Of a DNA stretch of 64,000 bases, positions 1 to 64,000 are shown piece by piece. The DNA is taken from positions 30,476,912 through 30,540,911 of the forward strand of contig NC_092675.1 of the NCBI RefSeq assembly GCF_964355755.1. The letters run 5' to 3'. Within the stretch, counting starts at the first letter, position 1. Every line of letters begins with the position of its first letter. The notes beneath the pieces are model-generated. The model worked only from the letters and a program-made list of their open reading frames with translations, had not been told where the DNA came from and did no database searches. The DNA is from Antedon mediterranea. Taxonomy: Eukaryota > Animalia > Echinodermata. The position numbers and the translations under genes are program-made.

Positions 1-311
1 TGTAAAACATTAATTTATTTCTAATCTCCTGATTTGTTTGTGGATTTTGAGATCAAACAACGATTACCTATAATTATGTAGACATAGACAACGTATCGTA
101 AATTATGTCAAAACAGCTTCAGTAAACTAATTGTTAAAATTGAGCATTTATTATTTCATTTTTTAAAAGAAAAAAAACCCATTATGATCATGCTTGATGT
201 TGTCGAAAGCGACCTCATTTAAACGAGAAAAATATAAAATATTTACTTGATTGGAAGAATGATTGGAATCAATAGCATTAATACATACAATTTGAGCAAG
301 GTGTTACAAAC

Positions 312-3300
312 CTTTTGGCATACAGCGGACTCCAGCATCATTTTGGTGTCCGCACGATGACGTCAGAACACTATGGCCACACAGATGTAATCGTGGCTCA
401 GTACCAGTACATTGAACACTAGTGAAGTGGATCGGACCGACTCCTTCACCAAATTTAGATCCAGTCACGGCAGAAAGAGCATCCGGGTAGTCTAATTGAC
501 GACAGACGACTTTTGCATCTTTCTGGTCCCATTCGTTATCGCAAACCGTACCCCATTGACCGTCCTTAAATACTTCAATACGGCCCTCGCTTTCCAGGGT
601 GCCTCCTCTAAATCGAAGGGTAGCTGTAGGAAAAAACAAACATTGTAAATGTATTATGTGGCAATCATTGGATGAATAGGTCTATACGAATACATGTCGG
701 AACATTATTATCTGTTTTGCCCTACATCTATATTATAAGTGAGAGAGTTTGTTTGTTTGTTTGTTTGTTTTTTCGTTATACAAATTTGTGTTACTGCACG
801 TAACCTTACATATTGAGCATCAAAATTACCGCAATTGTACCGGGAAGGTTCTAAACTACATTTGAACATCATCCACCATCTTGGATCCAAGTTAGGGGCT
901 GAAATGTGGTCAAAATGGCCCACTTTTGATGTTTGTTCGTTATACAAATTTCTGTTCCTGCATGTAACCATACATATGGGTTATCAAAATGATCGCAATT
1001 GTACTGGGAAGGTTTTAAACTTCATTAAAAAAAAGTCCGGGGATTTGGTTGGAGAGGGGGTGGAGGGTTGGGAGATAGGGTGTGAGAGTTGGGGTTCAGG
1101 GTATAGTGGGATTTTGCTTAGGCTAGGGGTAGTAGGCTATCAAATTGACCAGAAATGTGGTAGGAAATTATTAAAGTATTTTAATTATCACTGGGAAGGG
1201 GATGGGAGTTTGGGGTGGGGATGTAGGCCTATCACCATGACTGAAACTGTACTGGAACGGAATGTTTTGATTATGGGTTGGGAGTGATGGCTAACATTAT
1301 TTGTACTGGAACTATCTTAAACACATCACCCAGTATCTGGGGTGTGTTGGGAGGGGGAGGAGGAGCGAAAATACTGGCGTAATGAAGTAGCCTATGATTT
1401 TAATTGTACTAGGAAGATTACTACATTTGAACTCTTCAGGAGAGGAGTTTGTTGATTGTGGCTGGGATGGTAAAAGAAGAAAGAAGGCTGGGGGACCGCA
1501 GTATCAAAATGAGATATTTTAATTATCAGCCAATATGACACCTATTCATTTACACAGATTACAACGTACTTAAACCATAGGCCTATCAGACCCCACTCAT
1601 TTTGAAGCTAACGTTTAATTGAATTTGTTTGTTTTTTTTTCAAAAAGAGTGTGGGGTGTTATTGAAGAAAGATGGAGGTTGATGAGTATATAGTGCATCG
1701 GGCTTTATGTACTGAGAAGGCTTCTCAACACTAATTTTGAAACCCGCCCTGGGGCGGGTATTATTGCTAGTATATCTATATTTATAAAAAGATTTTCTTA
1801 CAAATTCCGCAAACCACGCCAGCGTCTTCTTTATGACTACAATCATGTACATTCAAACCATTGTTGTCACAATCAAGGATATTGCTCTCTGATCCAGAAC
1901 ACGCTACATTATCAAGCAGGATGGGTGAGCCAGCATTCCCTTCACCATATGTGGCACCATTTGGAGCCTGAGTAGCATCTACATACCCTAGCTGACGGCA
2001 TACTACTGTCGCATCATGTATATCCCAGAAATCGTCACAAATCGTTCCCCATTCGCCGTTGTAGTAGATTTCAACACGTCCTTCATATTGGTCTGACCCA
2101 CCAACGAGACGAACATCTTGGTTTAAAAAAAAAATCATTAATTATCAAAAGTTACTGGAACACTAACTTCGTTTGTCATGATTTCAAATTTATATGTTAT
2201 ACATACACACAAAATGAAACTTTTTTATAAAATTATAATTCCGATTCTGAAAAAAAATATTACCAATTCAAAATATTAAATATGTGCAGATATTTGTATG
2301 GCAGTATGTTGAGCCAGACCTTTTCTAATTTTGTTATCGTTAGATTTCCTTTGGTGTCATATCATAATACAATATTTGTGACCATCTTACATTACTAAAT
2401 ACTATAAGTAGTTCAGAGTATTATCTTACAATTACAAATCACGCCAGCATCTTCAGAATGACCGCAATCGTGTACATTCAAACCACGGCTGCTACAATCA
2501 AGGATATTGCTCTCTGATCCAGAACACGCTACATTATCAAGCAGGATGGGTGAGGCAGCATTCCCTTCACCATATGCGGCAGAACCTGGAGCTCCAGTAG
2601 CGTATAAATACCCTAGCTGACGGCATACTACTGTCGCATCATGTATATCCCAGAAATCGTCACAAATCGTTCCCCATTCGCCGTTGTAGTAGATCTCAAC
2701 ACGTCCTTCATATTGGCCTGACCCGCCAACGAGACGAATATCTTGGTTTTAAAAAAACATTAACATATTGCACTCACGTATAAATATTGTTGATACTTTT
2801 TTATTTCAAATTTTCACTAAGTATAATACCAATATTCAAAATACTGTAATAATAGAATTGTTAGTAAGTAATAATCTAACAATCATTAGATATAACCTAC
2901 ACTGTGTGTGTAAAAGTGTCCATTGTTTGGTTTACAATATCTAATAACAGTCACCTATTATAGTAGGCATATTTTAAAACAATCTTAAACGCAAATAAGG
3001 CCCCAGAAAACAATTGAACAAATATAATTACTCGTGTAATAGGTTTAAATTTATGTTTAGAATCTTTGATTAAACTAGCTAACTATACACACTAAACTTA
3101 CCTGTTTTTACCGCATCAAGCATAACAATAATGGAAAAGCCCACACAAACTTACCTGTTTTTACCGCATCAAGCATAACAATAATAGAAAAGCCCACACA
3201 AACTTACCTGTTTTTACCGCATCAAGCATAACAATAATAGAAAAGCCCACACAAACTTACCTGTTTTTACCGCATCAAGCATAACAATAATAGAAAAGCC

Positions 3301-4728
3301 CACACAAACTTACCTGTTTTTACCGCATCAAGCATAACAATAATAGAAAAGCCCACACAAACTTACCTGTTTTTACCGCATCAAGCATAACAATAATAGA
3401 AAAGCCCACACAAACTTACCTGTTTTTACCGCATCAAGCATAACAATAATAGAAAAGCCCACACAAACTTACCTGTTTTTACCGCATCAAGCATAACAAT
3501 AATGGAAAAGCTCACACAAACTTACCTGTTTTTACCACATCAAGCATAACAATAATAGAAAAGCCCACACAAACTTACCTGTTTTTACCGCATCAAGCAT
3601 AACAATAATAGAAAAGCCCACACAAACTTACCTGTTTTTACCGCATCAAGCATAACAATAATGGAAAAGCTCACACAAACTTACCTGTTTTTACCGCATC
3701 AAGCATAACAATAATGGAAAAGCTCACACAAACTTACCTGTTTTTACCGCATCAAGCATAACAATAATAGAAAAGCTCACACAAATAACAATAATGGAAA
3801 AGCTCACACAAATAACAATAATGGAAAAGCCCACACAAATAACAATAATGGAAAAGCTCACACAAATAACAATAATGGAAAAGCTCACACAAATAACAAT
3901 AATGGAAAAGCCCACACAAATAACAATAATGGAAAAGCCCACACAAATAACAATAATGGAAAAGCTCACACAAATAACAATAATGGAAAAGCTCACACAA
4001 ATAACAATAATGGAAAAGCTCACACAAATAACAATAATGGAAAAGCCCACACAAACTTACCTGTTTTTACCGCATCAAGCATAACAATAATAGAAAAGCC
4101 CACACAAACTTACCTGTTTTTACCACATCAAGCATAACAATAATAGAAAAGCCCACACAAACTTACCTGTTTTTACCGCATCAAGCATAACAATAATGGA
4201 AAAGCCCACACAAACTTACCTGTTTTTACCACATCAAGCATAACAATAATGGAAAAGCCCACACAAACTTACCTGTTTTTACCGTCTCAAGCATAACAAT
4301 AATAGAAAAGCCCACACAAACTTACCTGTTTTTACCACATCAAGCATAACAATAATGGAAAAGCCCACACAAACTTACCTGTTTTTACCACATCAAGCAT
4401 AACAATAATGGAAAAGCCCACACAAACTTACCTGTTTTTACCACATCAAGCATAACAATAATGGAAAAGCTCACACAAACTTACCTGTTTTTACCGCATC
4501 AAGCATAACAATAATAGAAAAGCTCACACAAACTTACCTGTTTTTACCACATCAAGCATAACAATAATGGAAAAGCCCACACAAACTTACCTGTTTTTAC
4601 CACATCAAGCATAACAATAATGGAAAAGCTCACACAAACTTACCTGTTTTTACCGCATCAAGCATAACAATAATGGAAAAGCCCACACAAATAATTCTGA
4701 ATGCCGACATAGTCCCTAGGGGTGACAT
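312..4728 (-). CDS. Paralog C (5' part only) of the SRCR/Tie-like receptor tyrosine phosphatase; continues beyond the left window edge
   Basis: Signal-peptide exon 4644-4728 ([28 protein letters not shown], donor CAG|GTAAGT). Phase 1-1 SRCR exons at 2430-2741, 1802-2116 and 312-623 ([22 protein letters not shown]..EDAGVxC). Exons and introns closely match the 5' end of paralog B. The PTP domains are not in the window and are inferred from paralogy. Confidence 0.85.
727..1770 (+). mobile_element. Non-autonomous Helitron (~1.04 kb) in an intron of paralog C
   Basis: Starts A|TCTATATTATAA followed by (GTTT)n. Ends with the GC-rich hairpin ACCCGCCC-TG-GGGCGGGT (1742-1759) and then CTAG|T. No TSD. 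Absent from the equivalent intron of paralog B (~23930-23970). Confidence 0.85.
3095..4690 (-). repeat. 53-bp tandem minisatellite made of the 3' half of exon 1 plus its splice donor (25 donor copies), with an internal 10 x 27-bp sub-array
   Basis: Minus-strand unit GGGCTTTTCCATTATTGTTATGCTTGATGCGGTAAAAACAG|GTAAGTTTGTGT. The plus-strand 'cttacctg' recurs every 53 bp from 3097 to 3733 and from 4056 to 4639. The 27-bp unit (CVSFSIIVI) lies at about 3780-4050. Confidence 0.95.
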
Positions 4729-5937
4729 GATGTGCTCAAATTGTCCTCCAATTCAACTAATATTTCGTAATGTTCTGACAGGAGGTGCGGGAGCGATAGG
4801 ATAAATGTGATGAGAATTGATATTTGATCGAAAGTGAGTATTGCTAAAGATTACCAATACTATAGTGGCCTAGGCAATACTTATGTAGAGGAAGTTTTTA
4901 GAATTAACACACTTATTGCTTATTCTATATTTTGTTTTATTTTAATGACACGAAAAGTAATATACACCAGGAACTATAATAATTTGATATTGGTTACGGT
5001 ACTATATTAAAAACGTGGCATTAAATGCTAGGAACTATAATTTGATATTGTTACAGCTACCTCCTCTACTAACACTTGGCTGCTCTTGATAAGCGGATAT
5101 CATTGGATACTACATTGAAACCATCGAGTTTCCACAAAATTTCCTTGTGATCATACAAGTAAAGCGTTATAATTATAATATAATATAAATATATACTAAC
5201 AATGTTGATAAAAAAAGAGACGCATTTATATACTAATCATTCAAACATTAACCATTGTTAAAAAATAATATGGAATTTATATAAAATATTTAGTTCCATT
5301 TGATGATATGACATAATAATCAATGTCTATGTCGCATGGCTATAACTGATGTTGCTGTTCAAAGCAAGCAACTCATTTTAAGATGATATTGAATTTATGT
5401 TTTTTTGATCCAATACAAAAGTATTACAGACGTTACGTTGTCTGGGTATGCTTGCGTATGTAACAGACGATTTACTGACAACATATTTCTACCATATGCA
5501 AGCCAGAAGTTGGGATGAGATTTGAAATATCTTAATTTGTTTCGTTATTAAAGTTCTAGATAATACATTCTACCTTAAAAAATAATAATTGTTATGTTAT
5601 AGTGTGAATATACAGTAGAAGAACTATTAAACTTGGGTTTTACTGTTTACTACTGCTTTACTATAGATTCTACTATCATCTACCATTTAACCTTGCTTGA
5701 GACTATTATATAGATATTACTATCATCTAACAACACTATAGCAACCATTTAACCTTGCTTGTAACAATTACGAGTACTATCTTGTAAAAAGTACTGTACT
5801 GAATTTAATAATTTCAATTTGATAGTAGTGTTGCTTTAAAACATTGGAATATTAATATCTTAAAATATTGTTATTGATAGTCGATAATACAAACGGTATT
5901 ATACAATCATGATTCTTTTTAAAATTCTAATTAGTTG

Positions 5938-8900
5938 TTATTGGAAGTTTCCATAGGTTTCGAACGAATCAAGGTAGTACTGTGCCGTCTCGTAGCATGA
6001 CTTGTATTGCTCCTGTAAAGTAAACGTAACATTATCTATAGGCCATGTCATTACAAATACATCGTTACCATCAATTGTAAAGTAAATGTAACATTAGCTA
6101 TTATCATCAACTTCCATTGTTATTCTTTTCGTTGTCATCCATATTAAAATCTTATCATCACGGTAGTCATTTGACATTGTTATCGTTACATGAATATTCC
6201 TTTTACAATCCCATGCCATGTTAATGCCTGGTGTGGATACATAATTTATCATTCTAACATTAACAACACTCCCCACGCTCCCACATTTACCATCACTGTT
6301 AATAAAAGTCTTCATTGATGTCATCACGATCGGAAATTTGTTTGTCATCATTCGTCATTAGTATTTAGTAATATTACCTTAGACTTTATCAAAGACGGAC
6401 AAGTACTTTTAATCCGTTTGATATTCTGAAAGACGTCAACGATGGCTTCTTCATTAATCATCTGAATGATCGAGTCTACTGCGCAGAAGTATCCACATCG
6501 ACTCCTGCCATCTCTGTGGGTGAATGCAAAGAACATTTATCATAATATTTCAAACCATCAATGCAGTGCATGACTGATGACTGATTTAGCAACATCCCAT
6601 TTCTAAATGCTTTTGCCGTATCGAAATAGGAAATTAAACAATATTGTACACAAAGGTCTTTAAAGGCGCAAAGTCAACCAATTACACAATTATTTACTTA
6701 TTACTTTATTTATATTATTAACAGATATTCAAAATCTTGTATGCGCACTTGTTGATGGCGTTACTTATACTATAGTCAAATATCATTCGGCTCCATCCAC
6801 ATTAAGGTCCTAATTAAAAGATCTTTCAGTTGTTGAAGTAATTTGGCCCGCTTGTAATAATTATTTAATAGTTTATTTGTTGTTTTTTTTTATTATTATT
6901 CTTGTTTGACACTTACAAACAATGAACAGCAACGATGTTGTGTTGATTCATTCGTTTACACTTATCAACATCGGATCGTAGTTGCAAAAAAGATTCCACT
7001 GAAGTAGGCTTTCCTGAATTATTAGGCCAATCACAATATTGAAAATGATGTATTTCCCGACGCTTTTGTTTAATCTTGGGAAATAAAAATATTGTTAGAA
7101 AATAAAATTTAAAGCAACCAGGTGTAAGAAAATGTTTAACATTTACTTGGATAGTTAGATAATACTTAAACAGTAAATGCAATACGCATCCAATGGGTAG
7201 GCCTACCTTTGATAAATGCAATGTTCGTTTTATGATACAACCATGGTGTTCGCTTGAAACAAGTTGAACAATAAAGGGGCCGACGATTGTTTTAACATTA
7301 AACTCTTGTGGAAAATAAGCACCGATCGTCTGAATAAATAAATATACTAATTTATTCAAATTACAAAATAGAAAAATAAATACAATAAATAATATTATGT
7401 AATAAATATTATTATTCTGGGAAGAATGATAGTCGACATAAAACAACAAACATGATATAATTCCATATAGAAAGCAATGGTCTTGTGTTAATCTATCTAT
7501 TGATTTAGAAAATAACCTCATTTTTGCAATGCCTTTATAAAAACCTTTCTAAAAATACATGTTTATATTTATTACCTTATCATTGGTGTCTTCGTTGTTT
7601 AACATTACAATGGTATGCAAATTATATTCATAAATTAATCTCCAAAAGTCCGACACTGTGTTTGGCATCGGTGCTTGCGTCACAACATACTTATTATCTT
7701 GTAGTCCGTAGCCCTATATGATATAACATGATAGGCTCGTATCTGATCAATTATCTTACATTAACAATACTACAGATGATGTTCAAGACATTTAGATTAT
7801 ATTGATACATTAAAACGCCATAATGTTGTAACACTGCACTGTGTAGTGTTGGATAAATAAATTGAAGATATAAAAAGTGCTTATTTATGTTGTGCTTATT
7901 ATTTATACATTTTCACGACGTTCAAATATTGTTTTTTCCGTGTAGAATGTTTACATTTACTCAAACAGTTGTATTCAGTGGCCAATATACAACTAAGGTT
8001 CCAAATAAAAGTGTGTACTGAAATACATTATATAAATAAAATACATTCTGTAGTCATTAAGTTGGGTCACTGAATGTCTCTCTTCCATTAAGATATACTT
8101 ACTTTACAAAACGAAGCATTAATATAATCGTTACGATCCCCATCTGTAGATAATAGAAAAGGTATCGCATTGTCCACTGAAATATAAAATAAAACTGTAC
8201 AATAATTTGCCATCTTCACCACATTAATCCCCAGTGGGCTAGATTATGAATATCATAATCATCATTATTATTCAGCATCAGTCGTAATCCTCATTATCAT
8301 TATCTTGTTTTTTGATCAACAAAATATAATGCAGGTATAAGTTTATCATCATTATTATCAAGATTATGGACATCACCACCAAGAAATTGAATTACCATTT
8401 GTAGACATTTCTTTCTTTTTCAATCTGTTTTAATTTCACAAATAATTTGAAAATCACAAGAAATGTTAATCGATTTGAAATAAATATTGAATTGAATTTT
8501 ATTGATACGTACACGGTACTATACGTGGATATCTGTTCTTATTGACGTTTGCATACTTAGTACCTATGCGAGTTGCATCAGGCGATGGAAGCGGTGACAG
8601 CGCATCCAGGACCTTTAATAAAAAAAACAATCGACATTTTTTTGGGAAAAAGCATCACAACATTATTTCTTATTATTGTTGTTTTATAAATTAGTATTCT
8701 AATTTCAGTTTAATAGTAACCCTTAGTAATATATATTATCCGAATACTGCAGTTGATTGATATATTACTCACACTCTGCTGTTCCTGTAATCGTTTTCTT
8801 CCAAGTCGACTATTGGTTTCTTTCAATTGATTGAAAGAATTCATGAATGCCCCTGTTGGTATATGAGTCGGTTCACAAAATAAACTCTCCAAAATAGTCT

Positions 8901-11900
8901 CGTAAATAAACACATACTGTTCCTAAAATGAACAATTTAGGTTTCCTTTTTAATTGTCTACAAACATAGAAATAATAAACCTGTATAATATTCCAAAAAT
9001 GTCTAGTAACTGAAAAAAACAACATACTACTCAAGCCATAGTCGTAAGAATCTAAATCATAAATATAGAGATCTAGTACAGATATAAAGGCAGTGTGGCA
9101 TACCTCTGTCAAAGAATATCGATTGATATAGTATTGTGGTTTGTATTGTTAGTTGTACAATTACAGTTGTTGACATTCACTTACCTGTGTTTGTACCATA
9201 TTAAGCTTGTTTTCTCTCATTTCTTTCACAAAGTTGTATACATCGATTTTATCCTTTTCTTCAGCCATGTCCAACATAGCATCAATGGTTATTACTATAC
9301 CAGTCCGTCCAACGCCATCACTTATAATAACAAAAATCAAATCATTTTACTCTTCCACATTAATATTCACTGCAATGCCTTTAATACTTTTAAATAATAC
9401 TTTTAACAACGAACTATGACAATGATATGTAATTAGTTTGCCGACAAGTTTTTAAAAATTCGTAATTTAAACTGAAAGTTTGTTGCCGTGTGTTTTTTTT
9501 TCTACAAAAAAATTATTTGGAAATGTTTCATTTGGTAATATTAGCATTCTTTAAGATAATTATTAGAAAGATAGAAATTAGTGTATTTCCAATCTCTTTA
9601 AATGATATACAACTACTTTAAAATAAGTCTTGTCTTTACCTGCAATGAACTATCACTGGACCAAGAGATGTTTTTGCATCTTTTATTTCATAAATAAACT
9701 CAAGTAGAGGTGCTGGAGATGTAGGAAGATGTATGTCCACCCATGCGGTGAATTGGTAATGTCGCACAAATTTCTCTGCTTTGTTCTAATTTTGTTAATA
9801 ATAACATTCAGTCATCTTTAGGTATACCTTCAATTCATTATTTAGTTGGTACTAATTCGTATAATTTACCTTTAGATCAATATACTTACAGCAATATGCA
9901 GAATAGTAAGCCTGTCTACTAGCAAACGTTAAGTTTGCAAAAACGGCCGAACTCGAGGTTTGCGCAGACAAAGGTTTCCTAGTAAAGCCGAGGCTAAACT
10001 AGGAAATTTTAAACTGTGAGTTTACTTGTTCACCCATATCTTCTTCTACACACGCGCACTGCACTGTCCTCTCCACGATTCTGGGTCTGTTTTAACGTGT
10101 TACTCCTGGTGGATGTTGCAACTCTCTCATTTTCTCTTTCTGATTATGTGAACCATCGAATTAGTATCGACTGTTATATGGGTTCTGTTAGATTTCCGGA
10201 TTGTATGTATTTTCATGTTGCCGAAACACTCGAGTAGATGAGGTATGGCAACCCCAATTATCACATCCGAAACTGTTACCATAAGACAGAAATAAAAAAA
10301 TAAAATACTTACTATTTTCAACCTGAATGTCCTAATGGTGAAATTTCTATTTACATTTTCGTTTACATTCTGAACAAAAATATCACCATATTTATTTGTT
10401 TCTCCTGCTTCAGGCCAGTACTGTATACATTTCATCTACATAAATAAAAATATACAAATAAACGCATAATATTAATTGGATGTTATAGCTTAATAAACTC
10501 AATAATAAGAGCAATAGGTTGCCACTGTGAATAAAGGCAATAGTGAATCATGTGACCTTACCTTATGTTTCTCCACTAGATTTGTAACCATAACAATGAT
10601 ATTGCTTTCTTGCCAAACCATTCTCCAAGTATCATTCACGCTTGCTTCATTTGGACCTGTATGTATTTAATGGCATCATTTAATATGTATAACATTTGGA
10701 TCTGTATGTATTTAATGGCATCAAACGTTTTTAAATGTATTTTAAATATGTAAAATAGTATGATATCTTAATTTCATTTCTATTCAAATCGGTAATTATT
10801 CTTGAAATGCATATTTATACATAATAATATTTTTTAAATACCTTGAGATGCAATGTACGCTTTAGGATTGTCTTTAAACTGTAAGATAAATTTTAAAATA
10901 AAATCTTTATTTCATGAATAATCATACTCAAAGACGCTTTAAATAGCATATTATTACCCAGGTCATTTTTTTTATCAAACACGTATGGAAACATAATCCA
11001 ATAATACAGCTAGTAATCAGCGCAAAGCTGTGTCTAACCGGCTACCCATTTTATACACCTGGGTGGAGAAAGTAAAGTATCTTGCCTAAGGATACAAGAA
11101 ATGTAGCAAGAGTTGGATTAGAATCATGATCTCACGATCATTCATCCAACGTCTTATGAAAAATGAGTGATCCAAACTTATTAATAACTTGTTAATATAT
11201 AACAACTTTGTTTTAACCTTGATATATGAAGCGTTAATATAATCGGATTGACCATCATCAATGTCCTTTAGAATCACACGTGAGTGGTCATCTAGAAGAA
11301 AAAGAAAGCCAAATGGTATTACTCAGTAATGGTATCATCACGGGACACGCATTTGACGTATAATAATGATATAAATGTAAGAACAATTATTAAAATAACG
11401 TTTTATCATAAAATAATAATGTTATCTAATCTGCAGACCGTAATACTGTTTCGATCTTAATATATTTATTTTATCAAAATGCACAATTTCACTTACTGAA
11501 TTCATATTGTAAAAGTTATAGATATAATAACTTACACGGTAAGATGTTTCTAAATCTATTCTTATTCGTGTTGTTATACTTATTAGCTTCGGTGCATGGA
11601 TATAAAAGTTGGCATCCAATATCCTATGTTTTAAAAGGAGCAAAATGTAATATAAAAAATAAACATTACAGATAATATATTGTGTTTGTTACATTACATG
11701 TCATTATAAAAGAACCTAAAACCAAAATATACCGTACAACAAATATCAATCAATTTTATAGATTTTAACCAAGCAACTAAACTCACGTCAAACTCTTTTT
11801 GAAAGGTTTCAGTTTTGTGGTCTTTTCGTTTGCGGACGTACCCTTGAAGATCGTGCAAACGTACTGGCTGATAGCGGGTTTTTAGTTTCGATTTTGACAC

Positions 11901-12030
11901 AGATTTCTGTGATGGTATTGGTGTAAGTTTCGGCATAGGATTTGGACCAGGTTTCAGTGAAGTCATAGGTTTCAGAGTATTTATTTTCGGGTTAAGTGAA
12001 TCATCTCCAAGTTCATTTTCGTCGGAATCT
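5938..12030 (-). CDS. Tandem PTP domains (D1+D2) of paralog B
   Basis: Exons include 11536-11623 (KNRF), a 37-nt exon at ~10842-10878, ~9640-9785 (WVD...HCS), ~9185-9320 (DGVGRTG), ~8511-8612 (KNRY), ~6918-7074 (WPN...HCL), ~6379-6513 and 5938-6012. All are GT-AG and phase-compatible. Confidence 0.92.
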
Positions 12031-15000
12031 GTAGACAAAATCATTTAGTAATTGATAAAACATGTTTTTTTTTTGTTTTTTTTGGTAAGGCTTACCCATC
12101 CTACAAATTGTTTCTTCTTTCTTTTAAAGTTTTGGCTGATAATAATAATAATAATGTGAAAAAAGGGTCATGTGCAAAAACATTTTAATACTACTAATAT
12201 AACTTGCTGTGAGAGCAAATAGCATGGTGACAATTCTCAGTGCTGAAACGTACAATAAATAATATTTATTTAATCAAGTGAATACTTAATTATAGAATAA
12301 TTATAATTCCAATTTATTGAATGGGGTATAATAATGAAGCATTTGATTTTGTTATACATACCTTGTCCGTAAGCGTTATATAACACGTTCGGTACAGCAA
12401 TATTGTCAGTTGTATCGTTAAGTCTTCTAAAAGTTGTACTGATAAAATAATTTAAAGAAATTAAAAAAAAATTAGATTCCACATGCATCAAATTCACTAA
12501 AAATAAAGTTAGGCTTACGTGGTAGGTAAAGAATATATTATTGAAATTCGTGGTGACGCAATTACGCAACTAGGTATGCCACATTCAAAATAAGCTCTCT
12601 AAACCATCATTGCTATTTCCCATCCCAGCTCAACAAACTTTTATACATTTTTGATTGTTAATGCATTCATTCATTTAGCCAGACATTTAGCAATACAAAA
12701 AATCAAAACATGAATATCAAAAATGAATTAACTAAATTACTGTAAATTCTTGTCCAAACTAAGAGATTCTCAATGATATAGCTTTTATTAACTTAATGAT
12801 ATACATATATAATGGAACAATAAATGATTGTAGTCTACATTATAAACAATACAAACCCTATATTGTCCTACCTTCGTTTGAATATCACAACCAATACAAG
12901 TAGTATCACCAAACACACAATTATCAGTCCTGATATTAGTACAACTAAATAAGAGAGGAAATTATTATTTTCATATTATTATGTCGATAAATAGAACAAT
13001 TAATATCAATACTAAGTAAAAAACATAGGACAAATTTTATAAAAATAAAGAAAATGAATAAAACAAAATTAATGTCTTTACGTACCTCTAACTTGTGTCT
13101 TATATGCTGCGCTTATACCTCCATTGTCAGCAGAAGTACCCATATCATTACTCGCCACCACCTACAAGCAAAAACAATCAGGCAACCCAACGTTTATTTT
13201 TGTAGAAAGGTATATTTTGAGTGTTGACTGATCAGTTTCAGCAGGAAAATATTGGTAAACATTTTACTACAAAAAAATGTGTGACAGGATAACTTGCCTA
13301 AATAAAATGTGAAAGTGTAAAAACAATTAAACAATTTATTTTTTGTCTGTACGTTTATAATTATAACTGACCTCAACGGTATACTCTGTGTTTGACTTGA
13401 TACCATCATCACTCGTAAACTTCGTACTCGTTACTGATCCACTAACGGTTTTGCTAATTTTGCCACCACCTGATGACGTCAGTGTCACTGTATAATTATG
13501 TACTGTACAATCATTACTGGTTGGAGCTTCCCATTCAACTTCAACTGTATCCTTTCCGGGAGTTACTTTGATATTTTCAGGATCTCCCGGAGCTAAATGG
13601 AATACAATGTTTACTGTATAGAAGGCCTTAGTAAATTAATAAAAACATTTTAAACAAATAGAGTTATTTAAACTACATTCCTGATCAGTATTCTTACCTA
13701 CAGTGCCACTTTGAATAATATCAGATGTTTTTGGTCCTTCTAGATCTTGATTCTTTCCATAAACTTCAAAAGTATATTCATTACATGGCTTTACAGCTAT
13801 TTTCACTGTGTTAGACTTTGTAGTACTTTTTATAACAACATTACTCTTGTCTTTTAATGAATATTCATATATCATGTCACCATTACGACTACCACACGGA
13901 ATCTCCAACCACGATATAGTTAAAGAATGTGGCTCTTGATCAGACATTTTCATTATCTTAGGCGCTTTATCAGGAGCTTTTTTAAGAAATAAAGAAGAAA
14001 CTATTATTAATATAATCATGTTATAGGATTTTGTGGATTTTAGGATGTTTTATATTACCTTTCCTCTGACCACATTCCTGCAAATCATATGACAATGTTT
14101 AGAATCAGTTGGAACTAAAGTAAGATCATATTTCTTTTTTACATTTTAGAATCACAACATACTATGAATTAATACTAATAGTTTACTATAGTGCATTTAC
14201 TGTATGATATGCCAATCAGTGGCGTATCCAGTTGGGGGGGGGGGGTGGATACCCGGACCCCCTTCTGATTTCGTGTTCGTCGGCACATCATCGCGTCCGT
14301 CGGCAAACAAAGGTGCCGGGGGAAAAAAATAGAGTTAGGATAATAAGAATAAACTATTATTCAGACAATAATTGAACTGTAAACATAATTCTTTTGAGTG
14401 TTTGTTTATTTACATATCATATCATTGATCCCTTCAGATCAACTATTTTTTATTTTCATTACATCTAACGAAAAACGTAAAAAATGTGGTCAAAATATCT
14501 TATTATCTAGAACGTACGTACGGCCGTACGCGTACGCGCTAAATTGTTTACTCAAAAGTCTTTGAATGGTCCGGTGACCTTACCCTATTCAACCTTGTTT
14601 TTGCAGCTGAGCCTCTCATGACCTGGGATTTGTATGGTTCCTACGCTAAGATTATATAGTTCCACATGCCATATGCTTTTTTCTCTAAGATATATTTATT
14701 ATAAGTGCCAAAAACCCGTTTTTTTTTTCTCTCGATATGAGTCCTTTATTATTAAAATTTTCTAAAGAAAAAGCACACATACCATACAAAATATCCATGT
14801 ATTTCATTTTTGGAACCGAATAGCCCGCGAGGCTCAACTACAAAACCACCATTTTGTGATATGATGTCATCGTAAGCCAATCAAAGCTGAGCTTTCTCGT
14901 GATTGGGATTGCCCACGGTTGAATGATTTTGGATTCTGGCTTAATTGATCGGTGGATGCGAACCCGCAGCGGAATCTTTTCTCTCGCGCGTGTACCATGA

Positions 15001-18000
15001 ATCTCTCTGATCGTTACTACACACAAAGTTAGAGCAATGAATTTTTCCAAATTCCGTTAATTAAACAAATTTATATATTTTATAAGCATTTAATAACATG
15101 TTTTATTGATATTTTCAATGGTGATATATAAAATAAATTACTAAAAAACGTAATTATATGTAATTATTTTAACCAAAAATGGCACAGTTAATAGATTCGT
15201 CGACTGAGGCCGCAAATTGTTTTACTTCTTTCGTGGCTAAAAACGATCAATTTCGGCGATGTTTTAGAACCTATATTTCGAAAACTACAAGTCAGATTTT
15301 CGTAATTCATTCTTTATTGTAATATTAATACAACATACTAACATATAATGTTTAATTTGGTTTTAATTTTGCATCGTTATCCCTATAAGACAACATGACT
15401 ATGCAATCCTATAACATAATTGATGTGTAGGGCTAGGCATGTGTACAGTACACGTAATGACCCTGATTTTGTCGGCAAATTGGCAATTCCCGACTTCAAA
15501 ATCCTGGATACGCCACTGATGCCAATGACCTAAAGAATAGGAACACAGTCTAGTAAACATGATATTAAGAAAGGTATAGTGTATCTCCTCGAATTTTTAT
15601 TTAAATTATTCACCAATCACCACTTCAAGACATCGTGACGAAAGATGTATTCTATGCAGTAATATATTGTTAATAAAAGTACAGTATTCATTGGGTTGCC
15701 TACCACTTTCTTCTGTTTGTACTGTATGTTCATCTGATGCTGCTCCAGCTACGTCATTAGACACTGCAGTAACTTGGATTCGATATTGAGAATACGCACT
15801 CAGATTTGATAAGATGTATGAAGCAGTTTGAACTGGACCTTTATTGATGACTTCATTACTAGTGTTATCACACATGTCAAATTCTATTAACTGATAAGTT
15901 ACGTTGTATATGACAGGACAGTTTCCATTTGTCACTTCATTCCAAGAAAAAGAAATGTAGTCTGGCCCTGAAGTATCAGTAAGTCCTTCAACTTTGGACG
16001 GAACTAAGAAATACATAACAATATATGTCTGTTAGTAAAAAAATAAACAAACAATCTGATATTATATTCAACGATTGTTAGTAATGCCTGCTGACCCATC
16101 TGGTAGATTAATCTATAAACGAAATAGAAAGTAATACAATACATTGCAAATACGATAAGATAAGATGCAACCTATCAAGTTGTCTTCAAACTGTCATCTC
16201 GTTGCGAAAGCGGCTCGACAGACACTTTTTTGGTTTTTGTTAGGAAAATGGTCGTCACATATATCTACACAATGTTACAACACAATCAGACGGAAGATGT
16301 TATTAAAAACAAAATTGGGGAACACACAGTGCAGCCAAAAGTGTGCCACACCTACAATTGGAAGGTTAATGTTTAAACAAAAATTTAATTTTAACATTTT
16401 TTTTACCAATTTCGAGAGTTTTAGTTGTTTCAATATTGCTCCATGGTCCTTTGAATCCAGCGTTGTTCTCTATTCGTACTTTACATGTATACCACGTGCA
16501 CGCTGTTAACCCATCAATTGTAGTCGATGTAACATCACTGACAGTGACAGTTCTAGATTCTGAATCTGACTCACAACATACATCATAATGAAAAGTGTTG
16601 CATTGTATTTTTTCTGCATCATTATTTATTTCCTGCGGAGAAAAATTAAAGCTATAACTATAATTGTAATTCTCATAGTTATATTCAAAGAAGAAGAAAA
16701 TACAGAATCAACACCCACCTGCCATGCGACTGTTAATGAAGAACTGGATGGATAAACTGCAATAATATGTAGAGAAACCAATGGCGCTATAAAAAAAAAA
16801 CTAACCAAATTAAGAAAGTATCGTTACCTCCTTTGCCTTTGAGTGTAAAAATACAAAATAGCAACAATGTAAGCTTATTGTCAAGGTTAATTATTCTAGT
16901 CTAGTCACAATTATTTTTCTGTCAAAGGTTTCTATGCTTGTTTTCAGATGATGAATATGAATGGTTAATTGATGTTTATAAATATATTGATCAATTGATC
17001 TTACTTGAACATATCGTTGATTCTGTCACAACTTGACTGTCTGGTCCACAAACATCTTGTCCGTCGATGTTCTTACAAACACGAACTTTCACCTCAATTG
17101 TTCGATTTGGCGGTAATCCAGTAATTGTAAACACGTCATCAGTTGTTGTGATTGTTGTAAATGTTGATTCTTCTTCACTTTTATATAACACTTTATAAGA
17201 TGAAGCTGGTCCAGTTCCATAATCTTCACCAAAAGTCCAACCATACGAGACAGTCATATTGGTGGCTGTGACGTCAGTAATTGTTATTGTCTTAAATAAA
17301 TGCGGTAAAGCTGAGGAAATGAACACGACGTATATTATGGAGTGATTAAAATGTGCATCTGGTTTTGGATATCCATGAATTAGCAATCAAAAATTAGCTA
17401 AATTAACCCTTCTTAACCCTGTCGAGAAGAAAAATATAGTAACGGGGATGGGGAATAATACATTTAGTTACTTACTCTATTTGGAAATGTTATTATAGTC
17501 ATTCGATTATTATGTATGTACTATGGATATTGACCAAAAATGAATAATGAATAGAATGGTTTTAGAATAGCTAAATTTAACAGTAATGTATAAGGGATAC
17601 ATTGATTAAGCTTGATAGTACATTGACGTTTTGGTATTGATCACTTTTGGTAGAAAAAATATGGTAAGTTATTATACATTAAATGTTAAAATTTACTCAC
17701 CTATCTGGCAATCGTTACCTCCCCATCCATACGCACAGTCCCCACTATCGCAGTAACCAGTGGTTTTGCTGCATGAGGAAGATGTTTCACAGTGACAACT
17801 ATACTGACAAATCTCACCAAATTTTCCATCAACGCATATCACGTGGTCTGGAGAAAAAATACATTGTTAGTTCTTTTTCTCTTTTGTGCATACATATTTA
17901 GTTAGGTTAAATAATTTGTCTATTCCTATTCCATGAAAGAAAGAAAGAAAATACATGGAGGAAATGAACAACAAAAATGTAAATATTGAATAAATCATCA

Positions 18001-21000
18001 TTATTCTATTCTATTTGTGTATTTGATTGTGCATACAAATTATGCAGTTCTAATCATGTATCATATTATCATATTTATTATTAGGCTATTATGCTGTATT
18101 TTATTGACTCTTATTAATGTTTGATCATATTCTTTGATAACATGTATCTTGAACATGTATCAAGTAAATCAGGTATACGTTATAGAATATAGTCTTTAAT
18201 TGTTCCCAGGATAGAAACGATGGCCTTCATTCATCCACATTTATTTGAAAGAGTCCACGAAAAACAAGCATGCATTTACAGTAAGTTAAATGGTACAATA
18301 ATATATAAACTATTTCAGGGATCGGAATCAGAAGTAAAAAAACTTGTTTTATACCAATCCAGAAAAACGGAAAAACAACTGCATGACATCATTAATAACA
18401 ATGATAGCTATTTCAAATATTTCATTTAACAAATGCAACTACGGCACATTATGATTTTATTTGGAAATAATATGTTTCCAAACATATTATTAAATATGTT
18501 TAGGTTTTTGTTGTAGTTTCTGTAGACAGTTTATTACATAACTTAGGACCATGTACTGTAACAAACAATTTAGTCTTTTTAGCCAAGTAAATGTGACTTC
18601 CGATCTGTTGGTATTGCTAAGATGATAAATGTTACTTACTTTATGTTTGAAAAAACATAAAGTTAAAACATAAAGTTAGAGTTTAGCAATAAATTATTCA
18701 CATTATCAATAATGGATACAACTTGTAAGCTATGTAGATCGTAAATATTTAGAATGTTTAACTTCTTAAATAAAGCTTCACTACACTATGAGCTATAAAA
18801 TGGGATAACGAAATAATTCTTACAACTCGTTTCTGTAACTTAAGAATTTTCATGATATTAGTGGTAAAGTCGGCTGCCCAGATAATGTTGCAATATTGCA
18901 AATGAGGAAAAATAATAGCATTATATAAATTAAATATGTTGAGAACAAAATTAAACTACAGCTTAAATATTTTACAAAAAGTCCAATAAATTATTTACAA
19001 TTAATTAATCTTCGTAAGTTTTGTAACTGGGCAAATTGTGTAGGCCTATCACCATCGGTCACGTATATAACAGCAGTAATTTGAGATCAATGGTATGAAT
19101 ATTATATTTGCATATCAAACTAAATTTACCAAGACATTTATTTCCCTCATATCCACCACTACATGTAGCAGCTCCACCTGAACATCCTATTTCGTTGCTA
19201 CAATTTGAACTACAATGACATTCTTGGTTACATCCTGCACCATAGGTTATCCCTGTACATTCTGTTTAAACAGATAAAAACACTTAAATAACAATGAAAA
19301 CGTATATATTTGCTATGAAACTGTTATATAGAAGAGAAAATGATGCAATAATTGTAAAACAAAACAATGAGATCACAAAAGAAATCCAATAATAACATAA
19401 TAGTTTAGATTTAGTGGATATTAGTAATATTTCCCAATTTACATTAATTGGTTTCCATCTTACCCTTTTCTCAATTTTGTTTCTCAGTGTTAACTGTTCG
19501 TGGGAGACCAATGCGAAAACAATTACATTTAGCCAACATATAAATTAAAAACTTACATTGCAGAGAGACAATAGTTTGAAACTGTCGTTTATGATTTACT
19601 TAAGCATAATATTAATAATTTATTTATTTACAAACCTTCTTCGCATGTATCGCCATGGAAACCTGCAATACAATCGCATCCAACAGGATCTGGAGGACAT
19701 AACATGGTTCCTGAGCATGTTGATCCTTCTCTACCCGAGCACTTAATACCGCATAGTCGACCCCAATTATTGTTACCACATCCTAAAAAGTTTTGAAATG
19801 TTAAAGATGTTATATATGTCATATGTCATGTTGCAACTGAATTTTAAGTTATACATATCTAGTATTTAGTTCAGTAACCGAAAATGTTCAGACAAAATTA
19901 CGGAGCGCCGTCCAACACACTACAGTACCTATTCTGTCATACAAACCATGATTTGTATTTTACAAACCACAGTTTGTCTTTTTATTATAGATAAATATTA
20001 TTGGTTTTTTTTATTTTAGTACAAAGTAAACCAACGGCTTTTATAGTTGGGCATGTGCGGCTGTCAAGCTGACTACCTCAAAATTGATTGCCTAATGAGA
20101 GTAGATTTGCCCCAAGTCTGTAATTATCTTTTTTATGTTAGTCCACCAGTCGAATTTTTTGAGTTTCTTGTCTGAAATACGAGTATTATATTATATGTAT
20201 GAAACGTTATATGTGCCAAAATATTTATCTTTATAATTACGGGATCTATAGTGAGGGTTGTAGCCAAACACAGTAATAAACGACACGGGTTGAAATAAGT
20301 TATAACACTGGGGTAACCACCTACTCTTTCCAAAAGATGCACTAGGTTCGAGTTGGATGTGTACATTGTAGTACCTCCATATTTAAGTCTGTGGTCGAAG
20401 AGTGCCTTCAAAACTGAAGCAAATATTATTCATGTAGCTCCCAGTGTCTCTATATCCTAACCACTCGACCACTGGACTCGATTTGAAGTATATTAATATT
20501 TTACATGAACGAGATAACCGATAGGTTCACACTCTTGTTCAACCTGGGGTTATTTTGGTAGTTATTCCTACCAAGCAAATCACAGGTTATCTTCAGTTTT
20601 GGGTTTATTATCTGAATGTAATACCTGTTATTCCAAGAAAAAAGAAACGCCAACTCAACTTAGTTATCGTTAGGCGTACTAGCTTAGCTAGCAAGGTATG
20701 GTAGTACCATCACGGACCAAGTCATTACAAATTGAGTATATATTGAGTTTTTTCTTCTTTTTTTTGTCATCATAGTCTGTTCCTCTCCCCCCCCCCCCCC
20801 CAGTCGCCTATGTCGCTATCACTTTAACCCGTTTTTAAATTAATATGGCAATGCTTTTAATCTACCTTGTGAACAAGTATCGTCTTTAAATCCTGCTGGA
20901 CATATACATAACCCAGTCACGTGATCACAAATTCCTCCGTTATAGCAAACTGGACAATTATTATCACAAGTTGATCCATATTTCCTTGTAGGGCAACCTT

Positions 21001-24000
21001 TTTTTATTATTAAGATAGCAGAAAACATCATTAACGAAAGACTAGCATCAAATAATAAATTGATAAGATTTTTTTCTGTATTTTTTTTTTATTTTGAGTT
21101 TCAGGTAAAAGTTATATTATGATTACTAAATAGTTAATTACAATTAATAATGAATAATTAATTTTTTAGGCATATTCTTAACGATGAGTAAAAGGCAATA
21201 GATTGAGTTGTGTTTACACAGAGTCGAACAAGTTATAGTAGTAAGGAAAGCAAAAACAAAATAATTGTTAACAACTCACCTCTGACAATCAATCTCATCA
21301 TTGCATGTTTTCCGTTTCTGTCTTTGTAACATTCATATATTCCAGCATCACTTGTTCTGATATTATTAATAGTCAATGTATCTTTACCATTGCCTTCTGG
21401 TATATCAACGTTGTTTAATTTCCATTGCAATTCTGATGCACTGATTGTGGTACTGACTTGTAAAGTCACGTGATCACCAATACTAACGGTAATAGATCGT
21501 CGGTATGGAGTGACGTCAGCTTTTAAAAAAAAATGTCCTCTTTAAAGTATAATGTAAATTATCTAGGCCTAATTATCAAATTGTTACAATTTAAATTTGA
21601 TTGCTTTCCGGGAGCGTGTGTGTGTGTGTCTTGTATGTCTATTTGTGTTTTGTTTTTTGCTCTTATTGACACTTTGTGTACATTAATATAATATGTACAC
21701 AAAGTGTCAATAAGAGCAAAGTCTTAAATCTTCGACTCCACCGGGCTTGCATTTCTTTTTTAATATAAATGATTTGCTTCCTTTTACCTGATAAATAATA
21801 TTTGTTTTGATGAAATGAATACTAGTTGTATTGTTATAATTGAAAAAGAAAGAAGAAAATAAATGATTAAACTTGGTCTAATAATGTATATGATAGATGT
21901 TATGAAAAAAGTGTACAATTGAAATATTCTACGTTACATAATCCTTTTTTAATATAAATGTATATAATTTCTCCCGTCAATATTAATAGGATGTTGCATT
22001 AAATGACATTAGTAATGACATAGAAAACATTTCTTACGGGAATTAGATAGTTTGATAAGCTGTATTGAAAATTAGACGACTCACCATTTTTAGGCAAAAT
22101 TATGAAGGGTATATGTTGAGATGTATTGTCCTTTGTAGCATTTGCAAAGAAAGCACCGACCTTTTGAGGGCCTGAACCACCATTGACATCGACAACCACG
22201 GCAGTACGTCCATCTCTATCTGATAATAATATCATTGATCCTGCAGGGAACATTGTATCTGAAGGAACAAGCGTGCTTCTTTCTTGATATTGATAACCAT
22301 CACCATCAACATTATCATCATTCCCTGTTACAGGTCTTCCTTGTAGCCCAGTGCCTGTGTCGCTTTCTCTTCCAAGTGTTATATTTCGAGTTCTATCTGG
22401 TTCATCGGTGTAACCTCCAAATGTTGACACTGTGTAATCATCAATGTTAACCATTGGATTTGGGCACCAGATAGTAAGATCAAGAATTTCACCTGTTACG
22501 TACAATTATTGTGTTACTTTACTGAGAATAATTAACAATACAAGATAAATAGGTCAATTTTGTATACGAACTTTCTATTCTCATCGAATATGCAATTAAC
22601 GTGCATTGTTACAGCATAGCTGAGTAATTTAGAAACAAATTAGAAATAAATAATTATATATTTCATAAAATTGAAAAAAATTTATAATCAAATATATAAT
22701 ATGTAAAATTCACATGATTATTTCACTATTTCTTAATTTTATGGCAAACTGTTTGCAAAGAGATACAGATACATTGCTAGTTGTGCTGTGATTTTTTTTT
22801 TGTGGAAGGCGGTACGCGTTAATAAAAAATTTCTAAATGTTGACAATGGAGGAATACAAAAATTAAAAGCTATTTCAATCTTTCAAATTTGGTTATCGTC
22901 AATAATGATGATGACATTATACAGTATAATATTTTTGGGTAAAATACTGCATTTTTATACTAAATGAATTTGTGTTATACGCACTTGGAAGTTTACATTT
23001 TACACCCACGTCCTCCCAATGATTACACTTAGGCTTCCCCCATACGCTATGGTCACACGCTGCTAAATTAGTCTCTTGTCCATCACACTCAACCTCACTA
23101 AAATGTATTCTTCCACTGCCCGCTCCAAAAATGTCACTATTTGTAACCTCCGCCGCTCCAAAGCCAAGCTGCCGGCAGACTACATCGGCGTCAAAGCGAT
23201 CCCAGTTGTCATCGCATACTGTTCCCCATTCCTTGTTGTAGAAGTACTCAATGCGACCCTCAAATGAGTTTAAGCCATCAACTAAACGAACTATAATATA
23301 GAAATGTGTTCATCCAAAAAATATATATATTTTCACCAATAGTAAAAAAAAAACAATGCCGCTGAATTGTTGTCGGAAGCGATCACATTTAAACAAGAAA
23401 AATAGAAAATAATTACTTGGTTGGAAGAATGATTGGAATCAATAGTGTTAATACATACAATTTGAGTTACAAACCTTTTGGCATACAGCGGACTCCAGCA
23501 TTATTTTGTTGTCCGCACGATGACGTCATAACACTATGACTACACAAATGTAATTGTGGCTCTGTACCAGTACATTGGACACTACCGAAGTGGATCGGAC
23601 CGACTCTTTGACCAAATTCAGATCCAGTCACGGCAGAAAGAGCATCCGGGTATTCTAATTGCAGACAGACGACTTTTGCATCTTTCTGGTCCCATCCGTT
23701 ATCGCAAACCGTACCCCATTGTCCGTCCTTAAATACTTCAACACGACCCTCGCTCTCCAGGGTGCCTTCTGTCAATCGAAGGGTATCTGTAGAAAAAACC
23801 ATTGTAAATCTATTATTTATTCATCTATTGTGACTATAAATTATCTGCTTATCTGCCGGTATCCTTATTAAGCACCGGGTCAACCCTTGTTTTGATGAAC
23901 AGGCCTATACGAATAAATAACGGGACATTATTATCTGTTATACATATATTTAAATTTATAAAAGGATTATCTTACAATTTCCGCAAACCACGCCTGCGTC

Positions 24001-27000
24001 TTCTTTATGACTGCAATCATGTACATTCAAACCATTGCTGCTACAATCAAGGATATTGCTCTCTGATCCAGAACACGCTACATTATCAAGCAGGATGGGT
24101 GAGGCAGCATTCCCTTCACCATAGGCGGCACGACCTGGAGCTCCAGTAGCATCTAAATAACCTAGCTGACGGCATACTACTGTCGCATCATGTATATCCC
24201 AGTTATCGTCACAAATCGTTCCCCATTCGCCGTTGTAGTAGATTTCAACACGTCCTTCATATTGGCCTAACCCACCAACGAGACGAACATCTTGGTTTTA
24301 AAAAATAATCATTCATGTGTTTTATTATAAATAACTGAAACATTAACTTCGTTTGCCATGATTTTAAATCCATATGTTATACATACACACAACATTTTAA
24401 AAAAATTATAAAAATCATGATGCTGATTCTGTAAAAAATATTATCAATTAACAAATTATTGAATATGCTCAGATATTTGTATGGCAGTATGTTGAGCCAG
24501 ACATTTTCTAATTTTTATCGTTAGATTTCCTTTGGTGTCATATCATAATACAATATTTTTGACCATCTTGCATCACTAAATACTGTAAGTAGCTCATAGT
24601 ATTATCTTACTATTTACACAAATCACTCCAGCATCTTCAGAGTGCCCGCAATTGTGCACATTCAAACCATTGCTGCTACAATCAAGGATATTCCTCTCTG
24701 ATCCAGAACACGCTACATTATCAAGCAGGATGGGTGAGCCAGCATTCCCTTCACCATAGGCAGCACGACCTGGAGCTCCAGTAGCATCTAAATACCCTAG
24801 CTGACGGCATACTACTGTCGCATCATGTATATCCCAGTTATCGTCACAAATCGTTCCCCATTCGCCGTTATAGTAGATTTCAACACGTCCTTCATATTGG
24901 CCTGACCCACCAACGAGACGAACATCTTGGTTTAAAAAAATAATCATTCATGTGTTTTATTATAAATAACTGAAACATTAACTTCGTTTGCCATGATTTT
25001 AAATCCATATGTTATACATACACACAACATTTTAAAAAAATTATAAAAATTATGATGCTGATTCTGTAAAAAATATTATCAATTAACAAATTATTGAATA
25101 TGCTCAGATATTTGTATGACAGTATGTTGAGCCAGACATTTTCTAATTTTTATCGTTAGATTTCCTTTGGTGTCATATCATAATACAATATTTGTGACCA
25201 TCTTGCATCACTAAATACTGTAAGTAGCTCTCAGTATTATCTTACTATTTACACAAATCACTCCAGCATCTTCAGAGTGCCCGCAATTGTGCACATTCAA
25301 ACCATTGCTGCTACAATCAAGGATATTGCTCTCTGATCCAGAACACGCTACATTATCAAGCAGGATGGGTGAGCCAGCATTCCCTTCACCATAGGCAGCA
25401 CGACCTGGAGCTCCAGTAGCATCTAAATACCCTAGCTGACGGCATACTACTGTCGCATCATGTATATCCCAGTTATCGTCACAAATCGTTCCCCATTCGC
25501 CGTTATAGTAGATTTCAACACGTCCTTCATATTGGCCTGACCCACCAACCAGACGAATATCTTGGTTAAAAAAAAACATTCATGTGTTTTATTAAAAATT
25601 ACTGGAACACTAACTTCGTTTGCCATGATTTGAAATCCATGTTATACATACACAAAAAATATTTTTTTTTTATAAAATTATGATGCCGATTCGGAAAAAA
25701 ATATTACCAATTAACAAATTATTGAATATGCGCAGATATTTGTATGGCAGTATGTTGAGCCAGACATTTTCTAATTATTATCGTTAGATTTCCTTTGGTG
25801 TCATACCATAATACAATATTCGTAATCATCTTACATTACTAAATACTGTATGCAGTTCAGAGTATTATCTTACAATTACAAACCACTCCAGCATCTTCAG
25901 AGTGCCTGCAATCGTTCACATTCAAACCATTGCTGTCACAGTCGAGGATATTGCTCTCTGATCCAGAACACGCTACTTCATCCAGCAGGATGGCAGCATT
26001 CCCTTCACCATAGGCGGCACGACCTGGAGCTCCAGTAGCATCTACATACCCTAGCTGACGGCATACTACTGTCGCATCATGTATATCCCAGTTATCGTCA
26101 CAAATCGTTCCCCATTTGCCGTTGTAGTAGATCTCAACGCGTCCTTCATATTGGCCTGACCCGCCAACGAGACGAACATCTTTTGAAAAAAACATTAACA
26201 TATTGCACTCTTGTACTTATTCCAATATTCAAAATACTGTAATAATAGAATTGTTATAGCAATAATCTAACAATCATTTGATAGACATGTACACTATGTG
26301 AATATCAAACAATTATCTATTTATTAGTTTCTATAGCGTCTCTATTCAGAAACTTTAAATTTGGTTTACAATATCTAAAATATCAGTCACCTGTTATATT
26401 AGGCATACTTTTAAAAGTCCAAATAATAAGATAGTATAACGTTAATTTAATTAAATCAGAGCACGTTAAAAAAGTATCTGAAATTCTATAAACGTATAAT
26501 TAAGTCACTGGCAGTTAGGATCCAACAATCTTAAACGCAAATGAGGCCCCAGAGAACAATTTAACAAATATAATTACTCGTGTAATAGGTTTAAATTTAT
26601 GTTTAGAATCTTTGATTAAACTAGCAAACTATACAAACTAAACTTACCTGTTTTTACCGAATCAAGCATAACAATAATGGAAAAGCCCACACAAACTTAC
26701 CTGTTTTTACCGCATCAAGCATAACAATAATGGAAAAGTTCACACAAACTTACCTGTTTTTACCGCATCAAGCATAACAATAATGGAAAAGCTCACACAA
26801 ACTTACCTGTTTTTACCGCATCAAGCATAACAATAATGGAAAAGCCCACACAAACTTACCTGTTTTTACCGCATCAAGCATAATAATAATGGAAAAGCCC
26901 ACACAAACTTACCTGTTTTTACCGTCTCAAGCATAACAATAATGGAAAAGCCCACACAAACTTACCTGTTTTTACCGCATCAAGCATAACAATAATGGAA

Positions 27001-27580
27001 AAGCTCACACAAACTTACCTGTTTATACCGCATCAAGCATAACAATAATGGAAAAGCCCACACAAACTTACCTGTTTTTACCGCATCAAGCATAATAATA
27101 ATAGAAAAGCCCACACAAACTTACCTGTTTTTACCGCATCAAGCATAACAATAATGGAAAAGCTCACACAAACTTACCTGTTTTTACCGCATCAAGCATA
27201 ACAATAATAGAAAAGCCCGCACAAACTTACCTGTTTTTACCGCATCAAGCATAACAATAATGGAAAAGCTCACACAAACTTACCTGTTTATACCGCATCA
27301 AGCATAATAATAATGGAAAAGCCCACACAAACTTACCTGTTTTTACCGCATCAAGCATAACAATAATGGAAAAGCCCACACAAACTTACCTGTTTATACC
27401 GCATCAAGCATAACAATAATAGAAAAGCCCACACAAACTTACCTGTTTTTACCGTATCAAGCATAACAATAATAGAAAAGCCCACACAAACTTACCTGTT
27501 TTTACCGCATCAAGCATAACAATAATGGAAAAGCTCACACAAATAATTCTGAATGACGACGTAGTCCCTAGGGGTGACAT
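5938..27580 (-). CDS. Paralog B: receptor-type tyrosine phosphatase, SP - SRCR x6 - Tie-like Ig x2 - EGF-like x4 exons - FN3 x5 - TM - PTP D1 - PTP D2 (about 38 exons)
   Basis: Exon 1 is 27496-27580. SRCR exons span ~22985-26179; Ig-like exons ~22085-22493 and ~21280-21519; EGF exons ~17701-20997; FN3 exons ~13086-17310. TM exon ~12871-12945 ([24 protein letters not shown]). D1 motifs: [43 protein letters not shown]2 motifs: KNRY, DYINAS, VHCLDGRSRCG. Last exon 5938-6012 ends [11 protein letters not shown]. The 88-bp and 37-bp D1 exons match the usual RPTP exon pattern. Confidence 0.9.
10950..11155 (-). mobile_element. Degenerate tRNA-derived SINE (same family as 29054-29375), shared with paralog A
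   Basis: Reverse complement contains TCCTTAGGCAAGATACTTTAC..TCCACCCAGGTGTATAA..GGTTAGACACAGCTTTGCGCTGATTACTAGCTG, matching the plus-strand copy at ~29140-29250. Confidence 0.7.
14217..15518. mobile_element. Non-autonomous hAT-type DNA transposon (~1.3 kb)
   Basis: 15-bp TIRs CAGTGGCGTATCCAG / CTGGATACGCCACTG. Perfect 8-bp TSD ATGCCAAT (14209-14216 and 15519-15526). Absent from the paralogous intron of A (~38350-38380). No transposase ORF. Confidence 0.9.
20130..20480 (-). mobile_element. Possible degenerate SINE-like interspersed repeat
   Basis: tRNA A-box-like head on the minus strand (AGTGGTCGAGTGGTTAGGAT near 20455-20475). Boundaries uncertain. Confidence 0.3.
21656..21720. repeat. Perfect 28-bp inverted repeat with a 9-nt loop (intronic hairpin)
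   Basis: TTTGCTCTTATTGACACTTTGTGTACAT-TAATATAAT-ATGTACACAAAGTGTCAATAAGAGCAAA. Confidence 0.9.
23970..25870 (-). repeat. 635-bp tandem duplication unit (SRCR exon plus intron), three near-identical copies
   Basis: The acceptor motif (plus-strand 'cttggtt') occurs at 24291, 24926 and 25561, giving a period of exactly 635 bp. The introns are almost identical. Confidence 0.92.
26641..27545 (-). repeat. 53-bp tandem minisatellite of exon-1 end plus splice donor (17 donor copies) in paralog B
   Basis: Same unit as 3095-4690. 'cttacctg' recurs every 53 bp from 26643 to 27491. No 27-bp sub-array. Confidence 0.95.
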
Positions 27581-28816
27581 AATTTGTACAAACACAATGT
27601 GTCCTCCAATTCAACTAATATTTCGTTAAAATGTTCTGACAGTGGGTGCGGGAGTGATAGGATAAATGCTCTGATGAGAATTGATATTTGATCGAAAGTG
27701 AGTATTGTTAAAGATTACTAATTGTGGCATAGGCAATACTTATGTAGAGGAAGTTTTTAGAATTAACACACTTATTGCTTATTCTATATTTTGGGTTTTT
27801 TTTAATGACACGAAAAGTAATATACACCAGGAACTATAATAATTTGATATTGGTTACGGTACTATATTAAAAACGTGGCATTAAATGCTAGGAACTATAA
27901 TTTGATATTGTTACAGCTACCTCCTCTACTAACACTTGGCTGCTCTTGATAAGCGGATATCATTGGATACTACATTGAAACCATCGAGTTTCCACAAAAT
28001 TTCCTTGTGATGATACAAGTAAAGCGTTATAATTATAATATAATATAAATATATACTAACAATGTTGATAAAAAAGAGACGCATTTATATACTAATCATT
28101 CAAACATTAACCATTGTTAAAAAATAATATGGAATTTATATAAAATATTTAGTTCCATTTGATGATATGACATAATAATCAATGTCTATGTCGCATGGCT
28201 ATAACTGATTTTAAGATGATATTGAATTTATGTTTTTTTGATCCAATACAAAAGTATTACAGACGTTACGTTGTCTGGGTATGCTTGCGTATGTAACAGA
28301 CGATTTACTGACAACATATTTCTACCATATGCAAGCCAAAAGTTGGGATGAGATTTGAAATATCTTAATAAATTTTTTTCGTTACTAAAGTTCTAGATAA
28401 TACATTCTACCTTATAAAATAATAATTGTTATGTTATAGTGTGAATATAGGCCTACTGTAGAAGAACTATTATACTCAACAAACTTGGGTTTTACTGTTT
28501 ACTACTGCTTTAGTATAGATACTACTATCATCTACCAACACTATAACAACCATTTAACCTTGCTTGTAACAATTACCAGTACTATCTTGTAAAAAGTACT
28601 GTACCGAGTTTAGTAATTCCGTTTATTTCAATTTGATAGTGTTGCTTTAAAACATTGGAATATTAATATCTTAAAATATTGTTATTGATAGTCGATAATA
28701 CAAACGGTATTTTACATGATTCTTTTTAAAATTTTAATTAGTTGTTATTGGAAGTTTCCATAGGTTTCGAACGAATCAAGGTAGTACTGTACTGTACCGT
28801 CTCGTAGCATTAGTTG

Positions 28817-31800
28817 TTATTGGAAGTTTCCATAGGTTTCGAACGAATCAAGGTAGTACTGTACCGTCTCGTAGCATGACTTGTATTGCTCCTGTAAAGT
28901 AAACGTAACATTATCTATAGGCCATGTCATTACATAACATAACATTAGATATAGGCCATGTCATTACAAATACATCGTTACCATCAATTGTAAAGTAAAC
29001 GTAACATTAGCTATAGGCCATGTCATTACAAATACATCGTTACCATCAATTATGTGAGGGCGTGTGGTGATGTGTGTTGGACGTTCGACTACTGACCGTT
29101 AGACCGAGGTTCGAATCCAACTCTCGCCGCATTGCTTGTATCCTTAGGCAAGATACTTTACTTACGTTTGCCTCTCTCCACCCAGGTGTATAATTGGGAA
29201 CCCGGTTAGATCAAGACACAACTTTGCGCTGATTACTAGCTGCATATATGGGAGTATGTTTCCATAGGTGTTTGATCAGGAAATGACTGGGATAATAAAA
29301 TGTTCAGCACATTGAGAGCTTGCTTATATAAGAATGAACTATTATTATTATTAGTAGTAGTGTTATTATTATTATAACTGTAAAGTAAACGTAACATTAG
29401 CTATAGGCCATGATATTACAAATACATCGTTACCATCAATTTGATTACATTGCTTCACTATATTTACAAAATTATCATCAACTTCCATTGTTATTATTTT
29501 CGTTGTCATCCATATTAAAATCTTATCATCACGGTAGTCATTTGTCATTTTTATCGTCACATTCCTTTTACAATCCCATGCCATGTTAATGCCTGATGTG
29601 GATTCATAATTTACCATACTAACATTAACAACACTCCCACGCTCCTACATTTACCATCACTGTTAATAAAAGTCTTCATTGATGTCATCACGATGGGAAA
29701 TTTGTTTGTCATCATTCGTCATTAGTATTTAGTAATATTACCTTAGACTTTATCAAAGACGGACAAGTACTTTTAATCAGTTTGATATTCTGAAAGACGT
29801 CAACGATGGCTTCTTCATTAATCATCTGAATGATCGAGTCTACTGCGCAGAAGTATCCACATCGACTCCTGCCATCTCTGTGGGTGAATGCAAAGAACAT
29901 TTATCATAATATTTCAAACCATCAATGCAGTGCATGACTGATGACTGATTTAGCAACATCCCATTTCTAAATGCTTTTGCCGTATCGAAATAGGAAATTA
30001 AACAATATTGTACACAAAGGTCTTTAAATGCGCAAAGTCAACCAATTACACAATTATTTACTACATTATTATGTGGACTCATTACTAATAACAGATATTC
30101 AAAATCTTGTATGCGCACTAAGATTGTTGATAGCGTTACTTATACTATAGTCAAATATCATTCGGCTCCATCCACATTAAAGATCTTTCAGTTGTTGAAG
30201 TAATTTGGCCCGCTGTGTAATAATTATTGAATAGTTTATTTGTTTGTCTTTTTTTATTATTCTTGTTTGACACTTACAAACAATGAACAGCAACGATGTT
30301 GTGTTGATTCATTCGTTTACACTTATCAACATCGGATCGTAGTTGCAAAAAAGATTCCACTGAAGTAGGCTTTCCTGAATTATTAGGCCAATCACAGTAT
30401 TGAAAATGATGTATTTCCCGACGCTTTTGTTTAATCTTGGGAAATAAAAATAATGTTAGAAAATAAAATTTAAAGCAACCAGGCGTAAGAAAATGTTTAA
30501 CATTTACTTTGATAGTTAGATAACACTTAAATAGTAAAGCCAATACGCATACAATCGGTAGGCCTACCTTTGATAAATGCAATGTTCGTTTTACGATACA
30601 ACCATGGTGTTCGCTTGAAGCAAGTTGAACAATAAAGGGGCCGACGATTGTTTGAACATTAAACTCTTGTGGAAAATAAGCACCGATCGTCTCAAAATAT
30701 AAAAATAAATACAATAAATAATATTAAATAAATAAATGTTATTATTCTGGGAAGAATGATAGTTGACATAAAACAACAAACATGATATCATTCCATATAG
30801 AAAGTAATGGTCTTTTGTATGCAAAACTAAGAAGCCAATCACACATCAGACTCCTCCTTTTAACTTAATAAATAAGTAGGCCTACAATTACGGCTACTTC
30901 GTCCTTTGACCTTTATTGATTTAGAAAATAACTTCATTTTTGCAATGCCTTTATAAAAACCTTTTTAAAAATACATGTTTATATTAATTACCTTATCATT
31001 GGTGTCTTCGTTGTTTAACATTACAATGATATGCAAATTATATTCATAAATCAGTCTCCAAAAGTCCGACACTGTGTTTGGCATCGGTGCTTGCGTCACA
31101 ACATACTTATTATCTTGTTGTCCGTAGCCCTATATGATATAACATGATAGGCTCGTATCTGATCAATTATCTTACATTAACAATACTACAGATGATGTTC
31201 AAGACATTTAGGTTATATTTATACATCAACACGCCACAATGTTGTATCACTGTTGGATAAATAAATTGAAGATACAAAAAGTGCTTATTTATGTTGTTAT
31301 TATTATTTATACATTTTCAGGACGTTGAAATATTATTTTTTCCGTGTATAATTTATACATTTACTTACTGTTCATAGTGACCAATATACAACTGAATCCC
31401 AAATCTAAAGTTTATACTGAAATGCATTATATAAATAAAATACATTCTGTAGTCATTAAGTTGGGTCACTGAACTCTTCCATTAAGATATACTTACTTTA
31501 CAAAACGAAGCATTAATATAATCGTTACGATCCCCATCTGTAGATAATAGAAAAGGTATCGCATTGTCCACTGAAATGTAAAATAAAACTGTACAATAAT
31601 TTGCCTTCTTCACCACACACATCCTAAATCCCAGTGGGCTAGATTATGAATTTAATAATCATCATTATTATTCAGCATCAGTTGTAGGCCTAATCCTCAT
31701 CATCATTGTCTTGTTTTTGATCAACCAAATATAATGCAAGTATAGGTTTATCATCATTATCTTCAAGATTATCGACATCACCACTAAGAAATTGAATTAC

Positions 31801-32136
31801 CATTTGTAGACATTTCTTTCTTTTTCAGTCTGTTTTAATTTCAGAAATAATTCGAAAATCAAAAGAAATGTTTTTAAATGTTAATCAATTTGAAATAAAT
31901 AAATATTTAATTGAATTGTATTGGATACGTACACGGTACTACACGTGGATATCTGTTCTTATTGACGTTTGCACACTTAGTACCTATGCAAGTTGCATCA
32001 TGCGATGGAAGCGGTGACAGCGCATCTAGAACCTTTAATTAAAAAAAACAATCAACATTTTTGGGGGAAAAGGGATCACAACATTATTAGGTTATATGCA
32101 TGATATGCATATAACCTCTTGATTCTGTCAAAATCT

Positions 32137-32175
<39 letters not shown>

Positions 32176-35100
32176 TTCTTTCCTTAGCACTATTTGTCCG
32201 TCAATTATCTTGATATCAGTTTCATCTAACTAAGTCAATTTTTCAGAGTATATTCCTTATGGCCAGGAATCGATGTGGTTATGTTTTCACGGTGCGCAAT
32301 CAAACATTACGCGGTCTACGCGCGATTTAACGAAATCACGTTTGTAATCATATCTTCACAAGCATGAATCACTTTTAAACAAAATTTGGTACTCATAAAT
32401 TTCAGGTCATATTTCATCATATAGCAATACAATTACGTGCGTAGCGCATATAACGCATGCGTACGCGCGCTTAAAATGTTCAAAATTGTCAGAATTTATT
32501 TCTTATTATTGTTGGTTTATAAATTAGATTTCTAATTTCAGTTTATTAGTAACCCTTAGTAATATATATTATCCGAATACTGCAGTTGATTGATATATTA
32601 CTCACATTCTGCTGTTCTTGTAATCGTTTTCTTCCAAGTCGACTATTGGTTTCTTTCAATTGATTGAAAGAATTCATGAATGCCCCTGTTGGTATATGAG
32701 TCGGTTCACAAAATAAACTCTCCAAAATAGTCTCGTAAATAAACACATACTGTTCCTAAAATGAACAATTTAGGTTTCCATTTTAATTGTCTACAAACAT
32801 AGAAATAATAAACCTGTATAATATTTCAAAAAAGTCTAAAAACTGAAAAAACAACATACTACTCAAGCCATAGTCGTAAGAATCTAAATCATAAATATAG
32901 AGATCTAGTACAGATATAAAGGCAGTGTGGCATACCTCTGTCGAAGAATATCGATTGATATAGTATAGTATCGTTAGTTGTACAATTACAGTTGTTGACA
33001 TTCCCTTACCTGTGTTTGTACCATATTAAGCCTGTTTTCTCTCATTTCTTTCACAAAGTTGTATACATCGATTTTATCCTTTTCTTCAGCCATGTCCAAC
33101 ATAGCATCAATGGTTATTACTATACCAGTCCGTCCAACGCCATCACTTATAATAACAAAAATCAAATCATTTTACCAGTTAAGGTCACTCTTCCACATTA
33201 ATATTCACTGCAATGCCTTTAATTCTTTTAAATAATACTTTTAACAACGAACTATGACAATGATATGTAATTAGTTTGCCGACAAGTTTTAAAAAATGCG
33301 TAATTTAAACTGAAAGTCTGTTGCCGTGTGTTTTTTTTCTACAAAACTGTCTTATTTTAAATTATTTGGAAATGTTTCATTTGGTAATATTAGCATTCTT
33401 TAAGATAATTATTAGAAAGATAGAAATTAGTGTATTTCCAATCTCTTTAAATGATATACAACTACTTTAAAATAAGTCTTGTCTTTACCTGCAATGAACT
33501 ATCACTGGACCAAGAGATGTTTTTGCATCTTTTATTTTATAAATAAACTCAAGTAGAGGTGCTGGAGATGTAGGAAGATGTATGTCCACCCATGCGGTGA
33601 ATTGGTAATGTCGGACAAATTTCTCTGCTTTGTTCTAATTTGTTAATAATAACATTCAGTCATCTTTAGGTATACCTTCAATTCATTATTTAGTTGGTAC
33701 TAATTCGTGTAATTTACCTTTAGATCAATATACTTACAGCAATATGCAGAATAGTAAGCCTGTCTACTAGCAAACGTTAAGTTTGCAAACACGGCCGAAC
33801 TCGAGGTTTGCGAAGACAAAGGTTTCCTAGTAAAGCCGAGGCTAAACTAGGAAATTTTAAACTGTGAGTTTACTTGTTCACCCATATATTCTGATATACT
33901 ATTTTTACACAACTGTCTGTTATTACCAAAACTGATTTTGACCAAATGTTCATACCATTTTGTCTTCAAAACCAGCCATCAACCTTCACAATATTTAGTG
34001 CTCATAAACGTCAGGTCATATTATGCCTATAACATCATACAATAATTTAAAATACACACGCGCACTGCACTGTCCTCTCCACGATTCTGGGTCTGTTTTA
34101 ACGTGTTACTCCTGGTGGAGGTTGTAACTCTCTCATTTTCTCTTTCTGATTATGTGAACCATTGAAATAGTATCGACTGTTATATGGGTTCTGTTAGATT
34201 TCCGGATTGTATGTATTTTCACGTTGCCGAAACACTCGAGTAGATGAGGTATGGCAACCCCAATTATCACATCCGAAACTGTTACCATAAGACAGAAATA
34301 AAAAAATAAAATACTTACTATTTTCAACCTGAATGTCCTAATGGTGAAATTTCTATTTACATTTTCGTTTACATTCTGAACAAAAATATCACCATATTTA
34401 TTTGTTTCCCCTGCTTCAGGCCAGTACTGTATACATTTCATCTACATAAATAAAAATATACAATAAAACGCATAATATTAATTGGATGTTATAGCTTAAT
34501 AAACTCGTTAATAAGAGCAATAGGTTGCCACTGTGAATAAAGGCAATAGTGAATCATGTGACCTTACCTTATGTTTCTCCACTAGATTTGTAACCATAAC
34601 AATGATATTGCTTTCTTGCCAAACCATTCTCCAAGTATCATTCACGCTTGCTTCATTTGGACCTGTATGTATTTAATGGCATCATTTAATATGTATAACA
34701 TTTGGATCTGTATTTATTTAATGGCATCAAACATTTTTAAATGTATTTTAAATATGTAAAATAGTATGATATCTTAATTTCATTTCTATTCAAATCGGTA
34801 ATTATTCTTGAAATGCATATTTATACATAATAATATTTTTAAAATACCTTGAGATGCAATGTACGCTTTAGGATTGTCGTTAAACTGTAAGATAAATTTT
34901 AAAATAAAATCTTTATTTCATGAATAATCATACTCAAAGACGCTTTAAATAGCATATTATTACCCAGGTCATTTTTTTATCAAACACGTATGGAAACATA
35001 ATCCAATAATACAGCTAGTAATCAGCGCAAAGCTGTGTCTAACCGGCTACCCATTTTATACACCTGGGTGGAGTAAGTAAAGTATCTTGCCTAAGGATAC

Positions 35101-38100
35101 AAGAAATGTAGCAAGAGTTGGATTAGAATCATGATCTCACGATCATTCATCCAACGTCTTATGAAAAATGAGTGATCCAAACTTATTAATAACTTGTTAA
35201 TATATAACAACTTTGTTTTAACCTTGATATATGAAGCGTTAATATAATCGGATTGACCATCATCAATGTCCTTTAGAATCACACGTGAGTGGTTATCTAG
35301 AAGAAAAAGAAAGCCAAATGGTATTACTCAGTAATGTTATCATCACGGGACACGCATTTGACGTATAATAATGATATAAATGTAAGAACAATTATTAAAA
35401 TAACGTTTTATCATAAAATAATAATGTTATATCTAATCTGCAGACCGTAATACTGTTTCGATCTTAATATATTTTTTTTATCAAAATGCACAATTTCACT
35501 TACTGAATTCATATTGTAAAAGTTATAGGTATGATAACTTACACGGTAAGATGTTTCTAAATCTATTCTTATTCGTGTTGTTATACTTATTAGCTTCGGT
35601 GCATGGATATAAAAGTTGGCATGCAATATCCTATGTTTTAAAAGGAGCAAAATGTAATATAAAAAATAAACATTACAGATAATAAATTGTGTTTGTTACA
35701 TTACATGTCATTATAAAAGACTCTAGAACCAACAAATATCGTAAAACTTTAATAAACTCAATTTTACAGATTTTAACCAAGCAACTAAACTCACGTCAAA
35801 CTCCTTTTGAAAGGTTTCAGTTTTGTGGCCTTTTCTTTTGCGGACGTACCCTTGAAGATCGTGCAAACGTACTGACTGATAGCGGGTTTTTAGTTTCGAT
35901 TTTGACACAGATTTCTGTGATGGTATTGGTGTAAGTTTCGGCATAGGGTTTTGACCAGGTTTCAGTGAAGTCATAGGTTTCTGAGTACATTTGATTTTCG
36001 GGGTTGGTGAATCATTTCCAAGTTCATTTTCATCGGATTCTGTAGACAAAATCATTTAATATTTTAAATAATTTTTTTGTAAATCTTACCCATCCTACAA
36101 ATTGTTTCTTCTTTCTTTCAAATTTTTGGCTGATAATAATAATATTGTGCAAAAACATTTTAATACTACTAATATAACTTGCTGTGAGAGCAAATAGCAT
36201 GGTGAAAATTCTCAACGCTGAAATGTAAAACAAACAATATTTATTTAATCGAGTGAATACTTAATTATAGAATAATTATAATTCTAATTTATAGAATACG
36301 GTATAATAGTGAAGTATTTAATTTTGTTTATACATACCTTGTCCGTACGCGTTATATAACACGTTCGGTACAGCAATATTGTCAGTTGTATCGTTAAGTC
36401 TTCTAAAAGTTGTACTGATAGTAAAATACAAGAAATCGATCAAAAACTAGATTCCACATGCATCAAATTTACTCAAATTAAAGTTAGGCTTACGTGGTAG
36501 GTAAAGAATATATTATTGAAATTCGTGGTGACGCAATTATGCACCTAGGTATGCCACATTCAAAATAAGCTCTCTAAACCATCATTGCTATTTCCCATCC
36601 CAGCTCAACAAACTTTTATACATTTTTGATTGTTAATGCATTCATTCATTTAGCCAGACATTTAGCAATATCAAAAATCAAAACATGAATATAAAAAATG
36701 AATTAACTAAATTACTGTAAATTCTTGTCCAAACTAAGAGATTCTCAATGATATAGCTTTTATTAACTTAATGATATACATATATAATGGAACAATAAAA
36801 GATTGTAGTCTACATTATAAACAATACAAATCCTATATTGTCCTACCTTCGTTTCAATATCACAACCAATAAAAGTAGTATCACCAAACACACAGTTACT
36901 AGTCCTGATATTAGTACAACTAAAAGAGAAAAGAAATTATTCTTTATGTCGGTAGATAGCACGACTAATATCAATACTAAGTAAAAACAAACTCTATTAA
37001 AATGAAGAAAAATGATATGAATAAAACAAAATTAACTGTCTTACGTACGTACCTCTAACTTGTGTCTTATATTTTGCGCTTATACCTCCATTGTCAGCAG
37101 AAGTACCCATATCATTACTCGCCACAATCTATAAGCAAAAACAATCAAGCAACAACAATCAGGCAACCCAACTTTATTTTGTAGAAAGGTATATTTTGAG
37201 TGTTGACTAATCAGTTTCAGCAGGAAAATATTGGTAAACCTTTTACTACAAAAAATATACCTTGGTTAACTTGCCTGAATAAATAATGTGAAAGGGTAAA
37301 ACAATTGAACAATTTATTTTTGGTTTAGTATGTTTAAAATAATAACTGACCTCAACAGTATACTCTGTGTTTGCCTTGATACCGTCATCACTCATAAACG
37401 TCGTACTCGTTACTGATCCACTCACGGTTTTGCTAATTTTACCACCTCCTGATGACGTCAGTGTCACTGTATAATTATGTACTGTACAATCATTACTGGT
37501 TGGAGCTTCCCATTCAACTTCAACTGTGTTCTTTCCAGAAGTTACTTTGACATTTGCAGGATCTCCCGGAGCTAGAAAAGTAATAATATGGTGTGTAATA
37601 GGTTCTATTCCATTAGCTATACTATTTTTCAAACAAATAATATATGGCCTGGAATAAAAAAGGAATAAAATACATGTTTACGGTATAGTCCTAGGCCTAG
37701 GCCTATACCGTAAACCGTAAACATGTAAATTAATAAATTAATATGCATAAGTAACGGCTTTTACCTATAAATCGTTAATGAAGACATTTTAAATAAATAA
37801 AGTTATTTAAACTTAATTCCTGATATATTAATGTAGTCTTACCTACAGTGCCACTTTGAATAATATCAGATGTTTTTGGTCCTTCTAGATTTTGGTTCTT
37901 TCCATAAACTTCAAAAGTATATACATTACATGGCTTTATATTTTCCTCTATTTTCACTATGTTAGACTTTGTAGTACTTCTTTTTATAACAACATTATTA
38001 TTATCTTTCAATGAATATTCATACACCATGTCACCATTACGACTACCACACGGAATCTCCAACCACGATATAGTCAAAGAATACGGCTCTTGATCAGACA

Positions 38101-41100
38101 TTGTCATTATCTCAGTCGCTTGATCAGGAGCTTTTATAAGAAATAAAGGAGAAACTATTATTAATAATCGTAACTTACAGACATAATTTATATCACATTT
38201 CCTCTGACCACATTCCTGCAAATCCTATGACAAGTAGACAGAATGCGATATTTCTAAAAGACCAGTTGAACTAAAGTAAGATCATATTTCTTCTGCACAA
38301 GTTATTTTAGAATCAAAACACACTATGAATTAATAGTTGCACTTATAGTAATGCACACAGATATGATAATAACCTACAGAAATAGGAATATAGACTAGTA
38401 AACTGTGATATAGTGTATATGCTCTACTTTGTATTTAAATTATCATCAATCATGTGACGAAAGATGTATTCTATGGAACATATTAACACTACTTAGTAAT
38501 ATATTGTTAATAAAAGTACAGTATTCATTTTTTGCCTACCACTTTCTTCTGTTTGTACTGTATGTTCATCTGATGCTGCTCCAGCTACGTCATTAGACAC
38601 CGCAGTAACTTGGATTCGATATCGAGAATACGCACTCAGATTTGATAAGATGTATGAAGCAGTTTGAACGGGACCTTTATTGATGACTTCATTACTAGTG
38701 TTATCACACATATCAAATTGTATTAGTTGATAAGTTACGTTATACATAACAGGACAGTTTCCATATGTCACTTCATTCCAAGATAAAGAAATATAATCGG
38801 GCCCAGAAATATCAGAAAGTCCATTAACTTTGCTTGGAACTAAGAAATACATAACAATTATAATGTTAGTAAAACAATGCCAAACTTCCGATATTATATT
38901 CAACGATTGTAAAGTCTACCGTAGATTAATATATTACAGTATATAACAGAAATAAAGAAATAGAAAATAATACAATAAATTGCAAAAATCTCTTGGATGC
39001 TAAATATAAAGATGCAACATATCAAGCTGTATATAATCATTAGGAGAAAGAACTTTTTTTTTCTCGTAGCGATAACGGCTTGACAGACATTTCGTTGGTC
39101 TTTATTAGGCAAATTGTCGTCACATATATCTCTACACAATTTGTGTTAGATTCTGACAAAACAATTAGATTAGATGTTATTAAAAACTAATAACAAACAA
39201 AATTGATAAACACACAGTGCAATCAAAAGGTCAATACTCAAAAAACTAGTTATGTTTAACCATAGAGATATTATAGTTCACTATAATATCTCTATGGTTT
39301 AACATTGTTTTACCAGTTTTAGTTGTTTCATTATTACTCCATGGTCCATTGAATCCAGCATTGTTCTCTATTTGTACTTTACATGTATACCACGTGCACG
39401 CTGTTAACCCGCCAATCGTAGCTGATGTAACATCACTAGCAGTGACAGTTATAGATTCTGAATCTGACTCACAATATACATCGTAATGAAAACTGTTGCA
39501 CTGTATTTTTTCTGTATCATTATCTATTTCCTGTAGAAAAAATCTATTTATGATTATAATTAAGATAATATAAGATAATAAGATTTATAAAGCGCGCTCC
39601 ACAAAGTGCTCAAGGCGCTCATAGTTATATTCAAAGAAGAAAATACAAAACACCAACCTGCCATGCAACTGTTAATGAAGAACTGGATGGATAAACTGCA
39701 ATAATATGTGGAGAAACCAATGGCTCTATAAAAAAAATTATTAAATTAAGAAAATATTCCCTCTTTTGCATTTGAGTGTAAAAATACAAAATAGCAAAAA
39801 TGTAAACTTAGGTTAATTATTCTAGTCACAATTATTGTTCTGTCAAAGGTTTCTATGCTTTTTTTCAGATAATGAATATGAATGGTTAATTGATGTTTAT
39901 CAATATATTGATCCATTGTTCTCACTTGAACATATCGTTGATTCTGTCACAACTTGACTGTCTGGTCCACAAACATCTTGTCCGCCGATGTTCTTACATA
40001 CACGAACTTTGACCTCAATCGTTCGATTTGGCGGTAACCCAGTAATTGTAAAGACGTCATCATTTGTTGTGATTGTTGTAAATGTTGATTCATCTTCACT
40101 TTTATATAACACTTGATAAGATGAAGCTGGTCCAGTTCCATAATCCTCACCAAAAGTCCAATCATACACGATAATCATATTGGTGGCTGTGACGTCAGTA
40201 CTATTAACTTGCTTGAATAAATACGGCAAAGCTAAGTCAAAAGAAAAAAAATATATTGCATTATACAAGAGCGTATCAAATTATTGATTGGTCAAAATCT
40301 CGAATAATTGGCAATTATTTAGGTTGTGTCCTTGTAGAGAGCGTGTTTGTTCTGTTTTGTAGGATATTTTGCAAATTTATTAATAACTAACCTATCTGGC
40401 AGTCGTTACCGCCCCATCCATCTTCACAGTTTCCACTATCACAGTAACCCGTATCTTTATCACATGATGATGACGTTTTACAATGGCAACTATACTGACA
40501 AAATTCACCAAACTGTCTATCGGGGCATGTCACATGATCTTAAGGAAAAAAACAGATAAAATACACACAAAAAATAAAAATAACAAAATACACCTTGTAA
40601 CACACGTCCACAATGAGATCCACAAGTGTTACTGTTCCATTTTTAATAATAATAACATTATAGAATAACGCATAACTACTAAATAAACATTTTAATTTAC
40701 CAAGACATTTATTTCCATCAAATCCATAGTTACATGTAGCTCCACTTCGACATCCTTTTTTGTAATCACAGTAATATGAACTGCAGTGGCATCCTTGATT
40801 ACAACCTGCGCCGTAGTTTGTCCCTGTACATGCTATTTTTGTGAAAAGTATACCAATTTGAACAGTTGGATTTTTTTTATTTATTATTTTATATTTTTTT
40901 CTGCAAAAAAGTTAGCTGAACGCGTTTTTTCAGGCCATTAATGTAACAGCTAATAAAATAACTTCTGTTTTTTTCTTTTTTTTTCTCATACGCATCCAAC
41001 AGCGAGTGAATCGTCAATTACAGGATGGATAAACTATTTAATACTTTATACTAAATCTCATTTAAGGCTTAGGAAGTGGAGTTCAAAGAGTCGTGAGTTA

Positions 41101-44100
41101 CAACCCTGGCACTAGGTCAGGATTGAATCCCGGACCTTAGGATTGGAAGGCAAGCACGTTAACCACCAAGCTACAGCTCTTAAATGTATTATTGGTAAAT
41201 AAAAGTACATTTCTTTCTTCTTGATATATGTTGATCCGTTTAAGATATTGCATGCTTGTAATTTGTTTTAATGTTGAGTGATTTTTAATAGCACTGTACT
41301 ACTGATACCTTCTGTGAATACTACATTGTGAAGAACTAGAAAAGATCGTTTAAACTTACCTTCATCACATGTATTACCATGGAATCCTGCCGCACACGCA
41401 CAGCCAACTGGATCTGGAGGACACAGTAAACTCTGACAAGGAGACGAGCAATAAATACTACATGACCGACCATAATACCTGGTACTACATCCTATAATAG
41501 AATCATTTTCAAAAATAACAAATGTAACAATTTGTTTTTTGTTTAATATAGTACGTTATATTATTTACAATTGCAACAAATTCCTAATATCATATCGTTT
41601 TATTATAATTAGGTGTATTATTTAATGTCAGTTATCCTGACTTTTCAATGCTCAAGTAATTTTGCAATTTTATATATTTTATTCGAACTTTATCTTTTAC
41701 TTCTTGTTTGTTTGACGATACTTGTGTAAGTGGGCTAAGCCTATATATTTTTTTCGTAAAATTACATTAACACATAATACGTATTTTGTCTTTTTGTGAA
41801 TCACAAACTAAAATGAAATATATGTAAACTTTAAACTTACTTTAGATTACAATTTTACTTTCTGTTCGGAAGTTTAGCCACATCATTAATGACTTTGCCT
41901 CGACTAGTACAGTAACCAAGCAGGACCTTAGACAGTTTGAGAAACTTAACAAGAAGGTCGCAAAAGCAGACGCGGATATCAATTTCTTAAAGAATTGCAA
42001 AACGTTCGGCGTTTTTCCCAGATTTATTACAATTAAATTAGAATAATTAATTCGTTTTAAAATCTACCTGTAATCAAAATAGAATACAGTAATTACCTTC
42101 TGAGCAGTCAACACCTTTAAATCCTGCTGGACAGATGCATAACCCAGTCACGTGGTCACATATTCCTCCATTATAACAAACTGGACAATCGCCATTACAC
42201 TCTGATCCATGTTTTCTTGTAGGACAACCTATTGATTATCAACTATTATTTATTGACAACAAAAGTATTGTCCAGATTTAGCCTTTTTTGGTTTTTAATT
42301 TTTTTAATGGATTTGTAAAAGGAAACACATGTTTATTTGCCAACTGTATTAAATAACGTATACGTAATAATTCACCTCTGACAATCAATCTCATGATTGC
42401 ATGTTTTCCGTTTCTATCTTTGTAACATTCGTATATTCCAGCATCACTTGTTCTGACATTGTTAATAGTCACTGTATTTTTACCATTGCCATGTGGTATG
42501 CTAATGTTGTTTAACTTCCATTTTAATTCTGACGTATTTATTGTGGTACTGACTTGTAAAGTCACGTGATCACCAATACTGGCTGTAATAGATCGTTGGA
42601 GTGGAGTGACGTCAGCTATGGATTAAATAATGTTTAAAACTTATATGTGCAGATTAAAGCATTCTGGAGAAACAATGGCAATATACGATTGTATGTGGTT
42701 ATTTAAAATGATTTACAATTATACTTATACTCTTGAGGTAATTTGTAATTATTTCTGTTACAGGTATAGGTGTGCAACCTACTTAATTAATTATTATTAT
42801 ATTACGATTCAACTACTAAATAACCAATCAATAAATGCTAAATGGAATAACTATGTATATATCTCACCAGTTTTAGACAATATTATAAAAGGTATGTGTT
42901 GAGATCTTGAATCTTTAGTTGCGGAGGCAAAGAAAGCACCGACCTTTTGAAGGCCTGAACCATCATCGATACTGACGATGAGGGCAGTACGGTCACTTCC
43001 AGTGTATTGTTCAACTGTTGATCCTGTAGGGAACATAGTACCAGAAGGTACAGGTGTGCTTCCACTTGTATAATCATCACTCCACATCACAGGTCTCCCA
43101 TACAACCCAGTTCCTGTGTCACTTTCTCTTCCAAGTATTATATCAGTAGTTATATCAGGAAAAGTGGTATAACCCCCAAACATGGTTGATTCTATCGTAG
43201 AATCAATTTCCACGGTTGGATCTGGACACATAACGGTTAGATCAAAGATTCCATCTAAAACCAATAATTAATTATTAGTGAATTATTTTATTAATTTTTT
43301 TGTAAAATGATGCTTAAATATTTTGTTCAAATTAAAGATAGAAATTATTAAATTATACATAATAGAAAAGTGGTTGCCGTCCCGTAACCTCATTACTACT
43401 CGTGATTCAGTGTTTTAATTTCTCTGAAGAAAGATGAAAGAATATTAGTAAATTATTTTATTGAAGTTGTTATAAAAGTAATACGTATGCGCAGAGACTA
43501 CCTATATGTTGGAATAGTAAAAACGTTAAAATAGTGTAACATTAGCGTATTCTATGTTATATACTTACCATGCATAGAACATCTAACACCAGCATCCTCA
43601 TTATGACCACAGTTGTGAATTCCAATACCATTTGATGGACATTGATTCAGACCAGTCTCTGTACCAACACATGCAACATTATCCAGCAAAATAGCACCAG
43701 ATCCCTGACCAAAATAGGCACCAGAAAACGCTTTACTAATGCCTGTGTACGACAAAGAATTGCAGACAACGGTTGCATCTTGAACACCCCACGAATCATC
43801 ACAGATTGTCCCCCATTTACCCTGGTAAAATATCTCGACACGACCCTCTAAAGCTGTGTTACCTCCAACGAGACGAACTGCAAGATATATTTAACACTTA
43901 AGTAATAAAACCTCAAGTAGTTAATAACATTGCCCATATTTACTTATACAAACAACTTAACATTCCTGCTTATTAGATTTTTAAGCGCGGATTGACGACA
44001 AACTAAATAGATTTTAATTCCTTCTTCTTCAGTAAGGTCTTGAATATTAGAAGATTGGTGTAAAGAAAAATGTACTACTACTTTAGTTATGTTTTCGTTA

Positions 44101-47100
44101 ATGGCGATTTGATGAAAATGAGCCATATCAAAACACAAATATCTATCATTATGTAGACATAATTACTGTTTTGATCTTAACTTCTAGCACACTTTCGATA
44201 AGTTATCAGTGACGTGTTCTGAGGGAAGTAAAACTTGCACTGGACACAACAATTTTTAACGTCTTGGAACAAATATTTGATTTTATCTGAATTATTAAAG
44301 AGAGAAGGCACATTCTGTATTGTATTGCACTCATATACATATATTGCATAATAAAAAACATGACGTGCCTAAACACATTACTCCTAAATACCTTTAGCAC
44401 AATTTGGACCAATTAAACAGTCTGTCCTATGGTAAATTAAGATAAACATTTCAACAAATCCTTACCCGCCATAGAACATCGAACACCAGCATCCTCAGTA
44501 TGACCGCAGTTATGAGTTCCGATATTCCTTGACTGACATTGATTCAGACCAGTCTCTGTGCCAACACATGCAACGTCATCCAGCAAAATGGCACCAGATC
44601 CCTGACCGAAATATGCACGAGAAAACGCTTCACTAATGCCTGTATACGACAAAGAATTGCAGACAACGGTGGCATCTTGAACACCCCACGAATCGTCACA
44701 GATTGTCCCCCATTTACCCTGGTAAAATATCTCGACACGACCCTCTAAAGCTGTGGTACCTCCAACAAGACGAACTGCAAGATAATATGCAACACTTATA
44801 GTACAATATCGCCCTTATTTACTTATACAAAACAACTCATTATCCTATTTCTAAGCTCTATAAATAATGTTTTAAACAAACAAAAAATCTTCAGTGTAAA
44901 TTATGAATATGCGTTATCACTATATTTATTTCAGTTGAATTAAAGCTATGGTAACGAAGAGAAGAGTGAAAATACCACGAATATAAAATTGGCCTATTCA
45001 TTATTAAGTTTCTCTCCTTATTATCTAGGTACGTCAAATTCTGACCAAACTTATCCAATTATGAATGTAAAAATGTTATTAGAAGCATCATCTATATTCA
45101 TATAATATCGCCCAAAAGTTGTTACTATCTGTGAAACCGAGCTTTTAATTTATCTTTATCCTATCGGCTATGTTAATTCTGTTTTTCACTAGGCGAAAAT
45201 TCGCGCGAATTGAAAACGTTGACTAATGCGTATGCGTATTCATATTATTATTGTTATTATTATTATTATTATTATTGGTATAGTATTTTGTGACGCGATA
45301 AATTGCGCAACTAATCAGAACTCATGAATGCTCGATCCATACAAATTATTCGCCTAGTGGAAAATTGTTGTAATTTGTTTAATCATTTTTGTTTTATTAT
45401 CATAACATGTGATGGTAATGTGAATTTATGATAACGCACCTGGAATTCCACATCGAACACCTGCGTCCTCGCTATGATTACAATTATGCTTCCCCCACAC
45501 GTTATGGTCACACGCCGCTAAATTAGTCTCTTGTCCACCACACTCAACTTCATCAAGATGTATTCTTCCACTGCCAGCTCCAAAAATCCCTCCCTTTGTA
45601 GCCTCTATTGCTTTACTGAAGCCAAGCTGCCGACAGACTACATCGGCGTCAAAGCGGTCCCAGTTGTCATCGCATACTGTTCCCCATTCTTTATAATAGT
45701 AGTATTCGATACGACCTTCAAATGAGTTTAAGCCGTCAACTAAACGAACTGTAATATAGAAATGTATTTTAATTTTATTAAAGAGATCCCCTGAATATCA
45801 GTTAACTCACTGGGCCGATATAAACTGGAAGGGTTACCCTCTTTAAAGATGGTTGAATTTTGTAAAAAATAAAAAATGTAAGAAATAATAATAAATAAAT
45901 TATTGTTGTCTATTTGTTTTTATTTATTTCGGCAATAAAGAAAATCATTACAATAAACAAAAACAAGAAATAATTTAATTTAATTAATCAGTGTTGAGAA
46001 CTCTTCTTAAGAATAAAACAATACAATATATACAATTACTTAAATATGAAATAAGAGAGATACATATAACTCATAAAAACAATTATTCAAATTAACAAGA
46101 ACATTATTATGAAAAGTTAACCTCGTGAAAGGAACATAGTATAAGTTGTTTTGAAGAAAGAACATTCTAATTCATACAATCTAAAGAAGAATATTGAAAA
46201 CAAACAGTAGAATTCCAAATGTGGTCTAAATTGATGTCACAGAATCTATTTTTAGTTAGGATTACCACCGTCAAGTCATTGGTTTTCTTTATTTCATGAA
46301 TCAAAATGTTTTCAACATCAATACTCCAAATACTATAATGAATTAAAAGCACAGTGCTGGGTTTCCAAGAATAAATATTTGTAAAACCAGTATTACCAAC
46401 CTATTGGCGTACAGTAAGCTCCGGCATCATTGTTGTGTCCGCACGATGACGTCAGAACACTATGGCCACATAGATCCAATCGTGACTCATTACCAGTACA
46501 TTGGACACTAGTGAAGTGGATCGGACCGACTCCTTGACCAAATTCAGATCCAGTCACGGCAGAAAGAGCATCCGGGTAGTCTAATTGGCGACAGACGACT
46601 TTTGCATCGTTCTGGTCCCACCCGTTATGGCAAACCGTACCCCATTGACCGTCCTTAAATACTTCAACACGACCCTCACTTTCTAGGTAGCCTCCTACCA
46701 ATCTAAGTGTAACTGGAGAGAAAAATTAAAATGCTTAAATACTAGCCAAGTAGCACATCATCAAGGAAGATTATTTCAATTTATTTCGATTTTATGATTC
46801 AGGAGGCTAGTAGATTATCGTAAATGCCTTCATCATTATCTCAGATTAAAATGAAAGACTGTTATATCTGTATCTTATAATAATTTAAATAAACATCAAA
46901 ATACGTGCACTACACTGTACACACTTTTCATGTGAAACAATAATCTTCAGACGTTATGTTTGGTTTTGAATAGTTTAACACTAGCCATATAATATAAAGA
47001 ACACAAATGCATTAGTTATGAAATAAATACAGTAGTATGATCTTACAATTTCTGCAAATCGCACCAGCATCTTCTTTGTGACTGCAACTATGCACATTCA

Positions 47101-47798
47101 AACCACGGTTGCCACAATCAAGGATATTGCTCTCTGATCCAGAACACGCTACCTGATCAAGCAGGATGGGTGAGGCAGCATTTCCAGGACCATATGCGGC
47201 ATAACTTGGAGCTCCAGTGGCTTTTACATATCCTAGCTGACGGCATACTACTGTCGCGTCCTGCATATCCCAACCATCGTCACAAATCGTTCCCCATTCG
47301 CCGTTATAATAGAGTTCAACGCGTCCCTCATTTTGGCTTGGACCACCAACGAGACGAATCTCTTAATGAACAAAAAAAAATGTGTTTTTTTTTAATTTTG
47401 GCATAATTTTATTTTATTTTTACTTATAAATATAGGGGAAGAGGATGAGGCAGGAAACAATATCCTTACATTATTATTATTATTTCTTTTCTCATATTTG
47501 TTTGATGGCCATCCCAAAATTAGTCGTTACGGCATTACGAAAATCTACCTGTCTTATTTTTATTTTAATAATACTAATAATTTAAACAAAAACAGCAAAA
47601 GTTTCTTTACAGGTACAGTTTACAGTGTTTTTATTTTTAAATGATAAATAAGTAATAAATAAATGAAATGTGGGTGTACCAATTCTAGGCTATGGCTGCT
47701 AGTTTTGAAATACAATGCAGATTAAACTTACCTGTTTTTACCGTATCAAGCATAACAATCATGAAAAAGATCACATAACTAATTCCTAATTGTGACAT
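28817..47798 (-). CDS. Paralog A: receptor-type tyrosine phosphatase, SP - SRCR x5 - Tie-like Ig x2 - EGF-like x4 exons - FN3 x5 - TM - PTP D1 - PTP D2
   Basis: Exon 1 is 47732-47798 ([22 protein letters not shown], single donor). SRCR exons ~47047-47361, ~46400-46712, ~45441-45749, ~44467-44777 and ~43569-43877. Ig-like exons ~42868-43254 and ~42376-42615; EGF ~40392-42228; FN3 ~37073-40231; TM ~36847-36919. The PTP exons (28817-~36040) are nearly identical to B. Last exon 28817-28891. Confidence 0.9.
29054..29375 (+). mobile_element. tRNA-derived SINE, near full length, inserted in the last intron of paralog A
   Basis: A-box-like GTGTGGTGA and B-box GGTTCGAATCC, a CORE-like central domain (TCCTTAGGCAAGATACTTTAC...CCACCCAGGTGTATAATTGGG) and an (ATT)n tail. 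Absent from the same intron of B (~6070). Confidence 0.8.
32089..32497. mobile_element. ~410-bp insertion with terminal hairpin and microsatellite (Helentron/DINE-like non-autonomous element)
   Basis: Absent in paralog B (~8665). Starts with the palindrome AGGTTATATGCAT-GAT-ATGCATATAACCT followed by (TTTA)n. The family assignment is inference. Confidence 0.55.
34960..35160 (-). mobile_element. Degenerate SINE, paralogous to 10950-11155
   Basis: Same sequence at the same intron position in paralog A, so the insertion predates the duplication or homogenization. Confidence 0.7.
39258..39299. repeat. Perfect 20-bp palindrome (possible collapsed MITE) just inside an FN3 intron of A
   Basis: AACCATAGAGATATTATAGT-TC-ACTATAATATCTCTATGGTT. 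Absent from paralog B (~16370-16395). Confidence 0.85.
41050..41175 (-). mobile_element. tRNA-derived SINE head (second family)
   Basis: Minus strand GTAGCTTGGTGGTTAACGTGCTTGCCTTCCAATCCTAAGGTCCGGGATTCAATCC contains A and B boxes but no full acceptor stem, followed by non-tRNA sequence. Confidence 0.55.
41830..42032 (+). mobile_element. Fragment resembling the N-terminus of a Penelope-like retroelement ORF
   Basis: Translates as ...[35 protein letters not shown], resembling the LR.YEK...K...DI.FL..C....V.PKF pattern of Penelope-like ORF N-termini. Recognized by eye. Confidence 0.55.
43940..44400 (-). mobile_element. Possible highly degenerate Penelope-like (GIY-YIG end) fragment
   Basis: Broken frames ending ...[31 protein letters not shown], loosely resembling the E.I.I....P.LN....L.LF C-terminus of Penelope ORFs. 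Confidence 0.3.
45182..45364. mobile_element. Short MITE-like element
   Basis: Imperfect TIRs TTTTTCACTAGGCGAA / TTCGCCTAGTGGAAAA around an ~150-bp core containing (ATT)n. Confidence 0.5.
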
Positions 47799-48618
47799 AA
47801 TGAGCTTTAACCGTCATCCAGTAATTGTTTTTGTTTATGTTTTTTCTCCAAAAAACAATATAATTTGTAAAAAGCTAGTCACTCTGAATCTAACTATTAC
47901 CGAGTAACATGAAACGCGGAAATGCAAACGATTTTACATTTTGTTGCGAAATACGCTCTAAACTATTAACAGGAATTAATATTTAAAAATGATGAAGTTT
48001 GATGAAGATTAGTAATTACATTATTAAGCAAACAACTAAACATTTCAACAATGACATTTACTCGTCGATTAAGGAAATAATTACATGAAATATCGTTAAA
48101 TCAATAATATAAGTGTTGGCCAATCAAAGTGTGCTCATTACTTCATGTCAATTTTTAGACTGAATGTATTGACAAAACTGACAATTGACAGATCATGTTT
48201 TATCGTAACAGAGATATTGTCCCAAGATAAAAGTCATACGATATGACCACTTAATGTACTGCTATTGAATTTAATTATTGCTGTGAGCTAAACATTGTAT
48301 ATTAACTAGATCTATAGTATTGTAATAGTCTGCTGTAACTATACTGTGGAGTAGCTTTGCGTCAGGGTGTTGAGTCAGATATTTTGCCATACCATGAGGT
48401 AATTTGTACTTTATACTAAGTACATTGAGAACACTTTTCACAGGTGGGACTATTCTCAATGTACTTACTATAAAGTACAAATTACGTCAGAATATGGCAA
48501 AACATCTGAATAGATATTTAGTATATTAAATATTTGTTTATATTTTATTTATTCATTATGTCGATCAAATGGATCACACAAGGATAAAAACACAGAAATG
48601 TACAACAAAACAACTTAT

Positions 48619-48702
48619 TCGTCGTCGTCGTCGTCGTCATCATTATCATTATCATTATCATTATCATTATCATTATCATTATCATTATCATTATCATTAT
48701 CA
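48619..48702. repeat. Compound microsatellite (TCG)n-(TCATTA)n
   Basis: Directly visible; intergenic or in the 3' region of gene D. Confidence 0.95.
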
Positions 48703-49325
48703 AACAACAATATTAAACCAAGCAAACTAGACGGCACTCCGAGAGTGCATACGCTACCTCCGTCTAGGCTTACTGTAAAAATTGTCCTACATAAAACAAT
48801 CTCCATCGGAACCCTTTTTTATTGTGTTTTGTAAATTAATTATACTTGGATGTGAGTTTGGTGTAATGGGTAACCATCTAGATTTATATTTCCAAAACAT
48901 ACAAATAAACCATGGCGTTATAGTGCATAAACCTATGATACCTTAAAACATCTAGATGGTCTAAAGTATGTTTCTGTTTTAAGATGTGTGATACCAACAC
49001 TAAACCCAGCCTAACTACACTCGAGAAAACCCAAGATTCAAAAGCCTACACAGAATCTTTGAAACGTATAACGGAACTTAAGTACTTTAGATTAAGGTAA
49101 CCTTAAACTAATAATTTAATTCTTTTAAACAAATTTTCTGGTAATATATCAATGTCTTTTTATTATGTATGACCTACCATGTTTGTACCAGGTAAGGCTA
49201 TATTTTCTTAACGGTGGTAGTTATGAAACCATATATATGATTTATTTTTTATAAACTGATTATGACTAAAACCAAAATATCTTGCTCATTTAACACCATG
49301 AGCCAAGTATTTTCATTGGCCAATG

Positions 49326-51571
49326 TTAGTAAGAAAAGAAAAATGTGGATGGCGTTACTAGATTGCTTAGAGAGTATATTTGTTGACGACGAACATTTTG
49401 TACTTTGACTAGAATTACTTTCACGTCTCCTGCGTCAATGTTACTTATCATGTTATTTTCTGGAATAAAATAATTAGGTAAATTTCTTTTCTGCAAAAAG
49501 TGGATAAGAAAATTTTGAAGATCTAGAAATCTATCACCCAGATTAGAATCTATCCAATCAGTTGGAGATGTTCTCTCACAAAGCCAAAACATGGTGGTCT
49601 TCATGTGATAGGAGGACAGTACCTTCGGTTCCTGTAATGAAAATAAATCAAATATAATACTCCATTAAAACAATCAATATCGAATTTGAATTCATAGACT
49701 ATATCGTGTCGTCTTCCTTCGCCATCTACATAAAGTGGTTCATTTTAAATATAAACAGTTAAAAAATTACCTAGCTTAGTTCATAGTCAACATACCAAGT
49801 ACTAGTATTGTAGTGTTGAAGTCTAAATATTCTTTACTATCTTGTATCGTGCAACAACGGTACAATTAAGTGACATTTATTTTATTCACAATTCAAACTC
49901 ACCTTAAAGTGTCTTCTCCAAAGTAGCTTGAAAATCATGTAACATTTACGTTGTTGGTCTGTAAATGTGTGTGCCAACGTACGTTCTGCCACAGAAAATG
50001 ACAACCGCCATTCTAAGTCGAGTCCTTTTCCACCAGGATAATATTTTGGAACAATATGGTAGCCGTCTGCAATAATCTTTTCTACAGTTGTCTTTTGAGG
50101 CCATTTTCGTTGTCTTGATACCCAAGAATTGGCAATGGTAGGCCAATTTACTCCATTCAAAGCGATAGCTACATCAACTGTTTGGTCAAACTGTAGTACT
50201 GAACCTGTGACATTGTCAATCAATACGCATTTTTAGGTACATTATTGTATTTGTCTATCGGTGGGGAATTAATTGATTTGAATATATACAAACTATGAGG
50301 ATTAAGTATCATTTACTGGATACTTTTTTGAAGTGTTCTTAATTCTGTTCTTCTTGTATTTGTATAGTTTGGGTATTGGACCATGTAGCAGGGCTTTCTA
50401 TAGGCCTAACAATATATATTTTAGGGTTTTTTCTCTGCCTTTTTCTTAACCTACCGGTACGGTATATTCCACTATATCTATCTCAACCTCAATTTGTATA
50501 AGTTGTTATTAATCTGTCGACGATTTCTTGAGTGTTGTTAAAAAGTAAACCATGGGCCAACTGATAAAATCATACTAAGGAAGCATTACAATTCTGGTAT
50601 CATAACTATGAATAATTTGTTTAACCTACCAAATGGTTCTTGTGATTCGTAACAAACAGAAATTGTTTGTACGGGTCCTTCTTGAACAAGTCTCAGTTTG
50701 CCTTTAAACTCATCTACTTTATTGTTTTCATTCCTAGTAAATTCAGACTGAACGGCTTTGAGTCGTCCTCTGGTATATTGCTCTTGGATACCTAATAGTT
50801 TCGAACGAGTTAAAAGCATTTCACCACTTGAAGATCTCGCACAAAGATGCTTGGTAAATCCAAGGCTCGTGTATGATTGAAGACTCTCTGGAATAAATAT
50901 TGTTACGTAACCAGAATGAACAGACGGACGCCATGTAAAAGTAGGACACTCTTGACGTTGTTGGCGATTTCCAATATCTTCCATTTCTGTTATAAAAGAT
51001 TTTTTGTGAACATCTTCTTTTTCTTCCATCATTCCTCTGGGTACGTCATTAGCAATCGTAAATTCTTCACAAGTTGTATTATGAGGATCTTCGGCAGCAA
51101 TAGCAAGAGGAATCATCAAGTCCATTTCATCGTCTACGTAAGACATTCCAGGACCGCTGTTATCTGATATTGCAAAGCCTTCGCTCGTGCTGCCTGTCCA
51201 TACAATGCCACTCATATCCTTGATGTTATCAAAGCATGGTCTCATCAACTCAAAAACCTGCTGAAATCGTTTAGGCAATGTATTTGTGTTTTCTGGCGGC
51301 GTACTATGTTTCTGAAACTTTGCTAGCATTTCACTTTGAATCCGAAGAATTGTTGTTATAAATGCCACGTGCTCGTTTGAAATCGGATCCACTCGTGTAG
51401 CGGGATCACTATGTATTTTATACAAACTTACAGAACGTTTGATGACTGTCTTTATGTCGATTTCATTCAGATATCCTTTTCGAGACCTCTGGTTAATCTC
51501 GTCGTATTCAGCAGATGAATTTTCTGCTTTCTTAAAAGCTTCTGTCAAAAAGCGGTCAGACCACCTTACAC
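49326..51571 (-). CDS. cGLR/Mab-21 catalytic domain of gene D (3 exons)
   Basis: Motifs align with cGAS GS..E-x-D..D, WRLSFS, SSYHVKT and YFIPE.N. No zinc-thumb H...CC insertion. Confidence 0.92.
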
Positions 51572-54500
51572 CTGAATATGAAACATATAAAGTAAGCTAA
51601 ATAGGAGCTTAGTGAATGTATTGTTAGATAGGGCATATTACGTTTGCGTTTATTTCCGCAATAACTTAATGTGACACTATAGAACAGACTGGTGTTCTAT
51701 ACTAACATTTATGATTATGTGAACTAGTGCTGTTCCGCCGCACTACTATCAAATCGATTTTGAACAATACCATGAAAGAGACTCTTTAACACACTCGGCG
51801 TGGTACGAAACAGCGCTAGTTTCTTAATTATTATAATAACAATATTTAAAAACAAAAACTCACTTTTCATTCGGTAACCAGTTTTTGAACTGCGTCCACC
51901 TTCATTTAAAAAGAAAAGATAATCAAATACATAACAAATAATATAAATAAAAAACAACGCCGATGCCACCCACTCAATCGGGTAGTAAACTAAAGCATGT
52001 TACCTTTCCGTGTTGTTTCTACTTTTGCTTGATGACTGTAAGTAAACATAGTCTTGCCCTTTTCTGATGACACGTTTTTAACTACTTTTATTCTGATCGC
52101 ATATAAGGTTCCTGGACTGAGGTTAGTTATCTCAAATTCCGGTTTAGTACTTCTTTCGTCCACTGAACCAGCTTCTGTGAACTCTGACCTAGGGACAGTA
52201 GTTTTGTATTCGACGACGAACTCGTCGATTTGCCGTTCTGTACCACAGTCGTCATTACTGACGTCATAAGCAGGCCAATATACACTGATTGAGCTATCCG
52301 TCTTATTCAATAATTTTGGCGCTGACAACATTGGTATAGCGTCTGTAAAAATGCAATCGAATATTAATTATTATTTTATTCTACTTTTATGAACAAGTCA
52401 ACACTTGTAGATAGACTTTACGATTTTGTGTATATTACGTTGTATAATTGAACTCCGACAATTTTTACGCCAAATATAATTACTATACAAAATAAACCTA
52501 CATCTACAGCAGACAATCATTACTAAACAATTAAATGGGATAGTATACATAAATTATAATGCCTAACAAGAGAGGACGATCCACTTGCGTTGAAAACGAC
52601 GCAAAACAATGTGTGCTGAAGCTGCTTCAACCTTCATTTAAAAAGAAAAGATAATTGCTTAACAATTAATTATAGACAAAACAACGCCGATGCCACCCAC
52701 TCAATAGGGTAGTAAATTCAAGCATGTTACCTTTCCGTGTTGTGCCTAATATTGCATTAGGACTGTAAGTAAACATAGTCTTGTCATTTTCTGATGACAC
52801 GTTTTTAACTACTTTTATTCTGATCGCATAAAAGGTTCCTGGACTGAGGTTGGTTATCTCAAATTCCGGTTCAGTACTACTTCCGTCCACTGAACCTGCT
52901 TCTTTGAAATCTGATCTAGGGAAAGTAGTTTTGTATTCAACGACGAATTCGTCAATTTGCCGTTGTGTACCACAGTCGTCATTACTGACGTCATAAGCAG
53001 GCCAATATACACTGACTGAGCTATTCGTCTTATTCAATAATTTTGGCGCAGATGACAACATTGGTATAGCTTCTGTAAAAAATGCAATCGATATTAATTA
53101 TTAATTTATTCCACTTTATGAACTACACAACTACTATGAACAAGCACTCAAATTTTCCAGTCGACGTACCATGCAGTCGGCTAGCGCATGCGCATAGCAT
53201 AACAATGCCGTAATAGGGAGCAGTTGACATAGTCGACGTGAAATTCTTGCTTTTAAAACGTCGCGAAATAATGTGTGCTTGAAAGGCCTGGCCTTCTATC
53301 TGCCGAATCTGTCGTAAGCAGACACTTGTCCGGACCTGAGGATGTTGAACTGTAAAATACATCAAGGAAGTAAACTCACTACTTTCTCGATAAATGTTTT
53401 TCAGGTTAGGATTTTTATCTTCATTAATGAAGTCAAGTCCATAGGGTCCTCGAAGGCGTGACAATGACGTAGACTTTCCACCAACAACCTTAACAGAAAA
53501 TTGTTCTTTGAAAAGAGAAGAAAATGTCATATCAAATATCCTAGTAATTATAAAAAGTATGTAGACCTAAATGAAAGATTGGGATAGCGTGGTATCAAAT
53601 TTAACACAAGCAAAAGGCCCTATTTTTTGTCTTTAAATCCATCCGATGTGGTATACTGTATAGTTGACTCAATATTTTACTTTATGATTAAATATAATCT
53701 AATGCATTATATTTACCGAAGGGTTCATCATTCGTAGTGTCAGGTGATTCTTGAAGAATTATTTGTCCAATATTTTCGGTGATTGATACTTGTACGCATT
53801 TTCCACTTGTCGCAACTAGTGCATACACAGCTAAACATAAATCAATGAAAGGCGTATTATTATCATTATCATCATCATTATTAATATTATTATTAATGGT
53901 CTTGTTTGTTAAATTGTTTAATAAATAATTTCCTGTAAAAAGGAACCATAGTGTACATAAGGACAAAGAACTGTAACTGAAGATAAAATTAGTACTTTTG
54001 TATCTTAAGATCTTATTTTTAATTAACAGATATGTTTTTCAATAATTTCAGTTGTAATGTAATGTTGAGATTTTCCAAATAAATTCAAATTAGGTCAACA
54101 ATAATCATATTCATCCTTTAATGGGAACTCACCTCCAGGAATATTCCGAAATGCGATGCCTTGATATTTCCCATTATATAGAAAAGCCAAAGTACCGTCT
54201 GGATGTAAAACAAAGCCTACTTTATCATCAACTTGAATATTTCTTAGGTTTAGTTTGTACCCTCCACCAATCGTTTCAAAATTACAAAAAAGGATATTGT
54301 CTCTGAAAACAGAATTGTGTATGAATCGTGAGATACACATATTGAATACCACAATTCATTTACAGTAAATTATTTTTTCATTACAATATTTTATTTATTT
54401 CAATTGTTTATTGTTATAAAAAAAAATATAGTGCCATGTTTTTTTATTTATGATAATACATTGTTGGGATCCTACAATTAAAGCTATGCTTACAGAATGG

Positions 54501-57500
54501 GATGTTGTTGTTGATATACGTTGTATGCATTTTCACTGGAATAGTTTTTATTCTCGAGAAATAAATGTGTTGCAGTACGGCCAAATTGATTGATATATTT
54601 CTAAACTTCTCTTACTGATGTGTGGCAATACCAACCAGTTATACTGCGCTACAATGTAGCTCTTCCGCCTATTCTATGTTAGCCATGTTTGTTTGTTTTT
54701 GCGAGAGTCAACAATTATTGCTTACTGCCCTTTAGCCAATGAATATTTAACACAGGGAAGTAACCAATGTATCGTAGAAAAATCAAACTTACAACTATAA
54801 TATTCCTGATTACAGAAAGGTTTCATGAATATATAATGAAGAATCTAGAATTTGACGTTTTTTCACAAACCTTAAAAACCAGAATCCACTACCTTTTCCA
54901 AAACCATCTCCTTCATAAAAGATATCATCGGGAAATGAATTGTAGATACAGACGCCTAAAACATAATATTGATTTGCTTAATTATCAAATTAAACAATAA
55001 TTAGAAGATATTTAATGATTCTAAACATCCTAAATAAATTCCACGAAAAATCCAATGAATTAAATATATTTTTCATTAAAAATCAAATTTCTGGACGGAA
55101 TCATACAAATTTACACACACCAAATTGTGGAACATGATGAATATATTATTATTATTATTATTAATATTAAAGGTTCAATCTTGATTGCATAATAATGTGG
55201 AATAATGATATCCTACCAAACTCCATTGAGCTGTTATGACTGTCATCTACTTTGTCAATTTTTAACTCGAAAAGTCTTGACGTCTGAATCGGTTGGTTAG
55301 AAACAAATACCGCTCTGTTATGTTTCACACCGCTGTTTATACGATAAGCGATAGTTCCATCGCTGTTGACTTCGCCGTGATCCCTGACTGGTTTCAAAGT
55401 ATACGGAACCGCAGCTGTATGTTCCTAAACACAATTAAAACATGTATTTATCAGAATTCGAACATGACTCTTTTTGGCTATTATTTTTGGCGATGTCTAC
55501 TGCAGCTTCATGGTCGCTGGACATGTTACCGTACGAGAATCGAGTGAATAATAACAGTAAAGATGGGGATACCTGTAAGAGTAAAAATTACTATCGAGTT
55601 TGTACATTATAGAAGCCTTCGATTTTTGTCGACTAGGATTATTGTGTGCAGGAGGGTGGAGATGGTGTGACGCGCTTTCTCAGACGATGATAAACGAGCA
55701 AATCGAAGGCTCCTTATTATTAGGCTATAATGTTACTCTTACTTGTTTACTTGTTTTTGTTGTTATTGACAGTTGGACATCTTCTTCGGTTGTTCTACTG
55801 TTTGCATTGCTATTTGTTTCTGTCATTTTACTGGTTATATTAACATCTCTCTGGTCATCTGTTTCATCTTCTTTACTGGTTACATTGACATCTCTCTGGT
55901 CATCTGTTTCATCTTCTTTACTGGTTACACCATTTTTCTCTTCACCAATAAGTTCATCCATGTTACTGCTTGTGGTTTTGCAACTTGCTTTTATCTCTGT
56001 CTTGACGACCTTACTGGTCACATCAATTGAATGTGAAGCATCCACTTTGCTGGCTTTGCACATTTCCGTACCTTCTTCGTCTTTGTTCATTGTATTACTT
56101 TCAGTTGGCGTGTTGTTAGAAGCCGTGTTAGATTCTGATTTCTGGGTTATGCTTTGGCCTCTGTATTTATTAGTTTGTTCTTCAAGGTTTATAAGCTAGG
56201 AATATAGAGATAAAATCAATGTCTTACCAATAAAAAAAAAATCAGAATAAAGAGGTCCCTTTTTGTCTTTCTTTTTCCATTTAAGAAACATAATATTTAC
56301 CTTTTGTTTAAAATGCTGATAATATGCGTCAGTGATTGTGTGCATTAAGTTTAGTGCTCCATGTTCAATAAGTACTTCCGGGTCACAATCACTGTAGTTA
56401 ACTAGAATTTCGATTGACGTTTTAATAATTGTCCATTTCAGCTCATCTGTATAAACTGTTTCTGTTTTCGCTTTCCATACATCATTAATGATACGAATAA
56501 GTATATCTGTTAAATGAATACATTTATATATTTTTTTCATTATATATATTATTCATGTTTAGTTTTTATTTGTCTTTTGTTTCTCTCACCTTTTCTTGAA
56601 ATTTACAATTTAGATAATATAATTTTGGACAAGAAATTATAATACCGTCATAGTAAAAAAAAAAGACATGGTATTGCACTGTACCTTACAATCTAATTTG
56701 GTTAAAAATTTGTTAAATATAAAAAATAAATAAAAAAGTGATCAGTTACTATCAAACAACAATTTGTCCTTCAGGTATTTATCCGATAATTATCCGATTT
56801 GAATGAGATAATTATCGGTACATTTATCTCGAGTGGAATCGTTTAAACCCCATTTCCGCAGACAGTTTATCGGTAAATCATCACTTAATCTTTATCGGTT
56901 AATTTTTGGTGGCGGAAACACGACCTAAAAGCAGTAAATATTACCTGGCCATCCATGCTCATTCATATGTTTCAGAACACTTTCTCTCTCATGTTGTGGT
57001 GCAAGAATCTTTTTCACAGCAGTAACAATGTCTAAGACGTCATTGTTTGCAAAACTATCACATTGCAATAGAACGCAGTAAAGATTGTCCAACATCTGAA
57101 TATTATCAAGACAATCACTTTCCGAAGTTTTTTCGCCTGAAGTAAATTATTACAAACGTTACATACCTATTAACCTACAATAATTATACACTGTCCACCA
57201 GTACCACCTCATGCGCATCTTTCTATTTTCAAATTTACATTTAAAACTCTATGTTCCTTTATAAGTTCTCTTTAACCTTTCCAACTCCTACCTTTCCAAC
57301 GCCTACCAAAACAGTAATATCGATTATATTTTGCTGAGCATTCCAAACAAAACAATTATGAATATAGTAATTACTTTTATCTTGTATGTCATATCCTTCT
57401 TGGCATTGTTCATCAGTAGATGGGCAAGCAACATCACTAACTCCCCAGTCGCTAAGAACTTGCTTTACGTAGCGTACAAGTTTCTCATTGTCAGCATTCT

Positions 57501-59520
57501 TTAACATTTTGCATAGCAATGGCACAGATTTTTCAATTATCTAAATATTAAATATTATTTTTCTAAACATAATAATATGAAGTATGCTATTATTTAATCA
57601 AATTTAAATTATTTATTTTTATAACAGTTCAGTGAACTTATGCTACGCACTGTGTACTAAACACGTAATCGTTTGTGTTTATTTTAAAACATTATTATTT
57701 TGGTATTACAAGAAAATACAATCTTGTATGAGTATAAATTAGGGTACTGCATAAATATCTTTTGAATTAAAACAATTGTCTGTAAGATTATCGAGTTTCA
57801 TTTAAAAGAAGGTAATGACAAAGAACAGAGTTGTGTAAATGTGTATACGGTAATTCAACATAAACTAATTTCATAACAATTTAAAAATGTGCAATCTATA
57901 ATTTGTTTTAAAGATGAAATATATTTTTAGCTGTTGTTAGACTAACAGTAACCTCGGTGTTGTGAAATCTATTATAAAATGGTAAGACAATAACACTGTT
58001 TCTAGGATGAACAACATTATATTTATGCGAATTTGTTGACCTTTTTGATAAAAGATGTGAAAATTACAATTTGCTGCTGTTTTAAATCTACCATTAGATT
58101 TTGAAAAAATATAGAGGAAATAGCATTGAAACATAATCTCAGCATAAAACTACGTTGAAACGCTAGTTTTGTGTTCCATGGTGGAAAAGCTTTTATATAT
58201 TGTTTCAGGATTTATGCTTCAGTTAGAAATAATAATATTGGCATAGATATGAATGCATTCTTTTGAATTTTTAACCGTGAAGTTATTATAGTGGGGCAGA
58301 TTAGAGTTCGGTTTAATCTATTCATTATTATAAAATTAAAATCACTTCCTCTTTGGCGCTCTTGAAGCGTTACCGTACTTCAAGACATAGATCTATTTTC
58401 ATGTTTGATTATAAATTAACCTTGTGCGAGTCCCAAATGTATTCTCCAATGCTCACTTATGACCAACACACTTGTTTTAATTAATTTACTATTCTAATTT
58501 GTATTTTAAGACAAATATGACGTCATCGTACCTGATCTTTGTTGAGAGGATGTACAGCTAAATTAACGAGTGCTTCAACCAATTCCTGTACAGAGAATCC
58601 TGTTGATTTACCTGAGAGTGTGTTATCCAAAACTGAAGTTATCTCATTTATTACTCCTAAGAAATAGAAAAAGTGTCAACTTTAAAAACAAACAAAAATA
58701 CATAATAACTGAAAATATTACAAAATATTACAAGCAGATAACTTAATAGTACATTCTATTCTGTGACTTTATTAGGATTAGGTCATTATTTCACCCAAAA
58801 AAATATATAGAACTATTTTGATTGCTGTCTCAATGAAATCCAGTTAATGTTGATAAAACAAATAATAAATCTCTGTAATGCTATTTGGTGTAATGTCTAG
58901 TTTTGTTTATATTGAAAATAATCTCTTGAATGGAAATTAAAGATAGATAATATAGTTTTGTTGTAATTGATATGATTCGTCCTACCGTGTTTATCCTCTA
59001 GTAACTCCACGTCGATGACAGGATCTGCTATGTAGCTAATTGCTATCAGAGAATACAGACATCTCCATTTTGATGGTGAACCTTTAAAGATGTCAAGTAT
59101 TTTCCTCCACTCAGGAGTGCGAAACAACTCTCGATTTTTTCTACTTTTAGACAAGTTGCTTATAACACACAGTGAAGAATTTAAAAGCAGTTCCATCCTC
59201 TGTAATAATTTAACATAATGGATAAATATTTATTTTGATACTATTATAATTAATAATATCAATAATATAGTGGGCTATCATCTTCACAGCATCATCATCA
59301 GATAAAACAAATGATATCTAAGGATTTTAATTTGTATTAGGATTATTCAAGCAATGACAACATCTAACAGTACATTCAATTTTGTCATCTTATCATCAAT
59401 TATTATACAAGAGAATTACAATACCTGTGAAGTTTTCAGGTCATCTTCCCAAAAGTTTCCTTGACGAGGGGGCATCAAAGGGCCCGATATTGGTGGAAAG
59501 AGACTTTCCAATTCTGCCAT
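49326..59520 (-). CDS. Gene D: ARM-like repeats - low-complexity spacer - Neuralized (NHR) domain - FN3 x2 - cGAS-like Mab-21 nucleotidyltransferase (cGLR), ~1461 aa
   Basis: 17 GT-AG exons with matching phases and no stops: 59425-59520, 58986-59199, 58532-58656, 57375-57540, 56945-57136, 56301-56506, 55743-56195, 55217-55424, 54871-54955, 54133-54302, 53717-53830, 53380-53505, 52731-53072, 52004-52342, 50630-51571, 49903-50204, 49326-49631. NTase motifs: GSTSEG..DEMDLM, TVDVAIAL..WP, WRLSFSVAE, LSSYHMKT, LPNYFIPENN. The start ATG is uncertain because the frame is open upstream to at least 59625. Confidence 0.8.
52004..53072 (-). CDS. Two tandem FN3 exons (phase 1-1), duplicated with flanking intron (period ~727 bp)
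   Basis: SSISVYW...FVVEY...FEITNLSPGTLYAIRIKVV. Exons are 52004-52342 and 52731-53072. Confidence 0.85.
53717..55424 (-). CDS. Neuralized homology repeat (NHR) domain of gene D, NEURL4-like
   Basis: AVFVSNQPI..LFELKIDK..SMEFGVC...FWFL...YKLNLRNIQVDDKVGFVLHPDGTLAFLYNGKYQGIAFRNIPGAVYALVATSGKCVQVSI follows the NHR consensus. Confidence 0.8.
55829..55930 (-). repeat. 45-bp coding tandem repeat (VTSKEDETDDQRDVN x2) in the acidic spacer exon
   Basis: Visible in ORF 55725..56090. Confidence 0.85.
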
Positions 59521-60599
59521 GTTTCTGCCAAGTCTTAAAAATAGAGAATAATCTTGGAGGTGGTGTGAATGCGCGCGACGCAAGCTTGGCGAAGCCGCCA
59601 CGATTTCGTAGTCGTTTCTAAACAAATACCGAAAGAGTCTTTTATTTAGTGGTACCGCTTAAAACATATTATCAAAAATTGTTTTGTTTGAAACAGACAA
59701 TATTTCTGTAATAATGGTAAGTATGCTTCATTAAGCAAAGTGTTTGTTATGGGAAATCATTGGTCTGTATACACAATCAAATATTGAACGATTCCTTATG
59801 TGATCCTCCTCAATATAAAAGAACTTTTAAATTTGGTAATAGTACATAACATTGTAGAACTAATTGCGAGTAATAATCCGACCGTGAAATAATAAAAACA
59901 AACTCGTAAAAATGTTGTGACGGTTTTTCTTAAATACTTCCAAAACAAATCAATTTACTGAGTGCTACCAGCATTGTTTGGTCTTTACACTACGGTATTA
60001 TTATGAACCTGGTATTATGCTCACATTCCGGAAGGGAAACCGGGAACGTAACGTTGTAATGATCAGAGGAATGTTCTTTATCAAACAGTTTATTTCAGTT
60101 AATTCGTTAGCACGTACACCATCATTTTCATGAATTATTGGGGCACCTTTTTAGTTATATAGGTCTATTTGTATTAGCACATTCAGTTAATATATTCATA
60201 TGAAAACTAAACAAGTTATTATACAAATTACTACCGTTTACTGTATTTATTGATATTTGATCTCATATTTTTCTACTTTTAATAGAAGGTTTTATACCGT
60301 TTTAATTCCCATCTCTTGATTTGAATGATAAATTAAGCAAACCCTTAACATACTAAATATTAATAAAACAGTTTTTTACAAAAATGTTATGACTGTTCGT
60401 TTTAGTATGCAGCTATACATTAATTAATAGGTCCATGGTTTTTGTATAATATATTTATATTACAATAAACTTATAGTGTTTACCGCATGTTTTGCAAATC
60501 TATCTTCAGTTATGCACATGTTACAAAGTGGGAAATGTGAATTTACTAGATATATGTAAAAAGAGGTTTAATAGTTATGAATTACAGATACTATAAATT

Positions 60600-60828
60600 T
60601 CACTCGTCATCGTCAAAGCAAACTCTGATCGCACTGTGGCTTCTCTAACAGTATTCTGAAACTATCTTCTGTCTTCAGTCATCCTACTTGCTTTCTCCAT
60701 AGAGGGAGCCAAACACATCTGTTATAGTCTTTTCCCATTTGCATATTGGTTTTCCTCTTCTCTCTTCCCTGGAAAATAAGCCTCCAGCACTCTCTTCCCC
60801 ATTCCATCTTGCCACTACTAATGCCACT
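60600..60828 (-). mobile_element. Degenerate 3' end of an RTE-like LINE immediately after the stop codon of gene E
   Basis: Frameshifted translation DGMGKRVLEAYFPGKR / RRGKPICKWEKTITDVFGS / MEKASRMTEDRR*FQNTVREAT resembles the GKR.RGRP...W...A.DR..FR terminus of RTE ORFs. Confidence 0.6.
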
Positions 60829-60829
60829 A

Positions 60830-63800
60830 CTAATTAAAATTGAAGAATGATATTGGAGCAACCAGATCTTTCAGATAGAATGCTTGGTGACGACGAACAT
60901 TCTGCACTTTGGCTAGAATTACTTTCACATCTTCTGCGTCAATGTTACTTATCATGTTATTTTCTGGAATAAAGTAATTAGGTAAATTTTCTTTCTGTAA
61001 AAACTGAATAAGGAAATTTTGAAGATCTAGAAATCTATCACCCAGATTAGAATCTATCCAATCAGTTGGAGATGTTCTCTCACAAAGCCAAAACATGGTG
61101 GTCTTGATGTGATAGGAGGACAGTACCTTCGGTTCCTGTAACAAATTACCAATAATAAACATTAATACAACTTATATTTAAATAGCGGTACTTAAACAAA
61201 CCAAGCTAAAACACACTTAATGGTCATCTCCGACACTCCAGTTATATCAGACTAAACATGCTTAACTTTTAACTTCAACGTTCGGTGCCATGCAACAATT
61301 CAAATAAACCCACCTTAAAACATTTTCTCCAAAGTTTCTTAAAGACCATATAACATTTACGTTGATTTTCTGTAAATGTATGTGCTAATGTACGTTCTGC
61401 CATAGAAAACGACAACCGCCATTCTAAGTCGATTCCTTTTCCAGCAGGATAATATTTTGGAACAAGATGATAGCCGTCTGTAATAATCTTTTCTACAATT
61501 GTTTTTTTAGGCCATTCACGCTTTCTTGATATCCAAGGATTGGCGATGGTTGGCCAATTTACTCCATTCAAAGCGATAGCTACATCAACTGTTTGGTCAA
61601 ACTCTAATACTGAACCTATAACAACAAGTAATTAAACATAATGTAAATACATTCACTACAATTGACTAATTACTGATATGGACTACACTACATAACACTT
61701 TCAAACTAATAATTATAGGATTTTAGTCATACATACCGCCTGGTTCTTTTGATTCGTAACAAACAGAAATTGTTTGTACAGGTCCTTCTTGAACAAGTCT
61801 CAGTTTTCCTTTAAATTCATCTTTTTCGTTTTCATTCTCATTCTTGGTAATTTCAGACTGAACGGCATTGAGCCGTCTTCTGGTATACTCCTCTTGGATA
61901 CCTAATAGTTTCGAACGAGTTAACAGAATTTTACCATTTAAAAATCTCGCACAGAGATGCTTGGTAAATCCTAGGCTCGTGTATGATTGAAGACTGTCTG
62001 GAATAGATATTGTTACGTAACCAGGATGAACAGACGGACGCCATGTAAAAGTAGGACACTCTTGACGTTGTTGGCGCTTTCCAATATCTTCCAGTTCTGT
62101 TATAAAACATTCTTTGTTAACGTCTTTTTCTTCTTTCATAATTCTACTGCTCATTTCATCCACAATTTTAAAATCTTCACAAGGGGTTGTATGATGAGGA
62201 TCTTCGGCAGCAATAGCAAGAGGAATCATCAAGTCCATTTCATCGTCTACGTAAGACATTCCAGGACCACTGTTATCTGCTATTGCAAAGCCTTCGCTCG
62301 TGCTGCCTGTCCATACAATACCACTCATATCCTTGATGTTATCAAAGCATGGTCTCACCAAATCAAAAACCTGCTGAAATCGTTTAGGCAATGTATTTGT
62401 GTTATCTGGAAGTTGTTTATTTTTCTGAAATAGTACTATCAATTTACTTTGAAGTTCAACACTTGTTGTGATGAACCTCATGTGATCGTTAGAGATCGGA
62501 TCCACTCGAGTAGCTGGATTATTGTGAGTTTTGTACAAGTTAACAGAAAACCCTATCAATGTTCTTAAGTCTTTTTCGTTTAAGTATCCTTTTCTAGATC
62601 TCTGATTTATCTCAAATAGTGGATTAAGCGCCTGTTCTGTTTTCACATAGAACTCATTTATCGAGTCGTCTAAAGAATTAAAAAAGAAGTTATCATTATT
62701 TTTACTACTGTACCGAAACTTGTTATTTTCAAATGTTTATAATATTTTGATAGTTTGAGAAGACTTAGGACACTAACCTGGTTTATTGTAGACCTCTTTC
62801 ATTTTCGGATGTGTATCTTCATTAACGAAGTCAAAACCATATGGTGCACGCATGCGTGACACGGACACAGGATTATTGCCAACAGTCTTAACAGAAAATG
62901 ATTCTTAAAAAGTGAAAATTCAGGTTACAGATACATACGCCATGTTATAACTATCTTTGTGATGAACACAATTCTGGTGAAGTATTAATAAGTCTTTTTT
63001 TTATTAAAACAAATAGAATTTTGATTATCAAAACTACGAAACTTTTCTTTACCAAAGGGTTCATCAACGGTACTGTCGGGTGACTTTTGCTGAAGTATTT
63101 TACCAACATTTTCTGTGATTGACACCTGAACACATTTTCCACTTGTTGCGACTAGTGCATACACACCTAAATTGAAAATAAAATAAATATCAACGTCTAC
63201 ATAAATCACTTTATTTCAACCTATTTTTTTAACAATGATTGATCAAACTCACTGTTATTTTATTCATAATACACTTACAAAACATGAAATAATTTATAAC
63301 ACACTCAATCAAAGTAACATATATTTCTGTTCATAATAATTATTTGACAATAATTTGATTAAAGTAAGAGAGGGCAAAAAAAAAATCAAAGCTTGTGTGA
63401 GGCAGCCCATACAATTACAAAGAAAACAGGATAATACGGGAACCGGAAGCAAGACAAAAACATTCTTCTACAACATAGTATTACATGCAGGACAATTCCA
63501 ATGTTGTTTAACGTTATGTTATGCCAATAAACTGTAATGCACCACATAATACCACGACTATATGCTGTTTCCCACTTTCAACTACAATTTTTGTTTTCCT
63601 AAAGTCTAACAATTTACTCCTATAGAATTGTATGTGACAGTATAAACAGGTATTAGAACAGAACTCACCTCCAGGAATATTGTGACAGTATAAACAGGTA
63701 TTAGAACAGAACTCACCTCCAGGAATATTCCGAAATGCGATGCCTTGATATTTCCCATTATATAGAAAAGCCAAAGTACCGTCTCGATGTAAAACAAAGC

Positions 63801-63886
63801 CTACTTTATCATCAACTTGAATGTTTCTTAGGTTTAGTTTGTACCCTCCACCAATCGTTTGAAAATCGCGCCAAAGATCATCATCT
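60830..63886 (-). CDS. Gene E (3' part): NHR - cGAS-like Mab-21 nucleotidyltransferase (cGLR), paralog of D without FN3; 5' end outside the window
   Basis: Exons 63717-63886, 63053-63166, 62778-62903, 61737-62669, 61314-61615 and 60830-61135. Five of the six exon sizes (170, 114, 126, 302, 306) equal those of D, and the catalytic motifs are the same. Confidence 0.88.
63633..63728 (-). repeat. 48-bp tandem duplication spanning a splice donor of gene E
   Basis: TGTGACAGTATAAACAGGTATTAGAACAGAACTCACCTCCAGGAATAT x2. Donors GAG|GTGAGT follow exon ends 63717 and 63669. Confidence 0.92.
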
Positions 63887-64000
63887 CTGTAAAAAATAGT
63901 TTCCATAAACATTCTTTTCACAATTAAAATTGAATGTGTTGTAGTCATCAGTCAATTTCACTTTCGCAAACTTGCTCAAAGCATTAAAGCGAAAGTTAGT

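What the first reader, a model, noticed from the sequence alone, without database searches (positions are those of the whole stretch)
3095..4728. Array of 25 tandem consensus splice donors built from the signal-peptide exon (paralog C)
Seen: the 53-bp unit is the last ~45 nt of coding exon 1 ([15 protein letters not shown]) plus its CAG|GTAAGT donor, an optimal U1 match. Paralog A has one copy, B has 17 and C has 25. Because 53 is not a multiple of 3, reading past the first donor hits TGA at once (GGT AAG TTT GTG TGA), so only the most 5' donor gives the full receptor. Each unit also holds an in-frame ATG (MLDAVKT) downstream of the hydrophobic core, so a distal donor plus re-initiation or leaky scanning would give a signal-less isoform. 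Inference: a copy-number-variable dial on productive splicing, NMD or localization, or a promoter-proximal U1 landing pad. Variation between units falls at a few exonic positions and never in the donor 9-mer.
Basis: partly seen in the sequence, partly recalled or inferred. Interest (0 to 1): 0.85.

Follow-up and report, generated by a model that had tools for sequence, protein, structure and literature searches.

The report
Splice-donor minisatellite in feather-star receptor gene
A 53-base piece covering the end of a feather-star receptor gene's first coding exon and its splice signal is copied 25 times into the next intron, an arrangement already known from human and lancelet genes, and the cell likely still uses the first copy, so it is probably tolerated repeat growth rather than a control dial.

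Summary
The array is real: 25 full 53-bp units in paralog C, 17 in B, one copy in A, each with CAG|GTAAGT. Contigs of organism A hold the repeat at high depth; a relative about 5-7% diverged has a single unit between both flanks, so the array is young and the strong donor is ancestral. Donor invariance is what chance gives (P 0.16-0.38). Three of 17 B units carry a stop in the internal-ATG frame, and a last-donor mRNA has dozens of upstream ATGs, so a signal-less isoform is unlikely. Gene B keeps an intact 2,222-codon frame under first-donor use. This is a new member of a known kind: boundary-spanning ('mirage') minisatellites, as in human F7, CBS and 6-16 and in lancelet Adh3. Which donor is used was not measured, because no spliced exon-1 RNA was listed. 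Mammalian experiments on perfect duplicated donors disagree, so partial diversion to distal donors stays possible (about 15%).

The parts
4644..4728 (-). Paralog C first coding exon, [28 protein letters not shown], predicted signal peptide, ending at the first donor 4644|4643
   Evidence: Translation; 11-residue hydrophobic core, mean Kyte-Doolittle 2.95; phase 1, joins SRCR1 without a stop
4056..4691 (-). C array, 5' block: 12 full 53-bp units (unit 1 is the exon end plus the true donor)
3786..4055 (-). C array, middle block: ten 27-bp half-units lacking donor and internal ATG
3097..3785 (-). C array, 3' block: 13 full units; last donor 3102|3101
2742..3096 (-). Unique part of C intron 1; begins TTTAGTGTG, a near copy of the unit start TTTGTGTG (likely slippage seed)
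2430..2741 (-). C SRCR1 exon (acceptor 2742|2741)
   Evidence: Pfam PF00530 E 9.7e-32
312..2116 (-). C SRCR2 (2116-1802) and SRCR3 (623-312) exons; gene C runs off the window
   Evidence: no stops
27496..27580 (-). Paralog B first coding exon (predicted signal peptide)
26643..27543 (-). B array: 17 full 53-bp units; units 3, 5 and 10 carry TAA in the MLDAVKT frame
5938..27580 (-). Gene B model: 38 exons, 2,222 codons; signal peptide, 6 SRCR, Tie-like region, Ig, EGF-like repeats, FN3 repeats, TM, two PTP domains
   Evidence: five 3' introns match spliced joints in run X5
47732..47798 (-). Paralog A first coding exon with a single CAG|GTAAGT donor (array-free state)
   Evidence: matches residues 1-22 of XP_071954286.1, which continues into SRCR1

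Best explanation
This is a minisatellite whose first unit spans the exon 1/intron 1 boundary of a crinoid SRCR receptor phosphatase gene; it likely arose by replication slippage and grew by unequal exchange, and most productive splicing likely still uses the first, cap-proximal donor, so the extra donors are probably tolerated decoys. Shown: unit structure, counts, stops after every distal donor, single-unit state in paralog A and in one contig of a relative, short sequence match at the duplication junction, open frame of gene B. Inferred: slippage origin; spread to B and C by the roughly 23-kb tandem duplication or by conversion; first-donor dominance. Any leak to distal donors would make early-stop mRNAs that are predicted to be degraded, a cost rather than a product.
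For: Young and simple origin: a 733-base contig (depth 155.2) of run X7, organism B, carries the upstream flank, one unit and the downstream flank (record 60-293 on 4636-4859; record 31-113 on 3061-3147; taken as one record from equal length and depth), with flat depth over the unit. Junction match TTTGTGTG / TTTAGTGTG. A second, unrelated two-copy duplication across a donor lies in the same window (63634-63729; its paralog at about 54130 has one copy). Units drift like neutral repeat: donor invariance P 0.16-0.38, ten units lost the donor, 3 of 17 B units have an in-frame stop. Gene B is intact under first-donor use, where neutral decay over the 2.0% per-lineage divergence of the duplicated tract predicts about 6.7 nonsense and 3.0 GT/AG hits plus frameshifts; A-B dN/dS is 0.48 in the intracellular part (P 0.03). 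Precedent: only the authentic donor is used in F7, LMNB2 (100-bp unit) and PDGF (81-bp unit) (PMC1557585); mirages appear not to disturb splicing in lancelet (PMC3087553); two identical CAG/guaagu sites with 365-nt flanking introns gave exclusive upstream use in cells (PMC9225289), and the intron left by the last C donor is 360 bases.
Against: Donor use was not measured here. Perfect donors are the case in which the upstream rule weakened in F7 minigenes (70-90% use of perfect downstream sites, against a weak first site). Strong duplicated sites 45 nt or more apart were used about 100% at the intron-proximal copy (PMC3413131); the spacing here is 53. The upstream-use experiment concerned an internal exon, whereas this exon looks like a first exon (no good acceptor within 200 bases upstream in C). 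The RNA is less structured than shuffles (z +3.0), so distal donors are not hidden. B versus C 5' exons give dN/dS 0.69, not significantly below 1 (P 0.20). The decay argument fades if the array is much younger than its flanks (ten times younger: P 0.017 with frameshifts, 0.38 without). The public model XP_071954286.1 skips B exon 1. The exon model was fitted to avoid stops within 20 bases of hand-placed boundaries.
Confidence: 0.68

Rival explanations
1. Copy-number attenuator: perfect, accessible donors 53 bases apart draw a substantial share of splicing to distal copies, giving early-stop mRNAs, so unit number lowers the output of B and C (for example buffering dosage after duplication).
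For: Intron-proximal preference for strong duplicated sites 45 nt or more apart (PMC3413131); perfect sites compete in F7 minigenes; pseudo-sites are partly used in human 6-16 and CBS; all distal donors give stops; donors unstructured; the array sits only in the two duplicated paralogs.
Against: No junction or expression data. Donor invariance is chance-level. Upstream use was exclusive for this exact 9-mer in cells. Single unit in the relative, so no conserved role.
Confidence: 0.15
2. Near-silencing: the last donor takes almost all splicing, so B and C are effectively knocked out and on the way to pseudogenes.
For: About 100% intron-proximal use in some tests; public model omits B exon 1.
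Against: B has 38 exons with AG/GT boundaries and no stop or frameshift; C's four exons in the window are open; expected disabling hits under neutrality are about 10 or more if the array is as old as its flanks.
Confidence: 0.08
3. Signal-less isoform: a distal donor plus re-initiation or leaky scanning at the in-unit ATG makes a receptor without signal peptide.
For: Every full C unit has an ATG in frame with SRCR1, with a purine at -3.
Against: 3 of 17 B units have TAA in that frame; in B the ATG precedes the stop, in C it follows by 17 bases; many upstream ATGs for later donors; the same ATG exists in array-free A. From general knowledge (recalled), disulfide-rich SRCR domains would not fold in the cytosol.
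Confidence: 0.03
4. Self-erasing (recursive) array: each CAG|GTAAGT also serves as an acceptor, so internal or distal splices are re-spliced to the same productive exon 1-SRCR1 junction.
For: Geometry allows it: joining donor 1 to any unit's CAG regenerates the donor or the normal junction; a TTGAT branch-like motif (consensus recalled) lies about 15 bases upstream.
Against: In a matrix from gene B's 37 acceptors the commonest unit scores -3.8 to -4.6, matched or beaten by 31-36% of 496 decoy AGs, with only 1-2 of 37 real acceptors as low; T content of -20..-5 is 4, below all 37 real sites. The GTG-variant unit does better (-0.45). The matrix is small.
Confidence: 0.04
5. Assembly artefact.
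For: None found; exact copy number per allele was not measured.
Against: Units carry patterned variants; X1 has a goes-back-53 contig at depth 418; X5, another sample and study of the same organism label, has unit contigs at depth 119-333 against 4.6 for its exon-1 contig, though these short contigs do not meet the tool's 31-letter bridging rule.
Confidence: 0.02

Closest known systems
Human F7 intron 7 37-bp VNTR, with 6-16 (25 pseudo-sites), CBS, LMNB2 and PDGF cases cited there (PMC1557585; read: abstract, synopsis, introduction, results section 9, discussion)
   Same: First unit spans the exon-intron boundary, so the donor is reiterated in the intron; 6-16 also has 25 pseudo-sites.
   Different: Here the unit is 48 of 53 bases exonic (F7: 4 of 37), the donors are perfect consensus (F7: CV 74), the exon is the signal-peptide and apparently first coding exon, and two tandem paralogs share the array.
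Lancelet 'mirage' minisatellites in Adh3 and globins BflGb6/BflGb9 (PMC3087553; six passages read; the original Adh3 paper was not held, and is known only through that paper)
   Same: Tandem copies of an exon-intron boundary with splice signals in a marine invertebrate deuterostome; unit size within the 10-160 bp range reported.
   Different: Crinoid; allelic length variation and somatic instability were not tested here; donor use unmeasured.
Duplicated strong 5' splice site experiments (PMC3413131, eight passages; PMC9225289, abstract, first part of results and ten passages)
   Same: Identical strong donors over 45 nt apart; PMC9225289 used the same CAG/guaagu.
   Different: Two sites in engineered mammalian substrates with opposite outcomes; here 17-25 natural sites in an echinoderm.
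Echinoderm receptor tyrosine phosphatases with SRCR ectodomains (P0103, Holothuria leucospilota, SRCR + PTP by Pfam; the sea urchin name 'PTPRscav' is recalled, and no listed paper held it)
   Same: SRCR repeats, TM, tandem PTP domains.
   Different: The window's genes add Tie-like, Ig, EGF-like and FN3 modules; none of the 44 longer relatives of P0001 listed PF00530.

Membership tests
Boundary-spanning ('mirage') minisatellite | Head-to-tail units of minisatellite size | tested here: met
   53-bp period, 94-95% matches; 25 and 17 full units
Boundary-spanning ('mirage') minisatellite | First unit spans an exon-intron boundary and the splice signal is reiterated in the intron | tested here: met
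   48 exonic + 5 intronic bases; the single copy in A is the annotated exon 1 end of XP_071954286.1
Boundary-spanning ('mirage') minisatellite | Length varies between alleles or haplotypes | tested here: inconclusive
   25 vs 17 between paralogs and 1 in a relative; allele lengths cannot be read from contigs
Boundary-spanning ('mirage') minisatellite | Regular splicing at the authentic site persists | tested here: inconclusive
   No spliced exon-1 contig listed in the one RNA-like run; indirect support only from the open frame of B
Boundary-spanning ('mirage') minisatellite | Somatic instability (reported for lancelet Adh3) | not testable with these tools
   Needs single-molecule typing from tissues
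Splicing-regulatory tandem repeat (spl-TR, PMC10078293; twelve passages read) | Repeat length correlates with splice-site use across individuals | not testable with these tools
   No matched genotype and RNA data
Recursive splice-site array | Functional acceptor (T-rich tract) directly before each AG|GT | tested here: not met
   Unit CAG scores in the decoy range; T count 4, below all 37 real acceptors
Receptor-type protein tyrosine phosphatase (host gene) | Signal peptide, ectodomain, TM, tandem PTP domains | tested here: met
   Pfam SRCR, Ig, fn3, Y_phosphatase; 38-exon model
Receptor-type protein tyrosine phosphatase (host gene) | Canonical catalytic motifs in D1 (HCSAGxGRTG, WPD; recalled) | tested here: inconclusive
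   D1 reads [10 protein letters not shown] and WVD; activity not tested

The most novel reading that the evidence does not exclude
A natural array of 17-25 perfect U1 sites at 53-base spacing behind a first exon shunts much of the splicing of two young immune-type receptor paralogs into early-stop mRNA, so that minisatellite length sets receptor dose in wild crinoids: a splice-donor VNTR acting as a post-duplication dosage dial.
Probability: 0.15. Interest if true: 0.65.

Novelty: new member of a known kind. Interest (0 to 1): 0.27.

Why it matters
If the best explanation holds it is one more boundary-spanning minisatellite and extends the kind to crinoids; I found no echinoderm case in searches, and did not search supplements. 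Its residual value is as a test bed: the donors are perfect consensus, spaced beyond the 45-base threshold and behind what looks like a first exon, which is where mammalian results on upstream versus intron-proximal choice disagree, and an array-free paralog and an array-free relative are natural controls. One RT-PCR would say which rule an echinoderm follows. If distal donors take a large share, repeat length would be a heritable dose control on an SRCR receptor family.

Tried and rejected
No RNA holder was listed on record; X5 behaves as RNA (5 GT-AG joints in the phosphatase region) but also holds unspliced contigs. It listed no exon 1-SRCR1 joint: its exon-1 contig (depth 4.6, B-type) reads through the first donor unspliced, its SRCR contig continues into intron, and it has no cover on 2772-3075 (4 of its 12 laid records not shown). 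This is no evidence on donor use. X5's high array depth (119-333 vs 4.6-9.0) is of the same order as the DNA ratio in X1 (418 vs 7.6-23.9), so I rejected it as a sign of array-containing mRNA. X5's spliced contig could not be assigned to A or B: three letters match A at 7576-7712, while 7207-7329 matches B. X6 had no cover at exon 1, so only 1 of 2 laid organism-B runs bears on the single-unit state. No whole genome was held, so the genome-wide frequency of such repeats was not counted. A 30-base unit pattern found 0 matches in metagenome contigs. Selection on the donor, recursive re-splicing and structural masking were tested and rejected. Neighbouring units are no more alike than shuffled order (P 0.11 C, 0.91 B). 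The in-frame hydrophobic run of the 27-bp block (ORF 3724-4056) has a stop before it and no ATG until unit 13. The array holds no AATAAA/ATTAAA; intron 1 has one (C) or two (B), A's has four, which says nothing for a U1 landing pad. Earlier-findings look-ups by place and by sequence were blank.
Full report
Observation. On the minus strand, paralog C has 25 full 53-bp units from 4691 to 3097, split 12 + 13 by ten 27-bp half-units (4055-3786) that lack the donor and the internal ATG; paralog B has 17 full units (27543-26643); paralog A has one copy. A unit is the last 48 bases of the first coding exon plus GTAAG, so every full unit ends in CAG|GTAAGT with the T of the next unit. The 9-mer occurs 44 times on this strand against 0.4 expected on both strands.

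Host gene. Pfam finds SRCR, Ig, FN3 and tyrosine-phosphatase domains. A hand-guided model of B has 38 exons with AG/GT boundaries and 2,222 codons without a stop when the first donor is used; boundaries were chosen within 20 bases of hand-placed positions to avoid stops, five 3' introns match spliced joints in run X5, and the SRCR exons match a public model. That model, XP_071954286.1 of the crinoid Antedon mediterranea, tiles the window in exact blocks over 1,190 of 1,192 residues but fuses A exon 1 and SRCR1-5 to B SRCR1-6, skipping B exon 1. It identifies the organism as Antedon and shows A's single donor joined to SRCR1 in annotation; it says nothing firm about B. Exon 1 encodes a basic residue, an 11-residue hydrophobic core and a V-K-T end, a signal peptide by recalled rules; no predictor was run. 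B and C are products of a tandem duplication of about 23 kb; the segments flanking the arrays differ by 0.2-5.2%.

What each donor would make. In simulated mRNAs only donor 1 is open. All 24 distal donors in C stop at codon 33 and all 16 in B at codon 44. The in-unit ATG is in frame with SRCR1, but in B it lies before the stop (base 117 vs 132), in C 17 bases after it, and last-donor mRNAs hold 51 (C) or 32 (B) ATGs with one open in frame. B units 3, 5 and 10 have TAA in that frame. The signal-less isoform is therefore unlikely.

Is the donor protected? Nine of 53 positions vary across the 42 full units; the chance that none falls in a given 9-mer is 0.16 (0.38 for C alone), and 11 of 53 circular 9-mers are invariant. 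Ten C units have lost the donor outright. The donor is the strongest of B's 37 (10 of 11 U1 matches, mean 7.1), but A has the same donor as a single copy, so its strength predates the array.

Reality and age. Eight runs were listed, none on record as RNA; four were laid on the upstream flank and three on the downstream flank, all as contigs. X1, possibly the source sample, has a contig that goes back 53 bases at depth 418 against 7.6-23.9 for listed flank contigs. X5, another sample and study with the same organism label, has unit contigs at depth 119-333 against 4.6 for its exon-1 contig; these contigs are too short for the tool's bridging rule. Depth is not copy number, but both fit a many-copy repeat. 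X7 (organism B, 11 other letters in 231 and 16 in 234 on two flank pieces) has a 733-base contig that holds the upstream flank, one unit and the downstream flank, with flat depth and no depth where a unit-unit junction would lie; I take the records of the two calls as one from equal length and depth. Collapse of a repeat in assembly is not wholly excluded, and X6 had no cover there. The array is thus likely younger than that split. The unit start TTTGTGTG resembles the intron just after the donor, TTTAGTGTG, a likely slippage seed. A second, unrelated perfect two-copy duplication across a donor sits at 63634-63729, absent from its paralog at about 54130, so the event is not rare here.

Donor use. 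Not measured. X5 shows splicing in the phosphatase region but only unspliced contigs around exon 1 and SRCR1. Indirectly, A-B introns in the recently duplicated tract differ by 178 substitutions and 49 indels in 4,391 aligned bases; at half that rate a dead gene B would carry about 6.7 nonsense, 3.0 GT/AG and up to 31 frameshift hits, and none is seen. This assumes the array is as old as its flanks; B and C share unit types and variants, which supports that, but at one tenth the age P is 0.017 with and 0.38 without frameshifts. dN/dS is 0.48 (P 0.03) for A-B intracellular exons, 0.39 for FN3/TM exons, and 0.69 (P 0.20) for B-C 5' exons; none is polarised. The RNA folds worse than all 200 shuffles (z +3.0), so structure does not hide the distal donors. 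The unit's CAG scores as a poor acceptor, against a recursive rescue.

Comparison with what is known. PMC1557585 (abstract, synopsis, introduction, section 9, discussion) describes minisatellites whose first unit spans an exon-intron boundary: only the authentic donor is used in F7, LMNB2 and PDGF, and two pseudo-sites are used as well in 6-16 (25 pseudo-sites) and CBS; perfect engineered sites took 70-90% of splicing from a weak first site. PMC3087553 (six passages) names the same structures 'mirages' in lancelet genes and reports that they do not seem to disturb splicing. PMC3413131 (eight passages) reports about 100% intron-proximal use for strong duplicated sites 45 nt or more apart. PMC9225289 (abstract, first part of results, ten passages) reports exclusive upstream use for two CAG/guaagu sites on an internal exon with 365-nt introns. 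The literature thus fixes the kind but not the outcome for this case. PMC10078293 (twelve passages) added nothing specific. The scan's own notes list 27 findings holding my search words, eight shown, several reporting first-site use in sharks and annelids; these are unchecked AI notes and are not counted as support.

Verdict. A real, young, boundary-spanning minisatellite shared by two tandem paralogs; new member of a known kind. Most likely tolerated with first-donor dominance (0.68); a copy-number attenuator is possible (0.15) and cheaply testable. Interest 0.27.

Noticed in passing
window 63634-63729 (-): Two perfect 48-bp copies spanning another exon end and its GAG|GTGAGT donor (13 exonic + 35 intronic bases); the paralogous exon at about 54130 has one copy. 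The domain looks Neuralized-like (recalled; no Pfam hit).
   Followed up: partly
window 47798-22917 (-): Public model XP_071954286.1 fuses A exon 1 + SRCR1-5 to B SRCR1-6 and drops both phosphatase halves; likely a mis-annotation of two tandem genes.
   Followed up: partly
window 9785-9185 and 33640-33010 (-): PTP D1 of B and A reads [10 protein letters not shown] and WVD where HCSAG and WPD are usual (recalled); activity may be low or absent.
   Followed up: no
window 5938-47798 (-): Architecture signal-SRCRn-Tie-like-Ig-EGF-FN3-TM-PTP-PTP; none of 44 longer relatives of P0001 listed an SRCR domain. SRCR exon number differs between paralogs (A 5, B 6).
   Followed up: partly
window 5500-17300 vs 28200-40240: A-B identity rises from about 79% in FN3 exons to 93-96% in the phosphatase region and beyond, suggesting B is a chimera or the tract was converted recently.
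   Followed up: partly
window 4871-6011: X5 contigs at depth 8-10 extend from the last exon of the upstream paralog to within about 150 bases of the next paralog's ATG; long 3' UTR, read-through or DNA background.
   Followed up: no
window 49326-51600 and 60830-62740 (-): Two tandem Mab-21/cGAS-like genes (PF20266) next to the receptor cluster, about 85-93% alike.
   Followed up: no
window 10947-11153, 29080-29302, 34953-35158: A dispersed element of about 220 bases in both orientations, likely a small transposon.
   Followed up: no

Follow-up and report, generated by a model that had tools for sequence, protein, structure and literature searches.

The 64-kb window from Antedon mediterranea (the whole stretch of DNA analysed) carries a minus-strand gene running from an ATG at 59520 to a stop at 49326. 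The best gene model has 18 exons and 1473 aa, with a translation identical to P0001 (XP_071954287.1), and all 17 of its introns are GT-AG. The splice sites and phases of a preliminary description, made from the sequence alone, were thus borne out, whilst its count of 17 exons and 1461 aa was wrong, a 36-nt micro-exon having escaped it. The features are as follows.

59520-59425, 59199-58986, 58656-58532, 57540-57375, 57136-56945, 56506-56301, minus strand: exons 1-6
56195-55743, 55424-55217, 54955-54871, 54302-54133, 53830-53717, 53505-53380, minus strand: exons 7-12
53072-52731, 52342-52004, 51899-51864, 51571-50630, 50204-49903, 49631-49326, minus strand: exons 13-18
57433..59439, minus strand: ARM half 1 (aa 28-181, exons 1-4), matching half two of the armadillo domain of ARM-TIR proteins
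56178..57125, minus strand: ARM half 2 (aa 205-339; exons 5, 6 and the beginning of exon 7), matching half one of the armadillo domain of ARM-TIR proteins
55743..56195, minus strand: exon 7 low-complexity, unconserved linker (0 near-invariant positions; 45-nt tandem repeat)
53766..55409, minus strand: Neuralized (NHR) domain (aa 490-660, exons 8-11), by Pfam and structure match
53380..53505, minus strand: exon 12, a family-conserved segment between NHR and enzyme, predicted as a beta-hairpin in P0006
52731..53072, minus strand: FN3 copy a, encoded by one phase 1-1 exon
52004..52342, minus strand: FN3 copy b, likewise encoded by one phase 1-1 exon
51864..51899, minus strand: 36-nt micro-exon (exon 15), with X1 joints skipping 104 and 292 nt
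49326..51571, minus strand: cGLR/Mab-21 domain (exons 16-18), by Pfam, motifs and orthologue fold
51194-51189, 51128, 51122 and 50175, minus strand: catalytic sites GS, E1106, D1108 and D1282
60833..64000, minus strand: tandem paralog P0002, 3' part (an ARM-NHR-cGLR gene lacking FN3), which ends 1.3 kb upstream of the gene's ATG with its stop codon

Splicing was checked in contigs of run X1, which is RNA by guess only, compared with two DNA-like runs, over a stretch holding 12 introns (6-17). Exact-length joints present in X1 and absent from both DNA-like runs were found for 8 of the 12 (introns 8, 10-15 and 17), and both micro-exon joints were present in X1 contigs. Joints for introns 9 and 16 occurred in X1 only with extra letters, which at intron 9 match the sequence of P0002 and at intron 16 are read as likewise coming from the paralog. 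Among the X1 joints listed (all but two of them shown), none was seen for introns 6 and 7, the latter being the ARM-to-NHR splice (exon 7 to exon 8). Spliced X1 contigs connect the NHR, FN3 and Mab-21 exons, supporting the fused reading frame proposed earlier from NHR through Mab-21 and speaking against transcripts that end between the NHR/FN3 and Mab-21 exons, the outcome named beforehand as telling against it.

Pfam matches in the gene product were Neuralized, fn3 (twice), Mab-21 and Mab-21_C, so that both the NTase core (PF03281) and the C-terminal helix bundle (PF20266) of the enzyme are matched. The GS motif and E-x-D...D triad reported as intact were indeed found (G1084-S1085, E1106, D1108 and D1282), reading WTGS, a gap of 20, EMDL, then VDV. 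Apart from the last spacing this agrees with the cGLR motif h[QT]GS-X8-20-[DE]h[DE]h-X50-90-h[DE]h (Li et al., 2023; PMC9980059); the distance from E-x-D to the third Asp is 171 aa instead of 50-90 because of insertions in an enlarged core. This spacing is 150-192 aa across the family, a profile alignment places the third Asp opposite those of cGAS and Sp-cGLR1, and Table S1 of the same study includes accepted relatives with the same long spacing (PMC9980059). GS-T-S-E-G-F and E-x-D are invariant in 15/15 aligned family proteins, and all 14 of these 15 that extend as far as the third Asp have it. No counterpart of the zinc-thumb insertion of human cGAS was seen in the family profile alignment, which is gapped opposite the thumb, in agreement with its reported absence.

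Structure comparison used a model of the orthologue P0006, P0001 being too long to fold; the whole-chain model has a pTM of just 0.51. The P0006 model matched MB21D2 (Z 23.6, rmsd 5.1, 357 aligned), Sp-cGLR1 (Z 22.6) and mouse cGAS (Z 21.2), a predicted fold homologous to cGLR/CD-NTase enzymes, and Sp-cGLR1 was the top profile match of the family enzyme domain. The pI of the gene's enzyme is 7.3 for the whole domain and 8.4 minus an acidic insert, compared with 4.9-7.7 (insert included) and 5.5-8.6 (without it; 6.3 or below in 8/14) for the 14 family proteins measured. The spine region is basic in the gene's enzyme, crinoid members having a pI of 9.2-9.9 there. A check for hydrophobic segments gave none above 1.32, and in our best explanation the protein is of the cytosol type.

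The NHR domain matched the NEURL4 NHR 2e63 in sequence (E 1.7e-10) and the NEURL4 NHR in fold (Z 22.1, rmsd 2.4, 167 aligned, on the P0006 model), with PF07177 found in 14/15 family members. The two FN3 copies are identical at 313 of 342 columns, their flanking intron sequence is duplicated too, and among the family copies found FN3 occurs in this gene only. The pair is evidently a private recent duplication outside the conserved design, and most likely came in through exon shuffling as a spacer that the protein tolerates; searches for its source gave no match to other FN3 exons of the window at E<=1 and none among PDB sequences. The architecture initially described, ARM with NHR, two FN3 domains and Mab-21, was recovered by Pfam and profiles, with the FN3 pair set apart as not conserved in the family.

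Judged by sequence, the ARM domain is a homologue of those in ARM-TIR and NHR-ARM-ART (NEURL4-like) proteins, in circularly permuted form. Half 1 (aa 26-165) aligned with ARM-TIR profile positions 172-313 at 69 bits and half 2 (aa 205-324) with positions 43-166 at 21 bits (E 1.6e-6; 68 bits for this half in P0006), and intron 4 falls in the linker separating them. The order is 1-2 in 11/11 family proteins with both halves and 2-1 in 110/110 outside relatives. Reciprocal profiles support the homology, so that the likeness of the N-terminal helices to ARM-TIR/SARM-like proteins noted at the outset stands as kinship with ARM-TIR; no special link to SARM1 emerged among the ARM matches listed, and the permutation had been missed. 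In a strict motif-order check on 137 outside proteins, a weak check, a motif was missing from 120, and of the rest 16 showed the outside order and 1 that of the family. In Foldseek no structure matched the ARM model at E<=0.001, and VIA matches had Z values of at most 11.3, the low-rmsd ones spanning one half each, which fits permutation but is weak alone. A word-indexed ARM search found 2 proteins and missed known relatives, and so was insensitive. That the halves are merely interchangeable repeats was ruled out by cross-scores of at most 7.1 bits. The same ARM type precedes TIR in 75/137 outside relatives and an ART-like domain in 9/137, 8 of these 9 also having NHR, and thus behaves like an exchangeable regulatory unit that different signalling enzymes share. 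A literature search found nothing that brings circular permutation, armadillo repeat and TIR domain together, and we report the permutation here as a new observation.

On sequence criteria, ARM, NHR and cGLR define a crinoid-hemichordate family: ARM, NHR and Mab-21 occur together in 10 proteins from 4 species, and 13 family Mab-21 domains form a single clade (95/88) covering crinoids and hemichordates. No TIR family was among the Pfam matches of 15 family members. There are also five ARM-only gene models (P0054-P0058), of which P0058 has a locus number consecutive with that of the NHR-cGLR model P0012 in Glandiceps and P0056 lies on a contig as long as that of the NHR-cGLR protein P0005 in Anneissia, making both pairs apparent neighbours. 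Anneissia has three STING genes and Saccoglossus one, a point for the gating explanation favoured below. A metagenome scan gave 209 pattern matches, none of them a relative. Five crinoid or hemichordate relatives appear with a SPRY/SPRY_NHR_like match in the domain table of Li et al. (2023; PMC9980059); the four of these sought in Table S1 were all present, the domain table holds no ARM or HEAT rows, and the screen table contains no accession or genus of the relatives that were looked for (PMC9980059). The supplementary table thus already lists NHR with Mab-21, a combination not discussed in the main-text passages available (PMC9980059), and of the architecture, which the preliminary description did not recognise, the ARM domain is the part not noted there. 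No paper on a cGLR with neuralized was found in the literature, though Fig. S2A of the Li et al. preprint may picture the architecture, and the parts available of papers retrieved for Mab-21 and neuralized mention both terms without connecting them. Further literature searches yielded nothing on the family, judging by titles and the openings of abstracts.

We tentatively favour, at a little under an even chance, an ARM/NHR-gated cyclic-nucleotide synthase upstream of STING, with ligand and product putative. One protein combines a permuted ARM, NHR, the FN3 pair and a cGAS-like enzyme whose catalytic motifs are intact; ARM would likely dock on the enzyme and keep it off, binding of a protein ligand to NHR or ARM would likely release it, and the released enzyme would make a predicted cyclic dinucleotide for STING. 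The ARM-enzyme contact is weakly predicted by a docking model of ARM against hairpin plus cGLR of P0006, which scored 0.57 (best control 0.01) in runs sharing at least 63% of contacts with partner pLDDT of at least 78, a weak point in favour of the gating of second-messenger synthesis suggested before. The pass mark was reached by 51/78 solved complexes and 2/108 mismatches, and passes at 0.60 or under came from only 5/78 solved complexes and from all 4 mismatches that passed. A pass of this kind is more often wrong than right and gives no interface, and it was obtained with P0006, not the gene's own protein. What we infer is inhibition rather than activation, a protein as ligand, the nature of the product and its action on STING; the ligand would be something other than nucleic acid, though the gene's enzyme domain is near neutral and not strongly acidic. 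Nucleic-acid-sensing cGLRs, marked also by a basic binding groove, have a pI above 8.5 (Li et al., 2023; PMC9980059), and the family domain range of 4.9-7.7 falls below this, which we count for gating. The best structural match, MB21D2, is without clear immune function in the source passages available, which speaks against it. A broader scheme, which we think rather unlikely as a whole, would have a modular animal ARM(+NHR) sensor plugged into TIR, NEURL4-type ADP-ribosyltransferase and cGAS-like outputs, like the effector swaps of bacterial defence, with the permuted ARM clamping the enzyme or chaining molecules by half-swapping, in a cGLR class switched by protein ligand and not by nucleic acid.

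Three other explanations bear on the same data. A dsRNA- or DNA-activated cGLR, in which ARM and NHR just localise, cluster or stabilise the enzyme, is somewhat less likely still. Insect dsRNA-sensing cGLRs are likewise not known to carry a zinc thumb. The basic spine and the pI of 8.4 without the insert leave room for RNA binding, and nucleic acid triggers 9/15 active cGLRs, dsRNA 7 of them (Li et al., 2023; PMC9980059); against this stand the low pI of most family domains even without the insert, the retention of ARM and NHR in both phyla and the weakly supported docking. To a Mab-21-fold nucleotidyltransferase with another output, either nucleotidylating a substrate recruited by NHR/ARM or serving as a non-immune scaffold like MAB21L1, MB21D2 or MiD49, we give a low probability. 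MB21D2 is the closest solved relative in sequence and fold, the third-Asp spacing is odd for a cGLR, and the sister architecture NHR-ARM-ART would modify proteins; yet the caged two-lobe fold, the helix bundle and every catalytic motif are intact, the active cyclic-dinucleotide synthase Sp-cGLR1 is the top profile match and tied on Z, and tandem duplication with exon shuffling would fit an immune gene.

Quite improbable is an annotation merge, with ARM exons 1-7 a separate gene joined to a downstream NHR-FN3-cGLR gene. The missing exon 7 to 8 joint among those listed, the ARM-only models and their two apparent neighbour pairs would agree with it, but intron 7 is a 318-nt GT-AG intron of matching phase 0, exon 8 has no Met ahead of the NHR core, fused models number 10 from 4 species, and an X1 contig runs into exon 8 from upstream, albeit with 18 differences and read as the paralog.

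Under the favoured gating model, the interest lies in candidate sensor domains on the same chain as the enzyme in a family kept in two phyla, the trigger of cGLRs unlike nucleic-acid sensors having been left open (Li et al., 2023; PMC9980059). The FN3-free tandem paralog, the acidic hemichordate members and the TIR and ART proteins with unpermuted ARM offer natural controls. For protein evolution there is separate interest in a natural circular permutation of an armadillo domain, to which tandem-ARM relatives show a plausible route.

Compared with other cGLRs (Sp-cGLR1, 8gjy; human MB21D2, 7lt1), the protein shares the Mab-21 NTase core and helix bundle with GS, E-x-D and third Asp, and adds the enlarged core, the N-terminal permuted ARM, the conserved hairpin segment and the FN3 pair. 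Vertebrate cGAS has the same fold and an aligned third Asp, but its N-terminus is a basic tail where the gene has folded domains, and the gene lacks the zinc thumb and has a near-neutral enzyme domain. SARM1 is similar in concept, its ARM domain controlling a nucleotide enzyme, whereas the gene has no SAM or TIR domain; SARM1 was absent among the ARM search matches listed, including the best 60 of 120 in one search, and permutation weakens such searches. ARM-TIR(-SAM-like) proteins of molluscs, amphioxus, crinoids and lungfish have a homologous ARM, from which the gene differs in its swapped halves, its cGLR instead of TIR output and the linker and NHR between ARM and enzyme. The Ptychodera 'neuralized-like protein 4' likewise combines NHR, the same ARM type and a C-terminal enzyme, called as ART from motifs only and with no Pfam match there, its HGT and E-x-E-W motifs resembling the HGS and ELEW of NEURL4; its order is NHR-ARM(native)-ART, whereas that of the gene family is ARM(permuted)-NHR-cGLR.

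The target gene, encoding the ARM-NHR-cGLR protein P0001 (XP_071954287.1, Antedon mediterranea), lies in the window as follows:

49326..59520, minus strand, gene with GT-AG introns and agreeing phases

P0001 (1473 aa) was found using the large enzyme exon as query (six matches among 1014 candidates). The preliminary description joined 17 exons into 1461 aa; its splicing and phases hold, but it was one exon short and 12 residues shorter than P0001, and once a micro-exon (51899-51864) was added the translation equalled P0001 at every letter. Pfam recovered the expected Neuralized, two fn3, Mab-21 and Mab-21_C domains, and we consider this a real gene. Contigs of sequencing run X1, which we guess to be RNA, skip eight of the 12 introns in the covered stretch (introns 6-17) at exact length, and none of these eight joints occurs in the DNA-like runs X2 and X3. 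Four of the eight, at introns 12-15, contain FN3 or micro-exon sequence absent from the tandem paralog P0002, so the chain from hairpin exon through FN3, FN3 and micro-exon to Mab-21 can be assigned to the target gene. For the FN3-to-Mab-21 step this answers the refuting condition of the preliminary description, that transcripts end before the Mab-21 exons. Because X1 contigs are short, a single transcript is deduced from joints that overlap. For introns 9 and 16, X1 has joints only in forms attributed to the paralog, and no ARM-to-NHR joint is among those listed for the covered stretch. Elsewhere in the window (300-47400, minus strand) a receptor-like gene, read from ORF translations, stands in about three copies in tandem, and its exons presumably encode SRCR, EGF-like, Ig-like, FN3 and tyrosine-phosphatase-like domains.

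The N-terminal 319 aa gave a fold model with pLDDT 89 and pTM 0.86, and solved armadillo proteins aligned well to only one ARM half at a time. An ARM profile search of 1.84 billion representatives returned 367 matches, and half order was scored with the profile split in two on the best 150 of these, giving 144 new proteins, and on 12 family members. The family order was half 1 then half 2 in 11 of 12, the remaining one being truncated. The 144 new proteins comprised 109 with half 2-half 1, 27 with half 1 only, two with half 2 only and six with half 1-half 2; of the last group, five are crinoid or acorn-worm models with ARM alone, and the other, P0069, in fact carries half 2-half 1 twice. Thus, among the best 150 of the 367 matches, all 110 proteins outside the family with both halves carry the order opposite to that of the family. 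A reciprocal profile from 24 ARM-TIR proteins, family members excluded, placed its second half on aa 26-165 and its first half on aa 205-324 of P0001, with the same swapped pattern in all 11 complete family members, so that the suspected likeness to invertebrate ARM-TIR proteins is borne out by profiles in both directions. Interchangeability of the halves was rejected (cross-scores at most 7.1 bits). In outside proteins one half directly adjoins the other (median offset 129, n=101); in the family, a linker of 14-49 aa lies between the halves of 13 of the 14 proteins, and P0009 departs from this through a split-match artefact. As judged from sequence, the family ARM is a circular permutation of the ARM-TIR-type domain, whose halves may restack within one chain or between chains. 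Tandem ARM domains occur in relatives including P0063 and P0069, and duplication then deletion via such forms is a plausible route.

TIR was present in 75 of 137 outside proteins, many of them fragments; nine have a C-terminal domain bearing the motifs HGT and E-x-E-W, eight of these together with NHR, and Mab-21 was found in 0 of the 137. Pfam on 57 selected, mostly longer, outside proteins gave TIR_2 in 35, plus single CARD and kinase cases. On motifs, HGT and E-x-E-W match the catalytic HGS and ELEW stated for NEURL4 (PMC8932523), and two of the proteins are annotated neuralized-like protein 4. This NHR-ARM-ART-like set (P0077, P0081, P0090, P0092, P0121, P0141, P0155, P0166 and P0098), in which Pfam detected no ART-like domain, includes P0121 with an additional SH2 and P0098 with Mind-bomb SH3 repeats in place of NHR. 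Look-up of 20 proteins traced this ARM type to molluscs, amphioxus, crinoid, acorn worms and lungfish, among other sources; as P0059, an ARM-TIR-SAM-like protein, is from the lungfish Protopterus annectens, this ARM-TIR type extends to vertebrates.

With the Saccoglossus relative P0006 as query, 53 of 7991 scored candidates matched. Neuralized and Mab-21 occurred together in 13, every one of them a crinoid (Antedon, Anneissia) or acorn-worm (Saccoglossus, Ptychodera, Glandiceps) protein, in a word-limited search that makes absence from other lineages weak. A Mab-21 tree of 51 of the 53 domains (truncated P0003 and P0014 excluded) set apart the 13 family rows with branch support of 95/88, and crinoids were nested among hemichordate lineages, which suggests that the family may predate the split of the two phyla. 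Both ARM halves, NHR and Mab-21 coincide in 10 proteins from four species. P0058/P0012 (Glandiceps) and P0056/P0005 (Anneissia) are apparent neighbours modelled as ARM-only and NHR-cGLR-only, either split annotations or genuine split genes. P0002 (XP_071954309.1, 1213 aa; 60833-64000, minus strand), an ARM-NHR-cGLR protein without FN3, ends 1.3 kb upstream of the target gene, is 74% identical to it in the large enzyme exon and can serve as a naturally occurring comparison for the inserted FN3 pair.

Only P0001 of 15 family members has FN3. Its two FN3 exons are each phase 1-1, identical in 313 of 342 columns and have duplicated flanks, the mark of a recent shuffle and duplication. The conserved NHR-to-enzyme segment at 53380-53505 (minus strand) is tandemly repeated in Anneissia P0003 (aa ~765-880), at the position of the FN3 gain; insertions are tolerated there. 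The intron downstream of the first FN3 copy holds a duplicate of the micro-exon acceptor (52622-52655), then an in-frame stop, and has not retained the micro-exon itself. Short high-copy intronic repeats lie at 51746-51807, with very high contig depth, and 53137-53171, with loose ends at both.

The domain table of Li et al. (2023; PMC9980059) has five SPRY/NHR rows, each a family member of Anneissia or Saccoglossus, and no ARM or HEAT row; the NHR-cGLR fusion is hence catalogued there, though not discussed in the available text. FN3 has 28 matches in that table, and the paper's 140-enzyme screen, by accession and name, lists no SPRY/NHR family member. The architecture is not described in the available text of PMC10732462, PMC8195603, PMC9334734 or bioRxiv 10.1101/2025.09.04.674280. 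Our literature search found no paper on a cGLR with neuralized or on circular permutation of an armadillo repeat with a TIR domain, and no published account of the ARM-TIR-type domain in permuted form or of TIR, ART-like and cGLR outputs having it in common.

The GS motif and acidic triad already noted (G1084-S1085, E1106, D1108, D1282) are conserved across the family, and the third Asp aligns with that of cGAS and Sp-cGLR1 at a spacing of 150-192 aa (eight proteins measured) versus 50-90 in the published motif. The zinc thumb of cGAS is, as first noted for this gene, missing from the family. The P0006 model (mean pLDDT 71.8, pTM 0.51, active-site loop uncertain) matched MB21D2 (Z 23.6), Sp-cGLR1 (Z 22.6) and the NEURL4 NHR (Z 22.1); by sequence, and by fold through this model, P0001 classifies as a cGLR. 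In predicted complexes of P0006, ARM against hairpin plus cGLR scored 0.57 (best control 0.01), with contact agreement of at least 63%, partner pLDDT of at least 78 and folding without alignment. Of 78 solved pairs in the calibration, 51 reached the docking mark, as did 2 of 108 mismatched ones (eukaryotes: 71 of 105 solved, 2 of 126 unrelated), but passes at ≤0.60 comprised only five of the 78 solved pairs and all four mismatches that passed. The prediction thus weakly suggests that ARM docks on the enzyme, and modestly raises the earlier idea of ARM/NHR gating.

Our tentative preference, held at a little under even odds, is that ARM would hold the enzyme inactive, a protein cue on NHR or ARM would release it, and the cyclic dinucleotide then made would activate STING; the architecture and catalytic residues are shown for P0001, and contact between ARM and the enzyme is weakly predicted. 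An ordinary dsRNA sensor with ARM and NHR as accessory domains seems unlikely. Enzyme pI is 4.9-7.7 (14 family proteins), or 5.5-8.6 without the acidic insert and 8.4 in P0001, so on charge the family tends away from nucleic-acid sensing, with this copy borderline; non-nucleic-acid ligands for acidic cGLRs were proposed in Li et al. (2023). Slightly less probable again is a non-cyclase or non-immune NTase. A split gene we think improbable, though two annotations in other species place ARM apart from NHR-cGLR.

What the first reader, a model, noticed from the sequence alone, without database searches (positions are those of the whole stretch)
51572..53379. Exon shuffling between cGLR paralogs: two FN3 exons present in D, absent in E
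Seen: in E the 126-nt linker exon (62778-62903) is separated from the NTase exon by a 108-nt phase-1 intron. In D the same intron position is 1.8 kb and holds two symmetric phase 1-1 FN3 exons that are tandem duplicates of each other. The FN3 (IPML..P...W..DDCGT...ITNLSPGTLYAIRIKVVKNV) resembles the first FN3 of the neighboring receptors (LPHL...W..EDYGTG...[20 protein letters not shown]) and carries several N-x-S/T sequons. Inference: an ectodomain exon from a Tie/RPTP-type receptor was captured into a cytosolic sensor, like an integrated decoy. The exons could also be skipped in frame.
Basis: partly seen in the sequence, partly recalled or inferred. Interest (0 to 1): 0.75.

Follow-up and report, generated by a model that had tools for sequence, protein, structure and literature searches.

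The report
Feather-star cGAS-like gene gained fibronectin exons
One of two neighbouring copies of a cGAS-like immune-enzyme gene in a feather star has gained two fibronectin-type (FN3) domains that are spliced into its RNA and missing from its relatives, likely adding a protein-binding module beside the enzyme; where they came from is unresolved.

Summary
The window is from the crinoid Antedon mediterranea. Gene D (XP_071954287.1) and its paralog E encode a helical ARM-like region, a Neuralized (NHR) domain and a Mab-21/cGAS-fold enzyme. One RNA run shows all four inclusion junctions; no skipping junction was listed. None of 12 NHR-family homologs (E, Anneissia, hemichordates) has FN3, and D is sister to E, so this is a derived gain. 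The insert lies about 70 residues upstream of the predicted cGAS core, and the acidic catalytic residues are kept. The donor is unresolved: likeness to the neighbouring phosphatase receptors' first FN3 (26-31%) is at generic FN3 level, and the tree neither shows nor rejects kinship. Nothing tested supports a decoy role. Best reading: ordinary 1-1 exon shuffling that added a likely protein-binding or spacer module to an apparently undescribed ambulacrarian NHR-cGLR-like family. New variant of a known kind, moderate interest.

The parts
49326..59520 (-). Gene D: ARM-like helical region, NHR, linker, FN3a, FN3b, mini exon, Mab-21/cGAS-fold NTase; 1473 aa (P0001 = XP_071954287.1)
   Evidence: ends; the six exons from 53830 to 50634 were checked against P0001, the other exon ends are approximate
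53717..53830 (-). Last NHR exon of D (114 nt, phase 1-1)
   Evidence: RNA joints
53380..53505 (-). Linker exon of D (126 nt, phase 1-1); predicted beta-hairpin plus short helix, conserved across the family
52731..53072 (-). FN3a exon (342 nt, phase 1-1; P0001 720-833)
52004..52342 (-). FN3b exon (339 nt, phase 1-1; P0001 834-946)
51864..51899 (-).
   Evidence: RNA joints 51897-52002 (cut +2) and 51568-51861 (cut +3)
51886..53131 (.). Tandem duplication unit (about 520 nt, twice) holding an FN3 exon, its splice sites and the acceptor used by the mini exon
   Evidence: 89.7% nt
50634..51571 (-). First NTase exon of D, with the GS activation loop and the E-M-D acidic pair
49326..50232 (-). Last two NTase exons of D (third acidic residue; Pfam Mab-21 and Mab-21_C); span taken from the open frames
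62778..62903 (-). Linker exon of paralog E (126 nt)
62670..62777 (-). The empty site in E: 108-nt phase-1 intron
60830..64000 (-). 3' part of paralog E (P0002, 1213 aa, no FN3); runs off the window

Best explanation
Gene D carries two expressed FN3 exons and a 36-nt exon at a phase-1 intron that is empty in its sister gene E and has no FN3 counterpart in the other homologs found; they likely arrived by ordinary 1-1 exon shuffling and are predicted to add a protein-binding or spacing module upstream of an intact cGAS-like fold. Steps: (1) an ARM-like/NHR/Mab-21 gene shared by crinoids and hemichordates duplicated into D and E (shown by tree). (2) One symmetric FN3 exon from an unidentified gene entered D's intron after the linker exon (gain shown; order and donor inferred; an ectodomain-type donor is about 50% likely). 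(3) About 520 nt around it duplicated recently, giving FN3a and FN3b (shown). (4) All three exons are spliced in (shown in one RNA run). (5) The FN3 pair is predicted to fold on its own between NHR and the enzyme. It likely binds a cytosolic partner or changes how the N-terminal domains reach the enzyme, so that D is switched or localised differently from E while it likely still makes a cyclic dinucleotide (inferred, untested).
For: Exon anatomy and phases. RNA contigs of run X1 join linker>FN3a, FN3a>FN3b, FN3b>mini and mini>NTase at GT-AG ends, and runs X2-X4 do not hold these joints. RefSeq model XP_071954287.1 includes the exons. No fn3 in the 15 other proteins of 16 found with the NTase region. 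Linker-to-GS spacing is 387 in D against 143-152 in 9 of 12 family members; 2 lack the exact motif but align without an insert, and 1 has a repeated linker. D is sister to E (100/99) inside FN3-less relatives. Frame kept: 0 frameshifting indels in 339 exon columns against 6 in 158 flanking intron columns, P about 0.001. The cGAS fold matches from about residue 1028 on (Z 25-27), while the insert ends at 958. No hydrophobic segment (highest 19-residue hydropathy 1.32). 1-1 exons are the favoured units of shuffling in lancelets (PMC4284660, passages).
Against: No functional test exists. dN/dS between the copies is 0.77 and cannot be told from neutrality (p 0.61), so constraint on the FN3 surface is not shown. 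No donor was found although the gain post-dates the D/E split (each search has blind spots). The RNA evidence is contigs from one run of one study, whose RNA status is a tool guess, and contigs drop rare isoforms. Homolog sequences other than E are gene models, whose introns I could not read. In the 989-residue model the FN3 pair had no homologs in the alignment and was not folded (pLDDT about 22), so its contacts are unknown. The spacing to the third acidic residue (174) is outside the published 50-90.
Confidence: 0.55

Rival explanations
1. Tolerated passenger: the exons were gained and duplicated as described, but stay only because they keep the frame and sit outside the catalytic fold; they do nothing selected.
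For: dN/dS 0.77, not different from 1. The insert lies outside the cGAS core. One Anneissia model repeats the linker segment at the same place, so the site appears to tolerate additions. The lack of stops is not informative (chance 0.39).
Against: The indel contrast shows selection for the frame, though a passenger inside an expressed gene would show that too. All three exons are spliced in. The FN3 fold is intact.
Confidence: 0.28
2. Integrated decoy or bait: the FN3 pair copies a receptor ectodomain that a pathogen protein targets, and binding switches on the enzyme.
For: Of the 10 neighbouring FN3 frames, the first FN3 of each receptor scores best. Shared exon start, phase and V-x-K-N-[IV] motif, absent from that position in 1255 background domains. 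Sequons 4 and 3 against 1.4 and 0.8 expected (p 0.03 and 0.02, not independent). Core pI 7.7, below the >8.5 of nucleic-acid-sensing cGLRs, which leaves room for another kind of ligand (PMC9980059 passage).
Against: The likeness ranks only 164-418 of 1255 FN3 domains and 202 and 263 of 1293. No DNA likeness. Tree unresolved. No excess of amino-acid change. Only 1 of 13 family members has a foreign domain at this site. A cytosolic protein would not meet ectodomain ligands (inference).
Confidence: 0.12
3. FN3 is ancestral and was lost in E, or the exons are mostly skipped or an artefact of gene modelling.
For: Homologs other than E are protein models, and their introns were not read. The RNA evidence is one run of contigs.
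Against: It needs separate losses in E, Anneissia and several hemichordate lineages. Four inclusion junctions are in RNA, and one contig appears to run from the NHR exons through the linker into FN3a. DNA runs X2-X4 cover the region (30 of 30 bins).
Confidence: 0.05

Closest known systems
Animal cGLRs with appended domains (ANK, TPR, death domain, multi-cGLR); Li et al. 2023, PMC9980059 (passages and the bioinformatics section read; Table S2 not seen)
   Same: Mab-21/cGAS fold with GS loop and acidic residues; extra interaction domains fused upstream (87% of cGLRs have none, per that paper).
   Different: ARM-like + NHR + FN3 pair; the words FN3, fibronectin, neuralized and echinoderm do not occur in the main text. 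The spacing to the third acid is 174, not 50-90. Architectures under 0.5% are lumped as 'Other' in Table S2, which I could not read.
Human MB21D2 (PDB 7lt1) and coral Sp-cGLR1 (PDB 8gjy)
   Same: Best sequence matches among solved structures (E 6e-22 and 7e-17) and best Foldseek matches.
   Different: D has about 1000 residues of further domains upstream and long inserts inside the NTase lobe; its activity is untested.
1-1 symmetric domain-exon shuffling in lancelets; Huang et al. 2014, PMC4284660 (passages)
   Same: Domain-coding phase 1-1 exons move between genes and create new domain pairs; the immune repertoire is strongly expanded in the same animals.
   Different: Here one case in a crinoid, with the empty site kept in the adjacent paralog and a following tandem duplication.
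Plant NLRs with integrated domains; Sarris et al. 2016, PMC4759884 (abstract and outline only)
   Same: An immune-type protein with a foreign domain added in one lineage.
   Different: Plant integrated domains overlap known pathogen targets and recur across lineages. Neither is shown here, and the host is a nucleotide-signal enzyme, not an NLR.
First FN3 of the SRCR-Ig-EGF-FN3-PTP receptors in the same window (17009-17311, 39930-40232)
   Same: Phase 1-1 exon, start A-[IL]-P-x-L, D-x-G-T loop, V-x-K-N-[IV] motif; 26-31% identity.
   Different: No DNA likeness, generic-level scores, not sisters in the best tree; in that tree the receptor domains fall weakly (82/72) with other FN3 proteins P0043 and P0143.

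Membership tests
cGLR superfamily (Culbertson and Levin, PMC10732462) | Mab-21 Pfam domain PF03281 | tested here: met
   50.4 bits against cut-off 24.1; PF20266 also
cGLR superfamily (Culbertson and Levin, PMC10732462) | Placement in the cGLR clade of a CD-NTase tree | not tested
   No reference tree built; best sequence and fold matches are MB21D2, Sp-cGLR1, MAB21L1 and cGAS
cGLR with complete active site (Li et al., PMC9980059) | h[QT]GS, 8-20 residues, [DE]h[DE]h | tested here: met
   W-T-G-S, 20 residues, E-M-D-L in D; the GS loop and acidic pair are kept in all 13 family rows
cGLR with complete active site (Li et al., PMC9980059) | Third acidic residue 50-90 residues after the pair | tested here: not met
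   The spacing is 174 in D and 153-227 in the 12 of 13 rows that hold it. The Asp is present and aligns with an Asp of Sp-cGLR1, so inserts are the likely cause; filed as cGLR-like, not as a curated active cGLR.
cGLR with complete active site (Li et al., PMC9980059) | NTase core plus C-terminal helix bundle, with structural homology to cGAS | tested here: met
   Z 25-27 over about 320 residues to cGAS and MAB21L1; Foldseek E about 1e-15
cGLR with complete active site (Li et al., PMC9980059) | Makes a cyclic dinucleotide when activated | not testable with these tools
   Needs an enzyme assay
Nucleic-acid-sensing cGLRs | Core pI above 8.5 | tested here: not met
   7.7 in D, 6.9 in E, 5.4-6.4 in three relatives, over the last ~515 residues and with a different pI method from the paper's
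Fibronectin type III domain | PF00041 and a seven-strand sandwich fold | tested here: met
   pLDDT 72; FN3 structures fill the list, best Z 7.9, rmsd 1.9 over 74 residues
First FN3 of Tie/RPTP-type ectodomains | Closer to these than to other FN3 domains (score, tree) | tested here: inconclusive
   Generic ranks; tree unresolved, AU p 0.37 for holding them together; secreted and cytosolic FN3 structures tie
Shuffled 1-1 domain exon | Symmetric phase, one domain per exon, empty intron in the sister gene, absent in outgroups, spliced in | tested here: met
Integrated decoy (NLR-ID type) | The domain mimics a host target of a pathogen protein, and binding activates the receptor | not testable with these tools
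   No pathogen or partner known
Integrated decoy (NLR-ID type) | Repeated integration of foreign domains at one site across family members | tested here: inconclusive
   1 of 13 members has a foreign domain there; 1 more repeats the linker segment; the sample is small and limited to 810-2578 aa

The most novel reading that the evidence does not exclude
The phase-1 intron after the linker exon is a swap slot in an undescribed ambulacrarian ARM-NHR-cGLR family. Through it gene D took an FN3 module from a surface receptor and now uses the FN3 pair as bait, so that a protein ligand, not nucleic acid, triggers cyclic dinucleotide synthesis: an animal counterpart of plant integrated-domain receptors, with E as a natural control without the bait.
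Probability: 0.12. Interest if true: 0.75.

Novelty: new variant of a known kind. Interest (0 to 1): 0.42.

Why it matters
Most invertebrate cGAS-like receptors have no known activator, and the role of their appended domains is untested. D and E are adjacent sister enzymes, 77-78% identical over the aligned NTase region, whose main architectural difference is an expressed FN3 pair, so they form a ready-made comparison for what an appended domain does to a cGLR. The work also brings out an NHR-Mab-21 family shared by crinoids and hemichordates, with near-neutral to acidic cores, which I did not find described in my paper searches. The shuffling mechanism itself is textbook.

Tried and rejected
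No whole genome is held, so the genome-wide FN3 phylogeny could not be run. Donor searches found no close relative; 1 hit (D itself) among 87 candidates, 197-2000 aa only. D and 2 generic JGI proteins among 7989 scored; the window's own receptors did not appear, which shows the blind spot; 128 hits, all generic multi-FN3 proteins, best single domain 21 bits; D itself was not listed, so a donor may be hidden behind a cluster representative. The Atlas gave generic FN3 clusters. PDB sequence and fold searches did not separate secreted from cytosolic FN3. No run is on record as RNA; X1 is a guess, borne out by its spliced joints. No skipping joint among the 15 of 17 shown: this is not evidence of absence. 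The idea that the mini exon derives from the linker's 3' end was rejected (29 of 160 control sites score as well). E's intron shows no homology to D's four introns. No tRNA gene in the window and no Rfam match above gathering score in 51500-53500. The 989-residue model left the FN3 pair unfolded for lack of aligned homologs. Table S2 of Li et al., which lists domains fused to cGLRs, could not be seen (journal version not held; preprint supplements closed); it may already list FN3 or NHR fusions. Earlier scan notes held nothing on this gene. The FN3 tree used 60 best-per-protein domains of 127, further domains of P0043 and P0143, 8 of the 10 neighbour frames (the two split second FN3s left out) and the 2 queries; its bootstrap had not settled. 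No complex was predicted, as no partner is proposed.

Full report
Source and genes. The FN3b exon matches one protein exactly, P0001 = XP_071954287.1 of Antedon mediterranea, 1473 aa. This is gene D (minus strand, about 59520 to 49326). Its neighbour E (P0002, 1213 aa) begins outside the window. Both have an N-terminal helical region whose Atlas look-alikes with a named family are mostly armadillo-type (a lead only), a low-complexity stretch, a Neuralized (NHR) domain, a 42-residue linker and a Mab-21 domain. The rest of the window holds tandem receptor genes with SRCR, Ig, EGF, FN3 and tyrosine-phosphatase exons; I did not locate their transmembrane exon.

Observation. E's linker exon (62778-62903) is followed by a 108-nt phase-1 intron. 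In D the same position spans 51572-53379 and holds FN3a (52731-53072) and FN3b (52004-52342), both phase 1-1 with AG/GT ends. They are a tandem duplication that includes intron flanks, 89.7% identical. The six exons from the last NHR exon to the first NTase exon translate without a stop and match P0001, and all four skipping variants that I tried keep the frame.

Expression. No run is on record as RNA. Run X1, guessed to be RNA, shows joints at GT-AG ends that X2-X4 (three runs of one sample) lack: linker>FN3a, FN3a>FN3b, FN3b>mini exon and mini exon>NTase. The piece lengths and equal depth indicate that one 348-nt contig runs from the NHR exons through the linker and 78 nt into FN3a. No skipping joint is among the 15 of 17 shown. 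These are contigs from one study: they prove inclusion, not its share.

Polarity. A search with the NTase region found 16 proteins among 3562 candidates (810-2578 aa). Only D carries fn3. Twelve others belong to the same NHR family: E, two from Anneissia japonica and nine from hemichordates; three unnamed proteins match only part of Mab-21. The distance from the conserved linker motif to the GS loop is 387 residues in D and 143-152 in 9 of the 12. Two lack the exact motif but align without an insert, and one Anneissia model repeats the linker segment. In a tree of the NTase region D is sister to E (100/99) inside a crinoid clade (100/100). One gain in D is far simpler than many losses. The caveat is that homologs other than E are gene models.

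Selection. FN3a and FN3b differ by dS 0.095 and dN 0.074 (ratio 0.77, Fisher p 0.61), which cannot be told from neutrality. D and E differ by dS 0.34 in the first NTase exon and about 0.5 in the linker, so the FN3 duplication looks younger than the D/E split, though patchy identity suggests gene conversion between D and E. The exon has one in-frame 3-nt indel, while 158 columns of flanking intron have six frameshift-sized indels (P about 0.001; AT-rich introns align loosely). So the frame is kept, but constraint on the protein surface is not shown.

Structure. FN3b folds as an FN3 sandwich (pLDDT 72), and its fold matches are FN3 domains, secreted (fibronectin, tenascin, gp130, LAR) and cytosolic (titin, twitchin, myomesin) alike, within about 1.5 Z. 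A model of residues 485-1473 matches cGAS and MAB21L1 at Z 25-27, with cGAS aligning from about residue 1028 on. The insert (720-958) therefore lies about 70 residues upstream of the catalytic fold, between the linker's hairpin-helix and two family-specific helices. The FN3 pair was not folded in that model. The GS loop and E-M-D pair fit the published motif. The third Asp is present but 174 residues on, outside the published 50-90. The core pI is 7.7, under the >8.5 of nucleic-acid-sensing cGLRs. There is no hydrophobic segment, so the protein is likely cytosolic.

Donor. Of ten neighbouring FN3 frames, the first FN3 of each receptor scores best, at 26-31% identity, z 5.3-6.2 over shuffles. 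But it ranks 164-418 of 1255 background FN3 domains and 202 and 263 of 1293 by profile; that background was itself picked for likeness to the query, which makes the test strict. There is no DNA likeness. Shared details favour a distant tie: exon start, phase and V-x-K-N-[IV], which none of the 1255 has at that place, whereas the D-x-G loop is common (233 of 1255). Sequons are mildly in excess (4 and 3 against 1.4 and 0.8), but one in each copy falls in the usual FN3 L-x-P turn. The tree of 75 domains does not resolve D's place and does not reject a clade with the receptor domains (AU p 0.37). Three database searches found no close donor, each with blind spots. I put an ectodomain-type donor at about even odds; the adjacent genes are not the recent source.

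Mechanism. Shown: gain in D, local duplication, splicing, kept frame, position outside the catalytic fold. Inferred: a 1-1 FN3 exon was shuffled into a permissive junction, as is common in lancelets (PMC4284660, passages). It likely works as a binding or spacing module that makes D respond or localise differently from E, with the enzyme likely still active (0.55). Rivals are a tolerated passenger (0.28), a decoy (0.12), and ancestral FN3 or artefact (0.05). The decoy idea lacks a target and a selection signal, and an ectodomain mimic inside the cell would not meet its usual partners.

Relation to what is known. cGLRs with ANK, TPR or death domains are described; 87% have no appended domain (PMC9980059, passages). 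FN3 and neuralized are not in that main text, and its Table S2 could not be seen. Paper searches for cGLR with fibronectin (0 papers), Mab-21 with neuralized, cGLR with echinoderm (2 papers), cGAS/Mab-21 with FN3 and cGAS-like with integrated decoy listed nothing that describes this family or fusion; for most of those papers I saw only the listing and the start of the abstract.

Verdict. A real, expressed, lineage-specific domain gain in a cGLR-like gene: a new variant of a known kind. Interest 0.42, mostly for the D/E natural comparison and the apparently undescribed NHR family.

Noticed in passing
window 49326-64000; P0002-P0013: An ARM-like + NHR + Mab-21 family shared by crinoids (Antedon, Anneissia) and hemichordates (Saccoglossus, Ptychodera, Glandiceps), with kept catalytic residues, long inserts in the NTase lobe and near-neutral to acidic cores; not found described in my paper searches.
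   Followed up: partly
P0004 (Anneissia japonica), residues about 775-900: The linker segment is repeated at the position where D has its FN3 exons; either a second addition at this junction or a modelling artefact. The model also lacks the C-terminal Mab-21_C part.
   Followed up: no
window 50634-51571 against 61726-62669, and P0001 against P0002: D and E show patchy identity (96-98% in some stretches, 10-60% in others), which suggests gene conversion; the 90 codons right after the insertion site are among the most diverged parts of the NTase.
   Followed up: partly
window about 51746-51807: Fragment of a very high-copy repeat in the intron after the mini exon (about 150- to 200-fold depth in runs X2-X4); some loose ends look tRNA-like (recalled resemblance), but no tRNA or Rfam match was found.
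   Followed up: partly
window about 53137-53171: A second, lower-copy repeat fragment in the intron just before the duplicated FN3 unit; repeats on both sides of the cassette may have helped its insertion or duplication.
   Followed up: no
window 200-47400: Tandem copies, about 23.5 kb apart, of a receptor gene with SRCR repeats, Ig, EGF, five FN3 and two tyrosine-phosphatase regions; the end of a third copy lies at 200-2760.
   Followed up: partly
window 63634-63720: A 59-nt tandem repeat in E duplicates the end of an NHR exon with its splice donor.
   Followed up: no
window 3088-4691, 26640-27543, 47712-47799: A 53-bp minisatellite in both receptor copies, with a single unit near 47724.
   Followed up: no
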